A stretch of 64,000 nt of DNA, taken from IMG/VR virus record IMGVR_UViG_3300032334_001259, positions 248,001 to 312,000 of that record, one strand, 5' to 3'. Under the pieces are notes generated by a model, which saw nothing but the letters and a program-made list of their open reading frames with translations, was not told the origin of the DNA and did not search any database. The translations under genes and the position numbers were made by a program. Below, piece by piece: positions 1-64,000 of the stretch. Numbering within the stretch: position 1 is the stretch's first letter; the number at the start of each line of letters is the position of its first letter.

Positions 1-139
1 CTACATTATCTACATTTAAGAATAGTTCTTGTTCACCTGGCATACCACCAAAAACTTGAACAGGACATTTAGCAAGTATTCTTGTTTTTCTATTAATTAC
101 TTTCTTTTCAATTAATGCACGTGTTAGATCTGTATTCAT
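1..139 (-). CDS. hypothetical protein (partial, runs off window)
   Basis: ATG at 139 overlaps the stop of the upstream gene; frame open to position 1 (MNTDLTRALIEKKVINRK...). Confidence 0.6.
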   Translation of the reverse strand, partial: MNTDLTRALIEKKVINRKTRILAKCPVQVFGGMPGEQELFLNVDNV

Positions 140-855
140 TACGCTTTACTCTCTTTCTTAACATGTTTATAAATCTTATTGACGCCATCCTGAAACATCA
201 TATACATAAGTGGAATATTGTCACCACTTTTGGCAAATACACGAACAGCACCATAATAATAACCACCACTACCAATATAACCATCCACAATTTTCTCACA
301 CCAACGGTCAAGTTCATATGTCATGCTTAAATCGTCACTGTTGGTTTTTACAAAATTATATAATTCAATTAGATTATCTTTCTGTGTTGATCTACCACCT
401 ACTCTCCAACCCCAATAGGTATGAAAATCAATTTGATATTTGATATCTGGATCATACTTTATTGCACTGATAAGTTTAACATCAACAGCAATATTGTCAA
501 GTTTATCCAACTCATCAACATATTGTATATTACTTGTTGTTAAACCATAAACATGTCCAAGCATTTCTGGATCATCAAGAAACGCATCAAGAAGTGACGT
601 TTCATTTGTAAAAACACGCAAACATCCTTCTTTACGCACACGTGCGGTTGGATCAAGTGCTAATACTTTTTTTCGCAAAGGAGTTGCATGAGTATAAGAA
701 AAATTCCTTATACTACCATGTGGATCGCCTAATTCCAAACGGAATCTATACTTGTTCTTATACCAAGTTTTAGCTTCGCTTGTTACACGCCAATGTGGAA
801 TTACGTTTTTAAACTTTTCCTGATATTCAATCAGCGTTTGTTCTGTCACTGCCAT
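139..855 (-). CDS. hypothetical phage protein
   Basis: 238-aa ORF overlapping the end of clpA. Confidence 0.75.
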   Translation of the reverse strand: MAVTEQTLIEYQEKFKNVIPHWRVTSEAKTWYKNKYRFRLELGDPHGSIRNFSYTHATPLRKKVLALDPTARVRKEGCLRVFTNETSLLDAFLDDPEMLGHVYGLTTSNIQYVDELDKLDNIAVDVKLISAIKYDPDIKYQIDFHTYWGWRVGGRSTQKDNLIELYNFVKTNSDDLSMTYELDRWCEKIVDGYIGSGGYYYGAVRVFAKSGDNIPLMYMMFQDGVNKIYKHVKKESKA

Positions 856-3061
856 TTTCTGCCACCAATTCTAACTTGTCATCAAGCAAGTCTACTTTAA
901 TTGTAACACTGTTCTGTGATTTGTCAAACAGTATTTTCTTTGCAAGTGGAACCTTGATGTGTTCATGAATTGTGCGGCTCATTGGTCTTGCACCAAGCAA
1001 TGGGCTATAACCCTTCTTGACAAGCCAATCATAGGCAGCGTCAGTAATATCAAGTGTGATATTTTTACCTGACATCTGTGCTTCAAGTTCAGCAATGAAC
1101 TTTTCAGCAATCTTACGGATAGTTTTGCTATCCAGTTTGTTGAATGTAACAATCGCATCTACACGATTGCGGAACTCTGGACGGAAATGTTCTTTAACAG
1201 CAGTTTCAACAACATCACTACGATCTTGGCTGCCAAAGCCAATAGCAAGACGTTCACTATCAGCTGCACCAAGATTACTGGTCATAATCAGCAATGATTG
1301 GCGACAATCAGCACGTTTACCATTTGTGCCAGTGATGAAACCCTCATCCATAACTTGCAACAATACTTGTGCAACATCAGGATGTGCCTTTTCAATTTCG
1401 TCAAATAATATAATACAATGTGGGTTCTTGGCAACTTCACTGATAAGCAATCCACCAGCAAGATTAGCATCATCATAACCAACATAACCTGGCGGAGAAC
1501 CAATTAATCGTGAAATGCTATGCTTTTCTTGATATTCACTCATATCAAAACGTAGCAGTTTCATATTAAGTTTTTCACTTAACTGTTTAGCAAGTTCTGT
1601 TTTACCAGTGCCAGTTGGACCAAGGAACAAGAAGGAACCAACGGGCTTGTTATCAGCCTTCAAGCCAGCTTGACTTACCCATACACGATCAAGAACTGCA
1701 TCAACCGCCGCATCTTGATTATAAACTTTACGTTTAATTTCTTTGTCAAGAGTTGGCATAAGTTTCTGTGTATTCTCTGCACCAAGCTGTGACTCTGGAA
1801 TACCAGTGATACGGCTCAATTCACGGCGGATTTGTGCAACATCAATAGTGCGTGATCCACGTGACTGTGTGCGGCGTAGTGCTGCGGCACTATCAATAAG
1901 GTCAATAGCCTTATCTGGTAGACGTTTATCTGCTTGATAACGATGACTTAACATCACTGCTTCTGTGACAGCAGCATCTGTAATCTTAACATTATGAAAT
2001 GTTTCATAATTGGATTTAATGCCAAGCATAATTGTCTTACAATCTTCAATGCTTGGTTCACCAACACTCACACGATTAAACCTACGCATAAGCGCACGAT
2101 CTTTTTCAAAGTGCTTGGTATATTCTTCCCATGTAGTAGAAGCAATAACCTTGAAATCACCACGAGCAAGTGCTGGCTTAATCATGTTGCTTAAATCAAC
2201 ACTGCTATTGCTACCACTGCCAGCACCATTCATTTGGTGTGCTTCATCAATAAACAGAATAACATTACCTTGTTCAGTTGCGGCGTTCATAATTTCTTGT
2301 AGACGTTCTTCAAAATCACCACGATATTTGGTACCTGCAAGCAAGCTACCAATATTCAAACTGTATACTTCATGTCCACGTAGGAACTTTGGAACATCAT
2401 CATGCACAATGTTGTAAGCAATACCCTCTGCAATAGCAGTTTTACCAACACCAGGATCACCAACCAACATAACGTTGCACTTGTTCTTACGTGCAAGAAT
2501 TTGTGTCATATCTGCAATTTCACTTGCACGACCAATGACAGGATCAATCTTGCCATCACGCACAAGTTCATTTAAATTTGTGCAATATTCATCAAGCGCA
2601 TTACCACCAACACCAACTGCTTTTTTATTTGTCTTTTTATATAATTCTAAAACTTTTTCTGGTTCAACACCATACTTGTTAAGGAAATAAGCAGCATGGC
2701 TTTGTGTTTCCTTACTGATGCTCAAATATAGGTCAGTAATATGAATTTGCTGACGACCAAGTAGAATAACTTGGGTAAAGGCACGGTTGAATACACGTTC
2801 AAGACTTTGTGTTTTCTTGGGTTCTGCACTATCACTATCTTTTACTACTGGAATATTATCAAAGATATAATTTTCCAATTCTAATACGAGATTATCAACA
2901 TCTACACCAATTTCTCGTAGGGTTTTGCTGAAACCACGTTCGTGGAGCATACTAACCAGTAGATGTTCTACGGTGTAATATTGGTGGTTGTTGTCAATAG
3001 CAAATTGCTTTGCTATTTTCACTACTTTTTCAAGGTCGCCGTTGCTGCTAAATTGTGTCAT
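827..3061 (-). CDS. clpA: ATP-dependent Clp protease ATPase subunit, ClpA-like
   Basis: Clp N-domain; two AAA+ modules (GDPGVGKT, GPTGTGKT); FIDEAH and FDEIEKAH Walker B motifs; ClpP-docking IGF loop (LAIGFG); no long ClpB middle domain. Confidence 0.93.
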   Translation of the reverse strand: MTQFSSNGDLEKVVKIAKQFAIDNNHQYYTVEHLLVSMLHERGFSKTLREIGVDVDNLVLELENYIFDNIPVVKDSDSAEPKKTQSLERVFNRAFTQVILLGRQQIHITDLYLSISKETQSHAAYFLNKYGVEPEKVLELYKKTNKKAVGVGGNALDEYCTNLNELVRDGKIDPVIGRASEIADMTQILARKNKCNVMLVGDPGVGKTAIAEGIAYNIVHDDVPKFLRGHEVYSLNIGSLLAGTKYRGDFEERLQEIMNAATEQGNVILFIDEAHQMNGAGSGSNSSVDLSNMIKPALARGDFKVIASTTWEEYTKHFEKDRALMRRFNRVSVGEPSIEDCKTIMLGIKSNYETFHNVKITDAAVTEAVMLSHRYQADKRLPDKAIDLIDSAAALRRTQSRGSRTIDVAQIRRELSRITGIPESQLGAENTQKLMPTLDKEIKRKVYNQDAAVDAVLDRVWVSQAGLKADNKPVGSFLFLGPTGTGKTELAKQLSEKLNMKLLRFDMSEYQEKHSISRLIGSPPGYVGYDDANLAGGLLISEVAKNPHCIILFDEIEKAHPDVAQVLLQVMDEGFITGTNGKRADCRQSLLIMTSNLGAADSERLAIGFGSQDRSDVVETAVKEHFRPEFRNRVDAIVTFNKLDSKTIRKIAEKFIAELEAQMSGKNITLDITDAAYDWLVKKGYSPLLGARPMSRTIHEHIKVPLAKKILFDKSQNSVTIKVDLLDDKLELVAENGSDRTNAD

Positions 3062-3067
3062 AGTCCT

Positions 3068-3095
3068 AATATAACATGTATTCAGTAGTTGTCAA
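3068..3095 (-). promoter_or_regulatory. sigma70-type promoter of clpA, leaderless geometry
   Basis: TTGACA-16-TATATT with extended TG; ATG 6 nt after the -10. Confidence 0.65.
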
Positions 3096-3964
3096 GTATT
3101 TAGTGGACGAATTTTCTGTATTTCTTTAACTAAATTAAGTTGTTCATTAGTCAAAATTGTAGGTATTTTTATATTAATTTTTGCAATATACTTGCCACGT
3201 GTTCCATTTTGTCTTGGGAAACCTTCGTCTGTGATACCAAATTGGCTATTATTTTGGGTTCCACGAGGAATATGTAATTCTATAATTTTACCACTTGGTA
3301 AACTAATAGGTAAATTACATCCTAATATGGCTTGAAATGCATCAATTGTAATATCTTCCATTACATTTTCAGCATTTCTTGTAAAACGTTCATGCCGCTG
3401 AACACGGATTTGGACATCTAAATTACCACGTGGAACGCCTGGATTGGCATCATCCCCACGTCCAACTACCTGAAATACATATCCATCTTCAACACCTGCT
3501 GGTATTTCAATTTGTATTTTATCTTTATTATTTGTGGTATTAAATTCTATAATTTTAACTTGTGGATTTAGTGTATCCAAAAAGTTAAGGTCTAATACTA
3601 CACGTAAATTACGGTTTCTTGGCTGTTGGCGAGTCTGGAAGCCAAATTGGTTAAAGAATTGGTCATGGAAATTAGCAAATGGGTCTGAACCACCACCAAA
3701 GTTAAAGTGAAACTCAAATGGATTTCCGCCACCTTGATGCTGATGAAAATTACGGAATTGTGGTTGTGGATTTTTCAAACTATAATCATAAGCGGCACGT
3801 TCTTGTGGATTGCTTAATGTATTATAAGCATCGTTGATCTGTTGAAACTTGTCTTTGCTACCACCCAAATCAGGATGATGCTGTTTGGCAAGTTTTCTAA
3901 AAGCTGATTTAATTTCTTCTGGAGTGGCAGACTGTGCCACCCCAAGTGTTTCATAATGACTCAT
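3092..3964 (-). CDS. dnaJ: DnaJ class B (CbpA-like) co-chaperone
   Basis: J-domain with HPD, G/F-rich linker, C-terminal domain, no zinc-finger repeats. Confidence 0.9.
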   Translation of the reverse strand: MSHYETLGVAQSATPEEIKSAFRKLAKQHHPDLGGSKDKFQQINDAYNTLSNPQERAAYDYSLKNPQPQFRNFHQHQGGGNPFEFHFNFGGGSDPFANFHDQFFNQFGFQTRQQPRNRNLRVVLDLNFLDTLNPQVKIIEFNTTNNKDKIQIEIPAGVEDGYVFQVVGRGDDANPGVPRGNLDVQIRVQRHERFTRNAENVMEDITIDAFQAILGCNLPISLPSGKIIELHIPRGTQNNSQFGITDEGFPRQNGTRGKYIAKINIKIPTILTNEQLNLVKEIQKIRPLNT

Positions 3965-3970
3965 ACTAAT

Positions 3971-3999
3971 AATTTAGCATGTAATTAATTGCTTGTCAA
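3971..3999 (-). promoter_or_regulatory. sigma70-type promoter of dnaJ, leaderless geometry
   Basis: TTGACA-17-TAAATT with extended TG; ATG 6 nt downstream. Confidence 0.6.
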
Positions 4000-4587
4000 G
4001 GTGCTTTTTGGTGTAGCAGCCGCAGTATCTTTCTTTTCTTGGGTTCTGCCCCAAGCACTTATACCTAAAATTGCACCAAATGCAAGATGTATAAGTCCAC
4101 CGTTAGATAATGTTAGACTTGTCCATTGTGTGTATGCAATCGTAGTTGAACCAAGAGATTTAAGAAATACTGGCATCGCCATTGTTAAGAATGGAGCAAC
4201 GATAAAATCAAAAGCACAAATAAGCATATAAAGAACTGCCATCATAGGACGCCAAAATTTTTGCATCCAATGTTCTGGTGGTTTTTCATTTGCTTTACGT
4301 TCTTCACGCAATTGGCGTTGACGTTCATATTCTATTTCATCTTCTTTTTGTTGTTCACGACGATCTTCAATCATCATCTTGTGAAGTTCACGGCGTTCTT
4401 CAAGATGAAACTTCATTTCTTCTAATGCAATTTTACGAAGTTCTACATTTTTTTGATCTTCTGCACTTAGTTGTGTTTGTGGAGTAGGTGCATAAGATGT
4501 AGCGGCAGTTGTTAATTGTGCGTCTTCTGGACGCTCATCATCTGCCATACGGCGTGGACCAATTGGTTCATCATCGTCATCTGCCAT
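3985..4587 (-). CDS. putative holin (GTA 3TM-holin-like) with acidic coiled-coil N-terminal extension
   Basis: WRPMMAVLYMLICAFDF...GAILGISAWGRTQEK membrane domain; directly after the spanin pair; start revised to MADDDD at 4587. Confidence 0.6.
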   Translation of the reverse strand: MADDDDEPIGPRRMADDERPEDAQLTTAATSYAPTPQTQLSAEDQKNVELRKIALEEMKFHLEERRELHKMMIEDRREQQKEDEIEYERQRQLREERKANEKPPEHWMQKFWRPMMAVLYMLICAFDFIVAPFLTMAMPVFLKSLGSTTIAYTQWTSLTLSNGGLIHLAFGAILGISAWGRTQEKKDTAAATPKSTLTSN

Positions 4588-4588
4588 C

Positions 4589-4987
4589 TTATTTTGTTCC
4601 TGTAGTTGTTTTTGTTGTATCTGGCTTTGCGGCTTGTGCATCATAGTATTTTTTGTATGCTCCAAGTTGTGCTTGATATTGTCTAATGATTTTAACAAGA
4701 TTGGCTTGGTTGATTGCCATGTCTTCGTAGTCTTTTGGAGTAATTGCGAAAAGAGTGTCGCTATTTGCCGTTCTAAATGTTGTGTCAATGTGATCATCCG
4801 CACCAGTTTTGGCGTTTTTATTTATAATATACCATTCTACGTCACTTAATTGAACTTGGTCTACATTAGGTAACATAAGAGTAGGTTTTTCTACTGTAAT
4901 TACTGCTGTTGTTGGACCTGTAGTTTGGCAACCCATTAGCAATGCAGTTGCAAATATAGCTGCAAGGATTTTAACAACCTGAGACAT
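4589..4987 (-). CDS. o-spanin (outer-membrane lipoprotein)
   Basis: signal peptide with lipobox LLMG-C; overlaps the upstream TM/coiled-coil gene. Confidence 0.75.
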   Translation of the reverse strand: MSQVVKILAAIFATALLMGCQTTGPTTAVITVEKPTLMLPNVDQVQLSDVEWYIINKNAKTGADDHIDTTFRTANSDTLFAITPKDYEDMAINQANLVKIIRQYQAQLGAYKKYYDAQAAKPDTTKTTTGTK

Positions 4988-5372
4988 TTGCGGTTCCTTT
5001 GTTGACTGTTTCTTCTATGCATCGGAATGATTTTGCAGTAGCATCATTCATGCGTTTCTTGACTTCTTTTGGTTTGGCTTGTGCAAATGCTGCAAGGTCA
5101 CGGTTATTTTTTTTAAACTTTTCTTGTATTGTGTTTACTTCATTACGAGCAGTCTGATAATCATCATATGCTTTTTGTGCAACTTCTTGCTGCACTTTTA
5201 AATCTTCTTGTGTTTTCTTAAGAGTTTCAGTAGTTGTTTTAAGAGCAAATTCTTTTGCTGCTACTTCTTGATTTAATCTGGCTAATTCGTCTTGGGTGTA
5301 TTTAAAGTAGCCTACAATACTACCTACTATCGCAAGAACGATGCCAATCTTCCAAAGGCTGATTCCAAACAT
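4971..5372 (-). CDS. i-spanin
   Basis: single N-terminal TM helix, long coiled coil, C-terminal cysteines. Confidence 0.75.
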   Translation of the reverse strand: MFGISLWKIGIVLAIVGSIVGYFKYTQDELARLNQEVAAKEFALKTTTETLKKTQEDLKVQQEVAQKAYDDYQTARNEVNTIQEKFKKNNRDLAAFAQAKPKEVKKRMNDATAKSFRCIEETVNKGTANVSGC

Positions 5373-5899
5373 TAGATAATTCCACTTAATTTCTTGATTG
5401 CGTCTATATCTGTATTTAACTTTTCGGTTTCACTCTTTACTCTATTAAAACTTTTTACACTTTCTTCATATTGTGCTGGATTTTGTGGCACAGACTTTGT
5501 AAAGTTTTCTTCATTCATTGGTTGATAATCATTGCTCTTATACCAACGGAATTTCCAATCGCCACGCTTTACACCTGTGAGATGATTTAGATCGTCTAAC
5601 ATTTCATTTACATATTTGTAAACATTTGGTCTGCGTTGGACTTCAACAAATACAAGACGTTCATTATCAGCAACTTCACCCGTGCTAACATCAGCATCAA
5701 GAATAAAATCATAACCATTTTCAAGAAAACTTACTAAATCAGTTGCTGGCATTAAGTCTTTTACTTTAAAACTTAATGTAACAACATCACTTGGGTCACC
5801 CATCTTACTATTATATTCATCAATATGAATAGTATTATCAACCAAATATTTTAGGTCTTCTGCTTGTAAACCTTCATTTAATTGATTATGCTTGTTCAT
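5372..5899 (-). CDS. conserved jumbo-phage hypothetical protein
   Basis: start revised to MNKHNQLNEG after a GAGGAG SD; IDEYNSKMG and ILDADVS motifs. Confidence 0.7.
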   Translation of the reverse strand: MNKHNQLNEGLQAEDLKYLVDNTIHIDEYNSKMGDPSDVVTLSFKVKDLMPATDLVSFLENGYDFILDADVSTGEVADNERLVFVEVQRRPNVYKYVNEMLDDLNHLTGVKRGDWKFRWYKSNDYQPMNEENFTKSVPQNPAQYEESVKSFNRVKSETEKLNTDIDAIKKLSGII

Positions 5900-6437
5900 T
5901 TTCTTCCTCCTCATTTTCAATTGGAGCTTCTTGATTTGTATCTTGTTCCTTTGCACCCTTATCACTCAAGCCTTTTTCAATGCTTGCTTGTAGGTCAGCA
6001 AGATCAACTTCTTCACCAGCAATATCCACACTACCTTGTTTAATATCACTCATAAGTTTCTTTGGTAGCAACATTTCTACATACCAAATTGGAAATTCTA
6101 CAAGTTTACCTTTATGACTACCTGGTCTAATGTCAGCGGGACTACGAATTTCAATTGGAACTCGCACTTTTTCTTTTTTATAAGTAATCTTTGCACCATA
6201 TGGTAGCAAACGTTTAGCCGCAGCTGGATCAGGCATACGATCTAGTGGCCACATGAATATGCACTTTACCCAATAACGACTAATAATTGGACCTTCAACC
6301 AATTCACCAATACGCCAGTTTGGGAAAGTATAGAAATCCATATTGTCAAGAACACGTTCAAAATCGCAGAGCATGCTGATTGCTGCATCACTCATATAAA
6401 TTTGCTTTACTGCTTTTAAATTCTGTTTAATATCCAT
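5886..6437 (-). CDS. conserved jumbo-phage hypothetical protein
   Basis: 183-aa ORF downstream of TATAAATA; DFERVLD and MPDP motifs. Confidence 0.75.
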   Translation of the reverse strand: MDIKQNLKAVKQIYMSDAAISMLCDFERVLDNMDFYTFPNWRIGELVEGPIISRYWVKCIFMWPLDRMPDPAAAKRLLPYGAKITYKKEKVRVPIEIRSPADIRPGSHKGKLVEFPIWYVEMLLPKKLMSDIKQGSVDIAGEEVDLADLQASIEKGLSDKGAKEQDTNQEAPIENEEEENEQA

Positions 6438-6553
6438 AGTGACACTCTTAAGTTATTTATAACAAATTGAGGTCAAGATACATTACATTATAATGTCATA
6501 TATTGTGATTTAAATACTTTTGTGCTACAACCAGCACGGGAAGAGAATACTTT

Positions 6554-7309
6554 ATGAAGCGTAAACAAAAGTTACATCAAATGAACCCTAACGCACAAAG
6601 CCAAAACAGAAATTATAACAACATAACTCAAATAGAACAGTTCTTACCACAGAAGAAAAGAACAGTTGAAATTATTCCCAGAAATATAAATCAGGAAACC
6701 TATCTTGCACTGCTCATGGACCCATCTATGAGCATTATTATTGCAAGTGGACCTGCTGGCACGGGTAAAACACTGTTAGCTATGCAAGCTGCAATTAAAT
6801 TCCTTAAAGAACGCCAAATTGATAAAATTATTTTAACAAGACCAGCAGTTGGTGTTGAAGGTGAGCGTCATGGGTTTTTACCAGGTGATTTAGTACAAAA
6901 AATGGAACCTTGGACTAAACCACTATTTGATGTGCTACACGAGTATTATACCACACGTGATACACTTTCTATGATTGAAAATGGTGTTATTGAAATTTGT
7001 CCACTTGCTTTTATGCGTGGGAGAACTTTCAAAAATGCAGTAATCATCGCAGATGAAATGCAAAATGCAACACCAAATCAAATGAAAATGTTATTAACAC
7101 GTATTGGTGAAGGCAGTCGTATCATTGTAACAGGCGATGTTCGTCAGACCGACCGAACAGAAGGTGAGAACGGATTATTAGATTTCAACAAACTAATTAA
7201 CCAATTCCGCTCCAGCGCACATGTTGGCACCGTAGAATTTACAGGCAGTGATATTGAACGTCATCCAGCAGTAGAGGAGGTATTGCGAATATACGGTGAT
7301 ATCAAATAG
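6554..7309 (+). CDS. phoH: PhoH-like ATPase
   Basis: GPAGTGKT, TRPAV, GFLPG, RGRTF, DEMQN, TGDxxQ and RH motifs. Confidence 0.95.
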   Translation: MKRKQKLHQMNPNAQSQNRNYNNITQIEQFLPQKKRTVEIIPRNINQETYLALLMDPSMSIIIASGPAGTGKTLLAMQAAIKFLKERQIDKIILTRPAVGVEGERHGFLPGDLVQKMEPWTKPLFDVLHEYYTTRDTLSMIENGVIEICPLAFMRGRTFKNAVIIADEMQNATPNQMKMLLTRIGEGSRIIVTGDVRQTDRTEGENGLLDFNKLINQFRSSAHVGTVEFTGSDIERHPAVEEVLRIYGDIK

Positions 7310-7658
7310 TCTTACGACTTAGTAACTTTAATAACCGCCATTGGTCATAAGCGTCTTTTACGGCTTCACTTTCATGTTGGCGATCTTTTGCCCAACTTGT
7401 TTCTTGAATCCATCCGCCGTTTTTACCCTGTGCTTTATATATTGCCCATGCTTCTGGTAGATACTGTTCAAACCAAGTATCTTCGCCCAAATCATTACGG
7501 GTCATACCAAAGAAAGCATTTCCGTCCATTATAGCCATAACTTCGGCTATTGGTCGCAGCAATTCTTTTTCTTTCTGTGTAAACTTTCTCTTTTTAAGTT
7601 TTTGGTTATAGTTTTTCCAGAACCATTTTAAAAAAGAATCAGGTTCACTTTTATTCAT
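7302..7658 (-). CDS. hypothetical protein
   Basis: 118-aa ORF coupled to the clamp-loader gene (ATGA overlap). Confidence 0.7.
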   Translation of the reverse strand: MNKSEPDSFLKWFWKNYNQKLKKRKFTQKEKELLRPIAEVMAIMDGNAFFGMTRNDLGEDTWFEQYLPEAWAIYKAQGKNGGWIQETSWAKDRQHESEAVKDAYDQWRLLKLLSRKTI

Positions 7659-8581
7659 TGTAATTCGGCTAACTCACAAAATGTAGCACTTAAATTAATT
7701 TCAGCATCAGCAACCATACTATGATTTACCAAGCCATTGCGAATGATAACAATTGCACGATCCTGTGCATCATCACTACTTGCAAACAAATCAAGATTAT
7801 CATACATCCAACGGAATACTTCTTCCATCTCATCAGGACGAACTTGACTACAAATTAGTTTACGTGCTTCACGAATCTTTTTTGCTTTAAACAATTCAAC
7901 TGCTTGTAATCTATAGTCACTGCTATTCTGCGAACCTTGTGCAACCTTTTGTAGGGTTCCGCCACTACTTCCACTTTGTAGTGCATTAATACATTTACGA
8001 AGGTCAGGATATTGTGCACTTACATAAGTGTCTAACACATCTAAGTCAAAGTTAATATTTTCTTCAACAAGAATAGTAGCGGCACGTGCAGTAAACTCTG
8101 TTTTGTCAAGTTTCTCAATATGGAAACCTTGACAACGACTATGCAACGCTGGAATAATCTTGTTAGGATAGTTGCAAGTCATAATAAAACGAGCAGTGCT
8201 GCTGTAAGTCTCCATCAAACCACGCAGCACTGCTTGTGCGTTAGGCGACAGATAATCTGCCTCATCCAACAGCACCACCTTAAACTCACCAAATGGCATT
8301 GTAGATACAAATCCTTCAATGCGGTCACGAATAAAATCAACACCGTTATCTCTGGAAGCGTTGATTTGCATAATATCATAATCTTCTACGCCAAGATCAT
8401 TCATAAGAACCTTGGCAAGCGTGGTCTTGCCTGTGCCTGGTCCACCACTGAATAACAGATGTGGAATATTCTTCTCACTCACCCACTGACGAACCTGTTG
8501 TTGTTGGGCATCATCACGCCAAACATAATCATTTACCGTGCGTGGGCGGTATCGTTCTGTCCAAAGATAATTTGTAATCAT
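7655..8581 (-). CDS. clamp loader AAA+ subunit (RFC small / T4 gp44-like)
   Basis: WTERYRP, GGPGTGKTT, NAS, LDEAD and SRC motifs. Confidence 0.93.
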   Translation of the reverse strand: MITNYLWTERYRPRTVNDYVWRDDAQQQQVRQWVSEKNIPHLLFSGGPGTGKTTLAKVLMNDLGVEDYDIMQINASRDNGVDFIRDRIEGFVSTMPFGEFKVVLLDEADYLSPNAQAVLRGLMETYSSTARFIMTCNYPNKIIPALHSRCQGFHIEKLDKTEFTARAATILVEENINFDLDVLDTYVSAQYPDLRKCINALQSGSSGGTLQKVAQGSQNSSDYRLQAVELFKAKKIREARKLICSQVRPDEMEEVFRWMYDNLDLFASSDDAQDRAIVIIRNGLVNHSMVADAEINLSATFCELAELQ

Positions 8582-8587
8582 GTTTTT

Positions 8588-8616
8588 ATACTAACATACG
8601 GTTATAGTGATGTCAA
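8588..8616 (-). promoter_or_regulatory. sigma70-type promoter, leaderless geometry
   Basis: TTGACA-17-TAGTAT; ATG 6 nt downstream. Confidence 0.6.
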
Positions 8617-8621
8617 CTATT

Positions 8622-9011
8622 TTAAGTTGGGTTAATACCAAAGGTTAAATCTTCTGTTGGCATTTCATCGCTGCTCATAAGAATATCTTTGGGATCAACC
8701 AGACGAACAGTGGTAGTTTCACCGCTTTCATCTGTCATATCAAGACCACGAGTCCAACGACCATGTGCAACAAGAATATATTCACCTGGTTTTACATCTT
8801 CTTGTAAACGACCAACAGCAACAACTTGTGCCCAACGTGGACGAATACCTTGTCCTTTCTTGTCATCATCAATAATGATGATACCACCAAGTGTCATACG
8901 CTCACCAAAATCCATGTCCTTTACAAGAACATTATTTTTAGTTGGTATAATTTTTCGATAGTCTTCACGAACATGGTGTAGACTACTTTTTGCTTTATTG
9001 AGTTTTGTCAT
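8622..9011 (-). CDS. groES: co-chaperonin GroES-like
   Basis: PTKNNVLV, GGIII mobile loop, VVAVG and DVKPGE motifs. Confidence 0.85.
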   Translation of the reverse strand: MTKLNKAKSSLHHVREDYRKIIPTKNNVLVKDMDFGERMTLGGIIIIDDDKKGQGIRPRWAQVVAVGRLQEDVKPGEYILVAHGRWTRGLDMTDESGETTTVRLVDPKDILMSSDEMPTEDLTFGINPT

Positions 9012-9418
9012 ATTCTGCGTCTCTGGTTTCTTAAACGGTCTGCAAGTTCTTGGCTACGTGCTTGTGCATCATTAATACCACCAGTTGTTGGTGCTGGTGT
9101 ATTTGGATCAACTGGTGTAGATTCCTGCTGTGAACTAACAAGATTTTCTAACGGAGTTGGTGTTTCAAAAATATCTGCTACTGCTGCGGCATTTGCCTCA
9201 TCAACCGTATTATAAATTGGTGCGTCTTTTAATGGACTACCTTTCTGTGCATTATAATAACTTTTCATTCGCTGATCCCTTGTTTCAACAACTTGTCCAC
9301 CTGGTCCAAGTATATCACCACGTGCATTTTGCCTGCTATTACCTACAGCAATAGTTCTTTCTTGTTGTATTTTCAACGCATTTATATCTAAAAATTTGCC
9401 ATTTGCTGTGCGATTCAT
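9008..9418 (-). CDS. conserved phage hypothetical protein
   Basis: RTANGK...AVGN..NARGD.LGPGG motif; AAGGAG SD and TAAATA upstream. Confidence 0.7.
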   Translation of the reverse strand: MNRTANGKFLDINALKIQQERTIAVGNSRQNARGDILGPGGQVVETRDQRMKSYYNAQKGSPLKDAPIYNTVDEANAAAVADIFETPTPLENLVSSQQESTPVDPNTPAPTTGGINDAQARSQELADRLRNQRRRI

Positions 9419-9440
9419 AAAAACTCTACTCCTTGCGTAT

Positions 9441-9956
9441 TTAACGCATAAATTCTGCGAACTCTAAATTATTTCTTAAACTATGTATGCGATGAACACC
9501 AATCAAATATAAAACAAAACTTGCTACACTTGAACCACGACCAACGCCCCATACTATACTATTCTTACGCATGGTGTCAACAAAATATTTTAAATACTGC
9601 AATAGTGGTAACAAATCTCTTTCAGCATATTCTAATAATTCTTGACCAGCACGTTGTAATTCATTTTGGTCTTGGCATTGATCTAAAATCCATTTAGCAA
9701 TATCCAAATCCAAATATTCCTGTGGCATGAACCACACCTGTTGATTACGTTTATGAAACTCATTCACACTGATATCCAACGCCTCTAACTTTTGTAAAGG
9801 TTTCCAATCAAGATATAATGATTTAATTGCCGCATTATATTTTTCTGGATTAGTTATTGGAATATCGGATATTTCCCGTTCAGGATTAATATAAAGTAAT
9901 TCTGCTAGTTCAACATCATTTATTACTGAACGGGAAAATTCGTCAAGATTTGTCAC
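9441..9956 (-). CDS. stand-alone DNA polymerase III alpha (DnaE) fragment
   Basis: WGVGRGSSVASFVLYLIG is the GRGS motif region of family C polymerases; only 171 aa. Confidence 0.75.
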   Translation of the reverse strand: MTNLDEFSRSVINDVELAELLYINPEREISDIPITNPEKYNAAIKSLYLDWKPLQKLEALDISVNEFHKRNQQVWFMPQEYLDLDIAKWILDQCQDQNELQRAGQELLEYAERDLLPLLQYLKYFVDTMRKNSIVWGVGRGSSVASFVLYLIGVHRIHSLRNNLEFAEFMR

Positions 9957-10602
9957 CTTTGATTACCTCTGGCTTCCAATTCTTTTTCAATGGAACAACA
10001 TTGTTATCATTCTTTTTCTTGATTTCTACTTTATCAGGTTCTTGTTCCCATTGCAACCATTCAGCCCATTCAGCTTCATGATATACCATAACACTTTGAC
10101 CTTTTTGTTTTGTTAAAATATCAAATGTTGTGGGTGTTGGGCGAAACCACCAAGCAGGTTTATTCCAATTTTTCATGGCTAATTCTTCCATGAGTTCATC
10201 TTCCATTGCCATGTCTTGATCTATATGAATACAAATATTATCGCTTTTGTCACAACTTAAATCAACATTTGTTAAACTTACACGACCTTGCCCCATACTT
10301 AAAATTTTATACCAAGTTGTTACACCAATGCAATAATTGTTTGGTGCAAAGGGTAATGTAACTATTTTAGCATCTAATTTTTTATAAAGTGTTGGCAAAA
10401 TTGGATTTCCAACCCATATAAAAATGCTATCTTGGTATAAATCTTTAATTAAGTGACGAATACGACCAAAAGCAGTTGCTTGGTCTTCGGGTGTTAATGA
10501 TTCATCATCAAATGTAATATTAATATTATAATTGCATGGCTCCATGATTTTAGCATAGCAATTAATTGCACTAAATTCGGCACTCCAACTGATTGTGCTC
10601 AT
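9943..10602 (-). CDS. hypothetical protein
   Basis: 219-aa ORF overlapping both neighbours. Confidence 0.75.
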   Translation of the reverse strand: MSTISWSAEFSAINCYAKIMEPCNYNINITFDDESLTPEDQATAFGRIRHLIKDLYQDSIFIWVGNPILPTLYKKLDAKIVTLPFAPNNYCIGVTTWYKILSMGQGRVSLTNVDLSCDKSDNICIHIDQDMAMEDELMEELAMKNWNKPAWWFRPTPTTFDILTKQKGQSVMVYHEAEWAEWLQWEQEPDKVEIKKKNDNNVVPLKKNWKPEVIKGDKS

Positions 10603-10832
10603 CCTACGTCCAAACTATCTTTAAAAATTGGGTTCTTTTTTGTAGCTTCTGCTTCTGCACGATAACGTTTGTTAATTTCTTCCTGGTAGGTATCAACAAC
10701 ATTACGCATTTGCTGTATCATGACACCGTTGCCCATACGACCAAGCCATGCCATTTTCTTGTGTAAACCGTTAACTGTTTCTAAAAGTTCATCAAGTGTT
10801 TTGCCACTTAAATCACTCATAAGAGGATGCAT
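10599..10832 (-). CDS. hypothetical protein
   Basis: 77-aa coupled ORF. Confidence 0.7.
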   Translation of the reverse strand: MHPLMSDLSGKTLDELLETVNGLHKKMAWLGRMGNGVMIQQMRNVVDTYQEEINKRYRAEAEATKKNPIFKDSLDVG

Positions 10833-11248
10833 TATAGATCACCTTGTTTACGATTTTCACTATGCCAAGCATCAAATTTACCGCCTGGATAGCGTGATTC
10901 TAACTTCTTAACATTTTCATTAATTACATCATTTGGGTCAAGACCAAGTGCGGTGCAAGCATTTACCCAATACCATATAATATCACCAAGTTCACGCTTC
11001 ATATGAAATACATTTTCTTCATTAAGTGGTTTACCTTGAAAGAAAATCTTCTTAATAATTTCATTAAATTCGCCACTTTCGGCACTTAATCCCATGCCAG
11101 CAGTCAATAATAATGCGGGATTAATCTTGGTTTTGTCATCTTGATAATTGCTTAAATAGTCAAATCTGTCTAGAAAAGCATAATTGTGTTTACTTTCTTC
11201 ACTGGTTACTACGGTAACAAATTCTTGGTAAAGTTTTAAATCAGTCAT
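10832..11248 (-). CDS. mazG: MazG-like nucleotide pyrophosphohydrolase
   Basis: GLSAESGEFNEIIKK, RELGDIIWY and NVKKLESRYP motifs. Confidence 0.88.
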   Translation of the reverse strand: MTDLKLYQEFVTVVTSEESKHNYAFLDRFDYLSNYQDDKTKINPALLLTAGMGLSAESGEFNEIIKKIFFQGKPLNEENVFHMKRELGDIIWYWVNACTALGLDPNDVINENVKKLESRYPGGKFDAWHSENRKQGDL

Positions 11249-11254
11249 TAAAAT

Positions 11255-11294
11255 ACTCCTGATATAATATAGTTATTATTAAATCAGGAGTCAA
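11255..11294 (-). promoter_or_regulatory. sigma70 promoter bracketed by a 9-bp inverted repeat covering the SD
   Basis: TTGACT-17-TATTAT; arms ACTCCTGAT (11255-11263) and ATCAGGAGT (11283-11291). Confidence 0.55.
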
Positions 11295-11296
11295 TA

Positions 11297-12193
11297 TTAA
11301 TTAGTGGCAGTTCTAAACCATCTATTTGCACTGTTTACGAAAGTAAATCCAATGTTACTATTACCACTTAAAGTAGTGGTATTGCCATTAATTGTATTTC
11401 CAGCAACAAGGAACATATTTGCAATAGAGACATTCGCACTTATGCTTAGTGACTGACCATCCATTGGATAACTTGGGAAAGTTACCTTAACATTTGCAAG
11501 AGCACCAGCGGCACCGTTATCAAGAATTAACTTGCTGATAACGCTTACGTTTGTGGTATTCGTGGAACTTGTTCCATTACTGACGTTAGAATAAAGATAA
11601 TCTGGATTTACACGAGCACGGCTTAGTGGGAAAATTGTGATTGTAACACCCGCATCATCACTAATAAACTCATACCAATAAATTCCTACACCACTTTGTG
11701 TGTAACCAATGCTATTATTAGTTTGATCATAATCTTGAAGATATTTTGTTCCAATACTTACCGCACTTGGTAAAATTAAACGGTGACTTGTGCTTGTAAC
11801 ATTTAGCTTAAGACGAATACGACCAACTGTTCCTGCAGCAGGAAAGTTACTAAAAGCAAGTGTTACTGTTCCGTTAGTTTGAACTTTATGATAATGTCCA
11901 CGGCTATGATCTAATGTGACGTTAGTAGAGATAATACCATTGTCATATTCTGTTTCACGAAAATCTTGAATTTGCGCACTGCTTAATAGTGTGCCGCCCA
12001 TGTTGTTATTCAACGTTGTTCCACTTAAGGCACTTTTTACGATTGCTTTACTTTGTAAATCATCAAGTTCACTTTGCGCATAAGCAAAGTTATTCTTTAT
12101 GTTTGTAAAGTTATCACGAAAACCTTGACTATCGTTATCAACACCAGCTACAGGATAAGCAGAATTGATATTATTAGGGTTAATGTTACTCAT
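11297..12193 (-). CDS. virion structural (tail/baseplate-associated) protein
   Basis: YPVAGVDNDSQGFRDNF N-terminus; beta-rich; TAAATA upstream; C-terminal domain resembles that of 16093..18306. Confidence 0.65.
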   Translation of the reverse strand: MSNINPNNINSAYPVAGVDNDSQGFRDNFTNIKNNFAYAQSELDDLQSKAIVKSALSGTTLNNNMGGTLLSSAQIQDFRETEYDNGIISTNVTLDHSRGHYHKVQTNGTVTLAFSNFPAAGTVGRIRLKLNVTSTSHRLILPSAVSIGTKYLQDYDQTNNSIGYTQSGVGIYWYEFISDDAGVTITIFPLSRARVNPDYLYSNVSNGTSSTNTTNVSVISKLILDNGAAGALANVKVTFPSYPMDGQSLSISANVSIANMFLVAGNTINGNTTTLSGNSNIGFTFVNSANRWFRTATN

Positions 12194-12219
12194 TTAATGT
12201 TTCCAACAACTATATTTAT

Positions 12220-15200
12220 TTATGTAGCAGTTTCCAAGATATTTTGTAATGGGAACTTCAAGTAACTATCATTTGCAAATGGCAACTGATATTGATCTTG
12301 ATTATTGATGAATTGTGTTTTTGTGTTATCAAATGTGGTTGGTGATTTCAATTGTAAAGTTTGAAAATTACCTTCTTCATATTTTGGCACAGTCTGATTG
12401 CCAACACCAACATTTTTACTACTATACTGCCAAGTTTGACCAGCCTTTGCACCAAGTTGAACTAAAACAACATCGTTTAATGCAATTTCTTGAACAAATG
12501 TTAATGATACTGTTCTATTAGATATGCTTATTTGCCAAACACCGCCACGTTTGTTTACCGTTGCAGAACCATTTTGAACTTCTGCATAACCTGGTATAAC
12601 CGCACCATTTTGATTCCAACCATCATTGTATAGTATTGGAAATTCTGTTGGATTATAGTTTTGTTGCGTGCTGAATACAACATACTTACCATCCCAATCA
12701 CCACTTTCATCACCATCCATACCGCCTATATCATTAATTTGGGTTATTGTAGAATTGTCTACATGATCAAATGGTATATCTAATGCATAACCAACGGTTG
12801 CTGTTGGTGTAATACTTAAAACATAACCAGTATCAAAAGTTGTATATTGTTTTGTATAAAAGAAACCAGTTGCAATGTCGTAATTTATATCTAGATTATT
12901 ATCAAAAATATAACGATCAGCAACAAATGGTACTAATTTAATATCATTTGGAACACCGTTCTTTAACAAATACAGCACACGCTCACCAGTGCCTGGTTTT
13001 AAATAAGCTAAAACTGCCGCAGTTTGAAATCCTAATATTCTACCATCATTTTGAATACTTGTTTCCCACTGTGGTAATGTATTGGTATTTGTTTCACCAA
13101 TACCAACAACCAAGTCATTATTCATAAGAGTTAAATCATTTGGATATAATCTTCTACCGTCATTAATTAAAAAACTTGGTTGTGGAACACTTGGTGTTAG
13201 ATAACCATTTACATTTGTATAAGTTTTTGTATCTTCAATTAAATCAACATACACTACATCATAAAGTGCATTTCCGTCAGCATCAGTGGCAGTTGCGTAG
13301 TGATAATCACCAAAGTAGAATTTTTTATTAAAATGACGGCGTTGCATGACACTTATATAGTCACTTGCTTGGCTACTAGTTAAACCATATCCAACTAATG
13401 CTTTAATATCACTTTGTATTCCCCAATAAGGATCATTTGGACGATAGATATCTTCTAATTTAAAGTAATCAGTATTACCTAAAATTGTTGTAAGAATATT
13501 ACGTTTTGCAACGCTTGGTAAACAAACTATGTATAAGTTATCATATGGTTCATATGTAACACTATCCACTGTTAAAGTAAATGTTTTTTGTCCACTTATG
13601 TCCTGGCTGTAATCAGTTGCATTTATAATAATGGTATAAGTTCTATCAATTGTAGTTGGTGCTGCAGTGATACCATTTGTAGTATTTCTCACATCAAATG
13701 TTGTTGTTCCTTTATCTAAACTAAACTGTTGGAAACTTATACGACCACTTAAATTTCCATCATTTAATAAAGTTAGACCTTGTGGTATTTTACTTCCACT
13801 TGCAAGATAATAATATAATTGTCTACCACTTGCTGCAGTTGCATTTATTGATAATTGACTTATATCACCAGTATTCACAGTGCCTAAATTAGTTGGCGTA
13901 TTCCATGTTATTCCAAGACTTGTAGCACCTAAAATTGTTACTGTAAAAATACGATATTCACTTACTATAGTAGGTTCAATAATGCTATAAACTTGAACAC
14001 CAAAGCTATAACTTTGACTGACATAAGATTGTTCAGGAATAAATCCTGTCATCCAACCTGTTGTCCCGTCTAATGTTAAGCCAGGTGGTAAACTGAAATT
14101 GCTTTGATCCCATGGACTTGTATCCCATGGCACAGTATCAGCATCCCAACCAGTGCCAGTAGTGCCAACTATACTATATCCAACATTAATATTGTCGTAA
14201 TCTATACCTTCAAATTTAAATGCAAAGTAATTACCACTTGTAAATATTGCATAATCACCCATTGTTTCAGTTAATAGCAATGGACGGCGATAGTTAGTAA
14301 TGTCACTTGTAAAATAAGTTTCATCATCTGTTATAAGTGTATTATCAGCGGTTAGTGATTCATGATTGTAAACAACAATATTATAATTTTTTATGTCAAA
14401 ACTTTTTCCATCACTAACTTCAATTGTAAAGTAATATGTAATTTTTCCAAAACTAGTAAAAGTTTGACCTGGTGGAAGTAACAAATCAGTTTGATCATAT
14501 GGGACAGAATCCCAAGGATTTGCATCAATGTCCCATCCACTTGGAGGAATATAATTTGGAATAAGTGGACCACTTATAACACCATCAGTGCTTAAACTTG
14601 TTCCTAGTGGCAATGTTCCACTTAAAAGTGTAAATGTAAGGTTATCACTATTAAGATCAACTGCGCTTATTGGTATGCTTATAATAATACCATCAGTAAA
14701 CTCGCCTAACGTGGTATAATTGCTTGTAAGTAACTGTGGTGGATAGTTACCAGTAACTGTTATACTAAAACTTCGATCAGTAATTTTACCACTACTACTA
14801 AACGCACGAACAGTAAATTCACTTGTGCGATCTTGTGTAACTGCTTCTGGAACACCATCAATACTATATGTGTCTTTTGGATTACCTGTGACTTGTCCAC
14901 TGCTATCAATTTGCATACCAGCAGGTAACCTACCAGCAATAAGTGCATAATTTACATCTTGTCCATCAGGTTGTCCAGTAGGATCAACCGCCTGTAGTCC
15001 AATTTCAAAAAATTGTAGTGATTGAATTTTACCAAGGTTACCTTTTGGTGTAACCCATTCTGGATAACCTGTTCCATAACCTTGTGCTTGTTCTTCCGTC
15101 AAGATGTCAACTTGTTGATAAAAACTTTCACCAACAACATAGGGATAAACTGGTTGACCACTGCCATCCACACTACAAAAATATGCATAAGTTCCGCTTG

Positions 15201-16059
15201 GATAATCAGGTGTTACGCAATAACGACCATTGTGTGTATCTAAATCACCAGTGCCATTATACTGATAATCTTCTATAAACATACCCATAGGGTAAGTTAC
15301 CAAATCATATGCAGTCGTTGCAGCACGATAAGAACTCGGACGTAATCCGTAACCGCTCTCAAGGTCTTTTACACCACTATTTGCATCAAGAGGGTCAATA
15401 TATCCACTCGGACCATAAATTGGGAAACCATCTAAACTAAAACCAAGTATTTTACTATGCCCATCAGTATGAAATAAACTGCCATCAAGATATGGTATTA
15501 CATCAACTTCTGGTAAACCACGAACAGTTGAACTATATGGGCGTCCACCTAAACCACTTACCCAAATAGGTGCAAAATTATAATCGCTGTAAAAATAACG
15601 ACCTGTAGTTTTTGCACGACCACCCGCATAATCTTGTTTATACCAATGTTGTCCATCATCTATTTCATTTTGTGCTATTCCATTTGCATAACTTTGATCA
15701 AAATGGAAACCAGTAGGTGTTGTAAAACCAAAAGGAGGCAAAGTATCAGTACTTGATGAATAAATTGCAACACCATTTAGCCAAAAACCAACAATACCTT
15801 GTCCTACCGTTTGTGCATCTTCGGTTACAGTTTCACCACCACGCCAAACCCAACTGCGATTATAATATTGTGCAAGTGGAACTGTGCTTGCATAAATGCT
15901 ACCATATCCATGATATGGTATACCAGTTGCTGTTAAATTAATTGTATTTTGAAAATCGCCTGGATGAACTTCAACATTTTCTAAAAATGTCCAGTTACTA
16001 CTGACATTTATAAGACGACCAAGTTGAAGGTTGGTTGCGAAACCATTATAATTAGGCAT
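12220..16059 (-). CDS. large structural protein with an N-terminal YHYH-like domain and Ig-like (He_PIG-type) repeats
   Basis: HSKILGFSLDGFPIYGP and DLDTHNGR...TPDYP..TYAYF motifs; repeated LP.G..L...G.ISG.P Ig motifs. Confidence 0.7.
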   Translation of the reverse strand: MPNYNGFATNLQLGRLINVSSNWTFLENVEVHPGDFQNTINLTATGIPYHGYGSIYASTVPLAQYYNRSWVWRGGETVTEDAQTVGQGIVGFWLNGVAIYSSSTDTLPPFGFTTPTGFHFDQSYANGIAQNEIDDGQHWYKQDYAGGRAKTTGRYFYSDYNFAPIWVSGLGGRPYSSTVRGLPEVDVIPYLDGSLFHTDGHSKILGFSLDGFPIYGPSGYIDPLDANSGVKDLESGYGLRPSSYRAATTAYDLVTYPMGMFIEDYQYNGTGDLDTHNGRYCVTPDYPSGTYAYFCSVDGSGQPVYPYVVGESFYQQVDILTEEQAQGYGTGYPEWVTPKGNLGKIQSLQFFEIGLQAVDPTGQPDGQDVNYALIAGRLPAGMQIDSSGQVTGNPKDTYSIDGVPEAVTQDRTSEFTVRAFSSSGKITDRSFSITVTGNYPPQLLTSNYTTLGEFTDGIIISIPISAVDLNSDNLTFTLLSGTLPLGTSLSTDGVISGPLIPNYIPPSGWDIDANPWDSVPYDQTDLLLPPGQTFTSFGKITYYFTIEVSDGKSFDIKNYNIVVYNHESLTADNTLITDDETYFTSDITNYRRPLLLTETMGDYAIFTSGNYFAFKFEGIDYDNINVGYSIVGTTGTGWDADTVPWDTSPWDQSNFSLPPGLTLDGTTGWMTGFIPEQSYVSQSYSFGVQVYSIIEPTIVSEYRIFTVTILGATSLGITWNTPTNLGTVNTGDISQLSINATAASGRQLYYYLASGSKIPQGLTLLNDGNLSGRISFQQFSLDKGTTTFDVRNTTNGITAAPTTIDRTYTIIINATDYSQDISGQKTFTLTVDSVTYEPYDNLYIVCLPSVAKRNILTTILGNTDYFKLEDIYRPNDPYWGIQSDIKALVGYGLTSSQASDYISVMQRRHFNKKFYFGDYHYATATDADGNALYDVVYVDLIEDTKTYTNVNGYLTPSVPQPSFLINDGRRLYPNDLTLMNNDLVVGIGETNTNTLPQWETSIQNDGRILGFQTAAVLAYLKPGTGERVLYLLKNGVPNDIKLVPFVADRYIFDNNLDINYDIATGFFYTKQYTTFDTGYVLSITPTATVGYALDIPFDHVDNSTITQINDIGGMDGDESGDWDGKYVVFSTQQNYNPTEFPILYNDGWNQNGAVIPGYAEVQNGSATVNKRGGVWQISISNRTVSLTFVQEIALNDVVLVQLGAKAGQTWQYSSKNVGVGNQTVPKYEEGNFQTLQLKSPTTFDNTKTQFINNQDQYQLPFANDSYLKFPLQNILETAT

Positions 16060-16092
16060 GTTTTAATTTTCCACAAAGATATTTATGGATTA

Positions 16093-18306
16093 TTAAACTC
16101 TTATCCAGCGTGGACCACCTGGTAATTGTTGTGGTATTGGATTGCCATTATAAGGTGCATATTTTACATAATGCCAACTATAAGGAGTTGTAGAACTTAT
16201 GCTACTAACATTTCCTTGAACAGTGCTATCATTTGCAATAATACGCAAACTGCTTACACTGATGTTACTACTAATAGTAATTCTTGTTCCATCACTTATA
16301 TTAGCATTTGCAGGCATGTAAACGTTAGCAACAGAAACTGTTCCGCCATTTGTATAATCAAGAATAAGAGTTGATGTATTGCCAGTTAAAGTAACATTAT
16401 TACTACTTGAATTTGCAAGGTTTGCAAATGTGTAACCATTAATTGTAACATAACTTAACACATATGTGTTACTTGCTACGCCGTTTGCACTTAATAAGTT
16501 TGCAGTAAAATATGCTGGTATGTATGCTGCAACTTGAGTATTACTATAAAGTCCTGTTAGATATTGTGAACTACCAATAAAGTATGTTGCGTAAACATTG
16601 CTTGTAGTATTAAGATTACCAGCATTAATATTACCACTGTAAGTTGGTAGATATGCTGCTGCAATAACATTACTATACAAACCAGTTAATAGACTACCAT
16701 TACCAATAAAGTAAGTGCCGCCAACATTACCAGTTGCTACAAGATTACCAGCACTTAAGTTGCCAGTATAAGTTGGTAGGTAACTTCCAATATAAGCACT
16801 TGCTTGTGTATTACCATACATGCCACTTAATGTGCTACCATTACCAAAGTGATAAGCAGCAGTAACATTTCCGCTCGTGGTTAAATTACCAACACTTATA
16901 TTACTTGAAACTGTTACGTTACCTGTAACTTGTAATTTATTGGAACCATCATCGGTTCCACCTAATACCCAACGTCCACTTGTAATACGACCTGCTTCAT
17001 TTGCTAACAAAGTTCCATCAGTGTGGAATACGATTGCTTTACCAGTTGATGCAGTTCCAACGGCAATATTACCATTAGCAACATAAAGATAAGCATCATT
17101 TGGATATGTTATAGTGAAACTGCTGTTGTTATAATTGTTAGCATTAATACCAAGGTCAACAAAGTATGCACTATCATTACCATTGTTAGCAGTTGCTACA
17201 ATGTCTGCGCTTGTGCTGCTACCATTACCAATATTTTGGATGTTGATCTGTGTATAAGTTGTGCTGCTTTCAACAAATTGTGCAGTAAGATTTGTTAGCG
17301 GAACTGTGCCTGCTGGTCCTACTACAAGATCATATGATGAAACAAGATTATTTGCATTTACGTTACCAGTATAAGTTGCAAATGAACCAAATGTATTACC
17401 AGTTGTTACAATATTACCGCTGCTATAAATGTTACCACTTATACCCATACCACCTGTAACAACAACAGCACCAGTAATTGTGCTACTTGCTTGAGTTGTA
17501 TCTTTTAACCAAAGAGTTGTTGCATTAGCAAGAACTACATCACCTGTTCCATCAGCATCAATATTGATATTTGCATTGGTTCCACTTGGACTTGTGATAT
17601 AACTTGTTGCACTTACAACTAAATTAGCACCAGCACGTAGCGCAACATTACCAGCTACGTTTAGGTTGCTTGTAAGAACGTTACCATTATAAAGTGTCAA
17701 ATAAGCTGCAACATTACTATTACCATAAGCACTTGGTGTAATACCACTTAAGCCACTTAAGTAATAACCATTACCCAACACATATGCTGTAGTTGCAAGA
17801 TTACCAGCTGCTGCAATATTAGAATTACTATAAAGAGTTTGTATATTTGCAATTGCAATATTAACAGCAATAAGATTTCCAATTGTGTTAACATTAGGTA
17901 AACTATTACCACTAAAATTCTGTGCATTAACAGCAGTGCCAGCAGTAGTAGCATAAACTGCAGTAGTTGCTAATGTAGCACTACTTGCTACCCCACTTAA
18001 ATTACCTATGATTGGGTATAACGTATTTGTTGTAATTTGACCGTTAAATGTAGCATTATTAGCATACATTGTGGTGAAATTTGTTTGAGATGCAACAATT
18101 GCTGCACCATTAGCTACAACAACATTAGCACTACCAGGAGCAAGAGTAAGGTTAGCACCAGCAGTGTGAGTTTGATAAACATCACTGCTGTTGAGATTAC
18201 CAAATATTTGGCTAAAGTTATTATTTGTTTTTATATACGCTGTTCTAAGCGGGTCGCCAGTGCCATCATTACCAAATGCACCAACGTTAATAACCTCTTG
18301 TACCAT
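16093..18306 (-). CDS. tail fibre / baseplate-attached fibre protein
   Basis: INVG..GNDGTGDPLRTAY.K.N.NF N-terminus (T4 gp9/gp10-like); Gly/Asn/Thr-rich repeats (GNGS.LTGLY.N..V.AYLPTY.GN). Confidence 0.75.
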   Translation of the reverse strand: MVQEVINVGAFGNDGTGDPLRTAYIKTNNNFSQIFGNLNSSDVYQTHTAGANLTLAPGSANVVVANGAAIVASQTNFTTMYANNATFNGQITTNTLYPIIGNLSGVASSATLATTAVYATTAGTAVNAQNFSGNSLPNVNTIGNLIAVNIAIANIQTLYSNSNIAAAGNLATTAYVLGNGYYLSGLSGITPSAYGNSNVAAYLTLYNGNVLTSNLNVAGNVALRAGANLVVSATSYITSPSGTNANINIDADGTGDVVLANATTLWLKDTTQASSTITGAVVVTGGMGISGNIYSSGNIVTTGNTFGSFATYTGNVNANNLVSSYDLVVGPAGTVPLTNLTAQFVESSTTYTQINIQNIGNGSSTSADIVATANNGNDSAYFVDLGINANNYNNSSFTITYPNDAYLYVANGNIAVGTASTGKAIVFHTDGTLLANEAGRITSGRWVLGGTDDGSNKLQVTGNVTVSSNISVGNLTTSGNVTAAYHFGNGSTLSGMYGNTQASAYIGSYLPTYTGNLSAGNLVATGNVGGTYFIGNGSLLTGLYSNVIAAAYLPTYSGNINAGNLNTTSNVYATYFIGSSQYLTGLYSNTQVAAYIPAYFTANLLSANGVASNTYVLSYVTINGYTFANLANSSSNNVTLTGNTSTLILDYTNGGTVSVANVYMPANANISDGTRITISSNISVSSLRIIANDSTVQGNVSSISSTTPYSWHYVKYAPYNGNPIPQQLPGGPRWIRV

Positions 18307-18310
18307 TAAA

Positions 18311-18339
18311 AACTCCTGCGATATTATTTAGCAGGAGTT
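18311..18339 (-). promoter_or_regulatory. hairpin with a TAAATA late-promoter motif in the loop and the SD in the 3' arm
   Basis: AACTCCTGC-TAAATAATATC-GCAGGAGTT-TTTA-ATG. Confidence 0.65.
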
Positions 18340-18345
18340 ATTTTG

Positions 18346-18699
18346 TTAGAAACTAACGCTAGTACCACATCCACAGCCACCACTGGCATTAGGATTTTCT
18401 ACAACAAGTGAACTACTTATAAAATCAGTTTTATAATCAATAGTGCTACCAATTACATAAACATGAGCAGTGCAATCTACGATAAACTTTTGTTCATCAC
18501 CCAAATCAATGATGTCATCACGGTCTGGTGTGCCTTTTTCATCATATTCATTTGCATCAACTGGAAGCCAAAAATATTCAAATCCAGCACAACCACCACC
18601 TTGCAAACCAAATACAAGATGAGTTTTTTTCATCTTTTGTAGGGTATTTTTTATATGACTTTTTGCATCTTCTGTTAAATTTACAATATGGTCAGTCAT
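18346..18699 (-). CDS. A-type Fe-S carrier (HesB/IscA family)
   Basis: GGGCAGFEY, IDY, NPNA and CGCGTS motifs. Confidence 0.92.
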   Translation of the reverse strand: MTDHIVNLTEDAKSHIKNTLQKMKKTHLVFGLQGGGCAGFEYFWLPVDANEYDEKGTPDRDDIIDLGDEQKFIVDCTAHVYVIGSTIDYKTDFISSSLVVENPNASGGCGCGTSVSF

Positions 18700-18700
18700 G

Positions 18701-18916
18701 TCATTTAAACCTATAAGTTATACGTCCACGAGTTAAATCATAAGGACTTAATTCAACACTTACTCGATCTTCTTCGGTAATTTTAATTTTGTTTTTACGC
18801 ATATTTCCACTTGTATATGCAAGTATTAAGTGTCCATTTACATCTACTCTAAAATTACCATTAGGTAGCACGTCAACAACCACTCCTTCTAAACTTACTA
18901 ACTCTTCTTTTGCCAT
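18701..18916 (-). CDS. infA: translation initiation factor IF-1
   Basis: MAKEE..LEG.V..VLPN..FRV, SGNMRK..I.I...[19 protein letters not shown]. Confidence 0.96.
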
Positions 18917-18919
18917 AGA

Positions 18920-19432
18920 TTACTTATATTTTACACTCATGCTGTCGCCTGTGTCAGAGTCAAACATTGTAAACGCATCCAAATCAGTAGGTGATGCTGG
19001 CATTACTGTTCCAGTGGTTACAGTTGTAGTATTTTTATACAAATCATTTGTTAATTCTGCCAACTGTTCATCAGTCAGTTTTGCTACGGCACTATATCCA
19101 CTCATTCTATCATCAGCGGTGGTAGTTGTATAAACTCCCCAATTGCCATAGTTTCTACCTTGCTCATATGTCTTTGGTGACCAGTATGCGCCTCTGTCTC
19201 GGTTCATGTTGTAAAAACTAATATCATTTTTAAGTTGTTCCATTTCACGGCGCATATCTTGCAATCCACGCCACATTTGTTCAAGTGGACCAACAGGATT
19301 AATATTCATGCTATCTTCTGCTACTTTGGTCAATACAATAGCTTGCTTGAAAGCATCAATAACAGTTGGATCACGACTTAATAAAACTGCATCTAAGTCT
19401 CGCAATCGTTCTATTAAATCAGTTATTGCCAT
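18920..19432 (-). CDS. hypothetical protein
   Basis: 170-aa ORF in operon. Confidence 0.7.
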   Translation of the reverse strand: MAITDLIERLRDLDAVLLSRDPTVIDAFKQAIVLTKVAEDSMNINPVGPLEQMWRGLQDMRREMEQLKNDISFYNMNRDRGAYWSPKTYEQGRNYGNWGVYTTTTADDRMSGYSAVAKLTDEQLAELTNDLYKNTTTVTTGTVMPASPTDLDAFTMFDSDTGDSMSVKYK

Positions 19433-19985
19433 TGTCTAGTAAATCCTTTCTACGATAAAGCATTGTTAAACCAGGTGCCCAATAAAGATTTTCAGCAATA
19501 TGCCATGGGTCATTGGTTTGCAAGAAATTGTTAATACCAAAAACCATACCAATAGGTTGCCCACCATTAATTTGAATTGGTGCAGGTTGATGAGCAAAAG
19601 TATAAGTATCTTGAATTACAATATAACGTTCTACAAATTGTGCAAACTTTTGGCAAACGGTATTAACAAAATTTCCTTCTTGGAAACTGTTGATAAACAT
19701 CATATCAGTATCTTCAATAGTTTCATCTTCCAAAATCATTTTGTTATGGAAAACTAATTTAATATTATAATTATTTGCGATTTCTTGATATTCACTAATA
19801 TCAATTTGGTTATGGTCATAAATTACAATCGTTTCTGGTTTTGCGCTTAATACACAAAGTGTTCCTAATCCTTGTCCAAAACCAACAATTGTAATATGTT
19901 TTACACGACGACACCATTCCATAAATGGTATCATCTGGCTATTTGTATTAATGTTTTCTGCGATGTTTTCATAAATGTCTTGCAT
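19419..19985 (-). CDS. divergent class I SAM-methyltransferase-like protein
   Basis: VGFGQGLGT, DTDMMFINS, YIVIQDT and GLTML resemble Methyltransf_24-type phage proteins, but the usual D/H residues are altered; start revised. Confidence 0.45.
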   Translation of the reverse strand: MQDIYENIAENINTNSQMIPFMEWCRRVKHITIVGFGQGLGTLCVLSAKPETIVIYDHNQIDISEYQEIANNYNIKLVFHNKMILEDETIEDTDMMFINSFQEGNFVNTVCQKFAQFVERYIVIQDTYTFAHQPAPIQINGGQPIGMVFGINNFLQTNDPWHIAENLYWAPGLTMLYRRKDLLDNGNN

Positions 19986-19993
19986 AATATTAG

Positions 19994-20272
19994 TTATACA
20001 CCTTTTTCTTGTTGAATGCAAATTTGTAATAGTGATTGATAATGTTCCCATGCTTCACGAACAGCAGGATACTTTTCACGAACCAATGCTTCATAATAAG
20101 AATTTTCAATAATTTCATTTACTGTATTTTTTGGAGTCCAAATTTCTTCACGTGTATTTTGTGGACCAACATTTACACGAAAAAGATAATCTTTTTCTAA
20201 ACCAGCATTACCAAATTCACGCCGTGTTACAGTTTTACCACCATCTGGACTTTCATAAATCCAAGTAGTCAT
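19994..20272 (-). CDS. conserved phage hypothetical protein
   Basis: IYESPDGGKTV.RR..G motif. Confidence 0.75.
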   Translation of the reverse strand: MTTWIYESPDGGKTVTRREFGNAGLEKDYLFRVNVGPQNTREEIWTPKNTVNEIIENSYYEALVREKYPAVREAWEHYQSLLQICIQQEKGV

Positions 20273-20480
20273 TACTATATCCTAATGTTTTTGGGGCATG
20301 GTCAATATATGTTTTGCCATAAAAATAAGCATCTTCGTCAGTAATTACAACTTGCAAATCGCTATGGTGAATATCATAATCTGTAAAATTACCACCTTCA
20401 TCATAAACACGAAATACCCATAGGTTTCCTATGGGTAAAATGCATCCTTTAACACCATTTGCACTAATTGGTTTGCTCAT
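20253..20480 (-). CDS. hypothetical protein
   Basis: FRVYD..G.FTDYDI.HSDL motif; coupled ORF. Confidence 0.7.
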   Translation of the reverse strand: MSKPISANGVKGCILPIGNLWVFRVYDEGGNFTDYDIHHSDLQVVITDEDAYFYGKTYIDHAPKTLGYSNDYLDL

Positions 20481-20872
20481 CCTCGCCTACTCTTACTTCC
20501 TACTGTTGTCATATCTGTTTCAGGCGATGCATACTGATAACCACCCTTATTAAAAAGTGGCATACAGCGTGATGCTTTTAACATAATTTCTTTTTGCACT
20601 TCTGGACGTTCCTTGTGCAAATTGGTCATGATACCTTTCGCAAAACCGTTACCAACGCTATTACCAAGTTTACCGCTATCACGATCCAAAGAATAATCTG
20701 GTAAATCATTTTTATATTCTCCAACTTGACGCTTTTTAGCGGCAATTTGTGAAGGATGCAACCCACGTTTCATAAGCCATTGGTCATGGGCTGTCATTTT
20801 TTTGACAGTTGTAGACTTACATTTGGCTGTGCGGTTGCTTGTAAAATATGCTGGCAGTAGGTGCATGGTCAT
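20477..20872 (-). CDS. conserved phage hypothetical protein
   Basis: start revised to MTMHLLP because a TTGACA-17-TATACT promoter lies in the annotated 5' extension; C-terminal PLFNKGGYQY motif. Confidence 0.7.
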   Translation of the reverse strand: MTMHLLPAYFTSNRTAKCKSTTVKKMTAHDQWLMKRGLHPSQIAAKKRQVGEYKNDLPDYSLDRDSGKLGNSVGNGFAKGIMTNLHKERPEVQKEIMLKASRCMPLFNKGGYQYASPETDMTTVGSKSRRG

Positions 20873-20939
20873 AGGAATACCCCTGATTTCACAACTGCCT
20901 AGCAGTATATCATAGTTTTGCACCCTTGTCAAGTCCATT

Positions 20940-21257
20940 TTATGTCAGAGTTGTGCCATATTTTTCATTAATTTTAGCAATTTCTTCTTGTCGTTCATAA
21001 TTTCGTCGCAATTCATCAACGAGCCGCTGTTCGTTATAACGTTCACTTTCTACTTTATCTTTTGCCATCAAATAAACACAACCAGTAAGACCAACAAAAG
21101 ATAATAAAAATCCAAACGGAACCGCACTATCAAACAAATAATATGAAAGTATCATAAGTCCAAGTAGTGAACCAAATGCTCCACTTATAATTAAAATTCC
21201 ATATACCATGTAAAGTGAAAACTTCTTAAGAAGTCTTGTGTCGATTGTGTTCTGCAT
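20940..21257 (-). CDS. two-TM membrane protein
   Basis: two hydrophobic segments followed by a charged tail. Confidence 0.7.
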   Translation of the reverse strand: MQNTIDTRLLKKFSLYMVYGILIISGAFGSLLGLMILSYYLFDSAVPFGFLLSFVGLTGCVYLMAKDKVESERYNEQRLVDELRRNYERQEEIAKINEKYGTTLT

Positions 21258-21426
21258 CTTCTGCCTCTAACTGTATAATACCATCACGAATGTTCAACCG
21301 CTGTTTTTTAAGGTCAGCGATCATTTTTTCTTCCTGTGCATCAGGAAATTTATGCTTGCGTTCCAGTTCATCAATCTGGTCATCAAGCATTGTGTGCATC
21401 ATTTTAAGGTGATCAATTCTTCTCAT
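21226..21426 (-). CDS. DUF465/YdcH-like coiled-coil protein
   Basis: HL...H..LD.QI..LE...LKKQRL.IRD.I pattern; own promoter TTGACA-16-TAATAT at 21433-21460. Confidence 0.7.
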   Translation of the reverse strand: MRRIDHLKMMHTMLDDQIDELERKHKFPDAQEEKMIADLKKQRLNIRDGIIQLEAEDAEHNRHKTS

Positions 21427-21508
21427 ACACTTATATTATCACAAAATTGTAAGTTGTCAAGATTTATTTTTTTGTAGACATATGGATTTATATATATTAT
21501 AAGATAAT

Positions 21509-22672
21509 ATGTTTTTCTCAATTTCTAAAAACAAAAAAGACAATTTTCCAAACCATTACGACTTTGATGATTACATCGTAAACACTGATGCTGGTTGGAA
21601 ACAGGTGACAGTTAATGGATCACAATTGCTGTATAAAGGTTATACGGATCTTAATAGTATTGAAGAAAATTTAGAACAAATTATTAAAGAAGAATCACCT
21701 ACATTTCTTGGTAATTTCTGTGTTATAGTAAAATTTAAAGAAACAAATAAAATTATTACAGATTTATACAGAGGGTTTCCAATAAGTTTCAATGAAAATG
21801 AAATTACAAATTTAGAAAATATTGGTCAACCTGTTTGGTCTAATAATTTACTTTCTTTTGATAATGAATTTAAGGTTGAAATTACAACTATAGATACTAC
21901 TGGAGAAATTGAAACTGACCTACTAAATGAAGAAGAAGCGTTAACTAAAGTTGATGATATATTATCGTTGAAAACACAAAATTTTTTAAAAAGTAATACA
22001 TTACCTATAAAAGTTTTTTTAAGTGGTGGTATAGATTCACTTCTTGTTTTCAGCTACATTCAAAAATACACCAATGACTATGAATTAATATTAAGCCAGC
22101 ACATTGATTTTGATTATTTTTGGCTTAAAAATTCATACACTTTACAAAAATATTGGGGGTATAAACAAATTCACCACTGGAATGAAGATTGTATATTAAC
22201 AAGTGGTGCGCCAGGTGATGAGTTTATGCTACGCAGTCCATCAACTGCAAATATGTTTTGTAGATTTTATAATCAGTCTATTCCTAAACTTCTTTCAAGT
22301 GGAAATCATAAGGATAGTTTACATTATGATTATTTTTCTCTTGATAAACATATGAAAGTTTTTTCACAACAAGAAAATGAAAATCACAAAATAGAAAATT
22401 TTACTGAACTGACAAAATTTTTATGCAATATAAATTTAAATGATTTCCAACATTGGCATTTGGGAAAAACATTAAATTGGACACCATTAAGAGATTTGAA
22501 TATTTTTAAGATAATGATTAGATTGCAGTTTGAAATAGCAGAAAAACAAATTATGGACAGTCATTTTAGTAAAAAATTAATAGAAAGAAATAATCCAGAT
22601 TTGTTAAAGTTATTGAGTGATGACAAAAATAGTGGCAATTACTTAAGCAATCTTGTTCACTTAATTAATTGA
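21509..22672 (+). CDS. asparagine synthetase-like (PP-loop ATP pyrophosphatase) protein
   Basis: FLSGGIDS and SGAPGDE motifs; degenerate GATase-like N-terminus. Confidence 0.65.
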   Translation: MFFSISKNKKDNFPNHYDFDDYIVNTDAGWKQVTVNGSQLLYKGYTDLNSIEENLEQIIKEESPTFLGNFCVIVKFKETNKIITDLYRGFPISFNENEITNLENIGQPVWSNNLLSFDNEFKVEITTIDTTGEIETDLLNEEEALTKVDDILSLKTQNFLKSNTLPIKVFLSGGIDSLLVFSYIQKYTNDYELILSQHIDFDYFWLKNSYTLQKYWGYKQIHHWNEDCILTSGAPGDEFMLRSPSTANMFCRFYNQSIPKLLSSGNHKDSLHYDYFSLDKHMKVFSQQENENHKIENFTELTKFLCNINLNDFQHWHLGKTLNWTPLRDLNIFKIMIRLQFEIAEKQIMDSHFSKKLIERNNPDLLKLLSDDKNSGNYLSNLVHLIN

Positions 22673-23775
22673 TATAAAAATTCGCTATAATCTTCTGCTT
22701 TAATACCTTTAACTTTATCCATCTTGTGGACAAAATCAATAAATTTTTTATGATTAACTTCATCATAATTGTTATTGGATAATATTTCTTTGTAATTCTT
22801 GATAGCATTGATTGCATTTATCTGCTGCATAGCTTCAATATTACTTGATAATAAAATTTTTATAGTTTCTTCTAAAGATTCAATTATTTTCTCTCTTAAC
22901 TCAATAGGTATAATTTCTAGTTTAAGGTGAGGTTCTTGAACAACTCCAAATGTAACTTGATGCCAATCATCTGATACAAATGCGATTAATTCTTTGATGT
23001 AAGAAATATTATATGCACTTACTGTAATATTAACACATGCTTCTACGTGTGAATATTTTTTGCATCTTAAATAATTTTCTTTAACTTTATCCCAGTTACT
23101 ACCAAATCTAATGTATTCGGAACTTTTTCCAACACTATCAATGCTAAAAACTAATTTAATTTTACCATTATAATTTTCAATAAAATCATAATCAATGAAA
23201 GTGCCATTGGTGAAAATAATAATATTTGCTTTTAAATTATTTTTTGCAAATGATAAAAACTTTAAACAATTCTTATCATAGAATGGTTCTCCACCCAATA
23301 CAACAACATCTTTAATTCTATGTTTTATTGAAGATAGTATTTCAAAATCAGTATGACTTGATGATATCTTTTTGTTTGGTATTATATCTGCAGAAACGTA
23401 ATATTGATAAACACGACTACTTGCTTCTGGCCAACAAGTTTGACACGCAAGATTACAAGTATTACCAGGTCTTATTTCTAATGTTATATCGTCGTCTGCA
23501 TAATTTCCGTATGAACTCGCTCCATTTAAACGAGTGCTATCACCACGTCCTTGGTCTTCTAATTTCTGACATTTGTAACATTCTTTTGGCCAGATATTAT
23601 TAGCGAGTTGTTCTCGTAAATGTTTTACATCATCTTTATCATGCCAGATTGATAAGTCATTGTTAGCTATCTGATTATTTTCTATCCAATTATTATCTGG
23701 CACAAATGAACAACAGGGGACTATAGTTTTATCATATTTTAAACTAAATCCGTGTGATAAAAATTTACATTCCAT
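22657..23775 (-). CDS. radical SAM protein with N-terminal twitch/SPASM-like domain
   Basis: CNLACQTC, GGEP and TNG; N-terminal PCC...C..C. Confidence 0.9.
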   Translation of the reverse strand: MECKFLSHGFSLKYDKTIVPCCSFVPDNNWIENNQIANNDLSIWHDKDDVKHLREQLANNIWPKECYKCQKLEDQGRGDSTRLNGASSYGNYADDDITLEIRPGNTCNLACQTCWPEASSRVYQYYVSADIIPNKKISSSHTDFEILSSIKHRIKDVVVLGGEPFYDKNCLKFLSFAKNNLKANIIIFTNGTFIDYDFIENYNGKIKLVFSIDSVGKSSEYIRFGSNWDKVKENYLRCKKYSHVEACVNITVSAYNISYIKELIAFVSDDWHQVTFGVVQEPHLKLEIIPIELREKIIESLEETIKILLSSNIEAMQQINAINAIKNYKEILSNNNYDEVNHKKFIDFVHKMDKVKGIKAEDYSEFLYQLIK

Positions 23776-23819
23776 GAAAATGTATTTAAGTTGGTAAAAA
23801 TCATTAAATAATTTTGCTT

Positions 23820-24475
23820 ATGTCTTTCTTGTCACATATTTTTAACTTTGTAATATACCCAAAAGGTGCATGTGGTCAGCATTTATCTAATTTAATAAAT
23901 TTAGATGAAACTTTTAATAGTTCAGATTATGAATTAAACAAAGAGCAATTTTGTTTATATCTGGAAAACTTTTATGAAAATTACAATTTTAATACTAATG
24001 GATTATCAAAAAAAAACACACAAAATATCATACTATAATAGGTGGTCCTGAATGGTTATTAAATTTAAAAAAATTAGATTTATCATATAAAAATAGTGTG
24101 CATAAAGGACATATACGTAATTTTGAAACAAGTTGGTATAATAAAATAATTAAAACTTTCAAAAATTGTCGATATGTCATAATACAAATTACTACTGAAA
24201 GAAGCGATGAAATTTTAAAAAATCGTAAAAATAAAATGCCTACACTTGACGAAACTGAACATGAAGTAAATATGTATAATAATTTAAACTTACCTGTATT
24301 CAATGAATTACCAAATTTTGTTCATGAAAATATTATCACCATTGAATTAGAAGAAGTATATAAACCAGATATAAAAGATATTATAGAAAAAATTAATAAA
24401 AAATTTAATCTGAATATCCCAATTGATAAAGCACAATTCTTACATAAGTTTTGGTATAATTCAAATATCAGTTAG
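23820..24475 (+). pseudogene. frameshifted (or recoded) gene, possibly sulfotransferase/P-loop-like
   Basis: ORF1 ends at 24038; the -1 frame is open from 23999 to 24475; the junction is an A9 tract at 24008-24016. Confidence 0.55.
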
Positions 24476-24913
24476 TTCTTTATGACGACTTAAACGATCT
24501 TGCAAAGCATTTGTAAGTTGTTTTAAGGGGATTTTATTTTCACGATAGCCTTGGGCTATGAAGTTTATATATTTTTTAGTTGGTAAATGTTTATCATGGT
24601 AGTTACTGAACATTTGATAAGCATAGGCTTTGTAAATCTTTCCACCATAATTTACAGGAACTATAAGGTGCTTGTAATGACTGCGATGATCTTCCAATGC
24701 ATCCAATTTAGGAACAGCATCTTTTGGGATAGCGTATAACACACCTTGAATAGTAGAGTTTTTATCAGGACGTATATCACTAAAATGTTCAAGTGACATC
24801 TTATAACCATGAACACTTGCACGACCAAGAAGTCTTGCTTCTGGAACTCGTTTGTGCATTTCACCTACATTTGTATTGTGTCCGTAACTAAAATATAATA
24901 CTTCATCAGCCAT
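24461..24913 (-). CDS. gamma-glutamylcyclotransferase-like protein
   Basis: YFSYGHN, GVLY and LDALE motifs; start revised to MADEV. Confidence 0.8.
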   Translation of the reverse strand: MADEVLYFSYGHNTNVGEMHKRVPEARLLGRASVHGYKMSLEHFSDIRPDKNSTIQGVLYAIPKDAVPKLDALEDHRSHYKHLIVPVNYGGKIYKAYAYQMFSNYHDKHLPTKKYINFIAQGYRENKIPLKQLTNALQDRLSRHKELTDI

Positions 24914-24921
24914 AGTATTAC

Positions 24922-25497
24922 TTATTTTAAAAGTTGTGAGAATATAAAGTGACAACTTATACGATTTTCAATTAGACCAATGTCACCTATCATTTCATGC
25001 CATTGGTCATAATCGTTAACTTGTAAGTAACCTGTATTCATTTCATAGGGAAAGAAATATTTTGGTTTAGTTTTTTCACGGTAATAATAAAATTTAGTTC
25101 CCAGATCATTATCACTTTCACTCAAATATACTTGCATACTGATGGGAATATTAAAATAACCTTTTTGTTCAACTTCTACAGGATCAAAGTCACGGTGTAT
25201 TGGACTTTTATATCCATGCATATCTCGCCATAAACTTACAATGGTTCTATCTGGATATTGGAATTGCCAATTTAATTTTTCTTGTAATTCTGCGGCAATA
25301 CCAATGCTTATTCTTTTAAGTTGCGATAACTCCTTGCAACTTTGAAGTTTTAGTAGTTTTCTTGGAAATTCTTCTTGTTTAAGTTGAACATCCCATTCGT
25401 AATCATCCCAATTTGCTGTTTTACAAAATTCTACAATTTCCTGTGGAAATACATCCGTAACACGATACAGATTGCTTGCCACAGGAATTATATTCAT
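24922..25497 (-). CDS. 2OG-Fe(II) oxygenase-like protein
   Basis: HxD (IHRD), QVYL, GTKFY, distal WH and RIS motifs. Confidence 0.65.
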   Translation of the reverse strand: MNIIPVASNLYRVTDVFPQEIVEFCKTANWDDYEWDVQLKQEEFPRKLLKLQSCKELSQLKRISIGIAAELQEKLNWQFQYPDRTIVSLWRDMHGYKSPIHRDFDPVEVEQKGYFNIPISMQVYLSESDNDLGTKFYYYREKTKPKYFFPYEMNTGYLQVNDYDQWHEMIGDIGLIENRISCHFIFSQLLK

Positions 25498-26333
25498 TGG
25501 TCGTCTTCTGGTTTCCAACCCTTACAAATTGCTTTTTTATTTTCTGCAACTGCTTTAAAATCTACTGGCCAAAGTGGTGGTTTGTTCAACTTATTTGTGC
25601 CAGGTGGAACTGGAATAGAAAGACCTGTTGCAGCTTCAAGGTCTGCAATAGTAACTTGAACTTTAGTTAAATCATTGCCTTGATTTTCTGCTTGTGGAAA
25701 TAAGAAAGCCAATACTTCATTTGTCTGTGTATCAATTACAACTTTCCATAACTTATTTGGAACAGTAACCTTATTATTACCTATTGTTTTATCTTTACCA
25801 ACTGTGTAGACATCACCTGCATATATTACAAGAGTATGTTTACGACTGAATGTCCAAGCGCCTGTTGAAGTTTCAAGCAACTTCCAAATACCACGATTAA
25901 GACCAGGCAATTGTGGACTCATATTACTCATCAAAAATGATTCATATTCAACTTGTTGATCCCAAGATTGGTGTGCATCATTTGCAATATGTCCTTGGTC
26001 ATAACCACTGCCAGCATAATCACTTGGTGTGCTACGCTTATCAGCAGGTAGTGCGGCATCAGCAACAAATGCGTTGGTGCGCTTTACACAACCATTTACA
26101 TGTTCTGGTGTAATGTTCCAAGCTGCCCATAATGGAATCTTTGCTGCATTGTCGTGCATAATAAAATAACCTTGACGGCAAAGTGGTGTAGTGTCATGCT
26201 TACCACTGGCTACAATTTCACCATATGGCATAAATGCTTTACATACTTTTGGGTCTTGGTTTGGACGTTGGTCCCAAGCTAGTGCTAGAGAAGGTAGCAT
26301 AATTGCTACAAGTGCAATGATAAGTTTTTTCAT
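25494..26333 (-). CDS. secreted DNA/RNA non-specific endonuclease (NucA/EndA/EndoG family)
   Basis: signal peptide (SLALA); YDQGHIA (DRGH-like), SF.MSNMSPQ..LNRG.W..LE and VP...WKV motifs. Confidence 0.9.
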   Translation of the reverse strand: MKKLIIALVAIMLPSLALAWDQRPNQDPKVCKAFMPYGEIVASGKHDTTPLCRQGYFIMHDNAAKIPLWAAWNITPEHVNGCVKRTNAFVADAALPADKRSTPSDYAGSGYDQGHIANDAHQSWDQQVEYESFLMSNMSPQLPGLNRGIWKLLETSTGAWTFSRKHTLVIYAGDVYTVGKDKTIGNNKVTVPNKLWKVVIDTQTNEVLAFLFPQAENQGNDLTKVQVTIADLEAATGLSIPVPPGTNKLNKPPLWPVDFKAVAENKKAICKGWKPEDDQ

Positions 26334-26363
26334 TGATATTTCCTTTAATAATATTATTTACAT

Positions 26364-26397
26364 AAAAAAGCACCCATAGAAACTAATCTATGGGTGC
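26364..26397 (-). terminator. intrinsic terminator
   Basis: 11-bp stem GCACCCATAGA/TCTATGGGTGC, 6-nt loop, followed by U6. Confidence 0.85.
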
Positions 26398-26443
26398 CAA
26401 TTCTCACTTTATTATTCTATTATTTTTTATATTCTACACGTTA

Positions 26444-26542
26444 TAAGCTAGTTATTACATCTTATATTTTGTAAGTTTTTTAATTTTTAAGCTAGTTATT
26501 TTTCTAAAGTTAGTTTTCTACTGTTTCTATTTTAAGCTAGTT
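26444..26542. repeat. three exact 10-mers TAAGCTAGTT
   Basis: copies at 26444, 26488 and 26533 (periods 44 and 45). Confidence 0.85.
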
Positions 26543-26575
26543 GTAGGGGAGTTCCGCACTCGCCTACATTTTTAT

Positions 26576-26782
26576 TTAGCACTTAATACCGATATCACTC
26601 AACATTTCTTTCGCTTCACTACATTCTTGTTCTGTCAGTTCATCACTCATTGCACTTAAAAACAACAATTCAAGTTCAGTTTCATCAAGATTTGTTGTCC
26701 AATCAACAGGTTCTTCTTTTTGTGGCCAAGTTTGTTGAAAAGTAAACTTATAATTCCAAAAGTTTTGTTTATCGTTTTCCAT
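26576..26782 (-). CDS. hypothetical protein
   Basis: small acidic ORF. Confidence 0.55.
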   Translation of the reverse strand: MENDKQNFWNYKFTFQQTWPQKEEPVDWTTNLDETELELLFLSAMSDELTEQECSEAKEMLSDIGIKC

Positions 26783-26995
26783 TACCATGCCTCATAATCA
26801 GTTACATCTTTTTTAGCGATTTGTTGACCATCGTCATCAAAAGCGATAGCATTAATACTTTGACCAATGCCAGTAACATTTTCAGAAATAATCTTTACAC
26901 TTCTGGCAGTCATCATTAAATCACCATCAAGCCACTCTTTAATTTTAAAGAGTTCGTTAGTGAGAATGTGAACGCCAGTAGTGTTACGTTTTCTT

Positions 26996-27202
26996 TTAGT
27001 CACGATCCATTGCAGCCGCTTCGTTGATAAGTTCAACAAGTTCTTCAACTGAACTTACAAGAATCTTTGCACTCTTCCAATCTTCGTTACTATCACGACC
27101 ACTAATTTCAAACATATAACCATTGTCATACATTCTAATAGTAATATCTTCATTTACCTTTGCAAGTTTATCACCGATCTTCATAGTTTTTCCTTTTGCC
27201 AT
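26996..27202 (-). CDS. conserved phage hypothetical protein
   Basis: AAGGAG SD and TTGACA-16-TATACT promoter upstream; MYDNGYMFEISGR..DW motif. Confidence 0.75.
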   Translation of the reverse strand: MAKGKTMKIGDKLAKVNEDITIRMYDNGYMFEISGRDSNEDWKSAKILVSSVEELVELINEAAAMDRD

Positions 27203-27253
27203 TTCTCTCTCCTTATAAACATAGTATAGCATTAAATTAGCATATGTCAAGTA

Positions 27254-27616
27254 TTATTTTAACGAATATTTTTCTAACATATACAGCATATAATGAAAGA
27301 CTTTTGCACCATATCTTATTTTAAACGTATAAGTTCCAGGTGTATCCATATATCCATAGTGATTATAAAGAATTTTGTTATCAGATGACCTATATACCCC
27401 AAATCTATCCAATAAAACTAAATGTGTATCATCACACATGATTTTTTTAATAATTACTTTACCATAATCTAATTTGACACAAATGTTTGTTATAGTTTTA
27501 GGATCATGTTCAAACACATATACTTTGACCCCATCATCTGATTCTTCAATACAGTTAGGAGTTAAAGAATATTTTGAATTATCAAATGTTTCGAGATATA
27601 ATTTTATTTTTTGCAT
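27254..27616 (-). CDS. hypothetical protein
   Basis: overlaps the end of the radical SAM gene. Confidence 0.65.
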   Translation of the reverse strand: MQKIKLYLETFDNSKYSLTPNCIEESDDGVKVYVFEHDPKTITNICVKLDYGKVIIKKIMCDDTHLVLLDRFGVYRSSDNKILYNHYGYMDTPGTYTFKIRYGAKVFHYMLYMLEKYSLK

Positions 27617-29117
27617 TGGTTTCTTTATATATTTTCATCAAGTTATCAACTTCGGCAACCCATTTATTAATTACAAAAGCATCATGTCTTTCATAATTTA
27701 AACTATCTGCAAATTCAATTAGTCTATACCAACGGTCAATTCTTACATCAAAAGTATTTTCTGGGTTAACAGTGCTTGTCCAAAATTTTTGATATAAGTG
27801 TAAATCAACATTATGTGTTAACCCATGAGATTTCATTATTTCTCGATTGGTAAAAAGAGGTGCATTTTCATTTAACATGAGTGTTGGACTTGCAACCCAT
27901 GTTATCATCTTATTTGCAGCAAGATGTGAATGTCTTTTAAACATTTCTAAAGTTTGTTGAAAATCTTCTTCGGTTTCTGTTGGATAACCAACAATCATTA
28001 ACCATATTTGTTTAATGCCAACCCTGTGCAAATTTTGAATACTATAATCAAGATCGTCATTATTGAATTTCTTTTTCATATCAAACCTTACACGTTCACT
28101 ACCGCTCTCTACACCAATGCTCCACCGTTTGCAACCTGCTCTTGCAGCCAAGTCAAAATCTTCTTCTGGCATTTGATGTTTTCCACGGAAAATAGCATAG
28201 CCTTGATAACTAATTTCATTGGGAATTTCTTTTGCTAAAATTTCATTGATGCGTCTATAATTGGTGACACTACCGTTTATTAAGTTATCTGTAAACTCTA
28301 CATTACGAATACCAGTATTTCTATAATAAGAAATTATTTCGTTTGCTACTTTTTCAGGATCTCTATATATAAATTTTGGCCAAAAACTTTCAACATCACA
28401 AAATGTGCATTTTCTTATACAACCTTTACTTCCTGTTACAACAAAATAAGGTTCTTGAACTATTCTCTCTAGGGTAGGATGGTTTTCAAGTTTTTTGTAT
28501 TTAGTTAAATCATAATCACTATATTTTGGAAGTGGAACTAAATCTAAATCTTCTTTAGTTTGTTGTGGAGATTCATAAATTCCTGTAATATTTTCTTTTA
28601 TTACTGTTATAATACTACTTTCCGCATCACCTACTACAACAGTGTCAGCAATACCATTCTCAATAAAATTGACATAGTGTTTTTTAGAATTTGTAGTTAA
28701 ACCACTTGTAACTTCTAAACCCTTACCACCAGCAATAATTTTAATATGGGGGTAATATCTTCTTATCAAATAACTTATAATAAAAGAAAAATCTAAACTT
28801 TCACTTGTAAAAATACTTAAACCAATCCATTCTGGATTATGTGTGATTACTAAATTGTTTAAAAATTTTTTAGTAAATTTTAATATATCTAAAAATAATC
28901 TACGTGGAAGTTTAAAGTCATACACATATCCAATGCAAAAAGTATTTTTTACCCCGATCCAATGGGGATTATCTATAAATTTTTCAAGAAAAAGTGTATT
29001 AAAATCAACAGCAGTTGCAGTTATGCCTGCATCATTTAAGCAAGCACTTAATAAAATCGGCGCAACTTGAGGATGTGGGTGTATATAAGGAACACTTAAT
29101 ATTACTACTTTAGACAT
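27582..29117 (-). CDS. B12-binding radical SAM enzyme
   Basis: N-terminal cobalamin-binding-type domain (IGLSIF, GG, GDAE); KGCIRKCTFC; GVESGS; VGYPTE. Confidence 0.9.
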   Translation of the reverse strand: MSKVVILSVPYIHPHPQVAPILLSACLNDAGITATAVDFNTLFLEKFIDNPHWIGVKNTFCIGYVYDFKLPRRLFLDILKFTKKFLNNLVITHNPEWIGLSIFTSESLDFSFIISYLIRRYYPHIKIIAGGKGLEVTSGLTTNSKKHYVNFIENGIADTVVVGDAESSIITVIKENITGIYESPQQTKEDLDLVPLPKYSDYDLTKYKKLENHPTLERIVQEPYFVVTGSKGCIRKCTFCDVESFWPKFIYRDPEKVANEIISYYRNTGIRNVEFTDNLINGSVTNYRRINEILAKEIPNEISYQGYAIFRGKHQMPEEDFDLAARAGCKRWSIGVESGSERVRFDMKKKFNNDDLDYSIQNLHRVGIKQIWLMIVGYPTETEEDFQQTLEMFKRHSHLAANKMITWVASPTLMLNENAPLFTNREIMKSHGLTHNVDLHLYQKFWTSTVNPENTFDVRIDRWYRLIEFADSLNYERHDAFVINKWVAEVDNLMKIYKETNAKNKIISRNI

Positions 29118-29122
29118 TGACC

Positions 29123-29440
29123 TTATTTAAACGCACAAAATAATGGTTTAACATCTTTAGAACCATCACTCATTGTAAAAAATCCCCAAGCCTCTTTTGT
29201 TTTAACATTCCAAACAACCTTAAACATATTGCCATTTGCATATTGTACAACTGTGAGATTAGGGTCATCCCAATAAGTTTTAGCGGGTTGAAAATCTCTA
29301 TCACCCCACTGTATCATAGCAGTGCTTCCACCTTCAACGACAGTGAAATTTTCACCAGTTTGAAAAGCACATACAATACTATTTGTTTTAGCCACTGCAG
29401 GCGTAGCAAAAAGCAACGCTGCTAATAAAATCTTCTTCAT
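29123..29440 (-). CDS. secreted/periplasmic hypothetical protein
   Basis: MKKILLAALLFATPAVA signal peptide; two Cys. Confidence 0.7.
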   Translation of the reverse strand: MKKILLAALLFATPAVAKTNSIVCAFQTGENFTVVEGGSTAMIQWGDRDFQPAKTYWDDPNLTVVQYANGNMFKVVWNVKTKEAWGFFTMSDGSKDVKPLFCAFK

Positions 29441-29799
29441 GCTACGCTCCATGTATAATCATCAACTGTCATAACAGTTTCCATACCATCATATTCATCA
29501 ATCCGATACTTTGTGCCAGATGGTAATTCACGGATTTGCAAATCACTAAAACGGTCACTTGCCTTATCACCCAATTCTTCTACAACCTGCACAAGGTTAG
29601 GATCAGTGCGTGAAATATCATGGTCGGACCAGTATTCGCCATCACGTTTCCAATGGCTAAAAAACTCGTTATCATTATCTTCACCAAGTGTCATTTTGGC
29701 ACTTTCCAAAGTAAAGCCACTCAATTCAGCATACCGAAGAATTGCCTCTTTAGACAATCCAAATCCACCATAACATGCATTATATACAATTTTGGTCAT
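29437..29799 (-). CDS. conserved phage hypothetical protein
   Basis: KIVYNACYGGFGLS, RTDP.LVQVVEELG and I.EYDG.E motifs. Confidence 0.8.
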   Translation of the reverse strand: MTKIVYNACYGGFGLSKEAILRYAELSGFTLESAKMTLGEDNDNEFFSHWKRDGEYWSDHDISRTDPNLVQVVEELGDKASDRFSDLQIRELPSGTKYRIDEYDGMETVMTVDDYTWSVA

Positions 29800-30068
29800 A
29801 TGCCTACTGCCTCTGCTCTTTCACGATCTATACTCATAATAACACTGTTACCAATATCTGTCAAGTCATTATTTGGGAAGAAAATGTAAGCATTTGGGTC
29901 ATTTACCTTGGTGCCGTTTAGCCGTATGCCGCCGCTATCTACCAAACGGTTGAACTCACCTTTACTTTTAGCAAGTTTAGCATCTACGCCAATCTGTGCC
30001 AAGTCAATAGCACGAGCATATTCTGCCAGTGGAATATATTGCCAAGTTGTCAAGATTTCTTCTAACAC
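29796..30068 (-). CDS. stand-alone S4-like RNA-binding domain (TyrRS C-terminal type)
   Basis: LAKSKGEFNRLVDSGGIRLNGTKVND matches the S4 consensus. Confidence 0.7.
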   Translation of the reverse strand: MLEEILTTWQYIPLAEYARAIDLAQIGVDAKLAKSKGEFNRLVDSGGIRLNGTKVNDPNAYIFFPNNDLTDIGNSVIMSIDRERAEAVGI

Positions 30069-30349
30069 TATACGTAATCCTCACTACATGTTGGACACAA
30101 CAGTGTGCGTGTCATTTCTTTTATATCTGGGTTATCAAATCTTGAAAATGCATCCCATACTGGTTCCATCTTGTAATAAGAATAGTTCCAACCACGCAAC
30201 TGTTCTTTGCGCTTTGCTGCACGGTTTTCAATATTATCAGCAAGGTTATCCCGCTCGCTTTCCTCATGTGCGTGTTCTTCTGTATGGCTACACGCATCAC
30301 ACGTAAGCGTAAGATGATATGTTTTAACTGTGAAGGTATCTAAACCCAT
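30068..30349 (-). CDS. small zinc-ribbon protein
   Basis: CDAC...CPTC; start revised to MGLDT. Confidence 0.6.
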   Translation of the reverse strand: MGLDTFTVKTYHLTLTCDACSHTEEHAHEESERDNLADNIENRAAKRKEQLRGWNYSYYKMEPVWDAFSRFDNPDIKEMTRTLLCPTCSEDYV

Positions 30350-30525
30350 CAGTAAGTCTCTACTTCTTTCAACAACCGCTGACAGCGTTTGCGCCAATCA
30401 TCACGCTGCTGTTGTGCCTTTTCATAACTCAATTCATGCGAGTCATTAGCAATAAACCATACCAAATCACGATACTTCTCTAACTTGGCAATCTTTTCAC
30501 GGATTGCGGTAATTTCCGCTTCCAT
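30349..30525 (-). CDS. 58-aa hypothetical protein (not in ORF track)
   Basis: MEAEITAIREKIAKLEKYRDLVWFIANDSHELSYEK...; start and stop both overlap neighbours. Confidence 0.65.
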   Translation of the reverse strand: MEAEITAIREKIAKLEKYRDLVWFIANDSHELSYEKAQQQRDDWRKRCQRLLKEVETY

Positions 30526-30974
30526 TACCGATACACTCCTGATCCAGCAATATCTTTTAAGGTATGACCATGCAAGTCCTTGCGGAAGTTATCACGACCT
30601 TCTGCACTCATTTCAGCATAATCTAATTTGTATGCCAACCGACCACATCCAAAATACACGCAAATGTGGGTTTCGTGCCTGACCACTACCGTGTAGGCAC
30701 CCGAAATTGCAGCACCACCCATGCCACCATAACCAAGTGCAGTGCTGCCCCAAGTCTGTGGGAACATTACTACTTCAACTTCATCTGCCTGAACACGGCG
30801 AGTTTTAGTAACTCTTGGTACGGTGTCGGTCTTCATTGCCGCACCTTGTTGTTCCTTGCTCAAAGCACGGTAAGCATCCCAATCTCGGTCTTGGTAGGTA
30901 ATTTCAGGCAAGTCACGATGCACAGCAGCGGCTACGGCTTCATGCAGTGCATCAAATGGTGTTCCTAATCTCAT
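30525..30974 (-). CDS. conserved phage hypothetical protein
   Basis: FPQTWGSTALGYGG.GG.AI..AYT.V...VYFG motif. Confidence 0.75.
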   Translation of the reverse strand: MRLGTPFDALHEAVAAAVHRDLPEITYQDRDWDAYRALSKEQQGAAMKTDTVPRVTKTRRVQADEVEVVMFPQTWGSTALGYGGMGGAAISGAYTVVVRHETHICVYFGCGRLAYKLDYAEMSAEGRDNFRKDLHGHTLKDIAGSGVYR

Positions 30975-31204
30975 TATTCAACTCCAAAATATTTCTTTAT
31001 ATCATCACGAATCTTTTGAGCAGTGCCATCAATTGTAGCATGAACATCACACCATTCCATACATTCACGCACAATCAACTGCGCAAACTTCTCAACATCT
31101 TCTTGTTCGGCATGTCCATTAATAAAGTAGTGTCTAGGTGTTTCATGATCTACATAGTTCAACAGACCAGCATCTAACGCAAGTTCTTTAATTCGCTCGT
31201 TCAT
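30974..31204 (-). CDS. hypothetical protein
   Basis: MNERIKELA...EKFAQLIVREC...IKKYFGVE phage-type small ORF. Confidence 0.7.
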   Translation of the reverse strand: MNERIKELALDAGLLNYVDHETPRHYFINGHAEQEDVEKFAQLIVRECMEWCDVHATIDGTAQKIRDDIKKYFGVE

Positions 31205-31505
31205 CATCCCAATTTTCCCAACACTCATACTCATCGTCCCAATGACGATTATCATATAATTTAATACTAACATAGAACCATAGTATTGTCAAGTCAAATT
31301 CTGGACCAGCATGATCACGACCAAACCACCAAGTGTCAAGATTGATGCTAAAAAATTCATCTAAACCGCTCCAAAATGAAACTTGTATTTCAAAATGTTT
31401 ATGTCTGGTAATGCGGTAATTTCGTAAAAAAACATTACGAGTTGATACCCAAGACTTGGCAAATGGATTGCCTATTCTCAAATGAAATCCTATCATTCTG
31501 CCCAC
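31188..31505 (-). CDS. hypothetical protein
   Basis: DHAGP and YDNRHWD motifs. Confidence 0.7.
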   Translation of the reverse strand: MGRMIGFHLRIGNPFAKSWVSTRNVFLRNYRITRHKHFEIQVSFWSGLDEFFSINLDTWWFGRDHAGPEFDLTILWFYVSIKLYDNRHWDDEYECWENWDDERAN

Positions 31506-31738
31506 CTCATTGCAAATAGTGTTGCATGTTCTGGATTATTAAACCTTATCTTTGTTTGTTTATACGTTGGTTTAGTTCTACTATCTGTATGCCACATTTC
31601 CCAACCATATGCTTTTAATCGTCGTTCATACGTTTTAACTTGACCTACATTTTCAACAAGCCAAATTACAATCTGCGACCACTCTTCGCCACCACGCCCA
31701 TACAAACCAGGTATTGTAATTGTTTTGCTCATGACCAA
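31493..31738 (-). CDS. small protein of a paralogous family ending F-x-x-x-E-x-A-x-x-F-x-x-R-W
   Basis: C-terminus IRFNNPEHATLFAMRWAE. Confidence 0.65.
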   Translation of the reverse strand: MVMSKTITIPGLYGRGGEEWSQIVIWLVENVGQVKTYERRLKAYGWEMWHTDSRTKPTYKQTKIRFNNPEHATLFAMRWAE

Positions 31739-31917
31739 CGAACCAAAAATAAAATATACGCCTCTTTATCAAAAAAGTCAATAGTTTCCCAACCACGATA
31801 GCCAAATGAATTGTTTGGTAAGTTATCCAAGCACCATTTTAGTATTTCTTCAAAAGAAGCAATACCATTATATTGCCATTCATTATACCATTGCCAATTC
31901 TCTGCTTTTATGCCCAT
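31729..31917 (-). CDS. small protein, same paralogous family
   Basis: C-terminus DFFDKEAYILFLVRWS. Confidence 0.65.
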   Translation of the reverse strand: MGIKAENWQWYNEWQYNGIASFEEILKWCLDNLPNNSFGYRGWETIDFFDKEAYILFLVRWS

Positions 31918-32132
31918 CGTACTGCCCACAATAAAAAATCTTCCTCACTGGCAAATTCAAGTGATACAAATCTTCCTTGGTCTCTGCCTATCGTTATACC
32001 TTGATCCTCATGCCACACTTCTGCTAATTGAATTAAGTGTTTTGGGTATTTTAGTTTACCATTATATTTTTTTACAATATAGGTATTACAACGATCAAAC
32101 TGCCGTGAAACTTGGTTTATATCAATTATCAT
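31908..32132 (-). CDS. small protein, same paralogous family
   Basis: C-terminus LEFASEEDFLLWAVRWA; GAGGT SD before MIIDIN. Confidence 0.65.
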   Translation of the reverse strand: MIIDINQVSRQFDRCNTYIVKKYNGKLKYPKHLIQLAEVWHEDQGITIGRDQGRFVSLEFASEEDFLLWAVRWA

Positions 32133-32160
32133 ACCTACCTCAAAAAAGTAGTGGGCAACA

Positions 32161-33432
32161 TCAGTCGCCCACTGCACCATCATAGTTCCACTTAAATGAA
32201 CCCCATAGTGAACGGGCTTCATCTACTTTGGTCTGGCTACCAAGATGCTTGCGGATCAAATCCATAACCATCTTACGAGTATTCTTACCATCAAACTTAC
32301 CAAACACAATACCAGGTGCAAACTGGTCTTGTGCCTTGATAGTAGGCATCCACTCTAACGCATAACGCTTGCGGTCAAGACCATGAGCAACAACCGTGTC
32401 AAAATAGTGATCATATGACTTCACGGTTTGGTTTACACCAATCCAAAAATCGGTTTCAAAATCTTCAACACGCTTGCGGTCATCATCCAACATAAACGCC
32501 TTTGCATCATCCATCTTTTCTTCAACAAGAAGTTCAATGATGTTCTTCTCGTGAAGCAGATGATCCTTGGTCTTATGAATACGCAAATACCACTCACCCT
32601 TGCACTTGACCATGTGACCATCGTCAAAGCGTATGATATAACCTTCAATGCCTTCTGCATCTTTGGTTTCATCCATAAGGTGTGACATAGATTGTGCAGA
32701 ACCTTGGTAAGTCTGCACCACTTCTATGTCAAACATATCACCGTATTCTTGCAACCATTGTAGGCTTGCATACACGCCGCTATCCTTACGACGAGCAGCA
32801 ATCAACACAAGACGATCTACAGGATAGTCCACAACAATACGTTGCTTACGTGAACACCATTCAAAGATAGGAGTGTAACCTGTCTTGTTTTCACACCAAC
32901 GAGCAAATTGCTCATACTGTGGATGACGAGCAACAAACTCTTCTGCTTGCATAGAGACTTCGGTCAAACCCATCTTGGTTCCCCAACGGATGCTACCATC
33001 AGGCATGTAGACAGGCGTGATCATAGAGCCGTCTAACTTCTCCAAGATAACATGTGGCTGCGTGAAGTCAATCACACCAAACTGCGTTTCATCACGTTCA
33101 CCAATGTTGAAGAACTTGTGCAGACGGCGTGACATGATAGAGCCGTCCTTGTGGAACAGCATACCACGACACTCACGACGAATAGCCGCAAGGTTGACAG
33201 ATTCAGGGCAACGCTGTGAACCACAGTGATCAATATCCTTGATCAATTGCTTGCAACCAGGACACCAGTATTCATCTTCCGTAACAGGAGGAAAGGTATC
33301 GGTCATGGATACCATGTAGTTGACTACATAGCCCCAATCACGTTCTGCAATGATAAACTCATCACGACCTTCAATCGCAGGACGAACCTGATCAAGGTGG
33401 GTGATGCGTGGGAAATCATACTTCATAGCCAT
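32161..33432 (-). CDS. RNA ligase 1 (T4 Rnl1/RnlA-like)
   Basis: RECRG, KFFN, EKLDGS adenylation motif, FEW, EGYI and KCK..WY; promoter TTGACA-16-TATTAT. Confidence 0.92.
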   Translation of the reverse strand: MAMKYDFPRITHLDQVRPAIEGRDEFIIAERDWGYVVNYMVSMTDTFPPVTEDEYWCPGCKQLIKDIDHCGSQRCPESVNLAAIRRECRGMLFHKDGSIMSRRLHKFFNIGERDETQFGVIDFTQPHVILEKLDGSMITPVYMPDGSIRWGTKMGLTEVSMQAEEFVARHPQYEQFARWCENKTGYTPIFEWCSRKQRIVVDYPVDRLVLIAARRKDSGVYASLQWLQEYGDMFDIEVVQTYQGSAQSMSHLMDETKDAEGIEGYIIRFDDGHMVKCKGEWYLRIHKTKDHLLHEKNIIELLVEEKMDDAKAFMLDDDRKRVEDFETDFWIGVNQTVKSYDHYFDTVVAHGLDRKRYALEWMPTIKAQDQFAPGIVFGKFDGKNTRKMVMDLIRKHLGSQTKVDEARSLWGSFKWNYDGAVGD

Positions 33433-33458
33433 TCTCCATTAGGCTATAATACCACAAT

Positions 33459-33671
33459 TTAGCGGTTTGTCAAGAGATCAATTCGGGTCTTAAGTACTTC
33501 TAATTCAAAGAGTTTTCCAAAGGCTTTACGGGCTTCCCGTTCACATTGGTCCTCTAACCTGTCAAAATGGTCTACTAACAGGTAGGCTTGATAGGAATAA
33601 AATACTAAAATAGCACATATTCCCATGCCCAATAACCAAGCCAAAAATAGCGACAAATAATATAATATCAT
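33459..33671 (-). CDS. small membrane protein
   Basis: N-terminal TM helix; promoter TTGACA-16-TATGAT (33678-33705) ends 6 nt before the ATG. Confidence 0.65.
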   Translation of the reverse strand: MILYYLSLFLAWLLGMGICAILVFYSYQAYLLVDHFDRLEDQCEREARKAFGKLFELEVLKTRIDLLTNR

Positions 33672-35620
33672 GCTGCTATCATAGCATGATCTTGGGGTTT
33701 GTCAACCTTTAAATTTTCGGTTTTAATATGGGCAATACCAAAGTTTTCACGGCGTTTCCAGTAGATATATTCCAAATACTGTGCTTCGGTAAGATTAACA
33801 TCGCCATTATACTTGAATGTTACATGAACTGGTGTTTCAAGTTTAGTATTGTGCAGTAGATAATTGTAGAAATCGTAGTTGTATGTTCCAGTTACAGGAT
33901 AGTTTTTAAGTGTATGATAATCAATTACACTCTTGCGTTGGAAGTCAATCAATTCATCAATAAACTTCTTGTCAACTTTGTATGTCTTACGCACAAATGC
34001 TTCAACCAAATTAAGAACATGTTCGATCTTATTATTAGCAACAATACTAATAATAATCTTCCACATCAAACTCATGCGACGAATAGTAAAGTTATTAACC
34101 ATCATCTTTTCATTACCACCAGTCCAACTATCATAGAAGTCAGCGATAGATTGGAACTCATTGCGCATAAACTCATCGCCTTGAAAATATTCATACAAGT
34201 TTTCATAGAAGTCAGCATAACTTACGCCAAACTTTTTGTTCAATACACGTGCAACATAACTTGTAATACCATTGGTATGCAGACCCATAAGATAACAACT
34301 GAATATAAGTGACTTCTTAAAATCTTCTGGTGGCATATCTTTTGTTGCAACAGTGATTTCCACGCTCTCTTGCAAATCATCAAAGTTGTTTACACCATGG
34401 AAATAATCTGGTGCAAGGATTGTTTTAATTTGGAACTCATCACGTTGCGCCAAGTTAAGTTCAGCATTTTCAAGCAACATACTGATCCATACTTCAATAC
34501 CGTTGTGATTACCTGCTTCAAAGATGCGATAGAAGTTCTTGCGCCAAGTATCATATGTTTCACCTGGCAAACCAAGAATGAGTTCACTATAAACAGGAAT
34601 ATTTGCTTCTTCACAAAGTTTATAAATTTCACCTACACGGTTGATTTCAAGGTTCTTACGCTTAATATTAGCCAACACATCTTCATCAAGACTTTGGAAT
34701 GATACTGTTAAACCATAATTTGGGAAGTTACTGTTGATAAACTTGCTTACGATCTCAACAACTTCTTTCTTCTGGTTCTTGGCATAGTTAATAACATAGT
34801 TACGTGGATAACCATACTTGTAATTGGTTTCAATAAGTTTATCCGCAATCAACAAATCACGTTCTGGAAAAATACCAAAGTTAGCATCACAAATTGTAAA
34901 ATGGTCTAACTTGTTTTGTCCCATCCATTCAATTTCAGCAAATACACGTTCTAAATCAAACTGCTTAATCTTGCTTTGTGTGATACTACCCCAATCACAG
35001 AATGTGCACATATATGGGCAACCACGATTGGTTTCTAACATACCATTCCAAGTAACAAGTGGATTGTCTGCCATAATCTTTTGGAATAATCCGCTTGTAT
35101 ATGGACTTGGAATTTCATCAAGTTTATCAATACGTTTGCTTACACCAGTATCAACACGTTTACCATTATCGTTTACAAGAATACCCTTGACACTTTTTAA
35201 ATCGTCACGGTTAAGTAACATGTTTTTAAAACTGATTTCACCTTCATTCTTAATGACTACATCCATAAATGGATAACGTTCAAAGATGTCCATCTTTTCA
35301 ATCTGTGGTTCTGGACCACCAAATACAATCAATATATGCGGATATAATTTCTTAATAGTTTTAGCCAGTTTGTAATTATAATTACGATTCCAAATATATG
35401 TAGAGAAACCTACAATATCTGCATCTTTAAGTTTTTCAACAGCGACATCAATATCGTCTCGTCTCCATAACATTTCACCAAGTTCATATTGGTCAGTTAC
35501 TTCACTAAACTGACTTACATAACTCCACAGCAGTCCTACGCTGTAGGGTAGATAAAATGCGTTAAGGTGTGTTGGACCTTGTTGGAAGTTGACACTTACG
35601 AAGCTGATTTTCTTTTTCAT
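33668..35620 (-). CDS. B12-binding radical SAM enzyme
   Basis: GFSTYIWN, GGP, ETNRGCPYMCTFCDWG, DANFG and LILGLPGET motifs. Confidence 0.92.
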   Translation of the reverse strand: MKKKISFVSVNFQQGPTHLNAFYLPYSVGLLWSYVSQFSEVTDQYELGEMLWRRDDIDVAVEKLKDADIVGFSTYIWNRNYNYKLAKTIKKLYPHILIVFGGPEPQIEKMDIFERYPFMDVVIKNEGEISFKNMLLNRDDLKSVKGILVNDNGKRVDTGVSKRIDKLDEIPSPYTSGLFQKIMADNPLVTWNGMLETNRGCPYMCTFCDWGSITQSKIKQFDLERVFAEIEWMGQNKLDHFTICDANFGIFPERDLLIADKLIETNYKYGYPRNYVINYAKNQKKEVVEIVSKFINSNFPNYGLTVSFQSLDEDVLANIKRKNLEINRVGEIYKLCEEANIPVYSELILGLPGETYDTWRKNFYRIFEAGNHNGIEVWISMLLENAELNLAQRDEFQIKTILAPDYFHGVNNFDDLQESVEITVATKDMPPEDFKKSLIFSCYLMGLHTNGITSYVARVLNKKFGVSYADFYENLYEYFQGDEFMRNEFQSIADFYDSWTGGNEKMMVNNFTIRRMSLMWKIIISIVANNKIEHVLNLVEAFVRKTYKVDKKFIDELIDFQRKSVIDYHTLKNYPVTGTYNYDFYNYLLHNTKLETPVHVTFKYNGDVNLTEAQYLEYIYWKRRENFGIAHIKTENLKVDKPQDHAMIAA

Positions 35621-35630
35621 GATAAAATAT

Positions 35631-36302
35631 TTATTGTCCTGTGATTTCACATAATTGTTTTATTGTAGTTATTTTACTATCTTGATTACATAAGTCAATA
35701 TACTTTTGTGTATCACGACTCCATTCAGCACCTGTCCACCATTCAAAACCTGATAACTTTGCTTTGTAAATAGAACCTTTTTCATATCCACTACCTATAT
35801 AGAGATAATTTAATCCTAATTGTGCTGCGCAGTTTACTTCAAAGTTTAACATATCTAATCCAAACTTATTTTTTGGATGCGGTATGTAGGCATTAAATTG
35901 ACTTTCTAATCCACCCGTATATTTTGCAAACTTTGTGAAACCAACTAATTCATCATTTACATAATACTCCATCCAACGATCACGTTCATTTGTTACAAAT
36001 GGGTCATAGATTGGTGGATATTTTTTGCTTGTAATATAAGTTTGCCAGATTTGTTTGTATAATTCTATATTTGGATTATTTTCTATAAAAAATATACGGC
36101 AGTTTTGTTGTTGATAATTTAGTTTCCAATTCGCAATACAAATACGTGTGCTACGTGACTGATACCATAGGTCATTATATAGCAACCAACCATTCGCTAA
36201 TGCTTCACCTTCTTCATGTGGTTCACATTGCAGATTTACATTATATAATTGTATACTGTTGTTTTCTTGTTGACCGTAATAGTGGTCATAAGTAATCTTC
36301 AT
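35631..36302 (-). CDS. aminoacyl-tRNA-protein transferase-like (Bpt/ATE1, GNAT fold)
   Basis: AL.NGW...W.QSRSTRI N-part; LNYLYIGSGY....YK..L.GFE C-terminal motif. Confidence 0.6.
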   Translation of the reverse strand: MKITYDHYYGQQENNSIQLYNVNLQCEPHEEGEALANGWLLYNDLWYQSRSTRICIANWKLNYQQQNCRIFFIENNPNIELYKQIWQTYITSKKYPPIYDPFVTNERDRWMEYYVNDELVGFTKFAKYTGGLESQFNAYIPHPKNKFGLDMLNFEVNCAAQLGLNYLYIGSGYEKGSIYKAKLSGFEWWTGAEWSRDTQKYIDLCNQDSKITTIKQLCEITGQ

Positions 36303-36316
36303 ACAGGTAATTATAG

Positions 36317-36811
36317 ATGGTTGACATAGATATCGCAAAAAGTAAAATCAGCGATTGGATAATTAATTTTTTAGATGTTCCGCAAGAAACACTTAATAAC
36401 ATTGCTCCTTGTCCTTATGCTAAAAATGCATTATTGGGTAATAAAATAAAGTTTGTTGCTGGTGGTGAAAACATAATAGATGATATGTTATATTTTCATT
36501 ATCGTTGGGATTTTAATTATGACGGTGTAGTTATAGTATATCCAAAAACAATTGATGCTGACCGTTTTGTAAACAGTGTGGCAGAAGTCAATACTGGGTA
36601 TTATACTTTTAGTGGATTGCTTGCACTTGAAGATCATCCACAAATAGATGAAACTATTGCTGGTGTTAATTTAAATAATGGCGATTATGCATTGGTCATT
36701 ATTCAACCAGCAGTTAAGCTACAAAAAGCTATGAAAATTTTACAAACCAAAGGTTATTATAAAAACTGGACACAGCAAGATTTAGACAATGTTGTTAATT
36801 GGAGATGGTAA
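36317..36811 (+). CDS. DUF1415-like protein
   Basis: WI..F...LN...PCPYA and DHP motifs. Confidence 0.5.
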   Translation: MVDIDIAKSKISDWIINFLDVPQETLNNIAPCPYAKNALLGNKIKFVAGGENIIDDMLYFHYRWDFNYDGVVIVYPKTIDADRFVNSVAEVNTGYYTFSGLLALEDHPQIDETIAGVNLNNGDYALVIIQPAVKLQKAMKILQTKGYYKNWTQQDLDNVVNWRW

Positions 36812-37864
36812 TTGTATAGCGTTTACCAACATTGGGACAAACTTAAAACGTGTGTAGTTGGTCAAAGTTATCCACCAGAATTTTATAGTTATATTACTAA
36901 TCCCCGTGTTCGCAACGTTATGGAACGTATTGCCATTGAGACAGAAGAAGACTATCAAAAATTAATTACATTATTAAAAAGTTTTGATGTTAAAATATTA
37001 CGTCCTGAATTGAAAGATTCAATTGAATTTTATAAAATTGAAAATAAAAAATACTCACCTCCACCAATGAATCCACGTGATGATTCTGGCATGTTTGGAA
37101 ATACTTTTTACATCAACAACCATTTTGATTTTTATACTAACATTATTAAAGATATACAAAATACTAATACAGTAATACAAGGTAAAAATATTAACACAGC
37201 CTCAATAACAAGAATAGGCAAAGATTTGTATTTTGGAACACCATCTGAAAAAGATTTATACAAATTTATTGAACCTAAGTTTGCACATAAAGAAAAATTT
37301 TTAAAACAAAAAGAAAAAATTTTAAAACAACATATGGTAAAACAAACAGAGAATTTTCCATCTTATAGATGTCATGTTGTTAAAAGTGAAGGACACATTG
37401 ATGGATGTTTTTGTCCAGTTGTTCCAGGTCTTATTGTAAGTTTATATAATGTTCAAACTTACAGTAAATCATTTCCTAAATGGGAAGTTATATATTTGCC
37501 AAATCAAAGTTTTAATGTAATTGAGTCTTTTAGAAAACTAAAAAATAAAAATAATGGTAAATGGTGGATACCAGGTGAAGAATTAAATGATGATTTAACT
37601 GATTTTATTGAATCATGGTTAAATCATTGGGTAGGATATGTTGAAGAAACAGTTTTTGATGTTAATATGTTGGTAATTGATAAAAAAAATGTAGTTTGTA
37701 ACAACTACAACAAAACTGTGTTTGATGCTTTTGATAGGCATGGTATAACACCTCATGTAATCAATTTTAGACATCGTTATTTTTGGGATGGTGGTCTACA
37801 TTGTATTACAAGCGATTTAGACCGTGATGGTGTTATGGAAGATTATTTTCCAGAAAGACTTTGA
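36812..37864 (+). CDS. amidinotransferase (pentein superfamily)
   Basis: WD.LK..VVG, NPRD, GHIDG, FDVNML and GGLHCIT catalytic Cys motif; TTG start. Confidence 0.88.
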   Translation: MYSVYQHWDKLKTCVVGQSYPPEFYSYITNPRVRNVMERIAIETEEDYQKLITLLKSFDVKILRPELKDSIEFYKIENKKYSPPPMNPRDDSGMFGNTFYINNHFDFYTNIIKDIQNTNTVIQGKNINTASITRIGKDLYFGTPSEKDLYKFIEPKFAHKEKFLKQKEKILKQHMVKQTENFPSYRCHVVKSEGHIDGCFCPVVPGLIVSLYNVQTYSKSFPKWEVIYLPNQSFNVIESFRKLKNKNNGKWWIPGEELNDDLTDFIESWLNHWVGYVEETVFDVNMLVIDKKNVVCNNYNKTVFDAFDRHGITPHVINFRHRYFWDGGLHCITSDLDRDGVMEDYFPERL

Positions 37865-38322
37865 TATTCATTATATAAATCATAATAAGCATCGCTTACT
37901 TGTTGCGGTGTAATACCAGCATGACGAAATCCATTTAAGATAGACCTTACATAACTCATACTTGGTAAATCACCATCTAAACTTTCACGTGCTACAGGTG
38001 TCATATAATATACCCATGCTTCATAACGTTTTCCACCACTTATAACTGGAACAGTTTTACGACCATAAAAACGTGGGTAACCTTCAACTGCATCTAACTC
38101 ACGAATATAATCAGTTGGCAATTCCCAAAGAACACCATCTACACTGCTACCACCACGTTCATAAACATTTGCAAATCTTGCAAATTCATAAGCATAATTT
38201 TGTAGCACTGCAGGTCCAATAAATTTAGCACCAGGCATCATTTGTGGATCAGTAAGCATACCATAAGCGAAGTAATAAATTGGTTCACCACCTGCTTCTG
38301 TAATAATATCTTTTACTTGCAT
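37843..38322 (-). CDS. gamma-glutamylcyclotransferase-like protein (second copy)
   Basis: YFAYG, GVLWE, LDAVEGYP.FY and PS..Y motifs. Confidence 0.85.
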   Translation of the reverse strand: MQVKDIITEAGGEPIYYFAYGMLTDPQMMPGAKFIGPAVLQNYAYEFARFANVYERGGSSVDGVLWELPTDYIRELDAVEGYPRFYGRKTVPVISGGKRYEAWVYYMTPVARESLDGDLPSMSYVRSILNGFRHAGITPQQVSDAYYDLYNEYQSLSGK

Positions 38323-38325
38323 ATG

Positions 38326-38724
38326 TTATTTATTGCGGTCTTTCCAGACTTCATCATTGGCAATGGGTTGCAAAAAATGTATTAGTGCACCTTCCATTGC
38401 ACTTAACTCAGTTTCTTTTTGCAGTGGAATATAATATGTTTTCCAAAATTCAGTAGGATAATTAGAATTTTCCAATAAAGTTTTCCAACCTTCTGGCATG
38501 TAGATATTTTTATTACCAATAGTTTTTTGATAGTGCATATCTTGACGGGTTCTAATATTACCTTTGCCTATATAGACAATATCAGTATTATTATGAACAA
38601 TAATATAAACACCACGCATTTTTTGTCTTGGTATTTTACGCCAATCTAAAAAAGATATTTCTTTTATTTCACAATCAATATTAAAAAAATCAGAGCATTT
38701 TTTTACTGTATCTAATATTTTCAT
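38326..38724 (-). CDS. GIY-YIG nuclease-domain protein
   Basis: GVY...VYIGKG..R.R, E..LI..LQP..N. Confidence 0.75.
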   Translation of the reverse strand: MKILDTVKKCSDFFNIDCEIKEISFLDWRKIPRQKMRGVYIIVHNNTDIVYIGKGNIRTRQDMHYQKTIGNKNIYMPEGWKTLLENSNYPTEFWKTYYIPLQKETELSAMEGALIHFLQPIANDEVWKDRNK

Positions 38725-38738
38725 AAATCACCTGTTAA

Positions 38739-38815
38739 TGGCGATCTCACGTGGACTCGAACCACGACTCTGCCGCTTAGAAGGCGGCCGCTTTGTCCAG
38801 TTAAGCTATGAGACC
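38739..38815 (-). tRNA. tRNA-Arg(UCU)
   Basis: cloverleaf; anticodon arm GCCGC-CTTCTAA-GCGGC; GTTCGAG T-loop; encoded CCA. Confidence 0.95.
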
Positions 38816-39172
38816 ATCTAAATTAAATTCATCTTCCAAATATATTTTATCTACTTTTTGTATAAAGCTATTTGATAATCTTTTTGGTATAATTGTTTTA
38901 CATATTCTTATACTAACATCATGTGTTATTTTGTCAACTGCATTATTATGTCTTTGATCAATTACTAAACATAAAGTTTTACTAGCCTTATATATTTTAC
39001 TAAAAGTTGCCACACGGTTAGTAATGTATTCACTATAACCTACTTGAATTACTCCACCTTTGTAGGGTGTGTCTTGTGATACTTCAAACTCATCAATAAC
39101 TTTTAGATTTGTATCTTGACGAAGTAATTGTGAAATTTTTTCTATATCTTCAACAAGAAATAAAATTTTCAT
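38801..39172 (-). CDS. hypothetical protein (stop codon inside tRNA-Arg)
   Basis: 123-aa ORF coupled to the mtnN-like gene. Confidence 0.65.
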   Translation of the reverse strand: MKILFLVEDIEKISQLLRQDTNLKVIDEFEVSQDTPYKGGVIQVGYSEYITNRVATFSKIYKASKTLCLVIDQRHNNAVDKITHDVSIRICKTIIPKRLSNSFIQKVDKIYLEDEFNLDGLIA

Positions 39173-39702
39173 ACTAATATTTCTAAAAATTTTTCCGCAC
39201 CCTTGTGCATATTTTCTTTCCAGTGTGCACTTGCATCTTCATCTGCAAAATCAGTCATGTATTTGTAGCATTCAAATTGTTTATTAAATCTTTTACATAC
39301 TTTTGCAATAGCATATGCTTCCATATCAACAGCGTCAGTTAATAATTCAGGTTTAGATTTTACAAAGTTATCACCAGTGCTCAATGTGAACACACTATCA
39401 TTCAGAACAATAGGACCACCATCATCTTCAAATGGTGTATAACCTAACTGTGTAAGTGGTCTTGTATCCATATCACGTTGATAAACAGTTCCAATATTGA
39501 TTAACCGTCCAATAATATCTTTATTAAGTGCACCCGCTGTTCCATAGTTTATAATTTTAGAACAATTAGGATCTAATGCACAAATCTTCGTTGCGGCAAT
39601 AGTTGCATTTATTTTTCCAACACCAGTATAAACTATGCTTATACCAAGTGAATCAAACTTAATTGGAAATTCTGGTTCAAGTGCAACTAATATGTAAATC
39701 AT
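39169..39702 (-). CDS. mtnN: MTA/SAH nucleosidase-like (PNP_UDP_1 family)
   Basis: ALEPE, GVGKINA, NYGTAG, TGDNF, DMEAYA and TDFAD motifs. Confidence 0.85.
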   Translation of the reverse strand: MIYILVALEPEFPIKFDSLGISIVYTGVGKINATIAATKICALDPNCSKIINYGTAGALNKDIIGRLINIGTVYQRDMDTRPLTQLGYTPFEDDGGPIVLNDSVFTLSTGDNFVKSKPELLTDAVDMEAYAIAKVCKRFNKQFECYKYMTDFADEDASAHWKENMHKGAEKFLEILV

Positions 39703-39716
39703 AATAAAAAAAATAA

Positions 39717-39802
39717 TGGCGGAGCGTATAGGAATCGAACCTATTCAACCTTTCGGTTGTACACATTAGCAGTGTGCTGCATTACCGGCCTGCCCACGCT
39801 CC
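39717..39802 (-). tRNA. tRNA-Ser(GCU)
   Basis: anticodon arm GCACA-CTGCTAA-TGTGT; long variable arm CAACC-GAAA-GGTTG; G73; CCA. Confidence 0.95.
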
Positions 39803-40497
39803 ATTATTTTACTTATATCATCCTTTTTCCATACTGTCAACTTATTTTTAAACTGTTGCCATTTACAACGGTCTAAATCTGTTTCATAACCCTTAACTTC
39901 TAAATACCCACCCAATTCTTCAACATAAAAGTCTGGAGTATAGTGACTTATTTTACCAGATAAATTTACATAAGCAAATCTTTCAGTGTTTCTTTTCCAA
40001 TTCCAATTTTGGGAATCCATATATTGTGCAGCTTTAAGTTCCCAAGTTCCATCTAACAAAACTTCACCAGCAATAGGACTAATGTATTTTATTTTTTTGC
40101 ATCTACCCGCTTTTGGCATCCATCCAGTTTCATATCTTGATAAAATAATTTCTCTATGCCTGTCTCTAAATTTTTGTTTTTTTTCTTCGCTAAAAGTATG
40201 CCAATTTGTTTTTCCTAAATTTGCATTACGTAATTTTTCTTTTTGAATTATAGCACCTTGCGGTCCAAATATTTCATCGTATGTTTTTCCTTTAAGACTT
40301 GTTCCATTCGATGAACCTTTAGGATGTCCATTTTTCCAATAATTATTGCCTAAATCTTTTCTTAAATTTTTTATTTTTGAACGATTTATTTCTTTCATTC
40401 CATTACAGGAACTTGTAGATTTACAACAACAATTTTTTCCATTTTTTAATTTGTATTTTGCTTCTGTTCCGCAACCATAATCACATAAATCTGTCAT
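39766..40497 (-). CDS. free-standing putative homing endonuclease (PD-(D/E)xK with NUMOD-like N-terminus)
   Basis: CDYGCG/CCC N-terminus, KGKTYDEIFG, YTPDFY...YLEVKG; lies between two tRNAs. Confidence 0.75.
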   Translation of the reverse strand: MTDLCDYGCGTEAKYKLKNGKNCCCKSTSSCNGMKEINRSKIKNLRKDLGNNYWKNGHPKGSSNGTSLKGKTYDEIFGPQGAIIQKEKLRNANLGKTNWHTFSEEKKQKFRDRHREIILSRYETGWMPKAGRCKKIKYISPIAGEVLLDGTWELKAAQYMDSQNWNWKRNTERFAYVNLSGKISHYTPDFYVEELGGYLEVKGYETDLDRCKWQQFKNKLTVWKKDDISKIMERGQAGNAAHC

Positions 40498-40545
40498 ATA
40501 ATTATTTATACAAAATAATTAAAAAGGTGCTTTTAACCTCTAAAT

Positions 40546-40619
40546 TGGTAGGCGATGACAGAATCGAACTGCCGTAGCCGCCGTGTAAAAGCGGAGTTTT
40601 ACCATTAAACTAATCGCCC
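40546..40619 (-). tRNA. tRNA-Val(UAC)
   Basis: anticodon arm CCGCT-TTTACAC-GGCGG; TTCGATT T-loop; CCA; TTGACA promoter upstream. Confidence 0.93.
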
Positions 40620-40640
40620 CAATAGTTTATATATATCATA

Positions 40641-41228
40641 TTATCCAATTTTGTCAACTATTATTTTAAATAATTTTTCTGCCATTATTTCATGTGCAAT
40701 TTCATCAGGATGACCATCAGGCAGTTTATGTGGATATGTTATGCTACACATGTTTTCACTATTAAACCAAATATAATTGTTGTCAATATTTTGACAGTAA
40801 TGGTTAATAGGCATTACATCAAAGAATACATAAGGAACTTTATTGTGATTAAGATATGCAGAAAAAAGTTTTACTTGATTTATGAACTTTTCATAATAAT
40901 ATAATTCATCATAATAATCATGCCAGAATATATTTTCAAACTCTGTTAAACCACGGCGATTTGGAATGGTTGTAAATTTTTTACCAGTTTTATTATCTTT
41001 AAATTCTACACGACTTGGCTGTGTAAATCCGCAGACAACAAAGCTATTATGTAAATCTTTTTCAATTATACTTTGTATAATATGTTCATTACCCATGCCC
41101 TCTCGTGCAAGATTAATGACACTTAAGTTTAATTTTTCAGCCAGCAAATACGGCCAAGAATTAATTGCGTTCTTTAATCCATATCCACTGGTAAAACTAC
41201 AACCACTACATATTAATTTTGAAAACAT
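40641..41228 (-). CDS. SGNH/GDSL-like hydrolase or acyltransferase
   Basis: GCSFT, NLAREGMGN and DGHP...H motifs. Confidence 0.75.
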   Translation of the reverse strand: MFSKLICSGCSFTSGYGLKNAINSWPYLLAEKLNLSVINLAREGMGNEHIIQSIIEKDLHNSFVVCGFTQPSRVEFKDNKTGKKFTTIPNRRGLTEFENIFWHDYYDELYYYEKFINQVKLFSAYLNHNKVPYVFFDVMPINHYCQNIDNNYIWFNSENMCSITYPHKLPDGHPDEIAHEIMAEKLFKIIVDKIG

Positions 41229-42022
41229 TCAACAATCTTTGGTAATATAAGTTGTAACCAATCAATATGTGCATTGTGACCAGGATGATTACCACATTTT
41301 GGATAATCTTTTGCCCATTCGTTAAATGCTGCATCACGATACCAATGAGTCCAGTCTAGATCATATAATCCACTATTGATAATATCATTTGGCTGTGGTT
41401 TAAAAAGTTCGTCACTAGCACTGCAAAAGAAATACGGTATGTTTCTTTGTTTACAAAACATTTCTAGAAACATCATTTCTTTTAATGAATTATAATTATG
41501 ATAGCTGTAATCACCAGTTACTTTATAAAAACTGTCACTTGCATGTACAATTCCAATTTCATTTAATTTATTATGTTGTTCAAGAAAAAATTTTCTTTGT
41601 TTTTCATCTAATCCGTTTGGGAAAAATTCCATCTTTTCATCAAAAGATAAACCATGCCATGCGTTAAAATTTATCCAATAATCGTCAATATCAAAACGTG
41701 CTGCAACAATTGGATTTTTAACTATAGTATTGTATGGGTGCATGTTGCGAATTCGTATTTCACTGCGATGAGTGTATGTCCACATAACCGCAACACATAA
41801 TTCTTTATCTTTATTATCATTAATTGCTTTTATAATACGGCGGCTAATAGTATTATTTGCACCACCTGGTTTAGCAACACAAATATATTCCATATTATAC
41901 TGCCTTGCTAAAAGAGCACTCCAAGTTTGTTGACTTGGAGTGTGTTCTGTGCTACTAAATTTATCATCACCTAGTTCACTTCCCCAAGTGAAACTATCAC
42001 CGCCTGCAATAAGGGTTGGCAT
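41213..42022 (-). CDS. SGNH/GDSL-like hydrolase or acyltransferase
   Basis: GDSFTWG, PGGANN, WT...R and HPG..AH motifs. Confidence 0.75.
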   Translation of the reverse strand: MPTLIAGGDSFTWGSELGDDKFSSTEHTPSQQTWSALLARQYNMEYICVAKPGGANNTISRRIIKAINDNKDKELCVAVMWTYTHRSEIRIRNMHPYNTIVKNPIVAARFDIDDYWINFNAWHGLSFDEKMEFFPNGLDEKQRKFFLEQHNKLNEIGIVHASDSFYKVTGDYSYHNYNSLKEMMFLEMFCKQRNIPYFFCSASDELFKPQPNDIINSGLYDLDWTHWYRDAAFNEWAKDYPKCGNHPGHNAHIDWLQLILPKIVECFQN

Positions 42023-42636
42023 TAGTCACCTAATACTGAACGTGCTTTTTCCCAAAGATGTGTACGTTCTTCAAGACCAATGGTTCCACCATTAATAATC
42101 TTTGTGCACTTTACAATGTCACCAGTATCAGCTACTTCATTGCAACCATTTTGTTGAAAGAACCAACCAGCACTACGTGCTGCACCTTCTGGTGTAGCAA
42201 GATAATCACTGTTTTCTACAAGGTCCATGCCTAATGCTTCACCACATGCAGTGTAGTTATTCTTACCAGTTAACTGAATTAAACCACGACCACGAAAACG
42301 GAAACCATCGCCGCTGTGTTCATCACCATTACCCATACGTGAAGCATAAACACGATTAGCAATCTTTTCTGGTTGCTTTGCAAAATCATTTGGATCTACA
42401 TCACGGAAATATTTTGGAAATATCTTTGTAAGTGTTTCTGCTTTGTAGTTTAAATTTTCACTTACAGCACTGAACATACCACTTTCATGTGCACACTGTG
42501 CAAGAAACATAGCACAACGAGCGGGTGTATTAATTTCAAATTCATGCATTGCTTCATTAAGTGCATCACAATATTTCTCTAAATTCTCACCTTTTGCTTG
42601 TGGAAAAATTTCTTGTAGTTGTTCAAAAGTTGCCAT
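42022..42636 (-). CDS. glycoside hydrolase family 19 endolysin
   Basis: FLAQCAHES, ENLNY, RGRGLIQLTGKNNY and TK.INGG..GL.ER motifs. Confidence 0.92.
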   Translation of the reverse strand: MATFEQLQEIFPQAKGENLEKYCDALNEAMHEFEINTPARCAMFLAQCAHESGMFSAVSENLNYKAETLTKIFPKYFRDVDPNDFAKQPEKIANRVYASRMGNGDEHSGDGFRFRGRGLIQLTGKNNYTACGEALGMDLVENSDYLATPEGAARSAGWFFQQNGCNEVADTGDIVKCTKIINGGTIGLEERTHLWEKARSVLGD

Positions 42637-42700
42637 TTTATATTTCCTTTTTGATTGTTATCAGTATTTACCATTCACCAACCTTCATATAAATATCATT

Positions 42701-43582
42701 ATGTGTGTTATAGTTGCAAAATATTTTGATAATGTAGGTTGGGTTGGTGTAAAAAATCGTGATCGCAACTATGTTCCTGATTTAAGTTTTCGTAAAAAGA
42801 AAAATAAAAATACAGAAGTATTATATTTTTGGGATGATATTACACAATACTGTGAAGGCATGAATGACAGCGGAGTTTGTGTGTTATCTGCAAGCCTTAT
42901 GGTGCTAGATGATGAAAAAGAAATCACTGTTCGCACCAAGACACCAAGCAAAGATGGCGTAAAGATTCAAAAGGCATTGCGACTAACTGATATTAAAGCA
43001 GTAGCAATGAGTTTAATTAAACAAAAGCTACCAGGATGCACAATTATATTTGATCGTGAAACTTGTTATCTACTTGAAGGTGCATGGGCACCTGGTGGAT
43101 ATGAAGATAAAGATTACAAATATAAGATAGAAGAAATACCACATGACGAAACTGTTGCAAGAACTAATCACGGCGTATGGTTAAAGTGGGCAGGATATCA
43201 ATATAGCAGTGATGACAGTGAAACTGCCAGTGCTATAAGCAGTCGCAGTCGTTTAATCATTGCAGAACATATTGCAAAAAATGCTGAAACACCTGCACAA
43301 CTTATTGATTGGTTAACTAAAAAATATGTTGATAACTGGCAATTAAATGCACTACGTCTTACAGATGAAAAGAAAATGATGCGAACAACAGCACAACTTA
43401 TGTTAGTTCCAAAAGAAAATACAATGTTTGTTCGTCCAATTCAAAGTAATATTACTTTTAATTTTTGGAAACTTAATGGTAGTGATAGTAAACTTTGGGT
43501 AGAATTATTAAGTAATCGTGTGCTACGCAGTGGTGAAGATGATCCAAGTATTCCTACTAATTTAGGTCATATCACAGACTAA
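42701..43582 (+). CDS. Ntn-hydrolase-fold protein (N-terminal Cys nucleophile)
   Basis: MC...KNRDR, EGMN..G, RTNHG and S.SR motifs; TAAATA ends 5 nt before the ATG. Confidence 0.65.
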   Translation: MCVIVAKYFDNVGWVGVKNRDRNYVPDLSFRKKKNKNTEVLYFWDDITQYCEGMNDSGVCVLSASLMVLDDEKEITVRTKTPSKDGVKIQKALRLTDIKAVAMSLIKQKLPGCTIIFDRETCYLLEGAWAPGGYEDKDYKYKIEEIPHDETVARTNHGVWLKWAGYQYSSDDSETASAISSRSRLIIAEHIAKNAETPAQLIDWLTKKYVDNWQLNALRLTDEKKMMRTTAQLMLVPKENTMFVRPIQSNITFNFWKLNGSDSKLWVELLSNRVLRSGEDDPSIPTNLGHITD

Positions 43583-43827
43583 ACTGGATGCCACATCATA
43601 CCCCAATCACTATCTACCCAACGTAGGGTAAAGTGAGTTGCATCTTCTGCTTTATCAAATTCAAAAACGACTTGAAATTTTCCTACAAGCGTTCCATCTT
43701 CAAAATATGAAAGTTCTGGATACTTAAAAACATAATTATTTTCAAGACAAAATCGTATCATTTCATCAATCCAATAATCTTTAGCTAAAACATGTTGATG
43801 TGGAATGTGAACTTTTACTTCTGTCAT
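43579..43827 (-). CDS. small protein, same paralogous family as 31.5-32.1 kb
   Basis: FEFDKAEDATHFTLRW. Confidence 0.65.
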   Translation of the reverse strand: MTEVKVHIPHQHVLAKDYWIDEMIRFCLENNYVFKYPELSYFEDGTLVGKFQVVFEFDKAEDATHFTLRWVDSDWGMMWHPV

Positions 43828-43843
43828 TTTAAAACTTTTTAAT

Positions 43844-43920
43844 TGGTGCCCACGGTCGGATTTGAACCGACACTGTGGCGATTTTAAGTCGCCTTTCTCT
43901 ACCTGTTGGAATACGTGGGC
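43844..43920 (-). tRNA. tRNA-Leu(UAA) with short variable loop
   Basis: GGCGA-CTTAAAA-TCGCC; 5-nt variable loop; GTCGG-TTCAAAT-CCGAC; A73; CCA. Confidence 0.92.
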
Positions 43921-43926
43921 ATTAAC

Positions 43927-44343
43927 TTAATCTACCACATCCATAGTGGCTTTACCTAATTCTTTATAACCTTTTGCAGTAGGATGGATTTTATCTTTAC
44001 TCAACCAATCTTTATGTAGTTTAATTGTGCCATCATTAAAATCTCTGGCAAGTGCTTCAATATATTCTATGGTTTCAGCACGAGTATCATTAGGTAGTAT
44101 CCAAATAACATATTGTGCGTCGATACGTTGACGGATCAACCAAAGATTTTCATGTGTGTGCATATCTTTAGAATCATTGGTGCTTAAACTTATAATAACA
44201 ATATTACTTGTCGGAAGTTTTGTGCTGTATGTCCCAAGAAAATCTTGTGAATTGATACCAACTTTAGCAATAGTCATGCAGTCACGACGAACATCACCAA
44301 GACCCTTTGCAATACTGTCACCTATAATCAAACAATCTATCAT
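43927..44343 (-). CDS. SGNH/GDSL hydrolase
   Basis: IIGDSIA, STND and D.IHPT.KGY motifs. Confidence 0.8.
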   Translation of the reverse strand: MIDCLIIGDSIAKGLGDVRRDCMTIAKVGINSQDFLGTYSTKLPTSNIVIISLSTNDSKDMHTHENLWLIRQRIDAQYVIWILPNDTRAETIEYIEALARDFNDGTIKLHKDWLSKDKIHPTAKGYKELGKATMDVVD

Positions 44344-44360
44344 AATACTTCCTTAATTTA

Positions 44361-44436
44361 TGGTAGGCGTGGCCCGACTCGAACGGACACTAGTGCTCTT
44401 ATGAGGAGCAGGTACTAACCATTATACGACACGCCC
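44361..44436 (-). tRNA. tRNA with CAU anticodon (Ile2 or elongator Met)
   Basis: TGCTC-CTCATAA-GAGCA; paired 1-72 and no GGG/CCC, so not an initiator; CCA. Confidence 0.9.
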
Positions 44437-44904
44437 ATGTTTTTTTAACCAAGATTCCCTTAATGCCTTTTTATGTTCTTCACTTTTTGGTTTACCCTTC
44501 AATGCAATTCCACCTTTACGACCATTTTCCTTAAGTTGTTCTGTTGTGAATTTTTTGACATTTTGCCTTCCATTTTCTGCCAATAATTCTTTAGACCAAT
44601 TTGCTGCATCGTAACCTTTTTTTGCATTTTCTTTTGTAAAACCACCAACACCACCAAGTTTCATATTATAGTTGTTTCTATTATAAAAGTCAAGTGTTAA
44701 TTCTTTTTCTTTATTGAACGCTTCATTTTTATTTTCAGTAGTGAAAAGAATTTCTTTTTTAAAATTTTCCTTACCATAATTTTTAATTGCATTTTTAATA
44801 GCAATGCCACTTCCCATATATGAATCATTTACATTTTCAGTTTTATGAACCCCAATATAATATTTTTCATTAATAGTATTAGTTATTTTATATACAATAT
44901 ACAT
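44422..44904 (-). CDS. GIY-YIG homing endonuclease (Seg-like) with NUMOD3
   Basis: IVYKITN...YYIGVH...YMGSG, YNMKLGG and KSEEHK motifs; start revised, GGAG SD. Confidence 0.88.
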   Translation of the reverse strand: MYIVYKITNTINEKYYIGVHKTENVNDSYMGSGIAIKNAIKNYGKENFKKEILFTTENKNEAFNKEKELTLDFYNRNNYNMKLGGVGGFTKENAKKGYDAANWSKELLAENGRQNVKKFTTEQLKENGRKGGIALKGKPKSEEHKKALRESWLKKHGRVV

Positions 44905-44962
44905 ATGAAACTCTCCATATGTATTTATATAGCGGCTGGCTTTACTGTCCATTAACTATATA

Positions 44963-45421
44963 TTAACTTTTTTTGACCGTTTTGTCAACTATATTTTTAT
45001 TTTCTATGAACATTCTATATAATCCAAGTTCACGACCAAATGCTTCAATTTCCCAAGGCATGTCCCAATAATTCATATTTGCTTCTTTATAAACTTGCCC
45101 CTTATACCGACTTACTTTTTTTCTTTCGTTATATGACAATTCACGCTTAACATATTGCTTAACATGAACCATTTCATGTGCAAGAGCAATCAAAATTTTA
45201 CGTTTGCTAAATGAGGAGTCAACAGTAATAGTATATTTTCCACCACCCTCGTTGACACAATATGCTTCGTCACCATGTTTTTTCTGTAGATTGCGTTCAA
45301 AGTCAAGCCATAGGTCAACTTTATTTTTTGTTATATTAAGATAATCGGCGTAGAACGCCACTGCCCTCTTAATAATATCACGGTTAACATTTTTACATTT
45401 ACCAGTAATAGTAAGTTGCAT
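44963..45421 (-). CDS. HExxH metallopeptidase-like protein
   Basis: LAHEMVHVKQY and Y..MPWEIEA motifs. Confidence 0.75.
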   Translation of the reverse strand: MQLTITGKCKNVNRDIIKRAVAFYADYLNITKNKVDLWLDFERNLQKKHGDEAYCVNEGGGKYTITVDSSFSKRKILIALAHEMVHVKQYVKRELSYNERKKVSRYKGQVYKEANMNYWDMPWEIEAFGRELGLYRMFIENKNIVDKTVKKS

Positions 45422-45470
45422 AGTGAACTCCCCAGACACTAACAAAATATAAACATAAATTTGGGCTTTG

Positions 45471-45932
45471 TCAAGCCCAAATTATCTCATCCCAACCTTC
45501 TTTCAAATCAGGAACTTCCAAGTTGTCAATCATAGACTTCATAACATCCTTTGGAATGCTCTTGCCTACACGACTATCAAGACGGCGTTGCAATTCCTCT
45601 GGTTCAGGAGTTGCAAAGAATACACAAATCTTACGCCATTCTTTTGGAATACGACCAAGTTTAACCTTACGACCTTTGGCAGTCGTGTTGGTTTGATCCC
45701 ATATAAGGGTCTTGTCCAAGTTGATAGCACTTTGCACTTGACCATCCACAAACTTTTGTGCATAGCCAATAGCACGGCTGAAAATCTCGTTATAGGTCTT
45801 GTTGCTTTGTGCTGCAACACGGTCAATATAATCATCGCTTGATGCAATAATTACATCATCAAAGTCTTGGTTCTTTATCCATGTTGACTTACCAGAACCT
45901 GGTACACCAACTAACATATAAAGCGTGGTCAT
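45471..45932 (-). CDS. P-loop kinase (polynucleotide kinase-like domain)
   Basis: GVPGSGKSTW, SSD, DQTN....R and R...R lid. Confidence 0.8.
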   Translation of the reverse strand: MTTLYMLVGVPGSGKSTWIKNQDFDDVIIASSDDYIDRVAAQSNKTYNEIFSRAIGYAQKFVDGQVQSAINLDKTLIWDQTNTTAKGRKVKLGRIPKEWRKICVFFATPEPEELQRRLDSRVGKSIPKDVMKSMIDNLEVPDLKEGWDEIIWA

Positions 45933-46171
45933 TTTAACACCTTGATTTCACCAATAAATTCTACTTCACTTTCAGTTTCAATCCAAACCTTTGCACCACA
46001 ACTTAATGGTTTATCTGGACTGTAAACAACCTTGCTTGGTCCATGAATAGCAACCTCGTGAGCGTAAGTATTCTTACGACCTTGTTTGACCGTAAGAGTA
46101 GGCTCACGCTCACCAGTTTTACTATTGCGTTTAATCACATGTTGATTTACATGTATAATAGATTTAGTCAT
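45929..46171 (-). CDS. conserved phage hypothetical protein
   Basis: IHVNQH.I...PLSCGAKVWIET. Confidence 0.75.
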   Translation of the reverse strand: MTKSIIHVNQHVIKRNSKTGEREPTLTVKQGRKNTYAHEVAIHGPSKVVYSPDKPLSCGAKVWIETESEVEFIGEIKVLK

Positions 46172-46323
46172 ATTGTATTCCACTTATCTATAATTGCTGT
46201 TACAATCAAATAGATAAAAGAAGTAATTCCAAGAATAAAGAACGCTTCAACCGTATTATATTTTAATGCAGTAAGAATACCATCTGCAATAAAAACTGCC
46301 AACACACTTGTCCAAAAGTTCAT
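46168..46323 (-). CDS. small two-TM membrane protein
   Basis: hydrophobic 51-aa ORF. Confidence 0.55.
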   Translation of the reverse strand: MNFWTSVLAVFIADGILTALKYNTVEAFFILGITSFIYLIVTAIIDKWNTI

Positions 46324-46802
46324 ATGAAATTTCCTTCTGCTACTTGTAACACACGAACACCACACGCACGGATTGCATCAACAACCTGCTGACGATCATC
46401 AAACCATAGATAAGGCTCGCCATAATCCTTGCGGATTTGTTCAAGCAATTCTACCTTGACGATGCTATCCTTGCGATAGTCTTTCTCTGCTCGCATATAC
46501 AGTTTGTCCCAATAGAAATCGTTATCACGCAACCACTTTTCAGTAACTTCACGATTTTCTTCACCACGTCCACTACAAAATAAACGAATAATTTTATCTT
46601 CATACTTAGGGTGGTTCACATTCAAAAATGTCAGTGCATCCCAGATAAACTTAATATCAGCATGGACTGTATCGTTAGCCATGCCAGCGTTCCAAGCTGC
46701 CCAATTTTTAGGCTTACTTGCAACATACTGACGACGATGGTCAACGTTAGCCATAGTGCCATCAATGTCAAAAACGATAACTTTGTTCATAATTGCCTCC
46801 AT
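46320..46802 (-). CDS. HAD phosphatase (T4 PNK 3'-phosphatase-like domain)
   Basis: FDIDGT, SGR, MR...DYRKD..VK, FDDR..VV and QVA.GNF motifs. Confidence 0.88.
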   Translation of the reverse strand: MEAIMNKVIVFDIDGTMANVDHRRQYVASKPKNWAAWNAGMANDTVHADIKFIWDALTFLNVNHPKYEDKIIRLFCSGRGEENREVTEKWLRDNDFYWDKLYMRAEKDYRKDSIVKVELLEQIRKDYGEPYLWFDDRQQVVDAIRACGVRVLQVAEGNFI

Positions 46803-46900
46803 CTAACCCAATATAACACAAAAATAGTGATTGTCAAGGGTTATTTTTCACTTGACAAAGCCTAAAAATGTGTTATTTTACAGGTATATAGGAGAACCAT

Positions 46901-47116
46901 ATGAATCAACGTGCTGGTAAAACCCATAAAGCTGCCCTTGTGGACAGTGATAAAATCCGTTATACTGACCTCGTAGAGTTTTGTAAACGTGCAAGGACTG
47001 ATCTTGAAAGCGAAGGTGACGGTGATGCCGCCCTACGTTTTGAAATCCTTGAAGACTGGCTACGTAATGAGTTTCGTGGTAATTTCAAGTATAATTCAAA
47101 AATGATTGGGTTATGA
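46901..47116 (+). CDS. hypothetical protein
   Basis: AGGAG SD; divergent TTGACA promoter. Confidence 0.7.
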   Translation: MNQRAGKTHKAALVDSDKIRYTDLVEFCKRARTDLESEGDGDAALRFEILEDWLRNEFRGNFKYNSKMIGL

Positions 47117-47790
47117 TGAAAAATATATTAGTTTGTGGTGATAGTTTTTGCGCAAATTATGATAAAAAATATTCTTGGACTAACATTTTAGCTGAATTGC
47201 TAAATGTTAATGTAAAATCAGTAGGAATACGTGGATGTAGCAATTATTTAATTTATAATCAATTTTTAAAATTTAATTCTGATGAATATGATTATGTGAT
47301 CGTAATAAAGACTGCAGAAAGCAGAATTCCAATAGTAAACAAACATCCTCATATGTGCGCCACTCTTGATTGGAAAAAAATAAATTTTGATAGAATCAAA
47401 TTTAAAAATTATGAAAAAGCCTTAGAATATTATTACTATTACTATTATGATTTAGATTTTGTAAAATGGACAAGCTATAATGCGTTTAGAAGTATTGAAA
47501 ATTTACAATTAAAAAATCAAAAAATTATTTGGATTAATGCCTTTGAAAGTTCGTATGTTCATGAAAAAAAAGCAAATAATATAATTGTAAATGGTTACTT
47601 ATCTTATGTAAGCACAATGTCTATTGATAATAAACATATCACAAATTATCATGGTGATCACGACATAAATGGAAGTGCAAATCATCTCTCACCAATAGAC
47701 AATCATAATTTGGCAATTTTTTTAAAAGAACTTATAAATGATAATAATGGGAATAATGATTTAAATAAACATAATTGGTCTTGGATGTAA
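47113..47790 (+). CDS. SGNH-like protein
   Basis: CGDSF, GCSN and NHLS...N motifs. Confidence 0.65.
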   Translation: MMKNILVCGDSFCANYDKKYSWTNILAELLNVNVKSVGIRGCSNYLIYNQFLKFNSDEYDYVIVIKTAESRIPIVNKHPHMCATLDWKKINFDRIKFKNYEKALEYYYYYYYDLDFVKWTSYNAFRSIENLQLKNQKIIWINAFESSYVHEKKANNIIVNGYLSYVSTMSIDNKHITNYHGDHDINGSANHLSPIDNHNLAIFLKELINDNNGNNDLNKHNWSWM

Positions 47791-47844
47791 AAATAAAAAA
47801 ATTAAAACTTTTATTTACAGTTACAATATTATATAATTACCTTT

Positions 47845-49059
47845 ATGAATAATTGCAAACCACTTCGTAAATGTCTTTGCTGTGATAGTAATGACCTCAA
47901 ACTTACATTAGATTTAGGTTCTCAACCTCTTGCCAATAGTTTCAAGGCAACAGCAATAGAACGTGAAGAAACATATCCACTTGCTGTAAATTACTGTCCA
48001 CATTGCCATCATCTGCAATTAACCCATGCAGTTGATGCTAATATAATTTTTAAAGATTATGTATATGTAAGTGGAACATCACTTACTATGCAAGAATATT
48101 TTAAGTGGTTTGCTGCATTTGTTATGGAATATTTTCAAGATGTTCCGCCAAAGCGTGTGCTTGAAATTGGCTGTAATGATGGCACACAGTTAAACTATTT
48201 TAAGAAATATGGATTAGAAACGTGGGGCATTGATCCTGCGGAAAACATTTATCCAATCAGCAGCAAAAATCATAACATTATTTGTGACTTTTTATCTCAA
48301 CATGCTTTGGATAAACTCAAGCGTCCAGTAGATATTATATACGCACAAAATGTTTTTGCGCATCAAGACAATCCACAACAATTCCTTGAACTTTGCAAAT
48401 CTGTGATGAACCCTAACACACTGTTGTTCATACAGAATAGTCAAAGTGATATGATTCAAAATAATGAATTTGATACAATCTATCATGAACATAGAAATTT
48501 CTTTAGCATTAGTAGCCTTAATACCCTTGCTAACCATGTTGGACTACACCTTATTGATGTAGTAAAGGGTACAATTCACGGTGGTAGTAATATCTTTGTG
48601 TTCAGCATAGATGATGAATGTCCTGCACGTGTCAAGGGTTATATGGATTGGGAACGTATCCAAGGATTATATAATTACAAAACCTATCAGAATTGGGCAG
48701 ATGGTGCTAAACGTACAGTTAATGATTTAAGCATTGTGTTAGATGCACAGCGCAAAGCACACAATCGTGTGATTGTAGGTTATGGTGCGCCAGCCAAAGG
48801 TAATACGCTATTGAACTTTGGTAATATATCACTTGATTTTATTATAGATGATAATCCATTAAAGCAACACAAATATACACCTGGTATGAGTATTCCTGTT
48901 GTTCCTATTGAACACTTACAGAAGTATGTTGGTGTAGACATTTGTTTTGTGCCGCTTGCATGGAACTTTTTTGATGAAATTGTAGATCGTCTTAAAAAGG
49001 TTCGTAATAATAGTGGTGATGTATTTGTAAGATACTTTCCAAGTATCCAGATACAATAA
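47845..49059 (+). CDS. NDP-sugar C-methyltransferase-like
   Basis: Zn-binding C..C/C..C, LGSQPLAN, EIGCNDG, NVFAH, FDTIYHEH, HGGS and YGAPAKG.TLL motifs. Confidence 0.9.
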   Translation: MNNCKPLRKCLCCDSNDLKLTLDLGSQPLANSFKATAIEREETYPLAVNYCPHCHHLQLTHAVDANIIFKDYVYVSGTSLTMQEYFKWFAAFVMEYFQDVPPKRVLEIGCNDGTQLNYFKKYGLETWGIDPAENIYPISSKNHNIICDFLSQHALDKLKRPVDIIYAQNVFAHQDNPQQFLELCKSVMNPNTLLFIQNSQSDMIQNNEFDTIYHEHRNFFSISSLNTLANHVGLHLIDVVKGTIHGGSNIFVFSIDDECPARVKGYMDWERIQGLYNYKTYQNWADGAKRTVNDLSIVLDAQRKAHNRVIVGYGAPAKGNTLLNFGNISLDFIIDDNPLKQHKYTPGMSIPVVPIEHLQKYVGVDICFVPLAWNFFDEIVDRLKKVRNNSGDVFVRYFPSIQIQ

Positions 49060-49067
49060 ATATCTAC

Positions 49068-49964
49068 ATGCGAATTAGTGAAATTATTGTTGAAGCACCA
49101 ACTGATGTAAGTCGTCGTGGATTTCTTAAAGGATTAGCAAGCATTGCTGCATCTACTGCAATGCCACAAAATGCTGTTGCAAAAATATTAAAGGCAGTTC
49201 CTAAATCACAAATTGAAATATTAGACGATCTTTTTAAAAATGTACATCCAATTGTACTAGACACCGTAGGCAGTGAATATGGCAGGGTGGGAGTACACGG
49301 AGAACACGCTATAAGTGCTTTTACTAACTCAGAATATGATGCTTTACATAGATTGGTAAGACCTCTTTATAAAGAACAAGGTTTTGCAACTGAACGTGAT
49401 GCAGTAAATGCATTAAAAAAAATAGCAACTATGAGCAGCAAAACTACTAATGAATATTACAAGGTATTTGAATACCTACTTGGAAGACCACTTGAAGTAA
49501 GAAAATTAGAAAACATACTGGCATCACATGGCACCAATGTAGACAGTTTTTTTGGTCAAATGATGAAGAATGAACCATTTGAAGAAGCGTTTATGCAATT
49601 ATCAAATGAGGCTTATATGAATATTGGTGGCACACGTTATTTTGAACCTATCGCAAATTTAAAACCGCTACCACCAAATTGGGCAACGGCACTTGGACAG
49701 TCAGTAAAACGATTTGCAAATAATGCAGGACAAGTAGCAAGATTTACAGGTAAAAACTATCTTGATAAAAAACTTCCTGATTTATCCCCTCAACAACTTG
49801 ACCAGAGAAACGCAACTCAAGACAGGGTAGATAAAGAAAAAAAAGAACCACAAAAACCAAAAGAACTTGAAAAACCAAAAGATGATGAAAAGAAAATTAC
49901 ATCATATGGCGGTAGTGCAACTGGTAAGTTTGTAAAACCAATTGCTGCAAAAGTTAACGCTTAA
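49068..49964 (+). CDS. putative virion-internal protein with twin-arginine-like motif
   Basis: MRISEIIVE leader followed by SRRGFLKGL; TAAATA 5 nt upstream. Confidence 0.55.
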   Translation: MRISEIIVEAPTDVSRRGFLKGLASIAASTAMPQNAVAKILKAVPKSQIEILDDLFKNVHPIVLDTVGSEYGRVGVHGEHAISAFTNSEYDALHRLVRPLYKEQGFATERDAVNALKKIATMSSKTTNEYYKVFEYLLGRPLEVRKLENILASHGTNVDSFFGQMMKNEPFEEAFMQLSNEAYMNIGGTRYFEPIANLKPLPPNWATALGQSVKRFANNAGQVARFTGKNYLDKKLPDLSPQQLDQRNATQDRVDKEKKEPQKPKELEKPKDDEKKITSYGGSATGKFVKPIAAKVNA

Positions 49965-49985
49965 TAATATTCCATAAATATCTGT

Positions 49986-50699
49986 ATGCGTTTTACACAA
50001 TTCAAACCAATAATTCTCGAAGGTGGAAATATGTTTAAGGGAACAACATCCTATGATCAGGCTGTTGTTCCACAAGTATTAAAGATAATTAATGATGCGC
50101 TAAGTGGTGCAAGACTTAAAGTTACGCCAGTTGGTAGTGGTGCAAATCCTGTCAAGGGTAAAATCAGTAACGATTTTGATGTTATGACAGATGAAGATGC
50201 TGTTAAGGCTTTCTTTAAAACCAATGATGCCAAGGAAGCACGTAAGAAATTAGCAGAATATCTTAAGAATCTTGGATTTCAAACTGCACAAAGTGGAATA
50301 ATTGTGCATGTGTTGGTTCCTGTAGCCAATATGGGTGTGCAAGCTGATATTATGGTAACACCACAAGCAGATGCAATTGCCAAGTTTCATACTCATAATA
50401 TTCCACAAAATAGCCCATTCAAAGGTAAGAACAAAGTTCTGACCATGGGAGCAATCGCTAAGGCCAAAGGTTATATGTTTAGCCCATGGCAAGGGTTGTT
50501 TAAACGCACACCAGATGGTAAAAAAGGTGAACTTGTAAGTAATGATATTGAAACAGTTGCTAAAGTATTACTTGGCAATTCCGCAACTGCCGCTGACTTG
50601 GGTAGTGTAGAAAGCATTCTTAAAAAACTTCCACGTGCAGATGCAGATAAACTTCTCGCAACTCTACGTGCTGATCCAAATTGGGAAGAACTTAAATGA
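49986..50699 (+). CDS. Pol-beta-superfamily nucleotidyltransferase-like protein
   Basis: VGSG......SNDFDV and QADIM motifs; LEGGN leader. Confidence 0.6.
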   Translation: MRFTQFKPIILEGGNMFKGTTSYDQAVVPQVLKIINDALSGARLKVTPVGSGANPVKGKISNDFDVMTDEDAVKAFFKTNDAKEARKKLAEYLKNLGFQTAQSGIIVHVLVPVANMGVQADIMVTPQADAIAKFHTHNIPQNSPFKGKNKVLTMGAIAKAKGYMFSPWQGLFKRTPDGKKGELVSNDIETVAKVLLGNSATAADLGSVESILKKLPRADADKLLATLRADPNWEELK

Positions 50700-52048
50700 G
50701 AGCCTCGCAGTTTATTTCAGAGTCTAGAGGCATGTTTGGTCGTAAAAAGGGCGATCTGTATATAAATGACAATGGTCAAACAGCAACGTTTAATCATGCT
50801 GAAATGTTTCCAAATACTAAAACAAATGATGCTTATAAAGATCATCCTACTGCTTTAATAGAAATAAATCGTATTGAAGCAAGAGAAGGTTCAAAAATTA
50901 GTTGGGTTAATGCTGAAAAACAAAATACCAATGCTTTTGCTATAGTTTATATGGATAGTGATGATGGCAGTAAAATGCTATGGGGTAGATGGTATAACGT
51001 TGTGCCAGCAAATGTAGATTCTACTTGGAAAAATGATCAATTACCACAAGGTTGGGTATGGAGTAGTAAAACTGCTACAAAAGCAAAAAGTGGTATGACC
51101 CCACAAGATTTGATTAAAACTGAAAAAACATTTAATAGTTCCGAAGAACTGCTACAAACTATTTCAAATAATGGTGCAAGTCCTGAAATTATGGAAGGAT
51201 TGCAGATGGTTAGTGCAGGTTCAAAAGTTGTTGTATTTAAAGGATTAGGTGATAAACTAACTAGTGTTCGTGATCATCTTGGTGAAATTATAACACCCCT
51301 TGCCCTCATTAGTGAAGTTATCAATGATACAAATGCAATTAATGCTAAAAAAGATATTTTAAAAACAGAATATAGTAGTTGTGCTATAAGATTTCCACAA
51401 AATAAAAATAATAATCTTGTTGATAGTGAATTTATTGCTCCAAGTGGTGAAATTTTAGGAATAAGCACTAAAGGTAATAAAGGTGCAGATGCAAGTATTA
51501 TTAATATATGGAATGCAATGAACAAACAAGAAAATGTTTCTCTTGCAAAAAAATACAAGTATGCAGTAGACGTTGTTAGAATTATTGCAGATAACGGTCA
51601 AAAATTAGGTCCGCTTGTTCTTGGTGAACAATTAGGCATCATTGACAAATATTTAAAAGATGAAATATTACATCATATTGATAATAAAACAAATAAACCA
51701 GAAGAAATGAGTGAAAATGCTCAAAGATTGTTTATTGCTTATAAAAGTGAAAGCGATACACCTGGTTTCAATATTGGATATGTATTATTAGCAAATTGCG
51801 CAAAAAAAGTTGCAGAAGAAATTAATAAAGATAAAAGATTTGAAGAAGCGTGTCGTGCTTTCTTAAATCAAGCAAGTATCATACAAGTTTATACTGATGC
51901 TAAAGCATCTGGCAATGATGTTCAAATTACAGGATTTAGAAGTGTATATCCACCAAAATTTGAAGGTTCAATTAAACTTGAGGCCGGTAAAACTTATATG
52001 AGTACCGGCATCAAGGGTAAATTTGTTTTTAAAATTGGTAAAGGTTAA
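50696..52048 (+). CDS. hypothetical protein, possible PD-(D/E)xK nuclease
   Basis: MRASQFISE leader; LGE...P, NLVDS...ISTKG pattern. Confidence 0.5.
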   Translation: MRASQFISESRGMFGRKKGDLYINDNGQTATFNHAEMFPNTKTNDAYKDHPTALIEINRIEAREGSKISWVNAEKQNTNAFAIVYMDSDDGSKMLWGRWYNVVPANVDSTWKNDQLPQGWVWSSKTATKAKSGMTPQDLIKTEKTFNSSEELLQTISNNGASPEIMEGLQMVSAGSKVVVFKGLGDKLTSVRDHLGEIITPLALISEVINDTNAINAKKDILKTEYSSCAIRFPQNKNNNLVDSEFIAPSGEILGISTKGNKGADASIINIWNAMNKQENVSLAKKYKYAVDVVRIIADNGQKLGPLVLGEQLGIIDKYLKDEILHHIDNKTNKPEEMSENAQRLFIAYKSESDTPGFNIGYVLLANCAKKVAEEINKDKRFEEACRAFLNQASIIQVYTDAKASGNDVQITGFRSVYPPKFEGSIKLEAGKTYMSTGIKGKFVFKIGKG

Positions 52049-52407
52049 GCATCACGACTGATGTAATGCATACGAACCTTTTGTGGTTTAAAGTATTTGT
52101 CAACAGTTTCAATTACTGTTTCATTAACAAATGGCTTGCATGAAAATACATCAATATAGAAGTTACCATCATTATCACAGAAATGTCCAGTGATGTTTGA
52201 TGTCTCAATCATCTGGCAAAATGAAATACCAGCTTTATCTGCTGAATGAGTAGCAAAACGTTCAATCCATGGTTCACCAAATGCAACCATATCAATTGCT
52301 ATAACCAATTCCTTGATGAAATTGTAGATGTTTTCTTTTGAACCAATAAGTTCTTTGTCACCCGCAGTGCAGTCAAGCAACAAATGATAACCCCATGTCT
52401 TGTTCAT
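52045..52407 (-). CDS. speD: S-adenosylmethionine decarboxylase (pyruvoyl, class 1B-like)
   Basis: GYHLLLD, GIS...IETSNITGH and YIDVFSCK motifs. Confidence 0.8.
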   Translation of the reverse strand: MNKTWGYHLLLDCTAGDKELIGSKENIYNFIKELVIAIDMVAFGEPWIERFATHSADKAGISFCQMIETSNITGHFCDNDGNFYIDVFSCKPFVNETVIETVDKYFKPQKVRMHYISRDA

Positions 52408-52437
52408 TCTTTTCTCCTATAAAGACAATTTAAGAAA

Positions 52438-52986
52438 TTATTTATTAGGATATCTTCCTAATTTTTCAAAACATTCAGTCAATCTTTGGATTTGATTAAG
52501 ACAATCCCAAAGCGCATGATGTTTACTATTACCAGGTATAAAATGTTCTGGAACCATCTTATAAATGGTTCTTGCATCTAAAACTTGCCAGAACTTCCAT
52601 GGACTTTGTAATCCAAGTTCACGATTACAATCTTCTAAAATTACATAATCAAAGCCAGCACCATTTGCCCAATAACGGTCTGTTCCACTTGCCCAACTAT
52701 TCAATGCAATCATTGCATCACGAAGTGGCAATCTATCATCAGGATGAAATGCTTCATCACGGGTTTCTTTTGCTTGTTCAGCCCACCATTGAACTGTATC
52801 ATCGTTTATTTCACGATTTTGATTATCTACTTCAACACGACAATAAAAATAGTCTAAATCTCTTGGGTCAGCAATAGTTCTGTAATCAGCATAGCGGTCA
52901 AAAGTTACGCCAGCAATGGTTAACACCGTGGCTTTTGGAGTATTACCAAGTGTTTCAATATCAATCATAATGTCACGATGTTTCAT
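52438..52986 (-). CDS. DEDDh 3'-5' exonuclease (DexA/DUF5051-like)
   Basis: IDIETLG, WANG..FD, DART and HHALWD motifs; promoter TTGACA-16-TATATT (52993-53020) ends 6 nt before the ATG. Confidence 0.88.
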   Translation of the reverse strand: MKHRDIMIDIETLGNTPKATVLTIAGVTFDRYADYRTIADPRDLDYFYCRVEVDNQNREINDDTVQWWAEQAKETRDEAFHPDDRLPLRDAMIALNSWASGTDRYWANGAGFDYVILEDCNRELGLQSPWKFWQVLDARTIYKMVPEHFIPGNSKHHALWDCLNQIQRLTECFEKLGRYPNK

Positions 52987-53072
52987 AGTCCAAATATACC
53001 ATAGTTCAGGTATTTGTCAAGCTATTTTTTACATATTTTTGGTAAATATATACAGGTATTCTTGGAGCCAAC

Positions 53073-53213
53073 ATGACCACGCAAGAGTGGCAACTTATTA
53101 GAAAGTATATGCCAAATTATTTTAGTTGTGTTTATACTTGGTCAGGAGTAGTTCTTGGCTCACTTGTTGGTGTGATATTATTAGAATCAATTATAAGAAT
53201 GATAGGTCAATGA
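53073..53213 (+). CDS. 46-aa single-TM protein (not in ORF track)
   Basis: GGAG SD and TAAATA upstream; MTTQEWQLIRKY...GVVLGSLVGVILLESII; ends 1 nt before the next ATG. Confidence 0.55.
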   Translation: MTTQEWQLIRKYMPNYFSCVYTWSGVVLGSLVGVILLESIIRMIGQ

Positions 53214-53214
53214 A

Positions 53215-53493
53215 ATGGATTTTTTCAAATTAGTTGGTGAAGTTGGATTTCCTATTGCAGCCGCCTGTGCAGGCGGTTATTTTGTTTTTTTAACCTTAAA
53301 ATTTATATTAGCTGGTGTTACTGGCAGTGTTAATGGTATCAAGGGTATCATTATGGCACTTGATAATCGTGTAAAAACAATGAACCACGATGTTATAAGA
53401 ATTGATACACTTATGAGTAATGCTCTTGGTGTTCGTCCCGATCTTGACCGTATTGCACGTGCAGACGGTAAAAATGATGCAAGGAGAGATTAA
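53215..53493 (+). CDS. small membrane/coiled-coil protein (YvrJ-like GFPI motif)
   Basis: EVGFPIAA..GGYFVF...ALDNRVKTMNHDVIRID. Confidence 0.65.
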   Translation: MDFFKLVGEVGFPIAAACAGGYFVFLTLKFILAGVTGSVNGIKGIIMALDNRVKTMNHDVIRIDTLMSNALGVRPDLDRIARADGKNDARRD

Positions 53494-53972
53494 TGAAAAA
53501 GACAACTATATTACTTCTAACACTATTTTCTACTTCTGCATTTGCAGGTAATAATATAATGAATTTATCACCACATAATGTTTATAATTTAACACCATCA
53601 GGAGCAAATAATATAGCATTTGAAAGTGTTGCTGTTTTATCAGACCATAATAAAGTAAAAGAACACAAGCCAAATATTGATAAAGTAGCAAAAGGTAAAC
53701 TAACTGGTAAAATTATTGGTAAACCAATTAATAAATTAGAAGCCATTGATGAGTTTCCTATAGATGAACCAGGTGATGGTGTAATTATTGATGATAATGA
53801 TGAAGTGGTAGTAATTACTACTGATCCTAGAGAGTGGAAAGGTATTGAAGAGGGTGGATGGGTACCAGAACTAGAACCAAGATGTGCTTGTATTGGTATT
53901 GATCATATACCTTTTGATGATCTACAACACGAATTACCTGTTGATGACTCAAGTAATAATATAATTTATTAA
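53493..53972 (+). CDS. secreted hypothetical protein
   Basis: signal peptide ending STSAFA. Confidence 0.65.
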   Translation: MKKTTILLLTLFSTSAFAGNNIMNLSPHNVYNLTPSGANNIAFESVAVLSDHNKVKEHKPNIDKVAKGKLTGKIIGKPINKLEAIDEFPIDEPGDGVIIDDNDEVVVITTDPREWKGIEEGGWVPELEPRCACIGIDHIPFDDLQHELPVDDSSNNIIY

Positions 53973-53988
53973 AGTTTCGGAGAAAAAA

Positions 53989-54225
53989 ATGAAGAAGATT
54001 ATTTTAGTAGCAACAATGTTAGCATTTAGCACAAGTGCATTTGCTGCAGAAAAACCAAAAGCAAAAGCAAAAGAACCATATAAGCCAAAGACAGAATTTT
54101 CAAAGTGTGATCCTGTAAATCATCCAGAACTTTGCAAGTCAAAAGTTCATAAGAAAGCACCAAAGAAACCTAAAGTTGAAGCGTGTGATCCAAAGAAAAC
54201 TCCAAAAACTTGTAAAAAGAAATAA
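53989..54225 (+). CDS. secreted Lys/Pro-rich small protein
   Basis: signal peptide ending STSAFA; two CDP...P..CK repeats. Confidence 0.7.
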   Translation: MKKIILVATMLAFSTSAFAAEKPKAKAKEPYKPKTEFSKCDPVNHPELCKSKVHKKAPKKPKVEACDPKKTPKTCKKK

Positions 54226-54263
54226 TTAACTATTTGTTAAGTATTTGGTGGTAGAATAATGAA

Positions 54264-54431
54264 GTGGAAAATAAACAGTATCCTTACCTGATTCAAGAAT
54301 ACCGTGGTTTCAACGGTAATAGGTATTTTTCTGTTTATTGTGGTGGTAGATTAGTAGCAAGATTAAGAACAAAACGGGCAGCAGAAGAATATATAATTTT
54401 AAACGAAAAGTATAAAAATGAAAATGGATAA
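54264..54431 (+). CDS. 55-aa hypothetical protein (not in ORF track)
   Basis: GTG 6 nt after an extended -10 TGGTAGAAT; ENKQYPYLIQEYRG... Confidence 0.45.
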   Translation: MENKQYPYLIQEYRGFNGNRYFSVYCGGRLVARLRTKRAAEEYIILNEKYKNENG

Positions 54432-54440
54432 GGATTTGAT

Positions 54441-55424
54441 ATGCCCTTTTATGTATGGAACGGAACAGAGTTTACTAAAGATATCAAGTGGGTACCGAGT
54501 CAAGATGGTTCAGTGTTTCAAGCCGTTCCTCATGGTGACTATCAGAATATAGAGGAAGAAATTGTGAATCAGGAAACTATATTAAACTATTATGAAACAC
54601 TGAATATAAGTGAACGTTCGGCGTTGATTGCAGCACTACGCACAGATGAAGTGGCTATATTAGCACGTGAACGTGCTGAACTTATAGCACGTAATCTAGC
54701 ACTTGGTGTACCTAATGGCAAGACTAGAGAAGAATATAGCACCAGTGCTTGGCAAATAAAACAAGACTATCCAGACAGCGAAGATGGTGTATACTGGATT
54801 CGTAATGATAACTTTAACAACGGCAACCCAGTACAAGTCTATTGCGATATGACTACATTAGGTGGTGGTTGGACATTGGTTGTTCAAAATACTTATTGTA
54901 ATTGGACAGAAGAACAAGTGTTTAGTCGCAACGCTACTACTTGTCCTACTCAACTAGCCACCTATGAAAATAGATCTAGTGAACAGAATTACAGTATTCT
55001 ATCTTGGGCAGACAAGATCAAACGTGCAGAGTCAGGATTTGATTTTATGATTTGTGCTCGTGAACATGGATCAGCTGGTGGTGCATGGACTGCTAACGAA
55101 TCATATTCATTTGTGCAAACTCTTGAAGAAGGTAGTTTGGGCGATCCAGATTTAGGAACAGCAGGTTGGCGTAAGAACATTACAGAATTGGCACGTTGGG
55201 GCTACAATGGTAACACATGGAACTATACGTCAGAAGCCATGGAAGCACGTATGCCTTGGGTAGGTATTGGTATTAACTATGGTTGGCTAACTACAGATGG
55301 ATTCCGTGGCGGATGGTGGGGCACAATAATCAGCAATCCCAATGGTGGGTTTGATCCAGCACCTTGGTTAAGCAATCTCCAAGACTGTGGAAGTCCAGGT
55401 GTCATCTGGTATTGGGTAAGGTAA
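54441..55424 (+). CDS. fibrinogen C-terminal-like domain protein
   Basis: SA..IK...P...DGVYWI and VYCDMTTLGGGWTLV motifs. Confidence 0.8.
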   Translation: MPFYVWNGTEFTKDIKWVPSQDGSVFQAVPHGDYQNIEEEIVNQETILNYYETLNISERSALIAALRTDEVAILARERAELIARNLALGVPNGKTREEYSTSAWQIKQDYPDSEDGVYWIRNDNFNNGNPVQVYCDMTTLGGGWTLVVQNTYCNWTEEQVFSRNATTCPTQLATYENRSSEQNYSILSWADKIKRAESGFDFMICAREHGSAGGAWTANESYSFVQTLEEGSLGDPDLGTAGWRKNITELARWGYNGNTWNYTSEAMEARMPWVGIGINYGWLTTDGFRGGWWGTIISNPNGGFDPAPWLSNLQDCGSPGVIWYWVR

Positions 55425-55426
55425 GA

Positions 55427-55798
55427 ATGGAAATGGATTTAGTAGCAAACATCAACAAATATGGGTTTCCTATTGTAGCAGCAGGTGGAGTAGGTTATAT
55501 GATCTACTTCGTATGGAAATGGGCAACCACAGAAGTTAAACCTGTATTAAGTGAAGCAAACACAGTTCTTATTGCACTTATAGATCGTATCCGTATGCTT
55601 GACAATGACTTAATACGCCTAAATCAAAAACTTAATATTGTCCTCATGTTACGTGGCAAAGAGATTGAAAGTCAACGTCATCTTGATGATGCAAAAGCCG
55701 CAGTAGCTGCACAACAAGTAGAGTTGGAAGCAGAAAAAACTCTTAAAGAAGCTGCTGACAAGTTAAGTGAAGCAAATCAACAAAAGGATAAAAAATAA
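55427..55798 (+). CDS. small membrane/coiled-coil protein, paralogue of 53215..53493
   Basis: KYGFPIVAAGGVGY...ALIDRIRMLDNDLIRL. Confidence 0.7.
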   Translation: MEMDLVANINKYGFPIVAAGGVGYMIYFVWKWATTEVKPVLSEANTVLIALIDRIRMLDNDLIRLNQKLNIVLMLRGKEIESQRHLDDAKAAVAAQQVELEAEKTLKEAADKLSEANQQKDKK

Positions 55799-56064
55799 TG
55801 GCTATAGATGCAATACAAAAACAAGATTTAACAGAAGCACGTAATCGTGAAGTAGAACTACTTAAAAGTGGTGATAAAACAGCAAGTCACTTCTTATATT
55901 GGTATGCTTGGTTTTGGGCTGTAACCAGTGCGGCATACTTCTTTACAGTTACTCTTGTTCCAATTACTGATAATGGTCAGCACTTTGCAGATATTATTCT
56001 TGGATTCTTGCTTGGAACAGCAGTAGCAACTATAATTGGTTACTTCTACGGTAGTAGTAAGTAA
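55798..56064 (+). CDS. two-TM membrane protein (holin-like)
   Basis: ILGFLLGT....IIGYFYGSS. Confidence 0.6.
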   Translation: MAIDAIQKQDLTEARNREVELLKSGDKTASHFLYWYAWFWAVTSAAYFFTVTLVPITDNGQHFADIILGFLLGTAVATIIGYFYGSSK

Positions 56065-58110
56065 TTACTTGGTGCTGGTTCTGTAAACAGTATCCCAACC
56101 AGCGCCTGGTGGGTTTGCAGCCATTTCTTCACAACGTTCAATCCACATATCATAATATCCATCCATTTGCCCGTCAAATTGACCTTTAATTTTTTTACAA
56201 ATTTCTATTGCACTTGTAAATCTTTGAGCACGATAGTCATCCATCATGTGTTTATGATTAGTTTTAGCAGCAAGATATGCAATTCTATCACTGCGTTGTT
56301 CTAATACTGTAAAGATATCAACACCTTCTTTTTTACCTTTAACCGCAATGCAGTCTAATTCAAGTGTAAAGTAATCATCTTTTACATATTCATTTGTCTT
56401 TGGTCCAATAACCATAGCAACATGATATGGTTTACTTTGCCCTTCTAAACGTGAAGCAAGATTAACGCCATCACCAAGACAAGTATAATCAAATCGCTGG
56501 CTACTACCCATGTTACCAACGACGACAGTAGCAGTGTTGATACCAAGTCCCATTCCAAAAGGTGGGACTCCCTCTTTGGCAACTTCTTCATTAAACGCAT
56601 TTAAACTTCCTAACATTTGTAGTGCTGTCTTTACAGCGTTCTTGGCATGATCTGCATCATCAAGTGGTGCGTTCCAAAATGCCATTTGTGCATCACCGAT
56701 ATATTTGTCAAGTGTGCCTTCATTCTCTAATATCTTAGCAGTCATCGCTGTCATATAGCGGTTCATTATTTTGGTAAGACCTTGAACGTCACTACCGTAA
56801 TGCTCAGAAATGCTAGTAAAACCCCTAACATCGGTAAATATAATTGATAACTCACGTGACTCTCCTCCCAATGCTAATAGTTCTGGATTCTTTTGAAGTT
56901 TTTCAACCATTGCAGGTGAAAGATAAGTTCCAAATTGTTTCTTTATTTGTTGCTTTTGTAAGAACTCACTGACGAACTTAACACCGTAGGCATGCAAAGC
57001 GACCAAGATGATTCCAGCAACAGGAGCGGTTGCGTCCCATAACTGTAAAGCGTGATTAAACTGATAGAAAGAAAAAGCAATACTGCCGCCGACCAATACA
57101 ATAACCGAACCAAGCCCAACATATACCCACCTCGTCAAGAATAATAATAACAGTCCACCAATTACGAGTGCAATAAGTTCTGCACCTTCTGCATAACTTG
57201 GACGTTCAATGTTAACCTTATTTGCCAACGTAGCAATAATCTTTGCTTGTATATCTTGTGGATATACTGCACCAACAGCAGTAGGAACAGGGTTTGCAAT
57301 ACCAGCAGCACTAACACCAACAATAACAATTGCGCCATCAAACTTTTCTGGCATATTTGTAACGCTTACTTGTTTGTGTTGTTGACTTAAATCAATCCAT
57401 ACACGACCTAAACTATCAGTTGTGAATATATTTTTACCAATACCAAGTTTATCAATTCCAAGTTCATTTAACTTAACTTTCATATTCTTTTCATTATAAA
57501 GAACACGAAGTGTTTCAAGACCGATTGTAGGATAAAGTTTACCACCACTGCCAACAAGCAGCGGAATACGACGATTAACACCATCTATTTCAGGAAATAC
57601 GTTTGTTGTTCCAACACCAATTGCACTATTTTCTAAATCTGGAATGTTGGCAATAACACCAGGATAATTGTAAATTCTATCAATAAAATTACTGTTGACA
57701 ATGGCGGCACCATTTGGGCGTGGTGTGTTCTTGCCTACGCTACTTGGAATATTACTTAAAATTACTGGATGATTTTTAAGAGTTTCAGCAAGTGCAGCGT
57801 CACCACCTTGGCGGTCTGCTTCTGGCATTAACACTGTCCAAACAACAATGCTTGCACCACGTGCATAAATGTCGTTAATTATATCCGCATATATCTGTCT
57901 ATTAAACGGCCATTGTCCATACTTGTTAAGTGCGGCTTCATCAATATTAACTGTATAAATTGGGTTTTCAGTTTGTGTTTTATTTGTGATAAGTTGGTCA
58001 AAGTATTTTAACTTGACGCTTTCAACAAATGTAGGTGATGAAACTTTTATGGCAACTACGATTGCCAATGTTATGAGTGCAGTCCATGGGCTTAATAGAA
58101 TTTTTTTCAT
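56065..58110 (-). CDS. CHASE2-domain class III adenylate cyclase
   Basis: N-terminal TM; IDE..L..YGQWPF.R and D.DGV.RR CHASE2 motifs; three TMs; FTDVRGFT, DKYIGDA and YTCLGDGVNLASRLEG; start revised to 58110. Confidence 0.93.
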   Translation of the reverse strand: MKKILLSPWTALITLAIVVAIKVSSPTFVESVKLKYFDQLITNKTQTENPIYTVNIDEAALNKYGQWPFNRQIYADIINDIYARGASIVVWTVLMPEADRQGGDAALAETLKNHPVILSNIPSSVGKNTPRPNGAAIVNSNFIDRIYNYPGVIANIPDLENSAIGVGTTNVFPEIDGVNRRIPLLVGSGGKLYPTIGLETLRVLYNEKNMKVKLNELGIDKLGIGKNIFTTDSLGRVWIDLSQQHKQVSVTNMPEKFDGAIVIVGVSAAGIANPVPTAVGAVYPQDIQAKIIATLANKVNIERPSYAEGAELIALVIGGLLLLFLTRWVYVGLGSVIVLVGGSIAFSFYQFNHALQLWDATAPVAGIILVALHAYGVKFVSEFLQKQQIKKQFGTYLSPAMVEKLQKNPELLALGGESRELSIIFTDVRGFTSISEHYGSDVQGLTKIMNRYMTAMTAKILENEGTLDKYIGDAQMAFWNAPLDDADHAKNAVKTALQMLGSLNAFNEEVAKEGVPPFGMGLGINTATVVVGNMGSSQRFDYTCLGDGVNLASRLEGQSKPYHVAMVIGPKTNEYVKDDYFTLELDCIAVKGKKEGVDIFTVLEQRSDRIAYLAAKTNHKHMMDDYRAQRFTSAIEICKKIKGQFDGQMDGYYDMWIERCEEMAANPPGAGWDTVYRTSTK

Positions 58111-58127
58111 GGTAATATTTACCCAAG

Positions 58128-58156
58128 AAAAAACCCCGTAAATTTCTTTACGGGGT
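58128..58156 (-). terminator. intrinsic terminator after the GHKL gene
   Basis: stem ACCCCGTAAA/TTTACGGGGT followed by a U-tract. Confidence 0.8.
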
Positions 58157-58165
58157 CTTATTAAA

Positions 58166-60043
58166 TTAAAATTCAAAGACTTTTTCTAAATTATCAGAAA
58201 TTAAAATACCATCTTCAATTTCTTTAACTTTTACTTTAAGTTGCTTTGTGCAGTCAGTTAAATCATAAATTAAACTATCCGCATGAGTAGTAAGTGAAAC
58301 TGGGTGCAATGCCTTTTCAATTTCTTCTTGATCATACCCAATTCGTTTCTTTTTTGCCATTGAGTAAACCACCGCACGAGTAACTAACCATGCCATTTCA
58401 TTAGATGCAATTTCTTTTGCTGCATCTTTTATTTTTTCAAATATTTCTTCTTCTCTGGTTTGATATTCTGCAACTAGTTCTTCTACTGCCTTATCTACAA
58501 CTTCATACATGCAATTTACATAAATTGCCTGATCTTCAATATATTCTGCAGCACGATGTTCTAAACTTGTAGCACTTGCTTTTTCTAAATCATCTTCTGT
58601 TCTAATAAATTGAATTGCAGGCACTGTGGCGGCAATTTGAAAATTACTGCCTGGCACATATGGAATTTGTTTTGTTTTAGGACTTTTTACAGCGTTGAAA
58701 CTATTGCCAGCACCTTTTTTCTTACTAGGTGCCAAGAATCCTGTTTGCCCTTTATCTCTTGTTACGGTAACCATAAGTTCATCAAGTAATTGTTGTGCAC
58801 GTTTAGTAATATCTTCACTACTGACATTTGATGGTGCATATTCTCTAATTTTTTCTTTAAACCATTCAGGCATATTTTCACGAATTTCACGTGCATATTC
58901 TAACATTTGAATTTCAGTTTTTTCAGCATTTGGTTTTAATATTTTTTGACGATACTGATCTGGTTGTACATTGCTTTCGTCTGGCAACTCAACAAAAATG
59001 CGAAAATATCTAGCACTGTATAAAACACCTAATGCACCTGCAATCTTTTTCCATTTACTATCAGTTGCAACATCATAAATTTCATTTTTATAAACAAGAC
59101 CACTAAAGGAAGCAACAGTAGCATAACCTAATGCAGTAGTAGTTGGTTTATCTTGGTTAGCATATCCTGAAAAACCACTTGGACCATCATAAACATACCA
59201 AATTTTTATACCACTTCCATTTTTGTCATTAACAAATTCTTGAATAACCTTATCGGGTTTTGACATAGAAGTATGTGTAATATGTTCTAAAATTGTTAAG
59301 AATCGTATATTAAGATGTTTATGTTTTGAAAAACCAACTTCTAATCGCAAACTGACGGTATTTGGAATTCGGAAAAAACGACGATACATTTGATTGATTA
59401 ACCATGCACTAGGTTTCTGTTCTTCACCATCATAGGGACGTTCAACCGTATTTTGATTAGGATTATTACCACAAAGCACAATTGCTGTCCAATCTTCATT
59501 GGTATCCCATGGTATTGTTGCAAGTCCAGTAATATCCCAAACATCCTTATACCCAGTTGGACTTTCACCATCTGTTTCTACAAAATCATAACGGCAATAA
59601 TTTGCTTGTCCTTTGCTATTAATTTCTTTTCGTAAAAGTGAAATGGAAACTTTCTTATTCTTACATGAAATCCAAATCATTCCTTCTTGATTTACACCCA
59701 TTGCTGTAACTTTTGCGCCGATACCAAAATTTTGATCAAGGCGTTGAATTTTGTTGAGTGATGATGATAAATTAGTAACTTCTCGCAATTCTTTGGCAGA
59801 CATACCAGTGCCATTATTCCAGAAAGTAAGTTTTTTTATATTAAAACCAAAATCACCAAAAACATTTTCGTTAAATCCAAAAACAGAAGGATCAGTTTCT
59901 AGTATTTGAATTTTTGGTTCTTTTGCTGTGATAGATGCTTCAATGGAATTTTGAATTAATTCTCGTATCATCATTTCACTTGGGGCTTGTTCAATTGTAC
60001 GAGTAATAAGATAAGACGTATTTGTAACGTTTAATGCAGTCAT
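58166..60043 (-). CDS. GHKL (HSP90/MORC-like) ATPase protein
   Basis: IRELIQNS, NNGTGMS, NFGIGAK and WT motifs; AAGGA SD. Confidence 0.75.
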   Translation of the reverse strand: MTALNVTNTSYLITRTIEQAPSEMMIRELIQNSIEASITAKEPKIQILETDPSVFGFNENVFGDFGFNIKKLTFWNNGTGMSAKELREVTNLSSSLNKIQRLDQNFGIGAKVTAMGVNQEGMIWISCKNKKVSISLLRKEINSKGQANYCRYDFVETDGESPTGYKDVWDITGLATIPWDTNEDWTAIVLCGNNPNQNTVERPYDGEEQKPSAWLINQMYRRFFRIPNTVSLRLEVGFSKHKHLNIRFLTILEHITHTSMSKPDKVIQEFVNDKNGSGIKIWYVYDGPSGFSGYANQDKPTTTALGYATVASFSGLVYKNEIYDVATDSKWKKIAGALGVLYSARYFRIFVELPDESNVQPDQYRQKILKPNAEKTEIQMLEYAREIRENMPEWFKEKIREYAPSNVSSEDITKRAQQLLDELMVTVTRDKGQTGFLAPSKKKGAGNSFNAVKSPKTKQIPYVPGSNFQIAATVPAIQFIRTEDDLEKASATSLEHRAAEYIEDQAIYVNCMYEVVDKAVEELVAEYQTREEEIFEKIKDAAKEIASNEMAWLVTRAVVYSMAKKKRIGYDQEEIEKALHPVSLTTHADSLIYDLTDCTKQLKVKVKEIEDGILISDNLEKVFEF

Positions 60044-60158
60044 AATGTTTTCCTTTTATAAGTTCTTAAAACTAACCAACTATGTGGTAACTATGTTTTA
60101 GGTAATAATACTTATTATACACACTCTGCATAAAAAAATAAAATTAATTTTTTTAAAA

Positions 60159-60292
60159 AAGTGCGGGTAGGATTTATACCTACAATTTGATGGTATTAAC
60201 AAGCTACAGATTTAACAGACCCTTGCTTTCTAGTTCCTTTATTTCCATCATGCCGATACTCCAATACGTGTCCTGCCCACGCCGCCGCACTT
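60159..60292 (-). ncRNA. tRNA-shaped ncRNA with enlarged central arm
   Basis: 8-bp terminal stem, D-like and T-like arms, inner TGATGG/CCATCA helix, own promoter, U-tract. Confidence 0.6.
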
Positions 60293-60297
60293 ATCTC

Positions 60298-60326
60298 TTT
60301 ATATATTATTGTATTAGTGCTGTCAA
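60298..60326 (-). promoter_or_regulatory. sigma70 promoter of the tRNA-like RNA
   Basis: TTGACA-17-TATAAA; RNA stem begins 5 nt later. Confidence 0.7.
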
Positions 60327-61324
60327 TGTATTTGTTGTAAGTTTTTTAAAAAACTATTTGTGCATTTTTCCCAAGTATAATCTTTGCTTATTTTATGTAC
60401 ATTTTTGCGATTACAGTCTAGTGCATATTCAATGGCAATTTGTAAATTGTCATCCATAGCACCATTTACACCATTTATTATAATATCAGTTGGACCTGTA
60501 ACTGGATATGCTGCAATTGGTGTTCCACATGCCATTGCTTCTAACATTACCACACCAAAGGTATCAGTCTTACTTGGAAATACAAATACATCTGAGTTAG
60601 CATAATATTCAGCAAGTGCATCACCATGTTTATAACCTGTAAAAATTACGTCGTTATATTTCTTTTTTAATTCTGCCAAGTATGGACCATCACCAACTAA
60701 TATTTTTGTTCCGTCAGTTTTTAGACTGCAAAAATCATCTAAACCTTTTTCTATGCTTGCACGACTTACGCAAAGTAATATAGGTTTAGTTGCTTGATTT
60801 GACTTACGTTTTTTGGGATTAAATATTTTAGTATCAACTCCACGATTCCATACAGCAAGACGTTCAAATCCACGTCCTTGTAATTCTTGTCGCATAGTTT
60901 CATTTGTAACTAAAACCCGTGTGCTAAACTTATGAAACCAACGAATAAACCAATAACCCCAATCTACGGGTATATTAAAATATTTGTTAAAGTATTCTGG
61001 AAATTTTGTATGATAACTTGTGTTATGTGGAATACTGCGCTTATCTACTTTGCAATACCAACGTGCGGCAAATCCTAATGGACCCTCTGTAGCAATATGA
61101 ATAGCATCTGGCTTAAACGATTCAATCATGGGACCAACACGCCAAATATTAAGTGTAAGTTTTATTTCTGGATAACCTGGCGCTGGCACAGTCTTAAATT
61201 GACTAGGTTCAATAACCTGAACTATATGTCCAAGTCGTTCTAACTCTGCAACAGTGTTTATAAGAGTTGTAACAACACCATTTACACTTGGTGCGTATGT
61301 ATCAGTTACCAGTGAGATTCGCAT
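60323..61324 (-). CDS. GT4 glycosyltransferase, Agt-like glycolipid synthase
   Basis: VTDTY.P.VNGVV.TL, YPEI, HIATEGPLG, SYHTKFPEY, EKG and SKTDTFGVVMLEAMACG motifs. Confidence 0.85.
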   Translation of the reverse strand: MRISLVTDTYAPSVNGVVTTLINTVAELERLGHIVQVIEPSQFKTVPAPGYPEIKLTLNIWRVGPMIESFKPDAIHIATEGPLGFAARWYCKVDKRSIPHNTSYHTKFPEYFNKYFNIPVDWGYWFIRWFHKFSTRVLVTNETMRQELQGRGFERLAVWNRGVDTKIFNPKKRKSNQATKPILLCVSRASIEKGLDDFCSLKTDGTKILVGDGPYLAELKKKYNDVIFTGYKHGDALAEYYANSDVFVFPSKTDTFGVVMLEAMACGTPIAAYPVTGPTDIIINGVNGAMDDNLQIAIEYALDCNRKNVHKISKDYTWEKCTNSFLKNLQQIH

Positions 61325-62051
61325 TTTTATATTTAATTATAAACCAATGACCATTATAATCTTCAACTAATGCTGTGCAACTTTCAACCCAATCACCGCA
61401 ATTCATATATTTTATATCACCTATTTCACGTATATTTGCGTGATGTATATGTCCGCATATAATTCCATTTGCACCACGTGTTCTCGCAAAACTAGCAAGA
61501 TTATCTTCAAAATCACCAATAAAGTTTACTGCCTTTTTAACTTTATATTTTGCCCAAGCACTTAAACTCCAATATGGTAACTTAAATAAATTTCTAATTC
61601 TTGCTATAACAACATTTAATGCAATTGTTAAATCATATGCCCAACTACCAATATGACTTAACCATTTCATATTTTTAATAACAACATCAAACTGGTCTCC
61701 ATGCATAACAATATATTTTTTACCATCTAAGCTGGCATGTGTAATATTATCCACGAGACAAATATTACCAAAGCTATACTCTCCAAATGTTCGTAAAAAT
61801 TCATCGTGATTTCCTGGCAAATAATAGACTTGAACGCCTTTTCTTGCCAAACGCATAAGTTTTTGGATTACATCATTATGATGTTGCGGCCAGTAAAAAC
61901 TTTTAGCCATTGCCCAACCATCAATTATGTCACCAACAAGATACAGACGTTCACACTCAAAAGTTTTAATAAATTCAAGCAAATCATTTGCTTGACTCAT
62001 ACGAGTGCCTAAATGCACATCGCTTATAAAGACACTACGATAATAATTCAT
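61302..62051 (-). CDS. metallophosphoesterase, PlcP-like phospholipase C (LpxH family)
   Basis: SDVHLG, GDIIDGW, WPQ.HNDV.QK, GNHD, HGDQFD, YWSLS, CGHIH and GDWVESCTAL motifs. Confidence 0.85.
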   Translation of the reverse strand: MNYYRSVFISDVHLGTRMSQANDLLEFIKTFECERLYLVGDIIDGWAMAKSFYWPQHHNDVIQKLMRLARKGVQVYYLPGNHDEFLRTFGEYSFGNICLVDNITHASLDGKKYIVMHGDQFDVVIKNMKWLSHIGSWAYDLTIALNVVIARIRNLFKLPYWSLSAWAKYKVKKAVNFIGDFEDNLASFARTRGANGIICGHIHHANIREIGDIKYMNCGDWVESCTALVEDYNGHWFIIKYKNANLTGN

Positions 62052-62095
62052 ATAAAATATTTACCTGACCATTTATGTAAGTTTTATGATGCTTT

Positions 62096-62626
62096 TTAGT
62101 GTTTAGTATAAGAATAACCACTACAAGGAGGAGTTAAACATTGTATATTCATATTGCTACTATCTGGTGTATTAAGGTTATCTTGCACAACAGTTGCACC
62201 AATATCACTACCACTCAAATTAAGAACAAAACTTTTATTAGCATCGCCAGTTTGGGTAATACTTGCATTATTATTGTTGTTTTGTGTTGTAGCATCCAAA
62301 TTAATGGCGGCAGTATGATTACCGCTACCATTTTGTAAAATAGTAAGTGTGTTGTTATTGTTATTTGAAGCATTTGTATTAGTATTGTAAGTCCCATCAT
62401 AATTTTTTCCTACTGGTGGTGTTCCAATAAAAGCAAGATGATCTCCGCTTCCTTCTTGAACTATTGTATGATTATTACTATCGCCTTTGTTTAGTAGAAT
62501 TGCTTCACTATTTCCACTTGAACTTTGGTCTAGGTAAAAAATATTTCCATTTCCAACTTGATCAATATAAACACTGCCTGCGTAACAAGGTGTGGTAATC
62601 ATTAGTAAGAATAATAATTTTTTCAT
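62096..62626 (-). CDS. secreted curlin-like repeat protein
   Basis: signal peptide; repeated x-Q-x-G-x-x-N units; Asn/Gln/Gly-rich. Confidence 0.65.
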   Translation of the reverse strand: MKKLLFLLMITTPCYAGSVYIDQVGNGNIFYLDQSSSGNSEAILLNKGDSNNHTIVQEGSGDHLAFIGTPPVGKNYDGTYNTNTNASNNNNNTLTILQNGSGNHTAAINLDATTQNNNNNASITQTGDANKSFVLNLSGSDIGATVVQDNLNTPDSSNMNIQCLTPPCSGYSYTKH

Positions 62627-63741
62627 TGTGATTGTGCAATCCTTATCAAGCTACCGCCAGCATGTTGAACATTTTGAATAAGTGTAGTTCCATCTTGTGT
62701 TAATTGTATAGTTGTTGCACTATCCTTATCAACTCCAATTTGGCTAAAACTATTTGCGCCAACACGATATAGCACAACGGTTTGGTCTTGTTTATAATAT
62801 AATAAACCAGCAGCTTTATTAGGTTTATAATTTGGCAACATTTGATTTTCACCACCCAACATACTTTCAAGTAGTGCAGCATTTAGCAAGTCAAGTTGAT
62901 TTACCAATAATACAGAATCAAGTTGGTTAATATCAAGTTTGTTGAATCCCATAAGATAATTCATATCAAGTTCATCAAACTTTAGAAAATCTTTATCAAG
63001 AAAATTAATATCAAGTGCAGTTTTTTGTGTTGTTTCATTTTCTGCTGATTTCTTTGGTGGGGTTAAAATTAACATATTATTAATTTGTTCTTGATTTAAC
63101 ACAAGTATAACGGGTTTAGTTGGATTCTGTTCTTTTGCACTTGTAGTTGTTGCTTGAAATGGTTTATCAAGATGAACTGTACCCATATCAGTAGTGACAT
63201 CAATCTTTCCAGTAACACAATCTTTTTCAATATTTTTGTAACCTACAGGACAGCTTGGCAACAGAACTACAAGACTGCGACCTAATTCATCAACTGTCAT
63301 ACTAAAGTCAGTTCCACGAACACCAATGACAGCAGTTGGTGTTTCAATTTTAACTTGCTGTGGATTTTCTTTTGCTATTTGTCCACTGGCATAGGTTGCA
63401 GTTCCAATAGCAACTTTAATACCAAGTTTGCTTGCACTTGCATTATTTGGATCATATACAAAGTCATCAATTACAAGTTTACTTTGTTCAGTGATTTGCA
63501 CTTTGGTATCATCTTCGAAAGTAATACCTACACGTGCACGAGCGGTGACAACGGCATCATTCATTTCAACGCCGCTGTTCACCGCACTTGGTATACTTTC
63601 TTTATCTCGTTGAATTTCAGTTGGTCCAGTTTGTTCAGTTACTTTACCAACAGCCGCCCAACAATCAGTTACTGCTGTTAACAGTAATACTGTTGTTAGA
63701 ACCGTTGCTCTTGATATCAACTTTACTATCGATTGTGCCAC
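62623..63741 (-). CDS. FecR-domain periplasmic protein
   Basis: signal/TM segment; F.DDT.V.I.E.S.L.ID.FVYD and ETPTAVIGVRGTDF motifs; exact start uncertain. Confidence 0.85.
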   Translation of the reverse strand: MAQSIVKLISRATVLTTVLLLTAVTDCWAAVGKVTEQTGPTEIQRDKESIPSAVNSGVEMNDAVVTARARVGITFEDDTKVQITEQSKLVIDDFVYDPNNASASKLGIKVAIGTATYASGQIAKENPQQVKIETPTAVIGVRGTDFSMTVDELGRSLVVLLPSCPVGYKNIEKDCVTGKIDVTTDMGTVHLDKPFQATTTSAKEQNPTKPVILVLNQEQINNMLILTPPKKSAENETTQKTALDINFLDKDFLKFDELDMNYLMGFNKLDINQLDSVLLVNQLDLLNAALLESMLGGENQMLPNYKPNKAAGLLYYKQDQTVVLYRVGANSFSQIGVDKDSATTIQLTQDGTTLIQNVQHAGGSLIRIAQSQ

Positions 63742-64000
63742 CTTGTGTCACTCCAACGTTATTTGAACTACCTGTTACATCAACTTTTGCATCAAAACCA
63801 GTAGCGCCAGCAGGACCACTTTGTTGAACGCTTACTACATTACTGTCACCAGTTGCTTTAATATCAGCCTTTGCACCTAACATATTAGTAGTGCTACTGT
63901 TGATACTTGCATTATTATTGTCACCAGTTACAGCAATACCCATAGTGCTTTTTGCACTTGCAGTCACACTTAATGTATTTCCACTACCAGTTGCGTTTGC
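63665..64000 (-). CDS. curlin-like repeat protein (C-terminal part; starts outside window)
   Basis: frame open to the window edge; repeats V.G..NN..I.Q / QQSG / TQGG. Confidence 0.65.
   Translation of the reverse strand, partial: ANATGSGNTLSVTASAKSTMGIAVTGDNNNASINSSTTNMLGAKADIKATGDSNVVSVQQSGPAGATGFDAKVDVTGSSNNVGVTQGGTIDSKVDIKSNGSNNSITVNSSN

What the first reader, a model, noticed from the sequence alone, without database searches (positions are those of the whole stretch)
26364..26578. Candidate ~205-nt RNA with three periodic AACUAGCUUA motifs
Seen: the largest non-coding gap in the region reads as a complete transcription unit on the minus strand. It has a TAAATA motif, a 5' hairpin TGTAGG-C-GAGT-GCGGA-ACTC-C-CCTACA, an A-rich body with exact AACTAGCTTA copies at 44/45-nt spacing separated by unrelated sequence, and an 11-bp terminator. 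Inference: a protein-sponge RNA (Hfq/CrcZ-like or antitoxin-like decoy) or a precursor cut at the repeats into ~45-nt units. Alternatively, the near-palindromic 10-mers are DNA-binding sites in AT-rich DNA (origin or operator).
Basis: partly seen in the sequence, partly recalled or inferred. Interest (0 to 1): 0.7.

Follow-up and report, generated by a model that had tools for sequence, protein, structure and literature searches.

The report
Late phage small RNA with repeated boxes
The gap holds a probable ~200-nt non-coding RNA gene of an uncultured freshwater T4-like giant phage, whose conserved part is a short box (AACUA-G/A-C) repeated 2-7 times and also found in a second small RNA of the same phage. 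It matches no described RNA family, and its expression and partner are untested.

Summary
Three exact AACTAGCTTA copies lie on the minus strand, 45 and 44 nt apart. They sit between a TAAATA motif with a 5' hairpin and a 12-bp terminator, and no ORF is present.

The window belongs to a 338-kb T4-like jumbo phage. There TAAATA behaves as the late promoter: 118 of 193 sites lie just upstream of ORF starts.

Sixteen distinct versions of the unit occur in related freshwater phage contigs. All keep the promoter and the terminator, and most keep a 5' hairpin of varying sequence. All carry 2-7 boxes AACUA(G/A)C, 70 in the forward orientation and none reversed. Box spacing ranges from 4 to 44 nt, so the 44/45 periodicity is local and not a feature of the family. 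The spacers are unrelated to one another.

The flanking genes change on both sides, so the unit stands alone. A second, structured ~130-205-nt RNA elsewhere in these phages has the same promoter, hairpin and box at its 5' end.

No Rfam family matches. The tested features of CsrB, CrcZ, ToxI, CRISPR, iteron and MotA-promoter systems are not met.

Best reading: a late, stable, trans-acting small RNA whose single-stranded boxes are its recognition sites. They most likely pair with a host RNA, or else soak up a protein. No RNA run was listed, so transcription is untested. The partner and the host are unknown.

The parts
26573..26578 (-). TAAATA, inferred T4-type late promoter (-10) of the RNA; overlaps the TAA stop of the upstream 70-aa ORF
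   Evidence: 118 of 193 TAAATA sites in the genome lie within 100 nt upstream of ORF starts on the coding strand, peaking at -30 to -20. The motif is kept in all 16 family versions, including those with a different upstream gene.
26542..26568 (-). 5' hairpin starting about 5 nt after TAAATA; its 3' arm ends on the first A of box 1
   Evidence: dG -13.3 kcal/mol, z -3.35. In 13 of 17 distinct variants from the two RNA families a hairpin of different sequence ends exactly at the box.
26533..26542 (-). Box 1, AACTAGCTTA
   Evidence: Exact match. Core AACUA(G/A)C is conserved in relatives.
26509..26515 (-). Variant box AACTAAC, inside the conserved block ACAGUAG..AAAACUAACUUU
   Evidence: alignment A1.
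26488..26497 (-). Box 2, AACTAGCTTA
   Evidence: Exact match.
26471..26477 (-). Degenerate box AACTTAC
   Evidence: Read from the sequence.
26444..26453 (-). Box 3, AACTAGCTTA
   Evidence: Exact match.
26364..26398 (-). Intrinsic terminator: 12-bp stem, 6-nt loop, U run. Inferred 3' end of the RNA.
   Evidence: The stems differ among relatives but keep pairing.
26355..26360 (-). Second TAAATA, the nuclease gene's own late promoter. It is not part of the RNA and marks the unit's downstream limit.
   Evidence: TAAATA lies roughly 15-40 nt (mostly ~20-25) upstream of the ATG in most nuclease relatives examined, down to ~51-54% identity; none is seen upstream of L247/L248.
25494..26333 (-). Downstream neighbour: secreted DNA/RNA non-specific endonuclease (279 aa, signal peptide)
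   Evidence: PF01223, E 4e-43. In some relatives it is separated from the RNA unit by an inserted ~210-aa ORF.

Best explanation
The gap is an autonomous gene for a ~200-nt non-coding RNA of a T4-like jumbo phage. It is transcribed late from the TAAATA promoter and ends at the intrinsic terminator.

The RNA begins with a hairpin that would shield its 5' end. An A-rich, largely unstructured body follows, displaying several single-stranded copies of the box AACUA(G/A)C. These boxes are the working part, the sites by which the RNA recognises a partner in trans.

The preferred sub-version is base pairing with a host RNA that carries 5'-GYUAGUU-3'. The RNA would then be a multi-seed regulator or an RNA sponge. 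The second, structured small RNA of the same phage would be its sibling, since it carries the same hairpin-plus-box 5' module.

Shown: the anatomy, its conservation, its independence from neighbouring genes, the shared module, and the absence of coding potential.

Inferred: that it is transcribed, where its ends lie, and that the boxes act in RNA.

Guessed: the partner.
For: Promoter:
- TAAATA is depleted overall but concentrated 20-30 nt upstream of ORF starts.
- The genome encodes a T4 gp23-type capsid protein.

Conservation against a diverged background:
- Four-fold degenerate sites of the adjacent nuclease gene are only ~53% identical between the window and its relatives.
- All 16 distinct elements nevertheless keep promoter, boxes and terminator, and most keep a 5' hairpin.
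- Box number (2-7) and spacing (4-44 nt) vary, but the box core does not.
- Box orientation is 70 forward and 0 reverse.

RNA-level structure:
- The 5' hairpins have different sequences but the same fold, and they end at the box.
- The terminators, and the UUCG hairpin of the second RNA, change on both sides while keeping pairs.

Autonomy:
- The upstream gene differs in L223 and L231.
- A ~210-aa ORF is inserted downstream in L012, L228, L234 and L236.

Sibling RNA:
- It lies at G000:C1:41213-41417 on the minus strand and in about 12 relatives.
- A covariance model built from the relatives finds the window genome's copy at E 7e-9.
- In most relatives it carries a single box inside a 16-nt invariant single-stranded stretch beside a scaffold and a terminator. 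That is the usual layout of a base-pairing seed.
- The G/A change in the box would keep pairing with a U.
Against: - No RNA data. No RNA run holding the sequence could be listed.
- No complementary target is enriched near phage start codons: 7 seen against roughly 3-5 expected. No longer complementary site exists in the phage genome. Any target would have to be in an unknown host.
- Predicted accessibility of the boxes is no higher than that of the rest of the body.
- Some box variants (AACUAAA, AACUAGA) do not fit simple wobble pairing.
- One subgroup (L010, L225, L227) has lost the 5' hairpin and carries a terminator-like hairpin between the TAAATA and the boxes.
Confidence: 0.45

Rival explanations
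1. Protein sponge. This is the same late RNA, but the boxes are binding sites for a sequence-specific single-strand RNA-binding protein of the host or the phage. Several copies per molecule titrate that protein late in infection, as CsrB/RsmZ do for CsrA or CrcZ for Hfq/Crc.
For: - There are several identical single-stranded motifs in an unstructured A-rich body, and copy number varies among close relatives from 2 to 7. That is typical of sequestering RNAs.
- Spacing is free.
- No RNA target was found within the phage.
- UAG triplets are enriched, 8 against 2.3 expected.
Against: - There is no GGA, and AANAANAA is not enriched beyond composition. CsrA and the CrcZ mode are therefore excluded and no candidate protein is known.
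- The sibling RNA usually carries only one box, which is not a sponge layout.
- No RegA or gp32 family gene was detected, although those two searches rang in no control genome and so do not show absence.
Confidence: 0.3
2. Cis element of a neighbouring gene. The stretch would be a long 3' UTR of the upstream 70-aa gene, or a leader or attenuator controlling the nuclease, rather than an independent RNA.
For: - The TAAATA overlaps the upstream stop codon, so read-through from upstream must also cover the region.
- The unit lies next to the nuclease in most relatives.
- The terminator sits just before the nuclease gene.
Against: - The nuclease has its own TAAATA after the terminator in most relatives examined, including distant ones that lack the element.
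- In four relatives another ORF separates the element from the nuclease.
- The upstream gene is replaced in others.
- The same 5' module heads an unrelated RNA next to a tRNA gene.
Confidence: 0.08
3. Processing substrate. The boxes would be endoribonuclease cut sites that chop the RNA into ~45-nt pieces, as in a type III antitoxin or pseudo-ToxI decoy, or would act as bait for a sequence-specific host RNase.
For: - The promoter, repeats, terminator, gene order recalls toxIN loci (from knowledge of that family).
- The window's own spacing of 44/45 nt equals the cptI repeat length (from memory).
- The box is under-represented in the rest of the genome, 72 against 112 expected.
Against: - The units are not repeats: spacers score no better than shuffles and no tandem array is found.
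- The periodicity is absent in relatives.
- The downstream gene is Endonuclease_NS with a signal peptide, not ToxN, AbiQ or CptN, and it can be separated from the element.
Confidence: 0.07
4. DNA-level sites. The boxes would be direct-repeat binding sites for a DNA-binding protein (iterons, operator, packaging or partition site) in AT-rich DNA.
For: The repeats are direct, in an AT-rich intergenic stretch. The 44/45 bp spacing is about four helical turns.
Against: - Spacing in relatives ranges from 4 to 44 bp with no phasing.
- Every box has the transcript's orientation.
- The boxes are bracketed by a promoter and a terminator.
- The adjacent hairpins co-vary as RNA stems do.
- There is no GC-skew turn at the site.
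- No MotA gene is present, and the box is not found upstream of other genes, so it is not a promoter element.
Confidence: 0.04
5. No function. The region would be slippage-prone, low-complexity intergenic DNA in which the box persists by recent duplication.
For: Duplicated 12-13-nt units (AAAACTAACTTTG) and indels are evident among relatives.
Against: The box core is invariant across lineages whose synonymous sites are near saturation. It recurs in a second, unrelated and otherwise highly conserved RNA.
Confidence: 0.04

Closest known systems
Sibling base-pairing sRNAs that share a seed (e.g. OmrA/OmrB, Qrr1-4; from general knowledge)
   Same: Two separate small RNA genes in one genome share a short invariant single-stranded sequence beside a scaffold and end in an intrinsic terminator.
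   Different: One of the two carries the shared sequence 2-7 times. The genes are phage late genes. No target, chaperone or host is known, and there is no sequence or Rfam relationship.
CsrB/RsmX/Y/Z and CrcZ protein-sequestering RNAs
   Same: A non-coding RNA with several copies of a short single-stranded motif, copy number differing between relatives, and a terminator at the 3' end.
   Different: The motif is AACUA(G/A)C. There are no GGA triplets, and AANAANAA is not enriched. The boxes are not presented in hairpin loops. No Rfam match reaches threshold.
Type III antitoxin arrays (ToxI, CptI, TenpI) and phage pseudo-ToxI
   Same: The order promoter, repeats, terminator, gene, and the ~45-nt spacing in this one genome.
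   Different: Only 7-10 nt repeat. The spacers are unrelated and the period is not conserved. The downstream gene is a secreted Endonuclease_NS, not a ToxN-type RNase, and it can be separated from the element.
T4 small stable RNAs C and D of the tRNA region (from memory; function unknown)
   Same: Small non-coding RNAs of a T4-type phage with no assigned function. The sibling RNA here also lies beside a tRNA gene.
   Different: No sequence comparison was made. The RNAs here have their own late promoter and terminator rather than being cut from a tRNA precursor.
Prophage-encoded sponge sRNAs (AgvB, AsxR; from memory)
   Same: Phage-borne small RNAs proposed to act by titrating another RNA.
   Different: Those mimic one target site of a known host sRNA in a known host. 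Here the partner is unknown and the site is multiplied.

Membership tests
T4-type late transcription unit | A (TA)TAAATA -10 element without a -35, used genome-wide just upstream of late genes | tested here: met
   118 of 193 TAAATA sites lie within 100 nt upstream of ORF starts. A is preferred before the motif. A T4 gp23-type capsid gene is present. The sigma factor gp55 itself was not searched for.
T4-type late transcription unit | A transcript actually starting a few nt downstream of the motif, late in infection | not testable with these tools
   No RNA run was listed for the sequence.
Any described RNA family (Rfam 15) | A covariance-model match at or above the gathering score | tested here: not met
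   Only tRNAs pass in the window. The best sub-threshold match in the gap is PyrG_leader at 34 bits against a cut-off of 65, and it covers the terminator. Only the tRNA passes at the sibling locus.
CsrB/Rsm sponge | Multiple GGA motifs, mostly in hairpin loops | tested here: not met
   There are 0 GGA in the 144-nt body.
CrcZ-type Hfq/Crc sponge | Several AANAANAA (CA) motifs beyond what composition gives | tested here: not met
   3 observed against 3.5 in shuffles. Runs of four ARN triplets: 4 against 2.0, P 0.17.
Type III toxin-antitoxin (ToxIN/CptIN/TenpIN) | A tandem array of near-identical 34-45-nt RNA repeats | tested here: not met
   Spacer pairs score like shuffles. No 44/45-nt array is found. 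The period is not kept in relatives.
Type III toxin-antitoxin (ToxIN/CptIN/TenpIN) | A ToxN/AbiQ/CptN-type endoribonuclease gene directly after the terminator | tested here: not met
   The downstream gene is PF01223 Endonuclease_NS with a signal peptide. In four relatives another ORF intervenes.
CRISPR array / RNA anti-CRISPR | Repeats of about 24-37 nt separated by unique spacers | tested here: not met
   The repeat is 7-10 nt. The only CRISPR-DR hit has E 8.5.
Iteron origin / operator | Phased or palindromic DNA sites; a skew turn or replication genes at the site | tested here: not met
   Spacing is 4-44 bp and unphased. All 70 boxes are co-oriented. Cumulative GC skew shows no turn near 26.4 kb.
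MotA-type middle promoter | A MotA activator gene, and a MotA-box-like element about 12 bp upstream of a -10 at many genes | tested here: not met
   No MotA_activ match. The box is essentially confined to two non-coding loci.
Hfq-dependent trans-acting sRNA | Binding to Hfq, and target pairing through a conserved single-stranded seed | not testable with these tools
   The layout is compatible: a terminator with six U's, a conserved single-stranded stretch and an A-rich body. The host and its Hfq are unknown.

The most novel reading that the evidence does not exclude
The two box-bearing late RNAs are an RNA-based counter-defence. Their single-stranded AACUA(G/A)C boxes would act as decoys that occupy a host sequence-specific RNA-targeting immune effector or sensor late in infection, for example an abortive-infection endoribonuclease. 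The multi-box RNA would be the high-capacity version. This would explain the fast turnover in copy number and the under-representation of the box elsewhere in the phage genome.
Probability: 0.1. Interest if true: 0.8.

Novelty: new variant of a known kind. Interest (0 to 1): 0.5.

Why it matters
Few small RNAs of lytic phages have a known role, and for T4-type phages the small stable RNAs have stayed unexplained for decades.

Here two RNA genes of one uncultured giant-phage lineage share a promoter, hairpin and box module. One of them multiplies the box. That gives a concrete, mutable handle: a 7-nt box on which to test what a phage gains from a late non-coding RNA, whether host regulation, titration of a factor, or counter-defence.

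The work also gives an empirical late-promoter rule (TAAATA) for this freshwater jumbo-phage group, which helps annotate its many unknown genes.

Tried and rejected
- Genome-wide promoter motif. The 10-mer occurs 4 times and shorter cores are not enriched upstream of genes. Rejected.
- MotA-type middle promoters. No MotA gene. Rejected.
- Resemblance, recalled from memory, of AAUAACU to the T4 gp43 operator loop. The phage PolB gene has no box or hairpin upstream. Dropped.
- RegA or gp32 as partner. No Pfam match, but those searches had no positive control, so this is inconclusive.
- Phage-internal antisense targets. GYUAGUU near start codons occurs 7 times against about 3-5 expected, and no longer complementary site exists. 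No support.
- Wider distribution. Three pattern scans of IMG/VR returned only this clade plus chance hits and unrelated tandem repeats.
- Cultured relatives by capsid similarity (Yersinia fHe-Yen9-04, Pseudomonas MIJ3) show no box clusters.
- The phage collection has no nucleotide match to the locus.
- Host hint. The one genome-collection scan gave a single 3.7-kb contig of an unnamed gammaproteobacterial assembly. Not informative.
- Complementarity of the box to the D-arm of the neighbouring tRNA-Ala (9 pairs, seen by eye in the sequences). My own rough estimate puts this at chance level, and the tRNA differs in relatives. Dropped.
- Box accessibility by partition-function folding. No difference from the rest of the body.
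- RNA runs. None was listed. Read laying was not used because only DNA runs were available.

Full report
**1. What is in the sequence**

On the minus strand the 242-nt gap lies between a 70-aa ORF (26576-26788) and a 279-aa gene (25494-26333). It reads as follows:
- TAAATA at 26578-26573, overlapping the upstream stop codon.
- A hairpin at 26568-26542.
- Three exact AACTAGCTTA copies starting at 26542, 26497 and 26453, so 45 and 44 nt apart.
- Two degenerate copies, AACTAAC at 26515-26509 and AACTTAC at 26477-26471.
- A 12-bp terminator at 26398-26369 with a U run.
- A second TAAATA at 26360-26355, a ribosome-binding site and the ATG at 26333.

The hairpin is stable, with dG -13.3 kcal/mol and no shuffle out of 200 as good. 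The body is 55% A. No ORF longer than 26 aa exists in the gap.

The 10-mer occurs four times in the 338-kb genome, three of them here. Box counts in body shuffles are 4 observed against 0.02 expected.

The three spacers are no more similar to each other than shuffled sequence, and no tandem array is detected. The copies are isolated boxes, not repeat units.

**2. Whose genome, and is TAAATA a promoter?**

The window is G000:C1:248001-312000 of a 338,435-bp IMG/VR virus record with 35.5% GC. Freshwater metagenomes hold it.

The genome encodes a T4 gp23-type capsid protein at E 8e-99. Its nearest cultured relatives by capsid DNA are jumbo phages of Yersinia, Pseudomonas, Escherichia and Klebsiella, at about 69% identity.

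TAAATA occurs only 193 times on both strands. Of these, 118 lie within 100 nt upstream of ORF starts on the coding strand, peaking at -30 to -20. A is preferred before the motif at such sites and T at the others. Most nuclease relatives examined, down to about 51-54% identity, carry TAAATA roughly 15-40 nt (mostly ~20-25) before the ATG; none is seen upstream of L247/L248.

TAAATA therefore behaves as the T4-type late promoter of this group. This is an inference from position, not a measured start site. The TAAATA at 26578 has no ORF behind it for 239 nt.

**3. Relatives**

Fetching loci by the neighbouring nuclease is unbiased with respect to the element. It gave 16 distinct versions of the element from IMG/VR and JGI metagenome contigs.

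All of them have TAAATA, 2-7 boxes AACUA(G/A)C (a few read AACUAAA or AACUAGA), a terminator whose stem differs but pairs, and then the nuclease promoter. Most also have a 5' hairpin. At least four hairpin sequences give the same fold.

Box spacing ranges from 4 to 44 nt, so the 44/45 period is peculiar to this genome. The closest relative, L222 (nuclease 96% identical), already has a different 5' hairpin and two AACUAAC plus one AACUAGC. All 70 boxes are in the transcript's orientation and none is reversed.

Four-fold degenerate sites of the nuclease gene are only about 53% identical between the window and the 76-80% relatives. An invariant 7-mer at several positions is therefore under selection.

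The unit is autonomous:
- The upstream gene is different in L223 and L231.
- In L012, L228, L234 and L236 a ~210-aa ORF sits between the element's terminator and the nuclease promoter.

One subgroup (L010, L225, L227) lacks the 5' hairpin but keeps two boxes and the terminator.

**4. A second RNA with the same 5' module**

Genome-wide, AACTA[AG]C is under-represented, at 72 against 112 in shuffles. Yet 10 of the 11 intergenic copies are on the minus strand, and only two clusters exist: the finding, and C1:41237-41359.

That second place is another TAAATA-to-terminator unit without an ORF, next to a tRNA-Ala gene.

In about 12 relatives it is a ~130-nt RNA built as follows:
- TAAATA.
- A hypervariable 5' hairpin.
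- AACUA(G/A)CUUACCCCCUG, single-stranded and almost invariant.
- A hairpin closed by a UUCG loop.
- A second hairpin.
- A terminator.

The terminator shows two pairs changed on both sides. One more variant changes both sides of the UUCG hairpin. A covariance model built from the relatives finds the window genome's copy at 45 bits, E 7e-9.

In 13 of 17 distinct variants from the two families, the predicted 5' hairpin ends exactly on the first A of the box. In many the junction reads CCUAUAACUAGCUUA in both families.

Two unrelated RNA bodies thus share one module of late promoter, 5' hairpin and box. This is the strongest argument that the box works in RNA.

**5. Known things it is not**

- Rfam 15 gives only tRNAs at threshold. 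Sub-threshold hits cover the terminator.
- There is no GGA, and AANAANAA is not enriched, so it is not a CsrA or CrcZ type.
- It is not a tandem array, and the downstream gene is PF01223 Endonuclease_NS with a signal peptide, so it is not a type III toxin-antitoxin locus.
- The repeat is too short for CRISPR.
- There is no MotA gene, and the box is not upstream of other genes, so it is not a promoter element.
- There is no skew turn at the site and no phasing. The box is not palindromic, and co-orientation is strict. DNA sites are therefore unlikely.
- Box clusters are absent from two cultured capsid relatives.

**6. How it most likely works**

The layers of evidence differ.

Shown: a selected, non-coding, strand-specific unit bounded by a promoter-like and a terminator-like signal. 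Its conserved parts are a 5' stem and the repeated boxes.

Inferred:
- It is a late transcript of about 200 nt, from roughly 26566 to 26364.
- A 5'-terminal hairpin and a 3' terminator hairpin would make it stable.
- The boxes lie in a weakly structured A-rich body.

Guessed: the partner.

I favour base pairing with a host RNA carrying GYUAGUU, for three reasons. The sibling RNA usually has one box inside a long invariant single-stranded stretch next to a scaffold and terminator, which is the classic seed layout. Two RNAs sharing a seed is a known pattern. The G/A alternation would keep a pair with U. The multi-box RNA would then be a multi-seed regulator or an RNA sponge.

A protein sponge is nearly as good. 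It explains the copy-number turnover and free spacing better, but it has no candidate protein.

No phage-internal target exists, and the host is unknown.

The less likely readings are a cis element of a neighbouring gene, a processing substrate, DNA sites, and no function. Their evidence is given under the rival explanations.

**7. Novelty and limits**

The kind of element, a small RNA acting through repeated short single-stranded motifs, is known. This box, the two-family arrangement and the late-promoter drive in a T4-type jumbo phage match nothing in Rfam or in the literature searched.

The main weakness is the complete lack of expression data: no RNA run was listed. The virus is also uncultured, so function rests on comparative anatomy alone.

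Noticed in passing
G000:C1:41213-41417, minus strand (outside the window; locus L001:1395-1600): A second non-coding unit, running from TAAATA to a terminator, with three AACUA(G/A)C boxes. It lies just upstream of a tRNA-Ala gene that has its own sigma-70-like promoter. In relatives it is a ~130-nt, highly conserved, structured RNA with a UUCG hairpin.
   Followed up: yes
whole genome G000; in the window e.g. 26355-26360: TAAATA is strongly depleted overall (193 sites on both strands) but sits 20-30 nt upstream of about 110 ORF starts. This gives a usable late-promoter rule for this uncultured jumbo-phage group. TTGACA is also enriched 40-60 nt upstream of ORFs, which would fit early promoters read by the host.
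   Followed up: partly
window 25494-26333, minus strand: A secreted DNA/RNA non-specific endonuclease (PF01223) with its own late promoter. It is widespread in freshwater T4-like phage contigs: 152 relatives in IMG/VR and 195 in JGI metagenomes. One 53-kb contig appears twice (L010 and L236, different coordinates), suggesting two copies in one genome.
   Followed up: partly
L012:3380-4000 (also L228, L234, L236): A ~210-aa AT-rich ORF (begins MLQPDHDIFFVHGTGG) is inserted between the RNA's terminator and the nuclease promoter in some relatives. It looks like a mobile or recently acquired gene and was not identified.
   Followed up: no
window 22657-23775, 27582-29117, 33668-35650, minus strand: Three large radical-SAM-type genes within 13 kb. 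Two have Pfam radical SAM matches, one of them with a weak B12-binding match. The third was judged only by eye from its sequence. Nearby are a gamma-glutamyl cyclotransferase-like gene (24461-24955) and a T4 Rnl1-type RNA ligase (32161-33432).
   Followed up: partly
window 38742-43920; whole genome: Four tRNA genes in the window and 23 in the genome. ARAGORN also calls a 'permuted tmRNA' at C1:330-694, which was not checked and may be spurious.
   Followed up: no
L225 upstream region: In the hairpin-less subgroup a second TAAATA directly abuts the first box (TAAATAACTAGC). A terminator-like hairpin follows the upstream gene, so the promoter may have moved in this lineage.
   Followed up: no
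window 26400-26545, minus strand: UAGAA occurs five times in the body, and UAG is enriched overall (8 against 2.3 in shuffles). AUGUA(A/G) also recurs before boxes, as if the internal units arose from copies of the 5' module that lost the hairpin.
   Followed up: partly

What the first reader, a model, noticed from the sequence alone, without database searches (positions are those of the whole stretch)
35631..36302. Bpt/ATE1-like transferase plus ClpA: possible phage N-degron pathway
Seen: an ORF with the C-terminal YLYIG.GY....YK...FE pattern typical of aminoacyl-tRNA-protein transferases, a full ClpA with IGF loop (827..3061), and phage tRNA-Leu and tRNA-Arg, the usual donor types. Known: Bpt and ATE1 add Leu or Arg to N-terminal Asp/Glu, and bacterial N-degrons are delivered by ClpS to ClpAP. 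Inference: the phage may tag host proteins for destruction. An alternative is tRNA-dependent aminoacylation within the neighbouring radical SAM/amidinotransferase pathway.
Basis: partly seen in the sequence, partly recalled or inferred. Interest (0 to 1): 0.65.

Follow-up and report, generated by a model that had tools for sequence, protein, structure and literature searches.

The report
Phage ATE/Bpt-like aminoacyl-tRNA transferase cassette
A jumbo phage carries a real but unusual relative of the enzymes that add an amino acid from tRNA to protein ends, and its conserved neighbours point to arginine/guanidino chemistry rather than to the proposed protein-destruction pathway.

Summary
The ORF is real: 223 aa, window 35631-36302, minus strand. 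It has an ATE1/Bpt-type fold (pLDDT 94; ATE1 Z 14.1 over about 205 residues; 95.6% profile match to a bacterial Bpt). The catalytic Tyr-Lys is invariant. The Cys metal site and the GFRRSG motif of ATE1/Bpt are both missing. The family is essentially phage-only: at least 335 IMG/VR contigs, no GenBank phage, and four mis-binned MAG contigs.

ClpA (with IGF loop), tRNA-Arg and tRNA-Leu are present as reported. I also found a phage ClpS, outside the window. It lies 45 kb from the transferase. ClpS occurs in 5 of 18 long transferase-bearing contigs, all from jumbo-phage fragments, and none of 20 other ClpS-bearing contigs has the transferase.

What stays next to the gene:
- a DUF1415-like protein with an invariant Cys, whose only fold match is the haem-thiolate arginine N-hydroxylase AglA (32 of 80 loci, three arrangements);
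- or an unrelated His/Glu-rich protein (44 of 80 loci);
- often an arginine-type amidinotransferase.

The radical SAM gene is a lineage-specific insertion.

Best reading: a tRNA-dependent, probably basic-residue, transferase working in a guanidino-chemistry cassette. The acceptor is unresolved. The N-degron reading is possible but has no direct support.

The parts
35631..36302 (-). ATE1/Bpt-like aminoacyl-tRNA transferase, 223 aa (P0001). It keeps the two-domain ATE architecture and has no Cys metal site.
   Evidence: Y179-K180, E133, E155, K124, R50 and Y47 are invariant in 51/51 family members.
36317..36811 (+). p164, a DUF1415/DUF6875-like protein transcribed divergently, with only 14 bp between the two start codons. 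It is a candidate thiolate-haem enzyme and a conserved partner of the transferase.
   Evidence: Adjacent in 32/80 loci in three arrangements. AF2 pLDDT 92.7. The only clear PDB fold match is AglA, Z 7.8 over 151/164 residues against 4.6 for the next hit. C32 in PCP[FY]A is invariant. Weak DUF6875/DUF1415 hits.
36812..37864 (+). Amidinotransferase (guanidino-group-modifying enzyme superfamily), 350 aa.
   Evidence: The family profile matches L-arginine:glycine amidinotransferase at E 4.5e-27, and also SxtG, HsvA and StrB1. R89-D90, H195-D197 and C331 (GGxHCxT) are invariant. It lies within 6 kb of the transferase in 14/80 loci plus 2 MAG contigs, and abuts it in L084 and L146.
37843..38322 (-). 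Gamma-glutamyl cyclotransferase-like (GGACT/AIG2) protein. In the closest relatives it sits directly downstream of the transferase.
   Evidence: Pfam GGACT E 3.1e-14; phrog_2520; synteny in L008-L012.
33668..35650 (-). B12-binding radical SAM enzyme (KedN5-like), which overlaps or abuts the transferase stop codon. It is a lineage-specific insertion, not a conserved partner.
   Evidence: Pfam and NCBIfam hits. Among 80 loci it is found next to the transferase only in L005, which is the same phage.
38739..38815 (-). tRNA-Arg(UCU), a possible donor tRNA. The link to the transferase is circumstantial.
43844..43920 (-). tRNA-Leu(UAA), a possible donor tRNA. The link to the transferase is circumstantial.
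827..3061 (-). ClpA-type unfoldase, 744 aa, with N-domain and IGF loop.
3092..3964 (-). DnaJ-like co-chaperone next to ClpA.
32161..33432 (-). T4 Rnl1-type RNA ligase. It is the downstream neighbour in close relatives (transferase, GGACT, Rnl1).

Best explanation
P0001 is an active aminoacyl-tRNA-dependent transferase of the ATE1/Bpt architecture. It belongs to a phage-only clade that has lost the Cys metal site and the Arg-containing motif used for acidic N-termini.

It works as part of a small conserved phage cassette, not as a feeder for ClpS. Its fixed partners are a DUF1415/AglA-like protein (a candidate thiolate-haem oxygenase) and, often, an arginine-dependent amidinotransferase. In a sister clade an unrelated His/Glu-rich, probably metal-binding, protein takes the partner's place.

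Proposed mechanism: the enzyme takes an aminoacyl-tRNA and forms an amide bond to a free amino group of an acceptor. The aminoacyl group is probably basic (Arg or similar), because an invariant Glu sits where ATE1 has its arginine-binding Glu and Bpt has Gln. The partner enzymes make or edit a guanidino group on the same product. The acceptor could be a small amine or peptide, or a protein N-terminus, and this is unresolved.

Shown here: the fold, the invariant catalytic Tyr-Lys, the loss of the two ATE/Bpt motifs, the phage-only distribution, the conserved synteny, and the identity of the amidinotransferase.

Inferred: the donor amino acid, the haem chemistry of p164, and the acceptor.
For: - Fold and homology.
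- Y179-K180 align with klAte1 Tyr303-Lys304 and are present in 51/51 members (PMC9351520).
- E155 (51/51) aligns with ATE1 Glu/Asp277 and Bpt Gln. S134 aligns with ATE1 Ser255 and Bpt Ala (PMC9351520).
- Partner synteny: p164 is adjacent in 32/80 loci in three different orientations. The c2 partner is translationally coupled in 44/80 loci. The two are mutually exclusive and together cover 76/80 loci.
- p164 adjacency spans the deepest split of the transferase tree.
- The amidinotransferase identity is firm. It abuts the transferase in L084 and L146.
- p164's only clear structural relative is AglA, a haem-thiolate enzyme that hydroxylates the guanidine of an Arg amide (PMC12866846).
- The argolaphos gene cluster pairs that hydroxylase family with GNAT candidate aminoacyl-tRNA ligases (PMC8976061).
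Against: - No biochemical data exist for any member of the family.
- The p164-AglA match is modest (Z 7.8, 7% identity). There is no Pfam YqcI/YcgG hit, and I could not verify that Cys32 superimposes on the AglA haem ligand Cys44.
- Relatives of p164 and of the amidinotransferase also occur in phages that lack the transferase, so the cassette is not obligatory.
- The amidinotransferase is seen in only 14/80 loci, many of which are truncated.
- The donor-pocket inference rests on low-identity profile alignments, and two of the four pocket positions look like Bpt rather than ATE1.
- Every known enzyme with the ATE-type two-domain architecture acts on protein or peptide N-termini. This keeps protein tagging, and therefore a degron role, open.
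Confidence: 0.45

Rival explanations
1. The transferase adds a destabilising residue to N-termini of host (or phage) proteins. The phage ClpS reads that residue and hands the protein to the phage ClpA plus the host ClpP for degradation.
For: - ATE1 and Bpt are the closest relatives over both domains.
- The same genome encodes ClpS (E 1.4e-24) and a complete ClpA with N-domain and IGF loop.
- ClpS is also present in 4 further transferase-bearing contigs whose transferases are only 35-39% identical.
- The phage ClpS keeps the Asn and His that contact the alpha-amino group (PMC12493166).
Against: - There is no linkage: ClpS lies 45 kb and ClpA 33 kb from the gene.
- All ClpS-positive contigs are fragments of jumbo phages of roughly 350 kb. 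ClpS, ClpA and DnaJ are already known as general features of such phages (PMC7824862, PMC6102473).
- The more complete T4-sized contigs carrying the transferase lack ClpS.
- 0/20 other ClpS-bearing contigs carry the transferase.
- The phage has no ClpP and no Aat.
- The GFRRSG motif, which I take to hold the Arg essential for recognising acidic N-termini, is replaced by GWL[IL] (PMC9351520).
- An Arg-like donor pocket would make N-terminal Arg, which bacterial ClpS does not read without Aat.
- This reading does not explain the conserved partner genes.
Confidence: 0.2
2. A purely small-molecule pathway, like the argolaphos or streptothricin pathways. The cassette builds a guanidino-containing aminoacyl metabolite, such as a signal, antimetabolite or nucleotide/polyamine derivative, and no protein is modified.
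For: - Characterised amidinotransferases and YqcI/YcgG-type hydroxylases act on free amino acids or small amides (PMC12866846).
- Aminoacyl-tRNA-dependent amide synthases of this fold class appear among the fold matches (Sba18 and Sbb17, Z about 11).
- A GGACT-like enzyme and radical SAM enzymes recur nearby.
- p164 relatives occur alone in small phages, which fits a freely available substrate.
Against: - The best structural match covers both ATE domains. The small-molecule enzymes match only about 145 residues of the GNAT core.
- No transporter, carrier protein or further tailoring genes are conserved with the cassette.
Confidence: 0.25
3. The protein does not transfer anything productively. 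Instead it binds or discharges a specific aminoacyl-tRNA, for example to tune translation or to counter a tRNA-targeting host defence, in keeping with the neighbouring Rnl1 RNA ligase and tRNA genes.
For: Rnl1 lies just downstream in the closest relatives, and five tRNA genes lie within 9 kb.
Against: - The catalytic Tyr-Lys and many residues of the acceptor-side domain are invariant.
- Rnl1 adjacency is limited to 8 closely related loci.
Confidence: 0.05

Closest known systems
Eukaryotic ATE1 arginyl-tRNA-protein transferase (PDB 8tzv, 7wg1, 7tif, 8e3s)
   Same: - Two-domain architecture, N-terminal substrate domain plus GNAT: VIA Z 12.6-14.1 over 204-213 of 223 residues.
- Catalytic Tyr-Lys.
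- Acidic residue at the Glu277 position and Ser at the Ser255 position of the arginine pocket.
   Different: - Less than half the size, with no variable C-terminal domain.
- No CxxC...CC zinc/Fe-S site.
- GWL[IL] in place of the RR-containing motif.
- 11-14% identity.
- Found only in phages, with conserved partner genes.
Bacterial Bpt leucyl-tRNA-protein transferase (example: L141:2599-3411, in an aat-bpt operon)
   Same: - Similar length.
- ATE_C homology at 95.6% hhalign probability.
- Hydrophobic residues at two of the four donor-pocket positions.
   Different: - Bpt has Gln where the phage family has an invariant Glu.
- The Bpt Cys residues are replaced by Ser49 and Thr52, and an 8-residue Cys-containing segment is deleted.
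- GFRRSG is lost.
- Bpt sits next to aat in bacteria, while this gene sits next to p164 and an amidinotransferase.
Argolaphos-type clusters: the YqcI/YcgG haem N-hydroxylase AglA together with GNAT candidate aminoacyl-tRNA amide ligases (PMC12866846, PMC8976061)
   Same: A tRNA-dependent GNAT transferase is co-located with an AglA-fold protein carrying a conserved Cys, and the shared chemistry centres on arginine and its guanidino group.
   Different: - p164 is 164 aa against about 243-274 aa.
- p164 has no Pfam YqcI/YcgG hit, and haem binding is untested.
- The phage transferase is ATE-type, not FemAB-type.
- There are no phosphonate genes.
ClpS/ClpA sets of jumbo phages (Rak2-like and Atu_ph07-like; PMC7824862, PMC6102473)
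   Same: This phage has the ClpA-DnaJ pair, an IbpA-like Hsp20 and ClpS.
   Different: Those descriptions mention no aminoacyl-tRNA-protein transferase ('arginyl' occurs 0 times in PMC7824862). The GenBank phage collection, which holds such phages, has no relative of P0001.

Membership tests
ATE1/Bpt aminoacyl-tRNA-protein transferases (Pfam ATE_N + ATE_C) | ATE_C GNAT domain detectable by profile | tested here: met
   P0001 alone falls below the Pfam cut-off (17.2 vs 25 bits). However, 31/51 family members hit ATE_C, best E 9.8e-9. hhalign to a true Bpt gives 95.6% probability, E 1.1e-8. The PDB profile hit to ATE1 has E 0.015.
ATE1/Bpt aminoacyl-tRNA-protein transferases (Pfam ATE_N + ATE_C) | Catalytic Lys preceded by an aromatic residue (klAte1 Tyr303-Lys304; FemX Lys305) | tested here: met
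   Y179-K180 are present in 51/51 members and align to the ATE1 NYK motif (PMC9351520).
ATE1/Bpt aminoacyl-tRNA-protein transferases (Pfam ATE_N + ATE_C) | N-terminal substrate-binding (ATE_N) domain | tested here: inconclusive
   The structural alignment to ATE1 starts at residue 1 and covers 204-213 residues. There is no Pfam ATE_N hit, and the sequence alignment of residues 1-46 to Bpt has low confidence.
ATE1/Bpt aminoacyl-tRNA-protein transferases (Pfam ATE_N + ATE_C) | Cys4 zinc/Fe-S site (CxxC...CC) | tested here: not met
   Bpt RQCLSCRV aligns with phage YQSRSTRI. The Cys-containing YRPECHLC segment is deleted. Position 49 is Ser in 38/51 members and position 52 is Thr or Val in 50/51 (PMC9351520, PMC10115844).
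ATE1/Bpt aminoacyl-tRNA-protein transferases (Pfam ATE_N + ATE_C) | Positively charged pocket for N-terminal Asp/Glu (klAte1 Arg80, which I assume lies in the GFRRSG motif) | tested here: not met
   Bpt GFRRSG aligns with phage GWL[IL]xx: position 40 is Leu in 42/51 members, and position 41 is Ile, Leu or Ala. Placing Arg80 in that motif is my own assumption. An invariant Arg50 specific to the phage family might substitute for it.
ATE1/Bpt aminoacyl-tRNA-protein transferases (Pfam ATE_N + ATE_C) | Donor pocket: Arg type (Ser, Ser, Glu, Tyr) or Leu type (Ala, Ala, Gln, Leu) | tested here: inconclusive
   The phage family has Ser134, Ile/Met151, Glu155 and Leu167. Two positions resemble ATE1, including the only charged one, and two resemble Bpt (PMC9351520).
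ATE1/Bpt aminoacyl-tRNA-protein transferases (Pfam ATE_N + ATE_C) | Transfer of an amino acid from aminoacyl-tRNA to a protein N-terminus | not testable with these tools
   This needs an in vitro assay.
Bacterial Leu/N-degron pathway (transferase, ClpS, ClpAP) | ClpS N-recognin available | tested here: met
   A 108-aa ClpS lies at G000:C1:329134-329367 (E 1.4e-24). Its pocket is a variant: the gatekeeper Met is Val, and one Asp that contacts the alpha-amino group is Asn (PMC12493166).
Bacterial Leu/N-degron pathway (transferase, ClpS, ClpAP) | ClpA with an N-domain for ClpS docking and an IGF loop for ClpP docking | tested here: met
Bacterial Leu/N-degron pathway (transferase, ClpS, ClpAP) | ClpP peptidase encoded by the phage | tested here: not met
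   No CLP_protease match in the 338-kb genome, which is estimated 100% complete. The host ClpP would be required.
Bacterial Leu/N-degron pathway (transferase, ClpS, ClpAP) | Transferase inherited or linked together with ClpS | tested here: not met
   The two genes are 45 kb apart. ClpS occurs in 5/18 transferase contigs, all jumbo fragments. The transferase occurs in 0/20 other ClpS contigs. All of these records are fragments, so this is not a strict absence.
Aminoacyl-tRNA ligase plus YqcI/YcgG hydroxylase cassettes (argolaphos type) | Partner has the AglA sandwich fold with a haem-ligating Cys | tested here: inconclusive
   VIA Z 7.8 over 151/164 residues, with the next hit at 4.6. Foldseek probability 0.96, TM 0.53. 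Cys32 is invariant. There is no residue-level superposition, no Pfam PF08892 hit, and no profile hit to the AglA sequence.
Amidinotransferases (guanidino-group-modifying enzyme superfamily) | Profile homology and the Asp/His/Cys catalytic residues (applies to the neighbour p350) | tested here: met
   E 4.5e-27 to AGAT. The GGxHCxT Cys331, His195 and Asp90 are invariant.

The most novel reading that the evidence does not exclude
Phages run their own N-terminal tagging system. The Cys-less ATE-like enzyme puts a basic residue from tRNA onto protein N-termini. The partner oxygenase-like protein and the amidinotransferase either edit that residue's guanidino group or prepare the acceptor, much as Cys-oxidising enzymes act upstream of ATE1. 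The resulting non-standard N-terminal mark redirects protein fate during infection. In jumbo phages it might be read by their variant ClpS (gatekeeper Met replaced by Val).
Probability: 0.15. Interest if true: 0.85.

Novelty: new variant of a known kind. Interest (0 to 1): 0.62.

Why it matters
ATE1 and Bpt are the only known enzymes of this architecture, and both feed N-degron pathways. A large clade that lacks their metal site and acidic-residue motif, occurs only in phages, and travels with a candidate haem oxygenase and an amidinotransferase would widen what this enzyme class is known to do.

It would also give a concrete, testable case of phages using charged tRNA outside translation. I found no paper that describes it.

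If the product turns out to be a protein tag, it becomes a new host-takeover mechanism. If it is a metabolite, it is a rare example of phage-encoded secondary-metabolite-like chemistry spread through marine and freshwater T4-like and jumbo phages.

Tried and rejected
- **Megablast of the region against GenBank phages:** no match.
- **tblastn of P0001 and P0064 against GenBank phages:** no match.
- **tblastn of P0031 against GenBank phages:** found only a bacterial aat-bpt locus mislabelled as an Acinetobacter phage.
- **PHROGs:** no family for P0001, P0031 or P0064.
- **Complex prediction, transferase with p164:** no verdict, score 0.08 against a mark of 0.32. This is not evidence either way.
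- **PDB sequence-profile search with p164:** only weak, implausible hits such as mitofusin.
- **The c2 partner family:** no Pfam, PHROG or PDB identity for the short form. hhalign shows no relation to p164.
- **Reverse co-occurrence (transferase in ClpS-bearing contigs):** 0/20.
- **BFVD fold search:** only 140-aa GNAT-only viral proteins, no full-length relative.
- **treekit:** one call returned nothing. I rebuilt the tree with MAFFT and FastTree, rooted at the midpoint and without support tests.
- **Radical SAM as pathway partner:** rejected because it is adjacent only in this phage.
- **The large representative-protein search:** not run. The word search and the genome scan had already answered the question of distribution.

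Full report
**Observation**

The flagged ORF runs on the minus strand from ATG 36302 to the stop at 35631-35633 and encodes 223 aa (P0001). Taken alone, the protein gives only a weak Pfam ATE_C hit (E 0.0079, 17.2 bits against a 25-bit cut-off) and a weak NCBIfam arginyltransferase hit.

The family settles the question:
- A word-based search found 78 relatives, all from metagenome sources and none from NCBI or UniRef.
- In a 51-sequence alignment (A1), 31 members hit ATE_C, best E 9.8e-9.
- The family profile matches ATE1 chains in the PDB (E 0.015).
- It matches a bona fide bacterial Bpt at 95.6% probability, E 1.1e-8. That Bpt comes from an aat-bpt operon in a record mislabelled as a phage.
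- The AlphaFold model is very confident (pLDDT 94.4, pTM 0.90).
- Its best structural matches are human, K. lactis and yeast ATE1: Foldseek E 4.5e-6 and VIA Z 12.6-14.1 over 204-213 of 223 residues.
- Other aminoacyl-tRNA transferases (FemX, MprF, Sba18/Sbb17) follow at Z about 11-12, over only about 145 residues.

So the fold claim is confirmed, including the N-terminal domain.

The window is positions 248001-312000 of a 338,435-bp virus record with direct terminal repeats, estimated 100% complete.
- ClpA (827-3061, minus strand) has a Clp_N domain, two AAA modules, KYRG and GYVG pore loops, and an IGF loop at aa 607-609. A DnaJ gene sits beside it.
- tRNA-Arg(UCU) and tRNA-Leu(UAA) are present, along with three other tRNAs.
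- The genome also encodes a 108-aa ClpS at 329134-329367, outside the window, next to an IbpA-like Hsp20.
- There is no ClpP and no Aat.

**How the protein differs from ATE1 and Bpt**

Conserved:
- The catalytic Tyr-Lys (klAte1 Tyr303-Lys304; PMC9351520) corresponds to Y179-K180, which are invariant in 51/51 members.

Lost:
- Bpt RQCLSCRV aligns with phage YQSRSTRI, so the Cys ligands become Ser49 and Thr52. The preceding Cys-containing segment is deleted. The zinc/Fe-S site of ATE1 and Bpt (PMC9351520, PMC10115844) is therefore absent.
- Bpt GFRRSG aligns with GWL[IL]xx. I assume this motif holds the Arg80 that klAte1 needs to recognise N-terminal Asp/Glu. On that assumption the acidic-residue pocket is lost, although a family-specific invariant Arg50 lies nearby.

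Donor pocket:
- ATE1 has Ser255, Ser273, Glu277 and Tyr289. Bpt has Ala, Ala, Gln and Leu (PMC9351520).
- The phage family has Ser134 (47/51), Ile/Met151, Glu155 (51/51) and Leu167, plus an extra invariant Glu133.
- The one charged position resembles ATE1. I read this as a hint of a basic donor such as Arg. It is an inference from low-identity alignments.

**Distribution**

- At least 335 IMG/VR contigs encode relatives.
- tblastn with three family members (P0001, P0031, P0064) found no relative in the GenBank phage collection.
- Among 185,579 species genomes only four short MAG contigs match. Three of them carry T4-like phage genes or the same cassette genes, so they are mis-binned phage pieces. 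The fourth is a 2-kb fragment holding only the end of the gene.
- BFVD holds no full-length relative.
- The family is therefore essentially phage-only and, as far as my literature searches show, undescribed.

**Neighbourhood**

I called ORFs in 80 related loci and clustered them.
- The B12-radical SAM gene that abuts the transferase here is adjacent only in L005, which is the same phage. In the closest relatives the order is amidinotransferase, p164, transferase, GGACT, Rnl1. The radical SAM gene is therefore a recent insertion.
- p164 (window 36317-36811) is adjacent in 32/80 loci, in three arrangements: divergent upstream, convergent downstream, and same-strand downstream.
- An unrelated family, c2, starts at or overlaps the transferase stop codon in 44/80 loci. 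It comes in forms of about 160 aa and about 400 aa and has invariant His, Glu and Asp residues.
- p164 and c2 are mutually exclusive and together cover 76/80 loci.
- On a midpoint-rooted transferase tree, p164 partners occupy two clades that bracket the c2 clade. The pairing is therefore old.

**What the partners are**

p164:
- Confidently modelled (pLDDT 92.7).
- Belongs to the DUF1415/DUF6875 neighbourhood.
- Its only clear PDB fold match is AglA: Z 7.8 over 151/164 residues against 4.6 for the next hit, and Foldseek probability 0.96.
- AglA is a YqcI/YcgG haem enzyme whose iron is ligated by Cys44. It N-hydroxylates the guanidine of an arginine amide (PMC12866846).
- p164 has an invariant Cys32 in a PCP[FY]A motif. 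I could not check the residue-level superposition.

p350 (window 36812-37864):
- Firmly an amidinotransferase: profile E 4.5e-27 to L-arginine:glycine amidinotransferase, with further matches to SxtG, HsvA and StrB1, and invariant Asp, His and Cys.
- Lies within 6 kb of the transferase in 14/80 loci and abuts it in L084 and L146.

Together, an arginine-like donor pocket, a fold relative of an arginine hydroxylase and an arginine-dependent amidinotransferase all point to guanidino chemistry. The argolaphos cluster is a precedent: it pairs the AglA family with GNAT candidate aminoacyl-tRNA ligases (PMC8976061).

Two caveats apply. Relatives of p164 and p350 also occur without the transferase, in S-PM2, S-RIM32, HMO-2011, CRP-345 and S-SCSM2R. 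And the p164 match to AglA is modest.

**Testing the N-degron idea**

- ClpS is present in 5 of 18 long transferase-bearing records. One of the five is the same phage. The other four are 20-57% fragments of genomes of roughly 350 kb.
- The more complete T4-sized records (85%, 61% and 58% complete) lack ClpS.
- None of 20 other ClpS-bearing viral records has the transferase. One of these holds about 150 kb to one side of ClpS, which would cover the 45-kb spacing seen here only if the transferase lay on that side.
- ClpS, ClpA, DnaJ and Hsp20 are known general features of jumbo phages (PMC7824862, PMC6102473). The co-occurrence therefore follows genome size, not the transferase.
- The phage ClpS keeps the Asn and His that contact the alpha-amino group. 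It has Val for the gatekeeper Met and Asn for one Asp (residue roles from PMC12493166). It is probably a working N-recognin, possibly with altered specificity.
- If the transferase adds Arg, a bacterial ClpS would not read the product without Aat, which the phage lacks.

**Verdict**

The fold interpretation is right. The N-degron pathway remains possible but has no specific support (about 0.2).

The better-supported reading (about 0.45) is a tRNA-dependent transferase at the core of a conserved phage cassette built around guanidino chemistry. Whether the acceptor is a small amine or peptide, or a protein N-terminus, is unresolved. The ATE-type architecture favours a peptide or protein acceptor, while the partner enzyme families favour a small molecule.

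**Limits**

- There are no biochemical or expression data.
- The complex prediction gave no verdict.
- The c2 partner was not folded.
- All co-occurrence counts come from fragmentary contigs.

Noticed in passing
Outside the window: G000:C1:329134-329367 (L001:1480-1806, minus strand), with neighbour L001:1861-2295: The phage encodes a 108-aa ClpS directly next to an IbpA-like small heat-shock protein. With ClpA and DnaJ, this gives the phage a four-part proteostasis set.
   Followed up: yes
L001:1480-1806 and ClpS loci L085-L140: A clade of phage ClpS proteins, including this one, reads NDNVTTV where other phage ClpS proteins read NDDxTPM. The gatekeeper Met is Val and one Asp that contacts the alpha-amino group is Asn. 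This may change N-degron specificity.
   Followed up: partly
Loci L014-L073, e.g. L014:4034-4564 and L015:6662-7870: The c2 family is always translationally coupled to the transferase in one T4-like clade. It has invariant D..H, HExxEK and AHHxAxxxE residues and no known family. The long form carries a phrog_36119 C-terminal domain with a faint nucleotidyltransferase hit. Its function is unexplained.
   Followed up: partly
window 27582-29117 (-): A second B12-binding radical SAM protein (511 aa) lies 6 kb from the first.
   Followed up: no
window 56065-58176 (-) and 58166-60043 (-): A CHASE2-sensor adenylate/guanylate cyclase (703 aa) overlaps a 625-aa GHKL-ATPase (HATPase_c_3) protein. This is an unusual signalling pair for a phage.
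   Followed up: no
window 12220-16059 (-): A 1279-aa protein has YHYH and He_PIG Ig-like domains and is followed by a 737-aa protein with no Pfam hit. These are probably fibre or adhesin proteins.
   Followed up: no
window 38326-38724 (-): A weak GIY-YIG match (E 0.004, below the Pfam cut-off) in a 132-aa ORF between GGACT and tRNA-Arg. It is present only in this phage lineage and may be a homing endonuclease. A large GIY-YIG-like cluster (c1) recurs near the cassette in 46 of 80 loci.
   Followed up: partly
window 47845-49059 (+) and 60323-61324 (-): A sugar C-methyltransferase (Methyltransf_13/14 domains) and a GT4 glycosyltransferase suggest a sugar-modification gene set.
   Followed up: no
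window 39169-39702 (-): A short (177 aa) PNP_UDP_1 nucleosidase/phosphorylase-like protein lies near the radical SAM genes. It may be an MTA/SAH nucleosidase-type helper.
   Followed up: no
L141 (CAKLQH020000030.1, 'Acinetobacter phage MD-2021a'): This GenBank 'phage' record carries ftsK, trxB, aat, bpt, rimI and tufA. It looks like bacterial chromosome, not phage.
   Followed up: yes
L144, L145, L146 (MAG contigs assigned to Betaproteobacteria, Neomarinimicrobiota and Legionella): These short MAG contigs carry T4-like portal and baseplate genes or the same cassette genes. They are probably phage DNA binned into bacterial genomes.
   Followed up: yes
L006:3163-4395 and L006:4355-5542: Two tandem amidinotransferase paralogues lie next to p164 and the transferase in one relative.
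   Followed up: no
L084:7206-8396 and L067:1843-2859: An unrelated, weakly matching radical SAM-like family (c73) lies near the cassette in distant T4-like relatives. Radical SAM genes therefore recur nearby, but from different families.
   Followed up: partly

What the first reader, a model, noticed from the sequence alone, without database searches (positions are those of the whole stretch)
38739..44904. Three ORFs borrow their stop codons from inside downstream tRNA genes
Seen: the PD-(D/E)xK nuclease reads 37 nt into tRNA-Ser and stops at the TAA in its anticodon loop (39766). The GIY-YIG nuclease reads 15 nt into tRNA-CAU and stops at 44422. ORF 38801..39172 reads 15 nt into tRNA-Arg. Inference: homing endonucleases inserted flush against tRNA 5' ends. 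RNase P maturation of the tRNA would cut off the stop codon and leave a non-stop mRNA, so tRNA processing could limit nuclease expression. Another GIY-YIG gene lies directly after tRNA-Arg.
Basis: partly seen in the sequence, partly recalled or inferred. Interest (0 to 1): 0.6.

Follow-up and report, generated by a model that had tools for sequence, protein, structure and literature searches.

The report
Nuclease genes ending inside phage tRNAs
In this uncultured 338-kb phage, two homing-type nuclease genes and one ordinary gene really do run into the next tRNA gene and use a stop codon inside it, but phage T5 shows the same layout and the tRNA-processing idea was proposed for T4 segB in 2008, so this is a good new example, not a new principle.

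Summary
On the minus strand, ORF 38801-39172 stops 15 nt inside tRNA-Arg. The PD-(D/E)xK nuclease (39766-40497) stops 37 nt inside tRNA-Ser, in its anticodon loop. The GIY-YIG nuclease (44422-44904) stops 15 nt inside tRNA(CAU).

It is not chance or an assembly error. About a dozen syntenic IMG/VR phages keep the same junctions. Across 87 ORF-tRNA junctions, 30 of 38 nuclease ORFs end inside the tRNA against 13 of 49 other ORFs.

The nucleases did not simply land next to resident tRNAs. Each nuclease type is linked to its own divergent tRNA allele. Relatives without the nuclease carry a different tRNA at the same site. The nuclease-plus-tRNA module is exchanged between otherwise unlike genomes, as expected for homing with co-conversion.

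The GIY-YIG cassette lies between a conserved sigma-70-like promoter and its tRNA, so its ORF is probably a translated pre-tRNA leader. The third ORF is a conserved native gene, not a nuclease.

RNase P cleavage should therefore remove the stop codons. No RNA data exist to test this. The idea was published for T4 segB in 2008, and T5 hegC and hegD show the same overlap.

Verdict: real, a new member of a known kind, moderate interest.

The parts
44960..44988 (-). sigma-70-like promoter (TTGACA, 17 nt, TAATAT) upstream of the GIY-YIG gene
   Evidence: One search gives 10 of 12 consensus matches. The same TTGACA-17-TATAA(A/T/G) element sits at the orthologous place in every family member. It lies about 10 nt before tRNA(CAU) in nuclease-less alleles and before the nuclease leader in nuclease-bearing alleles. 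Function is inferred, not shown.
44422..44904 (-). SegB-like GIY-YIG nuclease gene (160 aa); its last 4 codons and its TAA lie inside tRNA(CAU)
   Evidence: phrog_314 homing endonuclease, E 1e-35. 53% identical to the T4 SegB catalytic domain, E 7e-26. Absent from L127/L144, L128, L132, L133 and other relatives at the same site.
44361..44436 (-). tRNA(CAU), the allele linked to the GIY-YIG gene
   Evidence: ARAGORN. Rfam 49.0 bits. It is 94-96% identical among the three nuclease-bearing genomes but only 51-58% identical to the tRNA(CAU) at the same site in genomes without the GIY-YIG gene.
43927..44343 (-). GDSL-like hydrolase gene with its own stop 6 nt before tRNA-Leu; serves as an in-window control
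43844..43920 (-). tRNA-Leu(UAA), not overlapped by any ORF
40546..40619 (-). tRNA-Val(UAC), directly upstream of the PD-(D/E)xK cassette
   Evidence: In nuclease-less relatives it is followed after 3-12 nt by tRNA-Ser.
40498..40545 (-). 48-nt leader of the nuclease cassette, conserved in all PD-(D/E)xK-bearing alleles; it replaces the 11-nt spacer of empty alleles
39766..40497 (-). PD-(D/E)xK nuclease gene of the T7 endonuclease I type with an N-terminal Cys-rich module (243 aa); its last 12 codons and its TAA lie inside tRNA-Ser
   Evidence: phrog_15137, E 3e-14. Motif PDFY...EVKG. PDB 1m0d, E 1e-5. dN/dS 0.07-0.15 against relatives. Presence/absence polymorphism.
39717..39802 (-). tRNA-Ser(GCU), the allele linked to the PD-(D/E)xK gene
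   Evidence: 13 of 22 pairs show compensatory changes among nuclease-linked alleles. 72-82% identical within the linked class but 48-62% to other classes.
39169..39702 (-). MTA/SAH-nucleosidase-like gene, an insertion present in only some family members
   Evidence: PF01048, E 4.5e-15. NF004168, E 1.8e-27. Present in the window, L133 and L142 only.
38801..39172 (-). ORF123, a native gene of unknown function; its last 4 codons and its TAA lie inside tRNA-Arg
   Evidence: 38-52% identical homologues between tRNA-Ser and tRNA-Arg in all family genomes. Their stop lies 10 nt inside tRNA-Arg in 8 genomes and 1-3 nt before it in 3. No family hit.
38739..38815 (-). tRNA-Arg(UCU)
   Evidence: 64.5 bits.
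38326..38724 (-). Small GIY-YIG-fold gene starting 14 nt after tRNA-Arg; an insertion unique to this genome
   Evidence: Pfam GIY-YIG E 0.004, below cut-off. Structural neighbours are Eco29kI and UvrC GIY-YIG domains. Absent from all 11 relatives.

Best explanation
The region is a compact tRNA operon of a jumbo phage in which protein genes sit directly between tRNAs.

Two of the three overlapping ORFs are free-standing homing-type nucleases. One is a SegB-like GIY-YIG enzyme. The other is a PD-(D/E)xK enzyme of the T7 endonuclease I type. Each is physically fused to its own tRNA allele.

The unit 'leader + nuclease ORF + tRNA' behaves as one mobile cassette. Most likely it spreads by homing: the nuclease cuts the nuclease-less tRNA locus, and repair copies in the nuclease together with its own, presumably uncut, tRNA allele. 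The phage keeps a working isoacceptor either way.

The ORFs have no stop of their own because the tRNA supplies one. Conserved tRNA positions read as stop codons: U8-A9-G10, N13-A14-R15, the D-loop, and U36/A37/A38 of the anticodon loop.

The GIY-YIG cassette lies between the tRNA's promoter and the tRNA, so the nuclease mRNA is the translated 5' leader of the tRNA precursor. RNase P cleavage at tRNA nt 1 would therefore remove the last 4-12 codons and the stop codon, leaving a stop-less mRNA.

What is shown: the geometry, its conservation, the nuclease-tRNA linkage and the module exchange. What is inferred: the homing mechanism, co-transcription, the RNase P consequence, and any dosage-limiting role.

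The third ORF (ORF123) is a native gene that shares the same tight packing.
For: - Geometry.
- The same junctions in relatives.
- Empty alleles have tRNA-Val, an 11-nt spacer, then tRNA-Ser. Filled alleles carry a 743-nt or a 473-nt insert at that spot.
- Two other nuclease types occupy the same two sites, each with its own tRNA allele and each ending inside the tRNA. One is PDDEXK_5 (PF11645, E 1e-10). The other is a second phrog_15137 enzyme.
- Linkage: nuclease-linked tRNA(CAU) alleles are 94-96% identical to each other and 51-58% to alleles lacking the GIY-YIG gene. tRNA-Ser shows 72-82% against 48-62%.
- Module exchange: L143 and L144 have 67-75% identical backgrounds but 96/98/100% identical tRNA-Val/nuclease/tRNA-Ser. 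L144 and L145 have 90-99% identical backgrounds but 59% identical tRNAs and differ in nuclease presence.
- The nuclease is functional: dN/dS 0.07-0.15.
- The overlapped stretch evolves as RNA. Compensatory anticodon-stem changes dictate the tail residues H, V or A.
- tRNAs stop incoming frames at 10, 15, 22-23 and 37-39 nt.
- Enrichment: 30 of 38 nuclease junctions overlap against 13 of 49 others, Fisher p 1.3e-6.
- The promoter is kept upstream of the cassette.
- Precedents: SegB recognises tRNA T-arm DNA and drives inheritance of the tRNA region. T5 hegC and hegD overlap tRNAs.
Against: - No cleavage assay, no transcript ends and no protein data exist. No RNA run was listed.
- The junction sample was fetched through homology to the GIY-YIG protein and its members are related, so the p-value overstates independence.
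- Non-nuclease ORFs also end inside tRNAs: the ORF123 family, a deoxyribonucleotidase and a 2OG oxygenase.
- Eight nuclease junctions keep their own stop 0-37 nt upstream. T4 segB has its own stop 5 nt before tRNA-Arg. The overlap is therefore not obligatory.
- Nuclease alleles differ by dS 0.7-1.0. Much of the linkage could reflect long vertical co-inheritance plus general recombination, not active homing.
Confidence: 0.72

Rival explanations
1. Selected dosage control. The stop is kept inside the tRNA so that RNase P maturation turns the nuclease mRNA into a non-stop message. Trans-translation then tags and removes the product, which holds a potentially toxic nuclease at a low level and ties its level to tRNA processing.
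For: - The stop codons lie 15-37 nt beyond the RNase P site.
- The cassette sits between the promoter and the tRNA.
- Nuclease ORFs borrow tRNA stops far more often than other tRNA-adjacent ORFs, 79% against 27%.
- All eight close GIY-YIG relatives lack a stop of their own although the frame and overlap length vary between 10, 15, 22 and 38 nt.
- The phage carries an alpha-type tmRNA, Rfam 108 bits.
- The same idea was proposed for T4 segB and the T5 F-Tfl nucleases.
Against: - There is no RNA or protein evidence.
- Native non-nuclease genes show the same overlap.
- Some homologous nucleases keep their own stop.
- The linker between the last conserved residue and the tRNA is only about 5-8 codons. 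By my own estimate from base composition, absence of a stop there is expected by chance about 60% of the time at this GC content.
- The phage has no SmpB, and tmRNA genes are common in large phages whatever their nuclease content.
Confidence: 0.3
2. Neutral by-product of genome compaction. ORFs in this phage are packed against tRNA 5' ends. When an ORF lacks or loses its own stop, the tRNA ends it within a few codons at no cost. On this view the overlap has no function and no special link to nucleases beyond their frequent residence in tRNA arrays.
For: - ORF-to-tRNA distances in this genome cluster around zero. The overlaps are 37, 15, 15 and 2 nt, one ORF ends flush, and the gaps are 2, 5, 6 and 21 nt.
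- ORF123 homologues vary from 3 nt before the tRNA to 15 nt inside it among relatives.
- The tails encoded by the tRNA are not conserved as protein.
- tRNAs stop most incoming frames within the tRNA body.
Against: - The odds ratio of about 10 for nucleases against other tRNA-adjacent ORFs.
- Convergence of four nuclease families on the same geometry.
- The same pattern in the unrelated phage T5.
Confidence: 0.4
3. Artefact. On this view the tRNAs are mis-called, or sequencing or assembly errors hide earlier stops.
For: Rfam failed to report the tRNA(CAU) in four longer searches.
Against: - The same tRNA scores 49.0 bits when searched alone.
- All five tRNAs exceed the gathering score.
- An identical second contig exists, and at least six diverged relatives keep the open frames and overlaps.
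- dN/dS is 0.07-0.15.
Confidence: 0.02

Closest known systems
Phage T5 hegC and hegD (HNH homing endonucleases in the T5 tRNA region, NC_005859)
   Same: The nuclease CDS reads into the next tRNA on the same strand and stops there. hegD stops at a TAA 23 nt inside tRNA-Gln(CUG). hegC stops at a TAG 14 nt inside tRNA-Ser(GGA). The setting is also a tRNA array interspersed with nuclease genes.
   Different: The T5 enzymes are HNH nucleases; here they are GIY-YIG and PD-(D/E)xK.
Phage T4 SegB (GIY-YIG homing endonuclease in the T4 tRNA cluster; PMC2330249, PMC13096335)
   Same: The catalytic domain is 53% identical to the window's GIY-YIG. segB lies immediately upstream of a tRNA and is co-transcribed with the tRNAs. 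Its authors proposed that tRNA maturation cuts the mRNA at its stop codon and lowers expression. SegB recognises tRNA T-arm DNA and drives preferential inheritance of the tRNA region. SegB homologues are enriched near tRNAs.
   Different: T4 segB has its own TAA 5 nt before tRNA-Arg; here the stop lies 15-37 nt inside the tRNA. The window protein is shorter (160 aa against 221) and has a different C-terminal region.
tRNA punctuation of animal mitochondrial transcripts with incomplete stop codons
   Same: mRNAs are bounded by tRNAs and released by tRNA processing, and the coding sequence abuts or overlaps the tRNA.
   Different: In mitochondria, polyadenylation completes a U or UA into UAA. Here the cleaved ends would be ...CAU...GAU and ...AU, and adding A residues creates no stop (read). 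Bacteria deal with such ends by tmRNA rescue.
I-Ssp6803I, a PD-(D/E)xK homing endonuclease in the tRNA-fMet intron of Synechocystis (from my own knowledge, not checked here)
   Same: A PD-(D/E)xK-fold homing enzyme associated with a CAU tRNA gene.
   Different: It is encoded inside a group I intron within the tRNA. The genes here are free-standing and upstream of the tRNA, and no sequence relationship was tested.

Membership tests
Free-standing homing endonuclease gene (Seg-like) | Recognisable nuclease catalytic domain | tested here: met
   GIY-YIG gene: phrog_314, E 1e-35, and 53% identity to the SegB catalytic domain. Its Pfam SegE_GIY-YIG score of 21.3 bits is below the 25-bit cut-off. PD-(D/E)xK gene: catalytic motif and T7 endonuclease I profile hit, E 1e-5.
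Free-standing homing endonuclease gene (Seg-like) | Present or absent at the same locus among close relatives | tested here: met
   GIY-YIG is present in the window, L131 and L145 and absent in L132, L133, L138, L142, L144 and others. PD-(D/E)xK is present in the window, L138, L143 and L144 and absent in L132-L134, L136, L141, L142 and L145.
Free-standing homing endonuclease gene (Seg-like) | Co-conversion, seen as mosaic flanks around the nuclease gene | tested here: met
   Sharp identity breaks fall at the cassette borders. The downstream tRNA allele travels with the nuclease.
Free-standing homing endonuclease gene (Seg-like) | Site-specific cleavage of the nuclease-less allele and biased inheritance in crosses | not testable with these tools
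   This needs purified protein and mixed infections.
PD-(D/E)xK nuclease, T7 endonuclease I branch | D...(D/E)xK catalytic motif in a conserved core | tested here: met
   D189, E200 and K202 are invariant in alignment A4.
PD-(D/E)xK nuclease, T7 endonuclease I branch | Pfam Phage_endo_I (PF05367) at the gathering score | tested here: not met
   The window protein has no Pfam hit. The 26%-identical L136 homologue scores 21.6 bits against a 29.1-bit cut-off. The relationship rests on a PDB profile hit, E 1e-5, over 62 residues.
tRNA gene (Rfam RF00005) | Full-length covariance-model match above 29 bits and a cloverleaf fold | tested here: met
   Arg 64.5, Val 62.0, Leu 57.3, Ser 45.6 bits. CAU 49.0 bits. 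ARAGORN cloverleaves. Compensatory pairs.
T5-type nuclease ORF ending inside a tRNA | The nuclease's stop codon lies inside the next same-strand tRNA | tested here: met
   Overlaps of 15 and 37 nt here. Overlaps of 14 and 23 nt in T5.
Gene limited by non-stop mRNA and tmRNA | mRNA 3' ends at the RNase P site, and a tmRNA-tagged or unstable product | not testable with these tools
   No RNA run was listed. The phage has a tmRNA but no SmpB.
Mitochondrial-type incomplete stop codon | A stop codon completed by adding A residues after tRNA excision | tested here: not met
   The ends would be CAU, GAU and AU, and adding A residues gives no in-frame stop.

The most novel reading that the evidence does not exclude
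Placing the stop codon inside the tRNA could be a selected and widespread rule. On this reading, nuclease genes of at least four families (GIY-YIG, endonuclease I-like PD-(D/E)xK, PDDEXK_5, HNH) live as translated 5' leaders of phage pre-tRNAs. Each RNase P cut that makes a tRNA would also make a stop-less nuclease message. That would give a built-in limiter that lets the selfish nuclease-plus-tRNA cassette spread without harming the phage.
Probability: 0.25. Interest if true: 0.65.

Novelty: new member of a known kind. Interest (0 to 1): 0.42.

Why it matters
Phage tRNA arrays are now seen as counter-defence loci, and SegB-type nucleases as drivers of their turnover (PMC13096335). This family adds three things.

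- It offers natural filled and empty alleles, with four nuclease types at two tRNA sites. These show that the nuclease and its downstream tRNA move as one fused unit and replace the resident tRNA. That can explain the strong mosaicism of phage tRNA genes.
- It gives a clean, testable setting for the old and still untested proposal that tRNA processing throttles nuclease expression.
- It has a practical lesson for annotation. Pipelines that forbid CDS-tRNA overlap will truncate or miss these genes. Rfam speed filters can also miss genuine phage tRNAs.

Tried and rejected
- RNA evidence: none was listed for the 6.7-kb region.
- Idea that nuclease-linked tRNAs are non-canonical 'immune' alleles. 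It arose because Rfam missed the linked tRNA(CAU). I rejected it. The tRNA scores 49.0 bits when searched alone, against 51.4 bits for the nuclease-less allele. In 20 further loci the nuclease-linked tRNAs show no clear score shift (the list was cut at 150 rows, so this check is only rough).
- Idea that the linked tRNA lacks the SegB T-arm motif GGTTCRANTCC. This holds for the window allele (CGTTCGAGTCG) but not for the L044, L046 and L049 alleles. There is no general rule.
- Relatives of the nucleosidase-like gene (60% identical) carry no nearby tRNAs and are not syntenic, so they were uninformative.
- DNA-level search of cultured phages found only short Seg-like matches. A protein search found SegH/SegD-like genes at about 40% identity with no tRNA listed under the match.
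- ORF123 function: nothing from Pfam, PHROGs, NCBIfam or the ESM Atlas.
- The promoter scan of the region as a whole is not above shuffles, 46 against 38.6 +/- 4.9. Only the promoter conserved across relatives is used in the argument.
- Phage SmpB: none found.
- Completion of a stop codon by polyadenylation: excluded by the sequence.

Full report
**Context.** The window is bases 248001-312000 of a 338,435-bp IMG/VR phage record with direct terminal repeats and 35.5% GC. The genome has 23 tRNA genes in two main clusters. It also has an alphaproteobacterial-type permuted tmRNA.

All features are on the minus strand.
- ORF 38801-39172 ends with TAA at tRNA-Arg(UCU) nt 13-15.
- ORF 39766-40497 ends with TAA formed by the last anticodon base plus A37 and A38 of tRNA-Ser(GCU), 37 nt into the tRNA.
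- The GIY-YIG ORF (start 44904) ends with TAA at nt 13-15 of tRNA(CAU).
- The other two tRNAs in the window are preceded by ORFs with their own stops, 6 and 21 nt upstream.
- All five tRNAs pass the Rfam model. The tRNA(CAU) was missed in four longer searches but scores 49.0 bits when searched alone, so the misses were filter artefacts.

**What the ORFs are.**
- The 243-aa protein carries an invariant PD...ExK motif (D189, E200, K202). A profile of it matches T7 endonuclease I structures at E 1e-5. It belongs to phrog_15137 'endonuclease'. Its dN/dS against relatives is 0.07-0.15, so it is a working gene.
- The 160-aa protein is 53% identical to the T4 SegB catalytic domain and matches phrog_314 at E 1e-35.
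- ORF123 has no family assignment.
- The small gene after tRNA-Arg (38326-38724) has a GIY-YIG fold.

**Relatives.** IMG/VR holds about a dozen syntenic genomes, with endolysin 74-83% identical. They provide natural filled and empty alleles.
- Between tRNA-Val and tRNA-Ser, empty alleles have a 3-12-nt spacer, mostly ttcttatatac.
- Four genomes carry the 743-nt PD-(D/E)xK insert, with its stop 37 nt inside tRNA-Ser.
- Two genomes carry a 473-nt insert encoding a PDDEXK_5 nuclease (PF11645, E 1e-10). Its TGA ends 5 nt inside tRNA-Ser.
- Before tRNA(CAU), empty alleles have a 72-74-aa ORF that stops 11-14 nt upstream of the tRNA.
- Three genomes carry the GIY-YIG gene there, overlapping the tRNA by 15, 15 and 22 nt.
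- One genome carries a second phrog_15137 nuclease there, overlapping by 9 nt.
- In the genome's other tRNA cluster, an HNH gene overlaps tRNA-Arg(UCG) by 2 nt.

**The nuclease and its tRNA are one unit.** Each nuclease type is linked to its own tRNA allele class.
- GIY-linked tRNA(CAU) alleles are 94-96% identical to each other but 51-58% identical to the alleles lacking the GIY-YIG gene at the same site.
- PD-(D/E)xK-linked tRNA-Ser alleles are 72-82% identical to each other but 48-62% to the rest.
- The upstream tRNA-Val does not track nuclease presence.
- L144 and L145 have 90-99% identical backgrounds. They differ reciprocally in which nuclease they carry and have 59% identical tRNAs. The breakpoints fall within a few nucleotides of the cassette ends.
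- L143 and L144 have 67-75% identical backgrounds but 96/98/100% identical tRNA-Val/nuclease/tRNA-Ser.

This is the pattern expected from homing with co-conversion. It arrived with its own tRNA and replaced the resident one.

**The overlapped segment evolves as RNA.** Among linked tRNA-Ser alleles, 13 of 22 pairs show compensatory changes. Three of these lie in the anticodon stem that forms the ORF tail. They change the penultimate residue among H, V and A. The conserved protein core ends just before the tRNA.

**Why the tRNA supplies a stop.** I examined 309 tRNAs.
- In the frame whose codon starts 2 nt before the tRNA, half have TAG at nt 8-10.
- In the frame that starts at nt 1, 31% have a stop at nt 13-15.
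- In the third frame, the stops cluster at nt 23 and 38.

The overlap lengths seen for nucleases (10, 15, 22 and 37-38 nt) match these positions.

**Specificity.** I collected 87 non-redundant junctions where an ORF of at least 80 aa ends within -40 to +70 nt of a same-strand tRNA 5' end. Of these, 30 of 38 nuclease ORFs end inside the tRNA against 13 of 49 other ORFs (Fisher p 1.3e-6).
- Caveat: the loci were fetched through GIY-YIG homology and are not independent.
- Non-nuclease genes can overlap too. In the 11 relatives that include tRNA-Arg, the ORF123 homologue stops 10 nt inside it in 8 and 1-3 nt before it in 3; the window's own overlap is 15 nt.

**Transcription.** A TTGACA-17-TATAA(A/T/G) element lies about 10 nt before tRNA(CAU) in empty alleles. 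It is retained upstream of the nuclease leader in filled alleles, including the window (44988-44960). By inference, the GIY-YIG ORF is the translated 5' leader of the tRNA precursor. The PD-(D/E)xK ORF lies between two tRNAs of one array. RNase P cleavage would then leave ends of ...CAU...GAU and ...AU with no stop, and adding A residues does not create one. No RNA run was listed, so this step stays inferred.

**Comparison with what is known.**
- In T5, hegD ends 23 nt inside tRNA-Gln(CUG) and hegC ends 14 nt inside tRNA-Ser(GGA).
- In T4, segB ends 5 nt before tRNA-Arg. Its authors proposed in 2008 that tRNA maturation cuts the mRNA at the stop codon and lowers expression, and they said the same had been proposed for the T5 F-Tfl nucleases.
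- SegB recognises the tRNA T-arm motif and drives preferential inheritance of the tRNA region.
- A 2026 paper shows that SegB homologues are enriched near tRNAs. It does not contain the terms 'overlap', 'stop codon' or 'RNase P'.

The geometry and the regulatory idea are therefore both known. What this locus adds:
- allele-level proof of a fused nuclease-tRNA cassette;
- use of the same sites by several nuclease families;
- a rough quantitative excess of overlaps among nucleases.

**Verdict.** The feature is real and conserved. It is best read as mobile nuclease-tRNA cassettes plus one tightly packed native gene. It is a new member of a known kind. Whether the borrowed stop is a selected expression limiter or a tolerated by-product of compaction remains open.

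Noticed in passing
L144:4941-5070 and L145:5657-5786 (relatives, at the locus where other family members carry tRNA-Leu(UAA)): A tRNA-Leu(UAA) otherwise identical to the L141 allele is interrupted in its anticodon loop by an insert of about 50 nt. The insert has terminal inverted repeats CGGAGA/TCTCCG and an internal T-arm-like GGTTCAAATCC. It is far too short for a group I intron. Rfam still scores the interrupted gene at 40.9 bits. Unexplained.
   Followed up: partly
Own genome G000:C1:377-709, minus strand (outside the window; L180): The phage encodes an alphaproteobacterial-type permuted tmRNA (RF01849, 108 bits) with tag ANDNAPVEMRLAA, but no SmpB. This suggests an alphaproteobacterial host. 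tmRNA genes also sit in or near nuclease-rich tRNA arrays in L072, L079, L008 and L021.
   Followed up: partly
window 44361-44436: Rfam cmscan missed this genuine tRNA(CAU) in 301-nt, 11-kb, 51-kb and whole-genome searches. It scored 49.0 bits when only 96 nt were searched. A second ARAGORN tRNA(CAU) at genome position 100070-100146 is also absent from the whole-genome list.
   Followed up: yes
window 38326-38724: A single-domain GIY-YIG-fold gene is inserted 14 nt after tRNA-Arg. It is unique to this genome among 12 family members. It is probably another mobile nuclease, located downstream of a tRNA, not upstream.
   Followed up: partly
window 39169-39702: An MTA/SAH-nucleosidase-like gene lies between tRNA-Ser and ORF123. 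It is present in only 3 of 12 family genomes. Its stop overlaps the ORF123 start (ATGA).
   Followed up: partly
L144:5138-5761 compared with window 40200-40497: An HNH endonuclease in relatives shares its N-terminal Cys-rich module (C-DY-CG...KYKLKNGKNCC) with the window's PD-(D/E)xK nuclease. This points to domain shuffling between nuclease families.
   Followed up: partly
L132, L133, L134, L136, L141, L142: spacer between tRNA-Val and tRNA-Ser: The 11-nt spacer ttcttatatac is almost invariant in empty alleles, although the flanking tRNA-Val and tRNA-Ser alleles are only 57-75% identical. It could be a processing signal or part of a nuclease target.
   Followed up: no
Own genome 96.6-104.5 kb (L179): The second tRNA cluster has ORFs ending flush with tRNA 5' ends or 2 and 5 nt before them. 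An HNH gene overlaps tRNA-Arg(UCG) by 2 nt. A 110-aa ORF that spans the whole of tRNA-Cys is probably spurious.
   Followed up: partly
T5 NC_005859 34006-34524 (L181): The hypothetical protein T5.069 overlaps tRNA-Asn by 24 nt, and T5.057 overlaps tRNA-Met by 6 nt. CDS-tRNA overlap in T5 is therefore not limited to the annotated heg genes.
   Followed up: no
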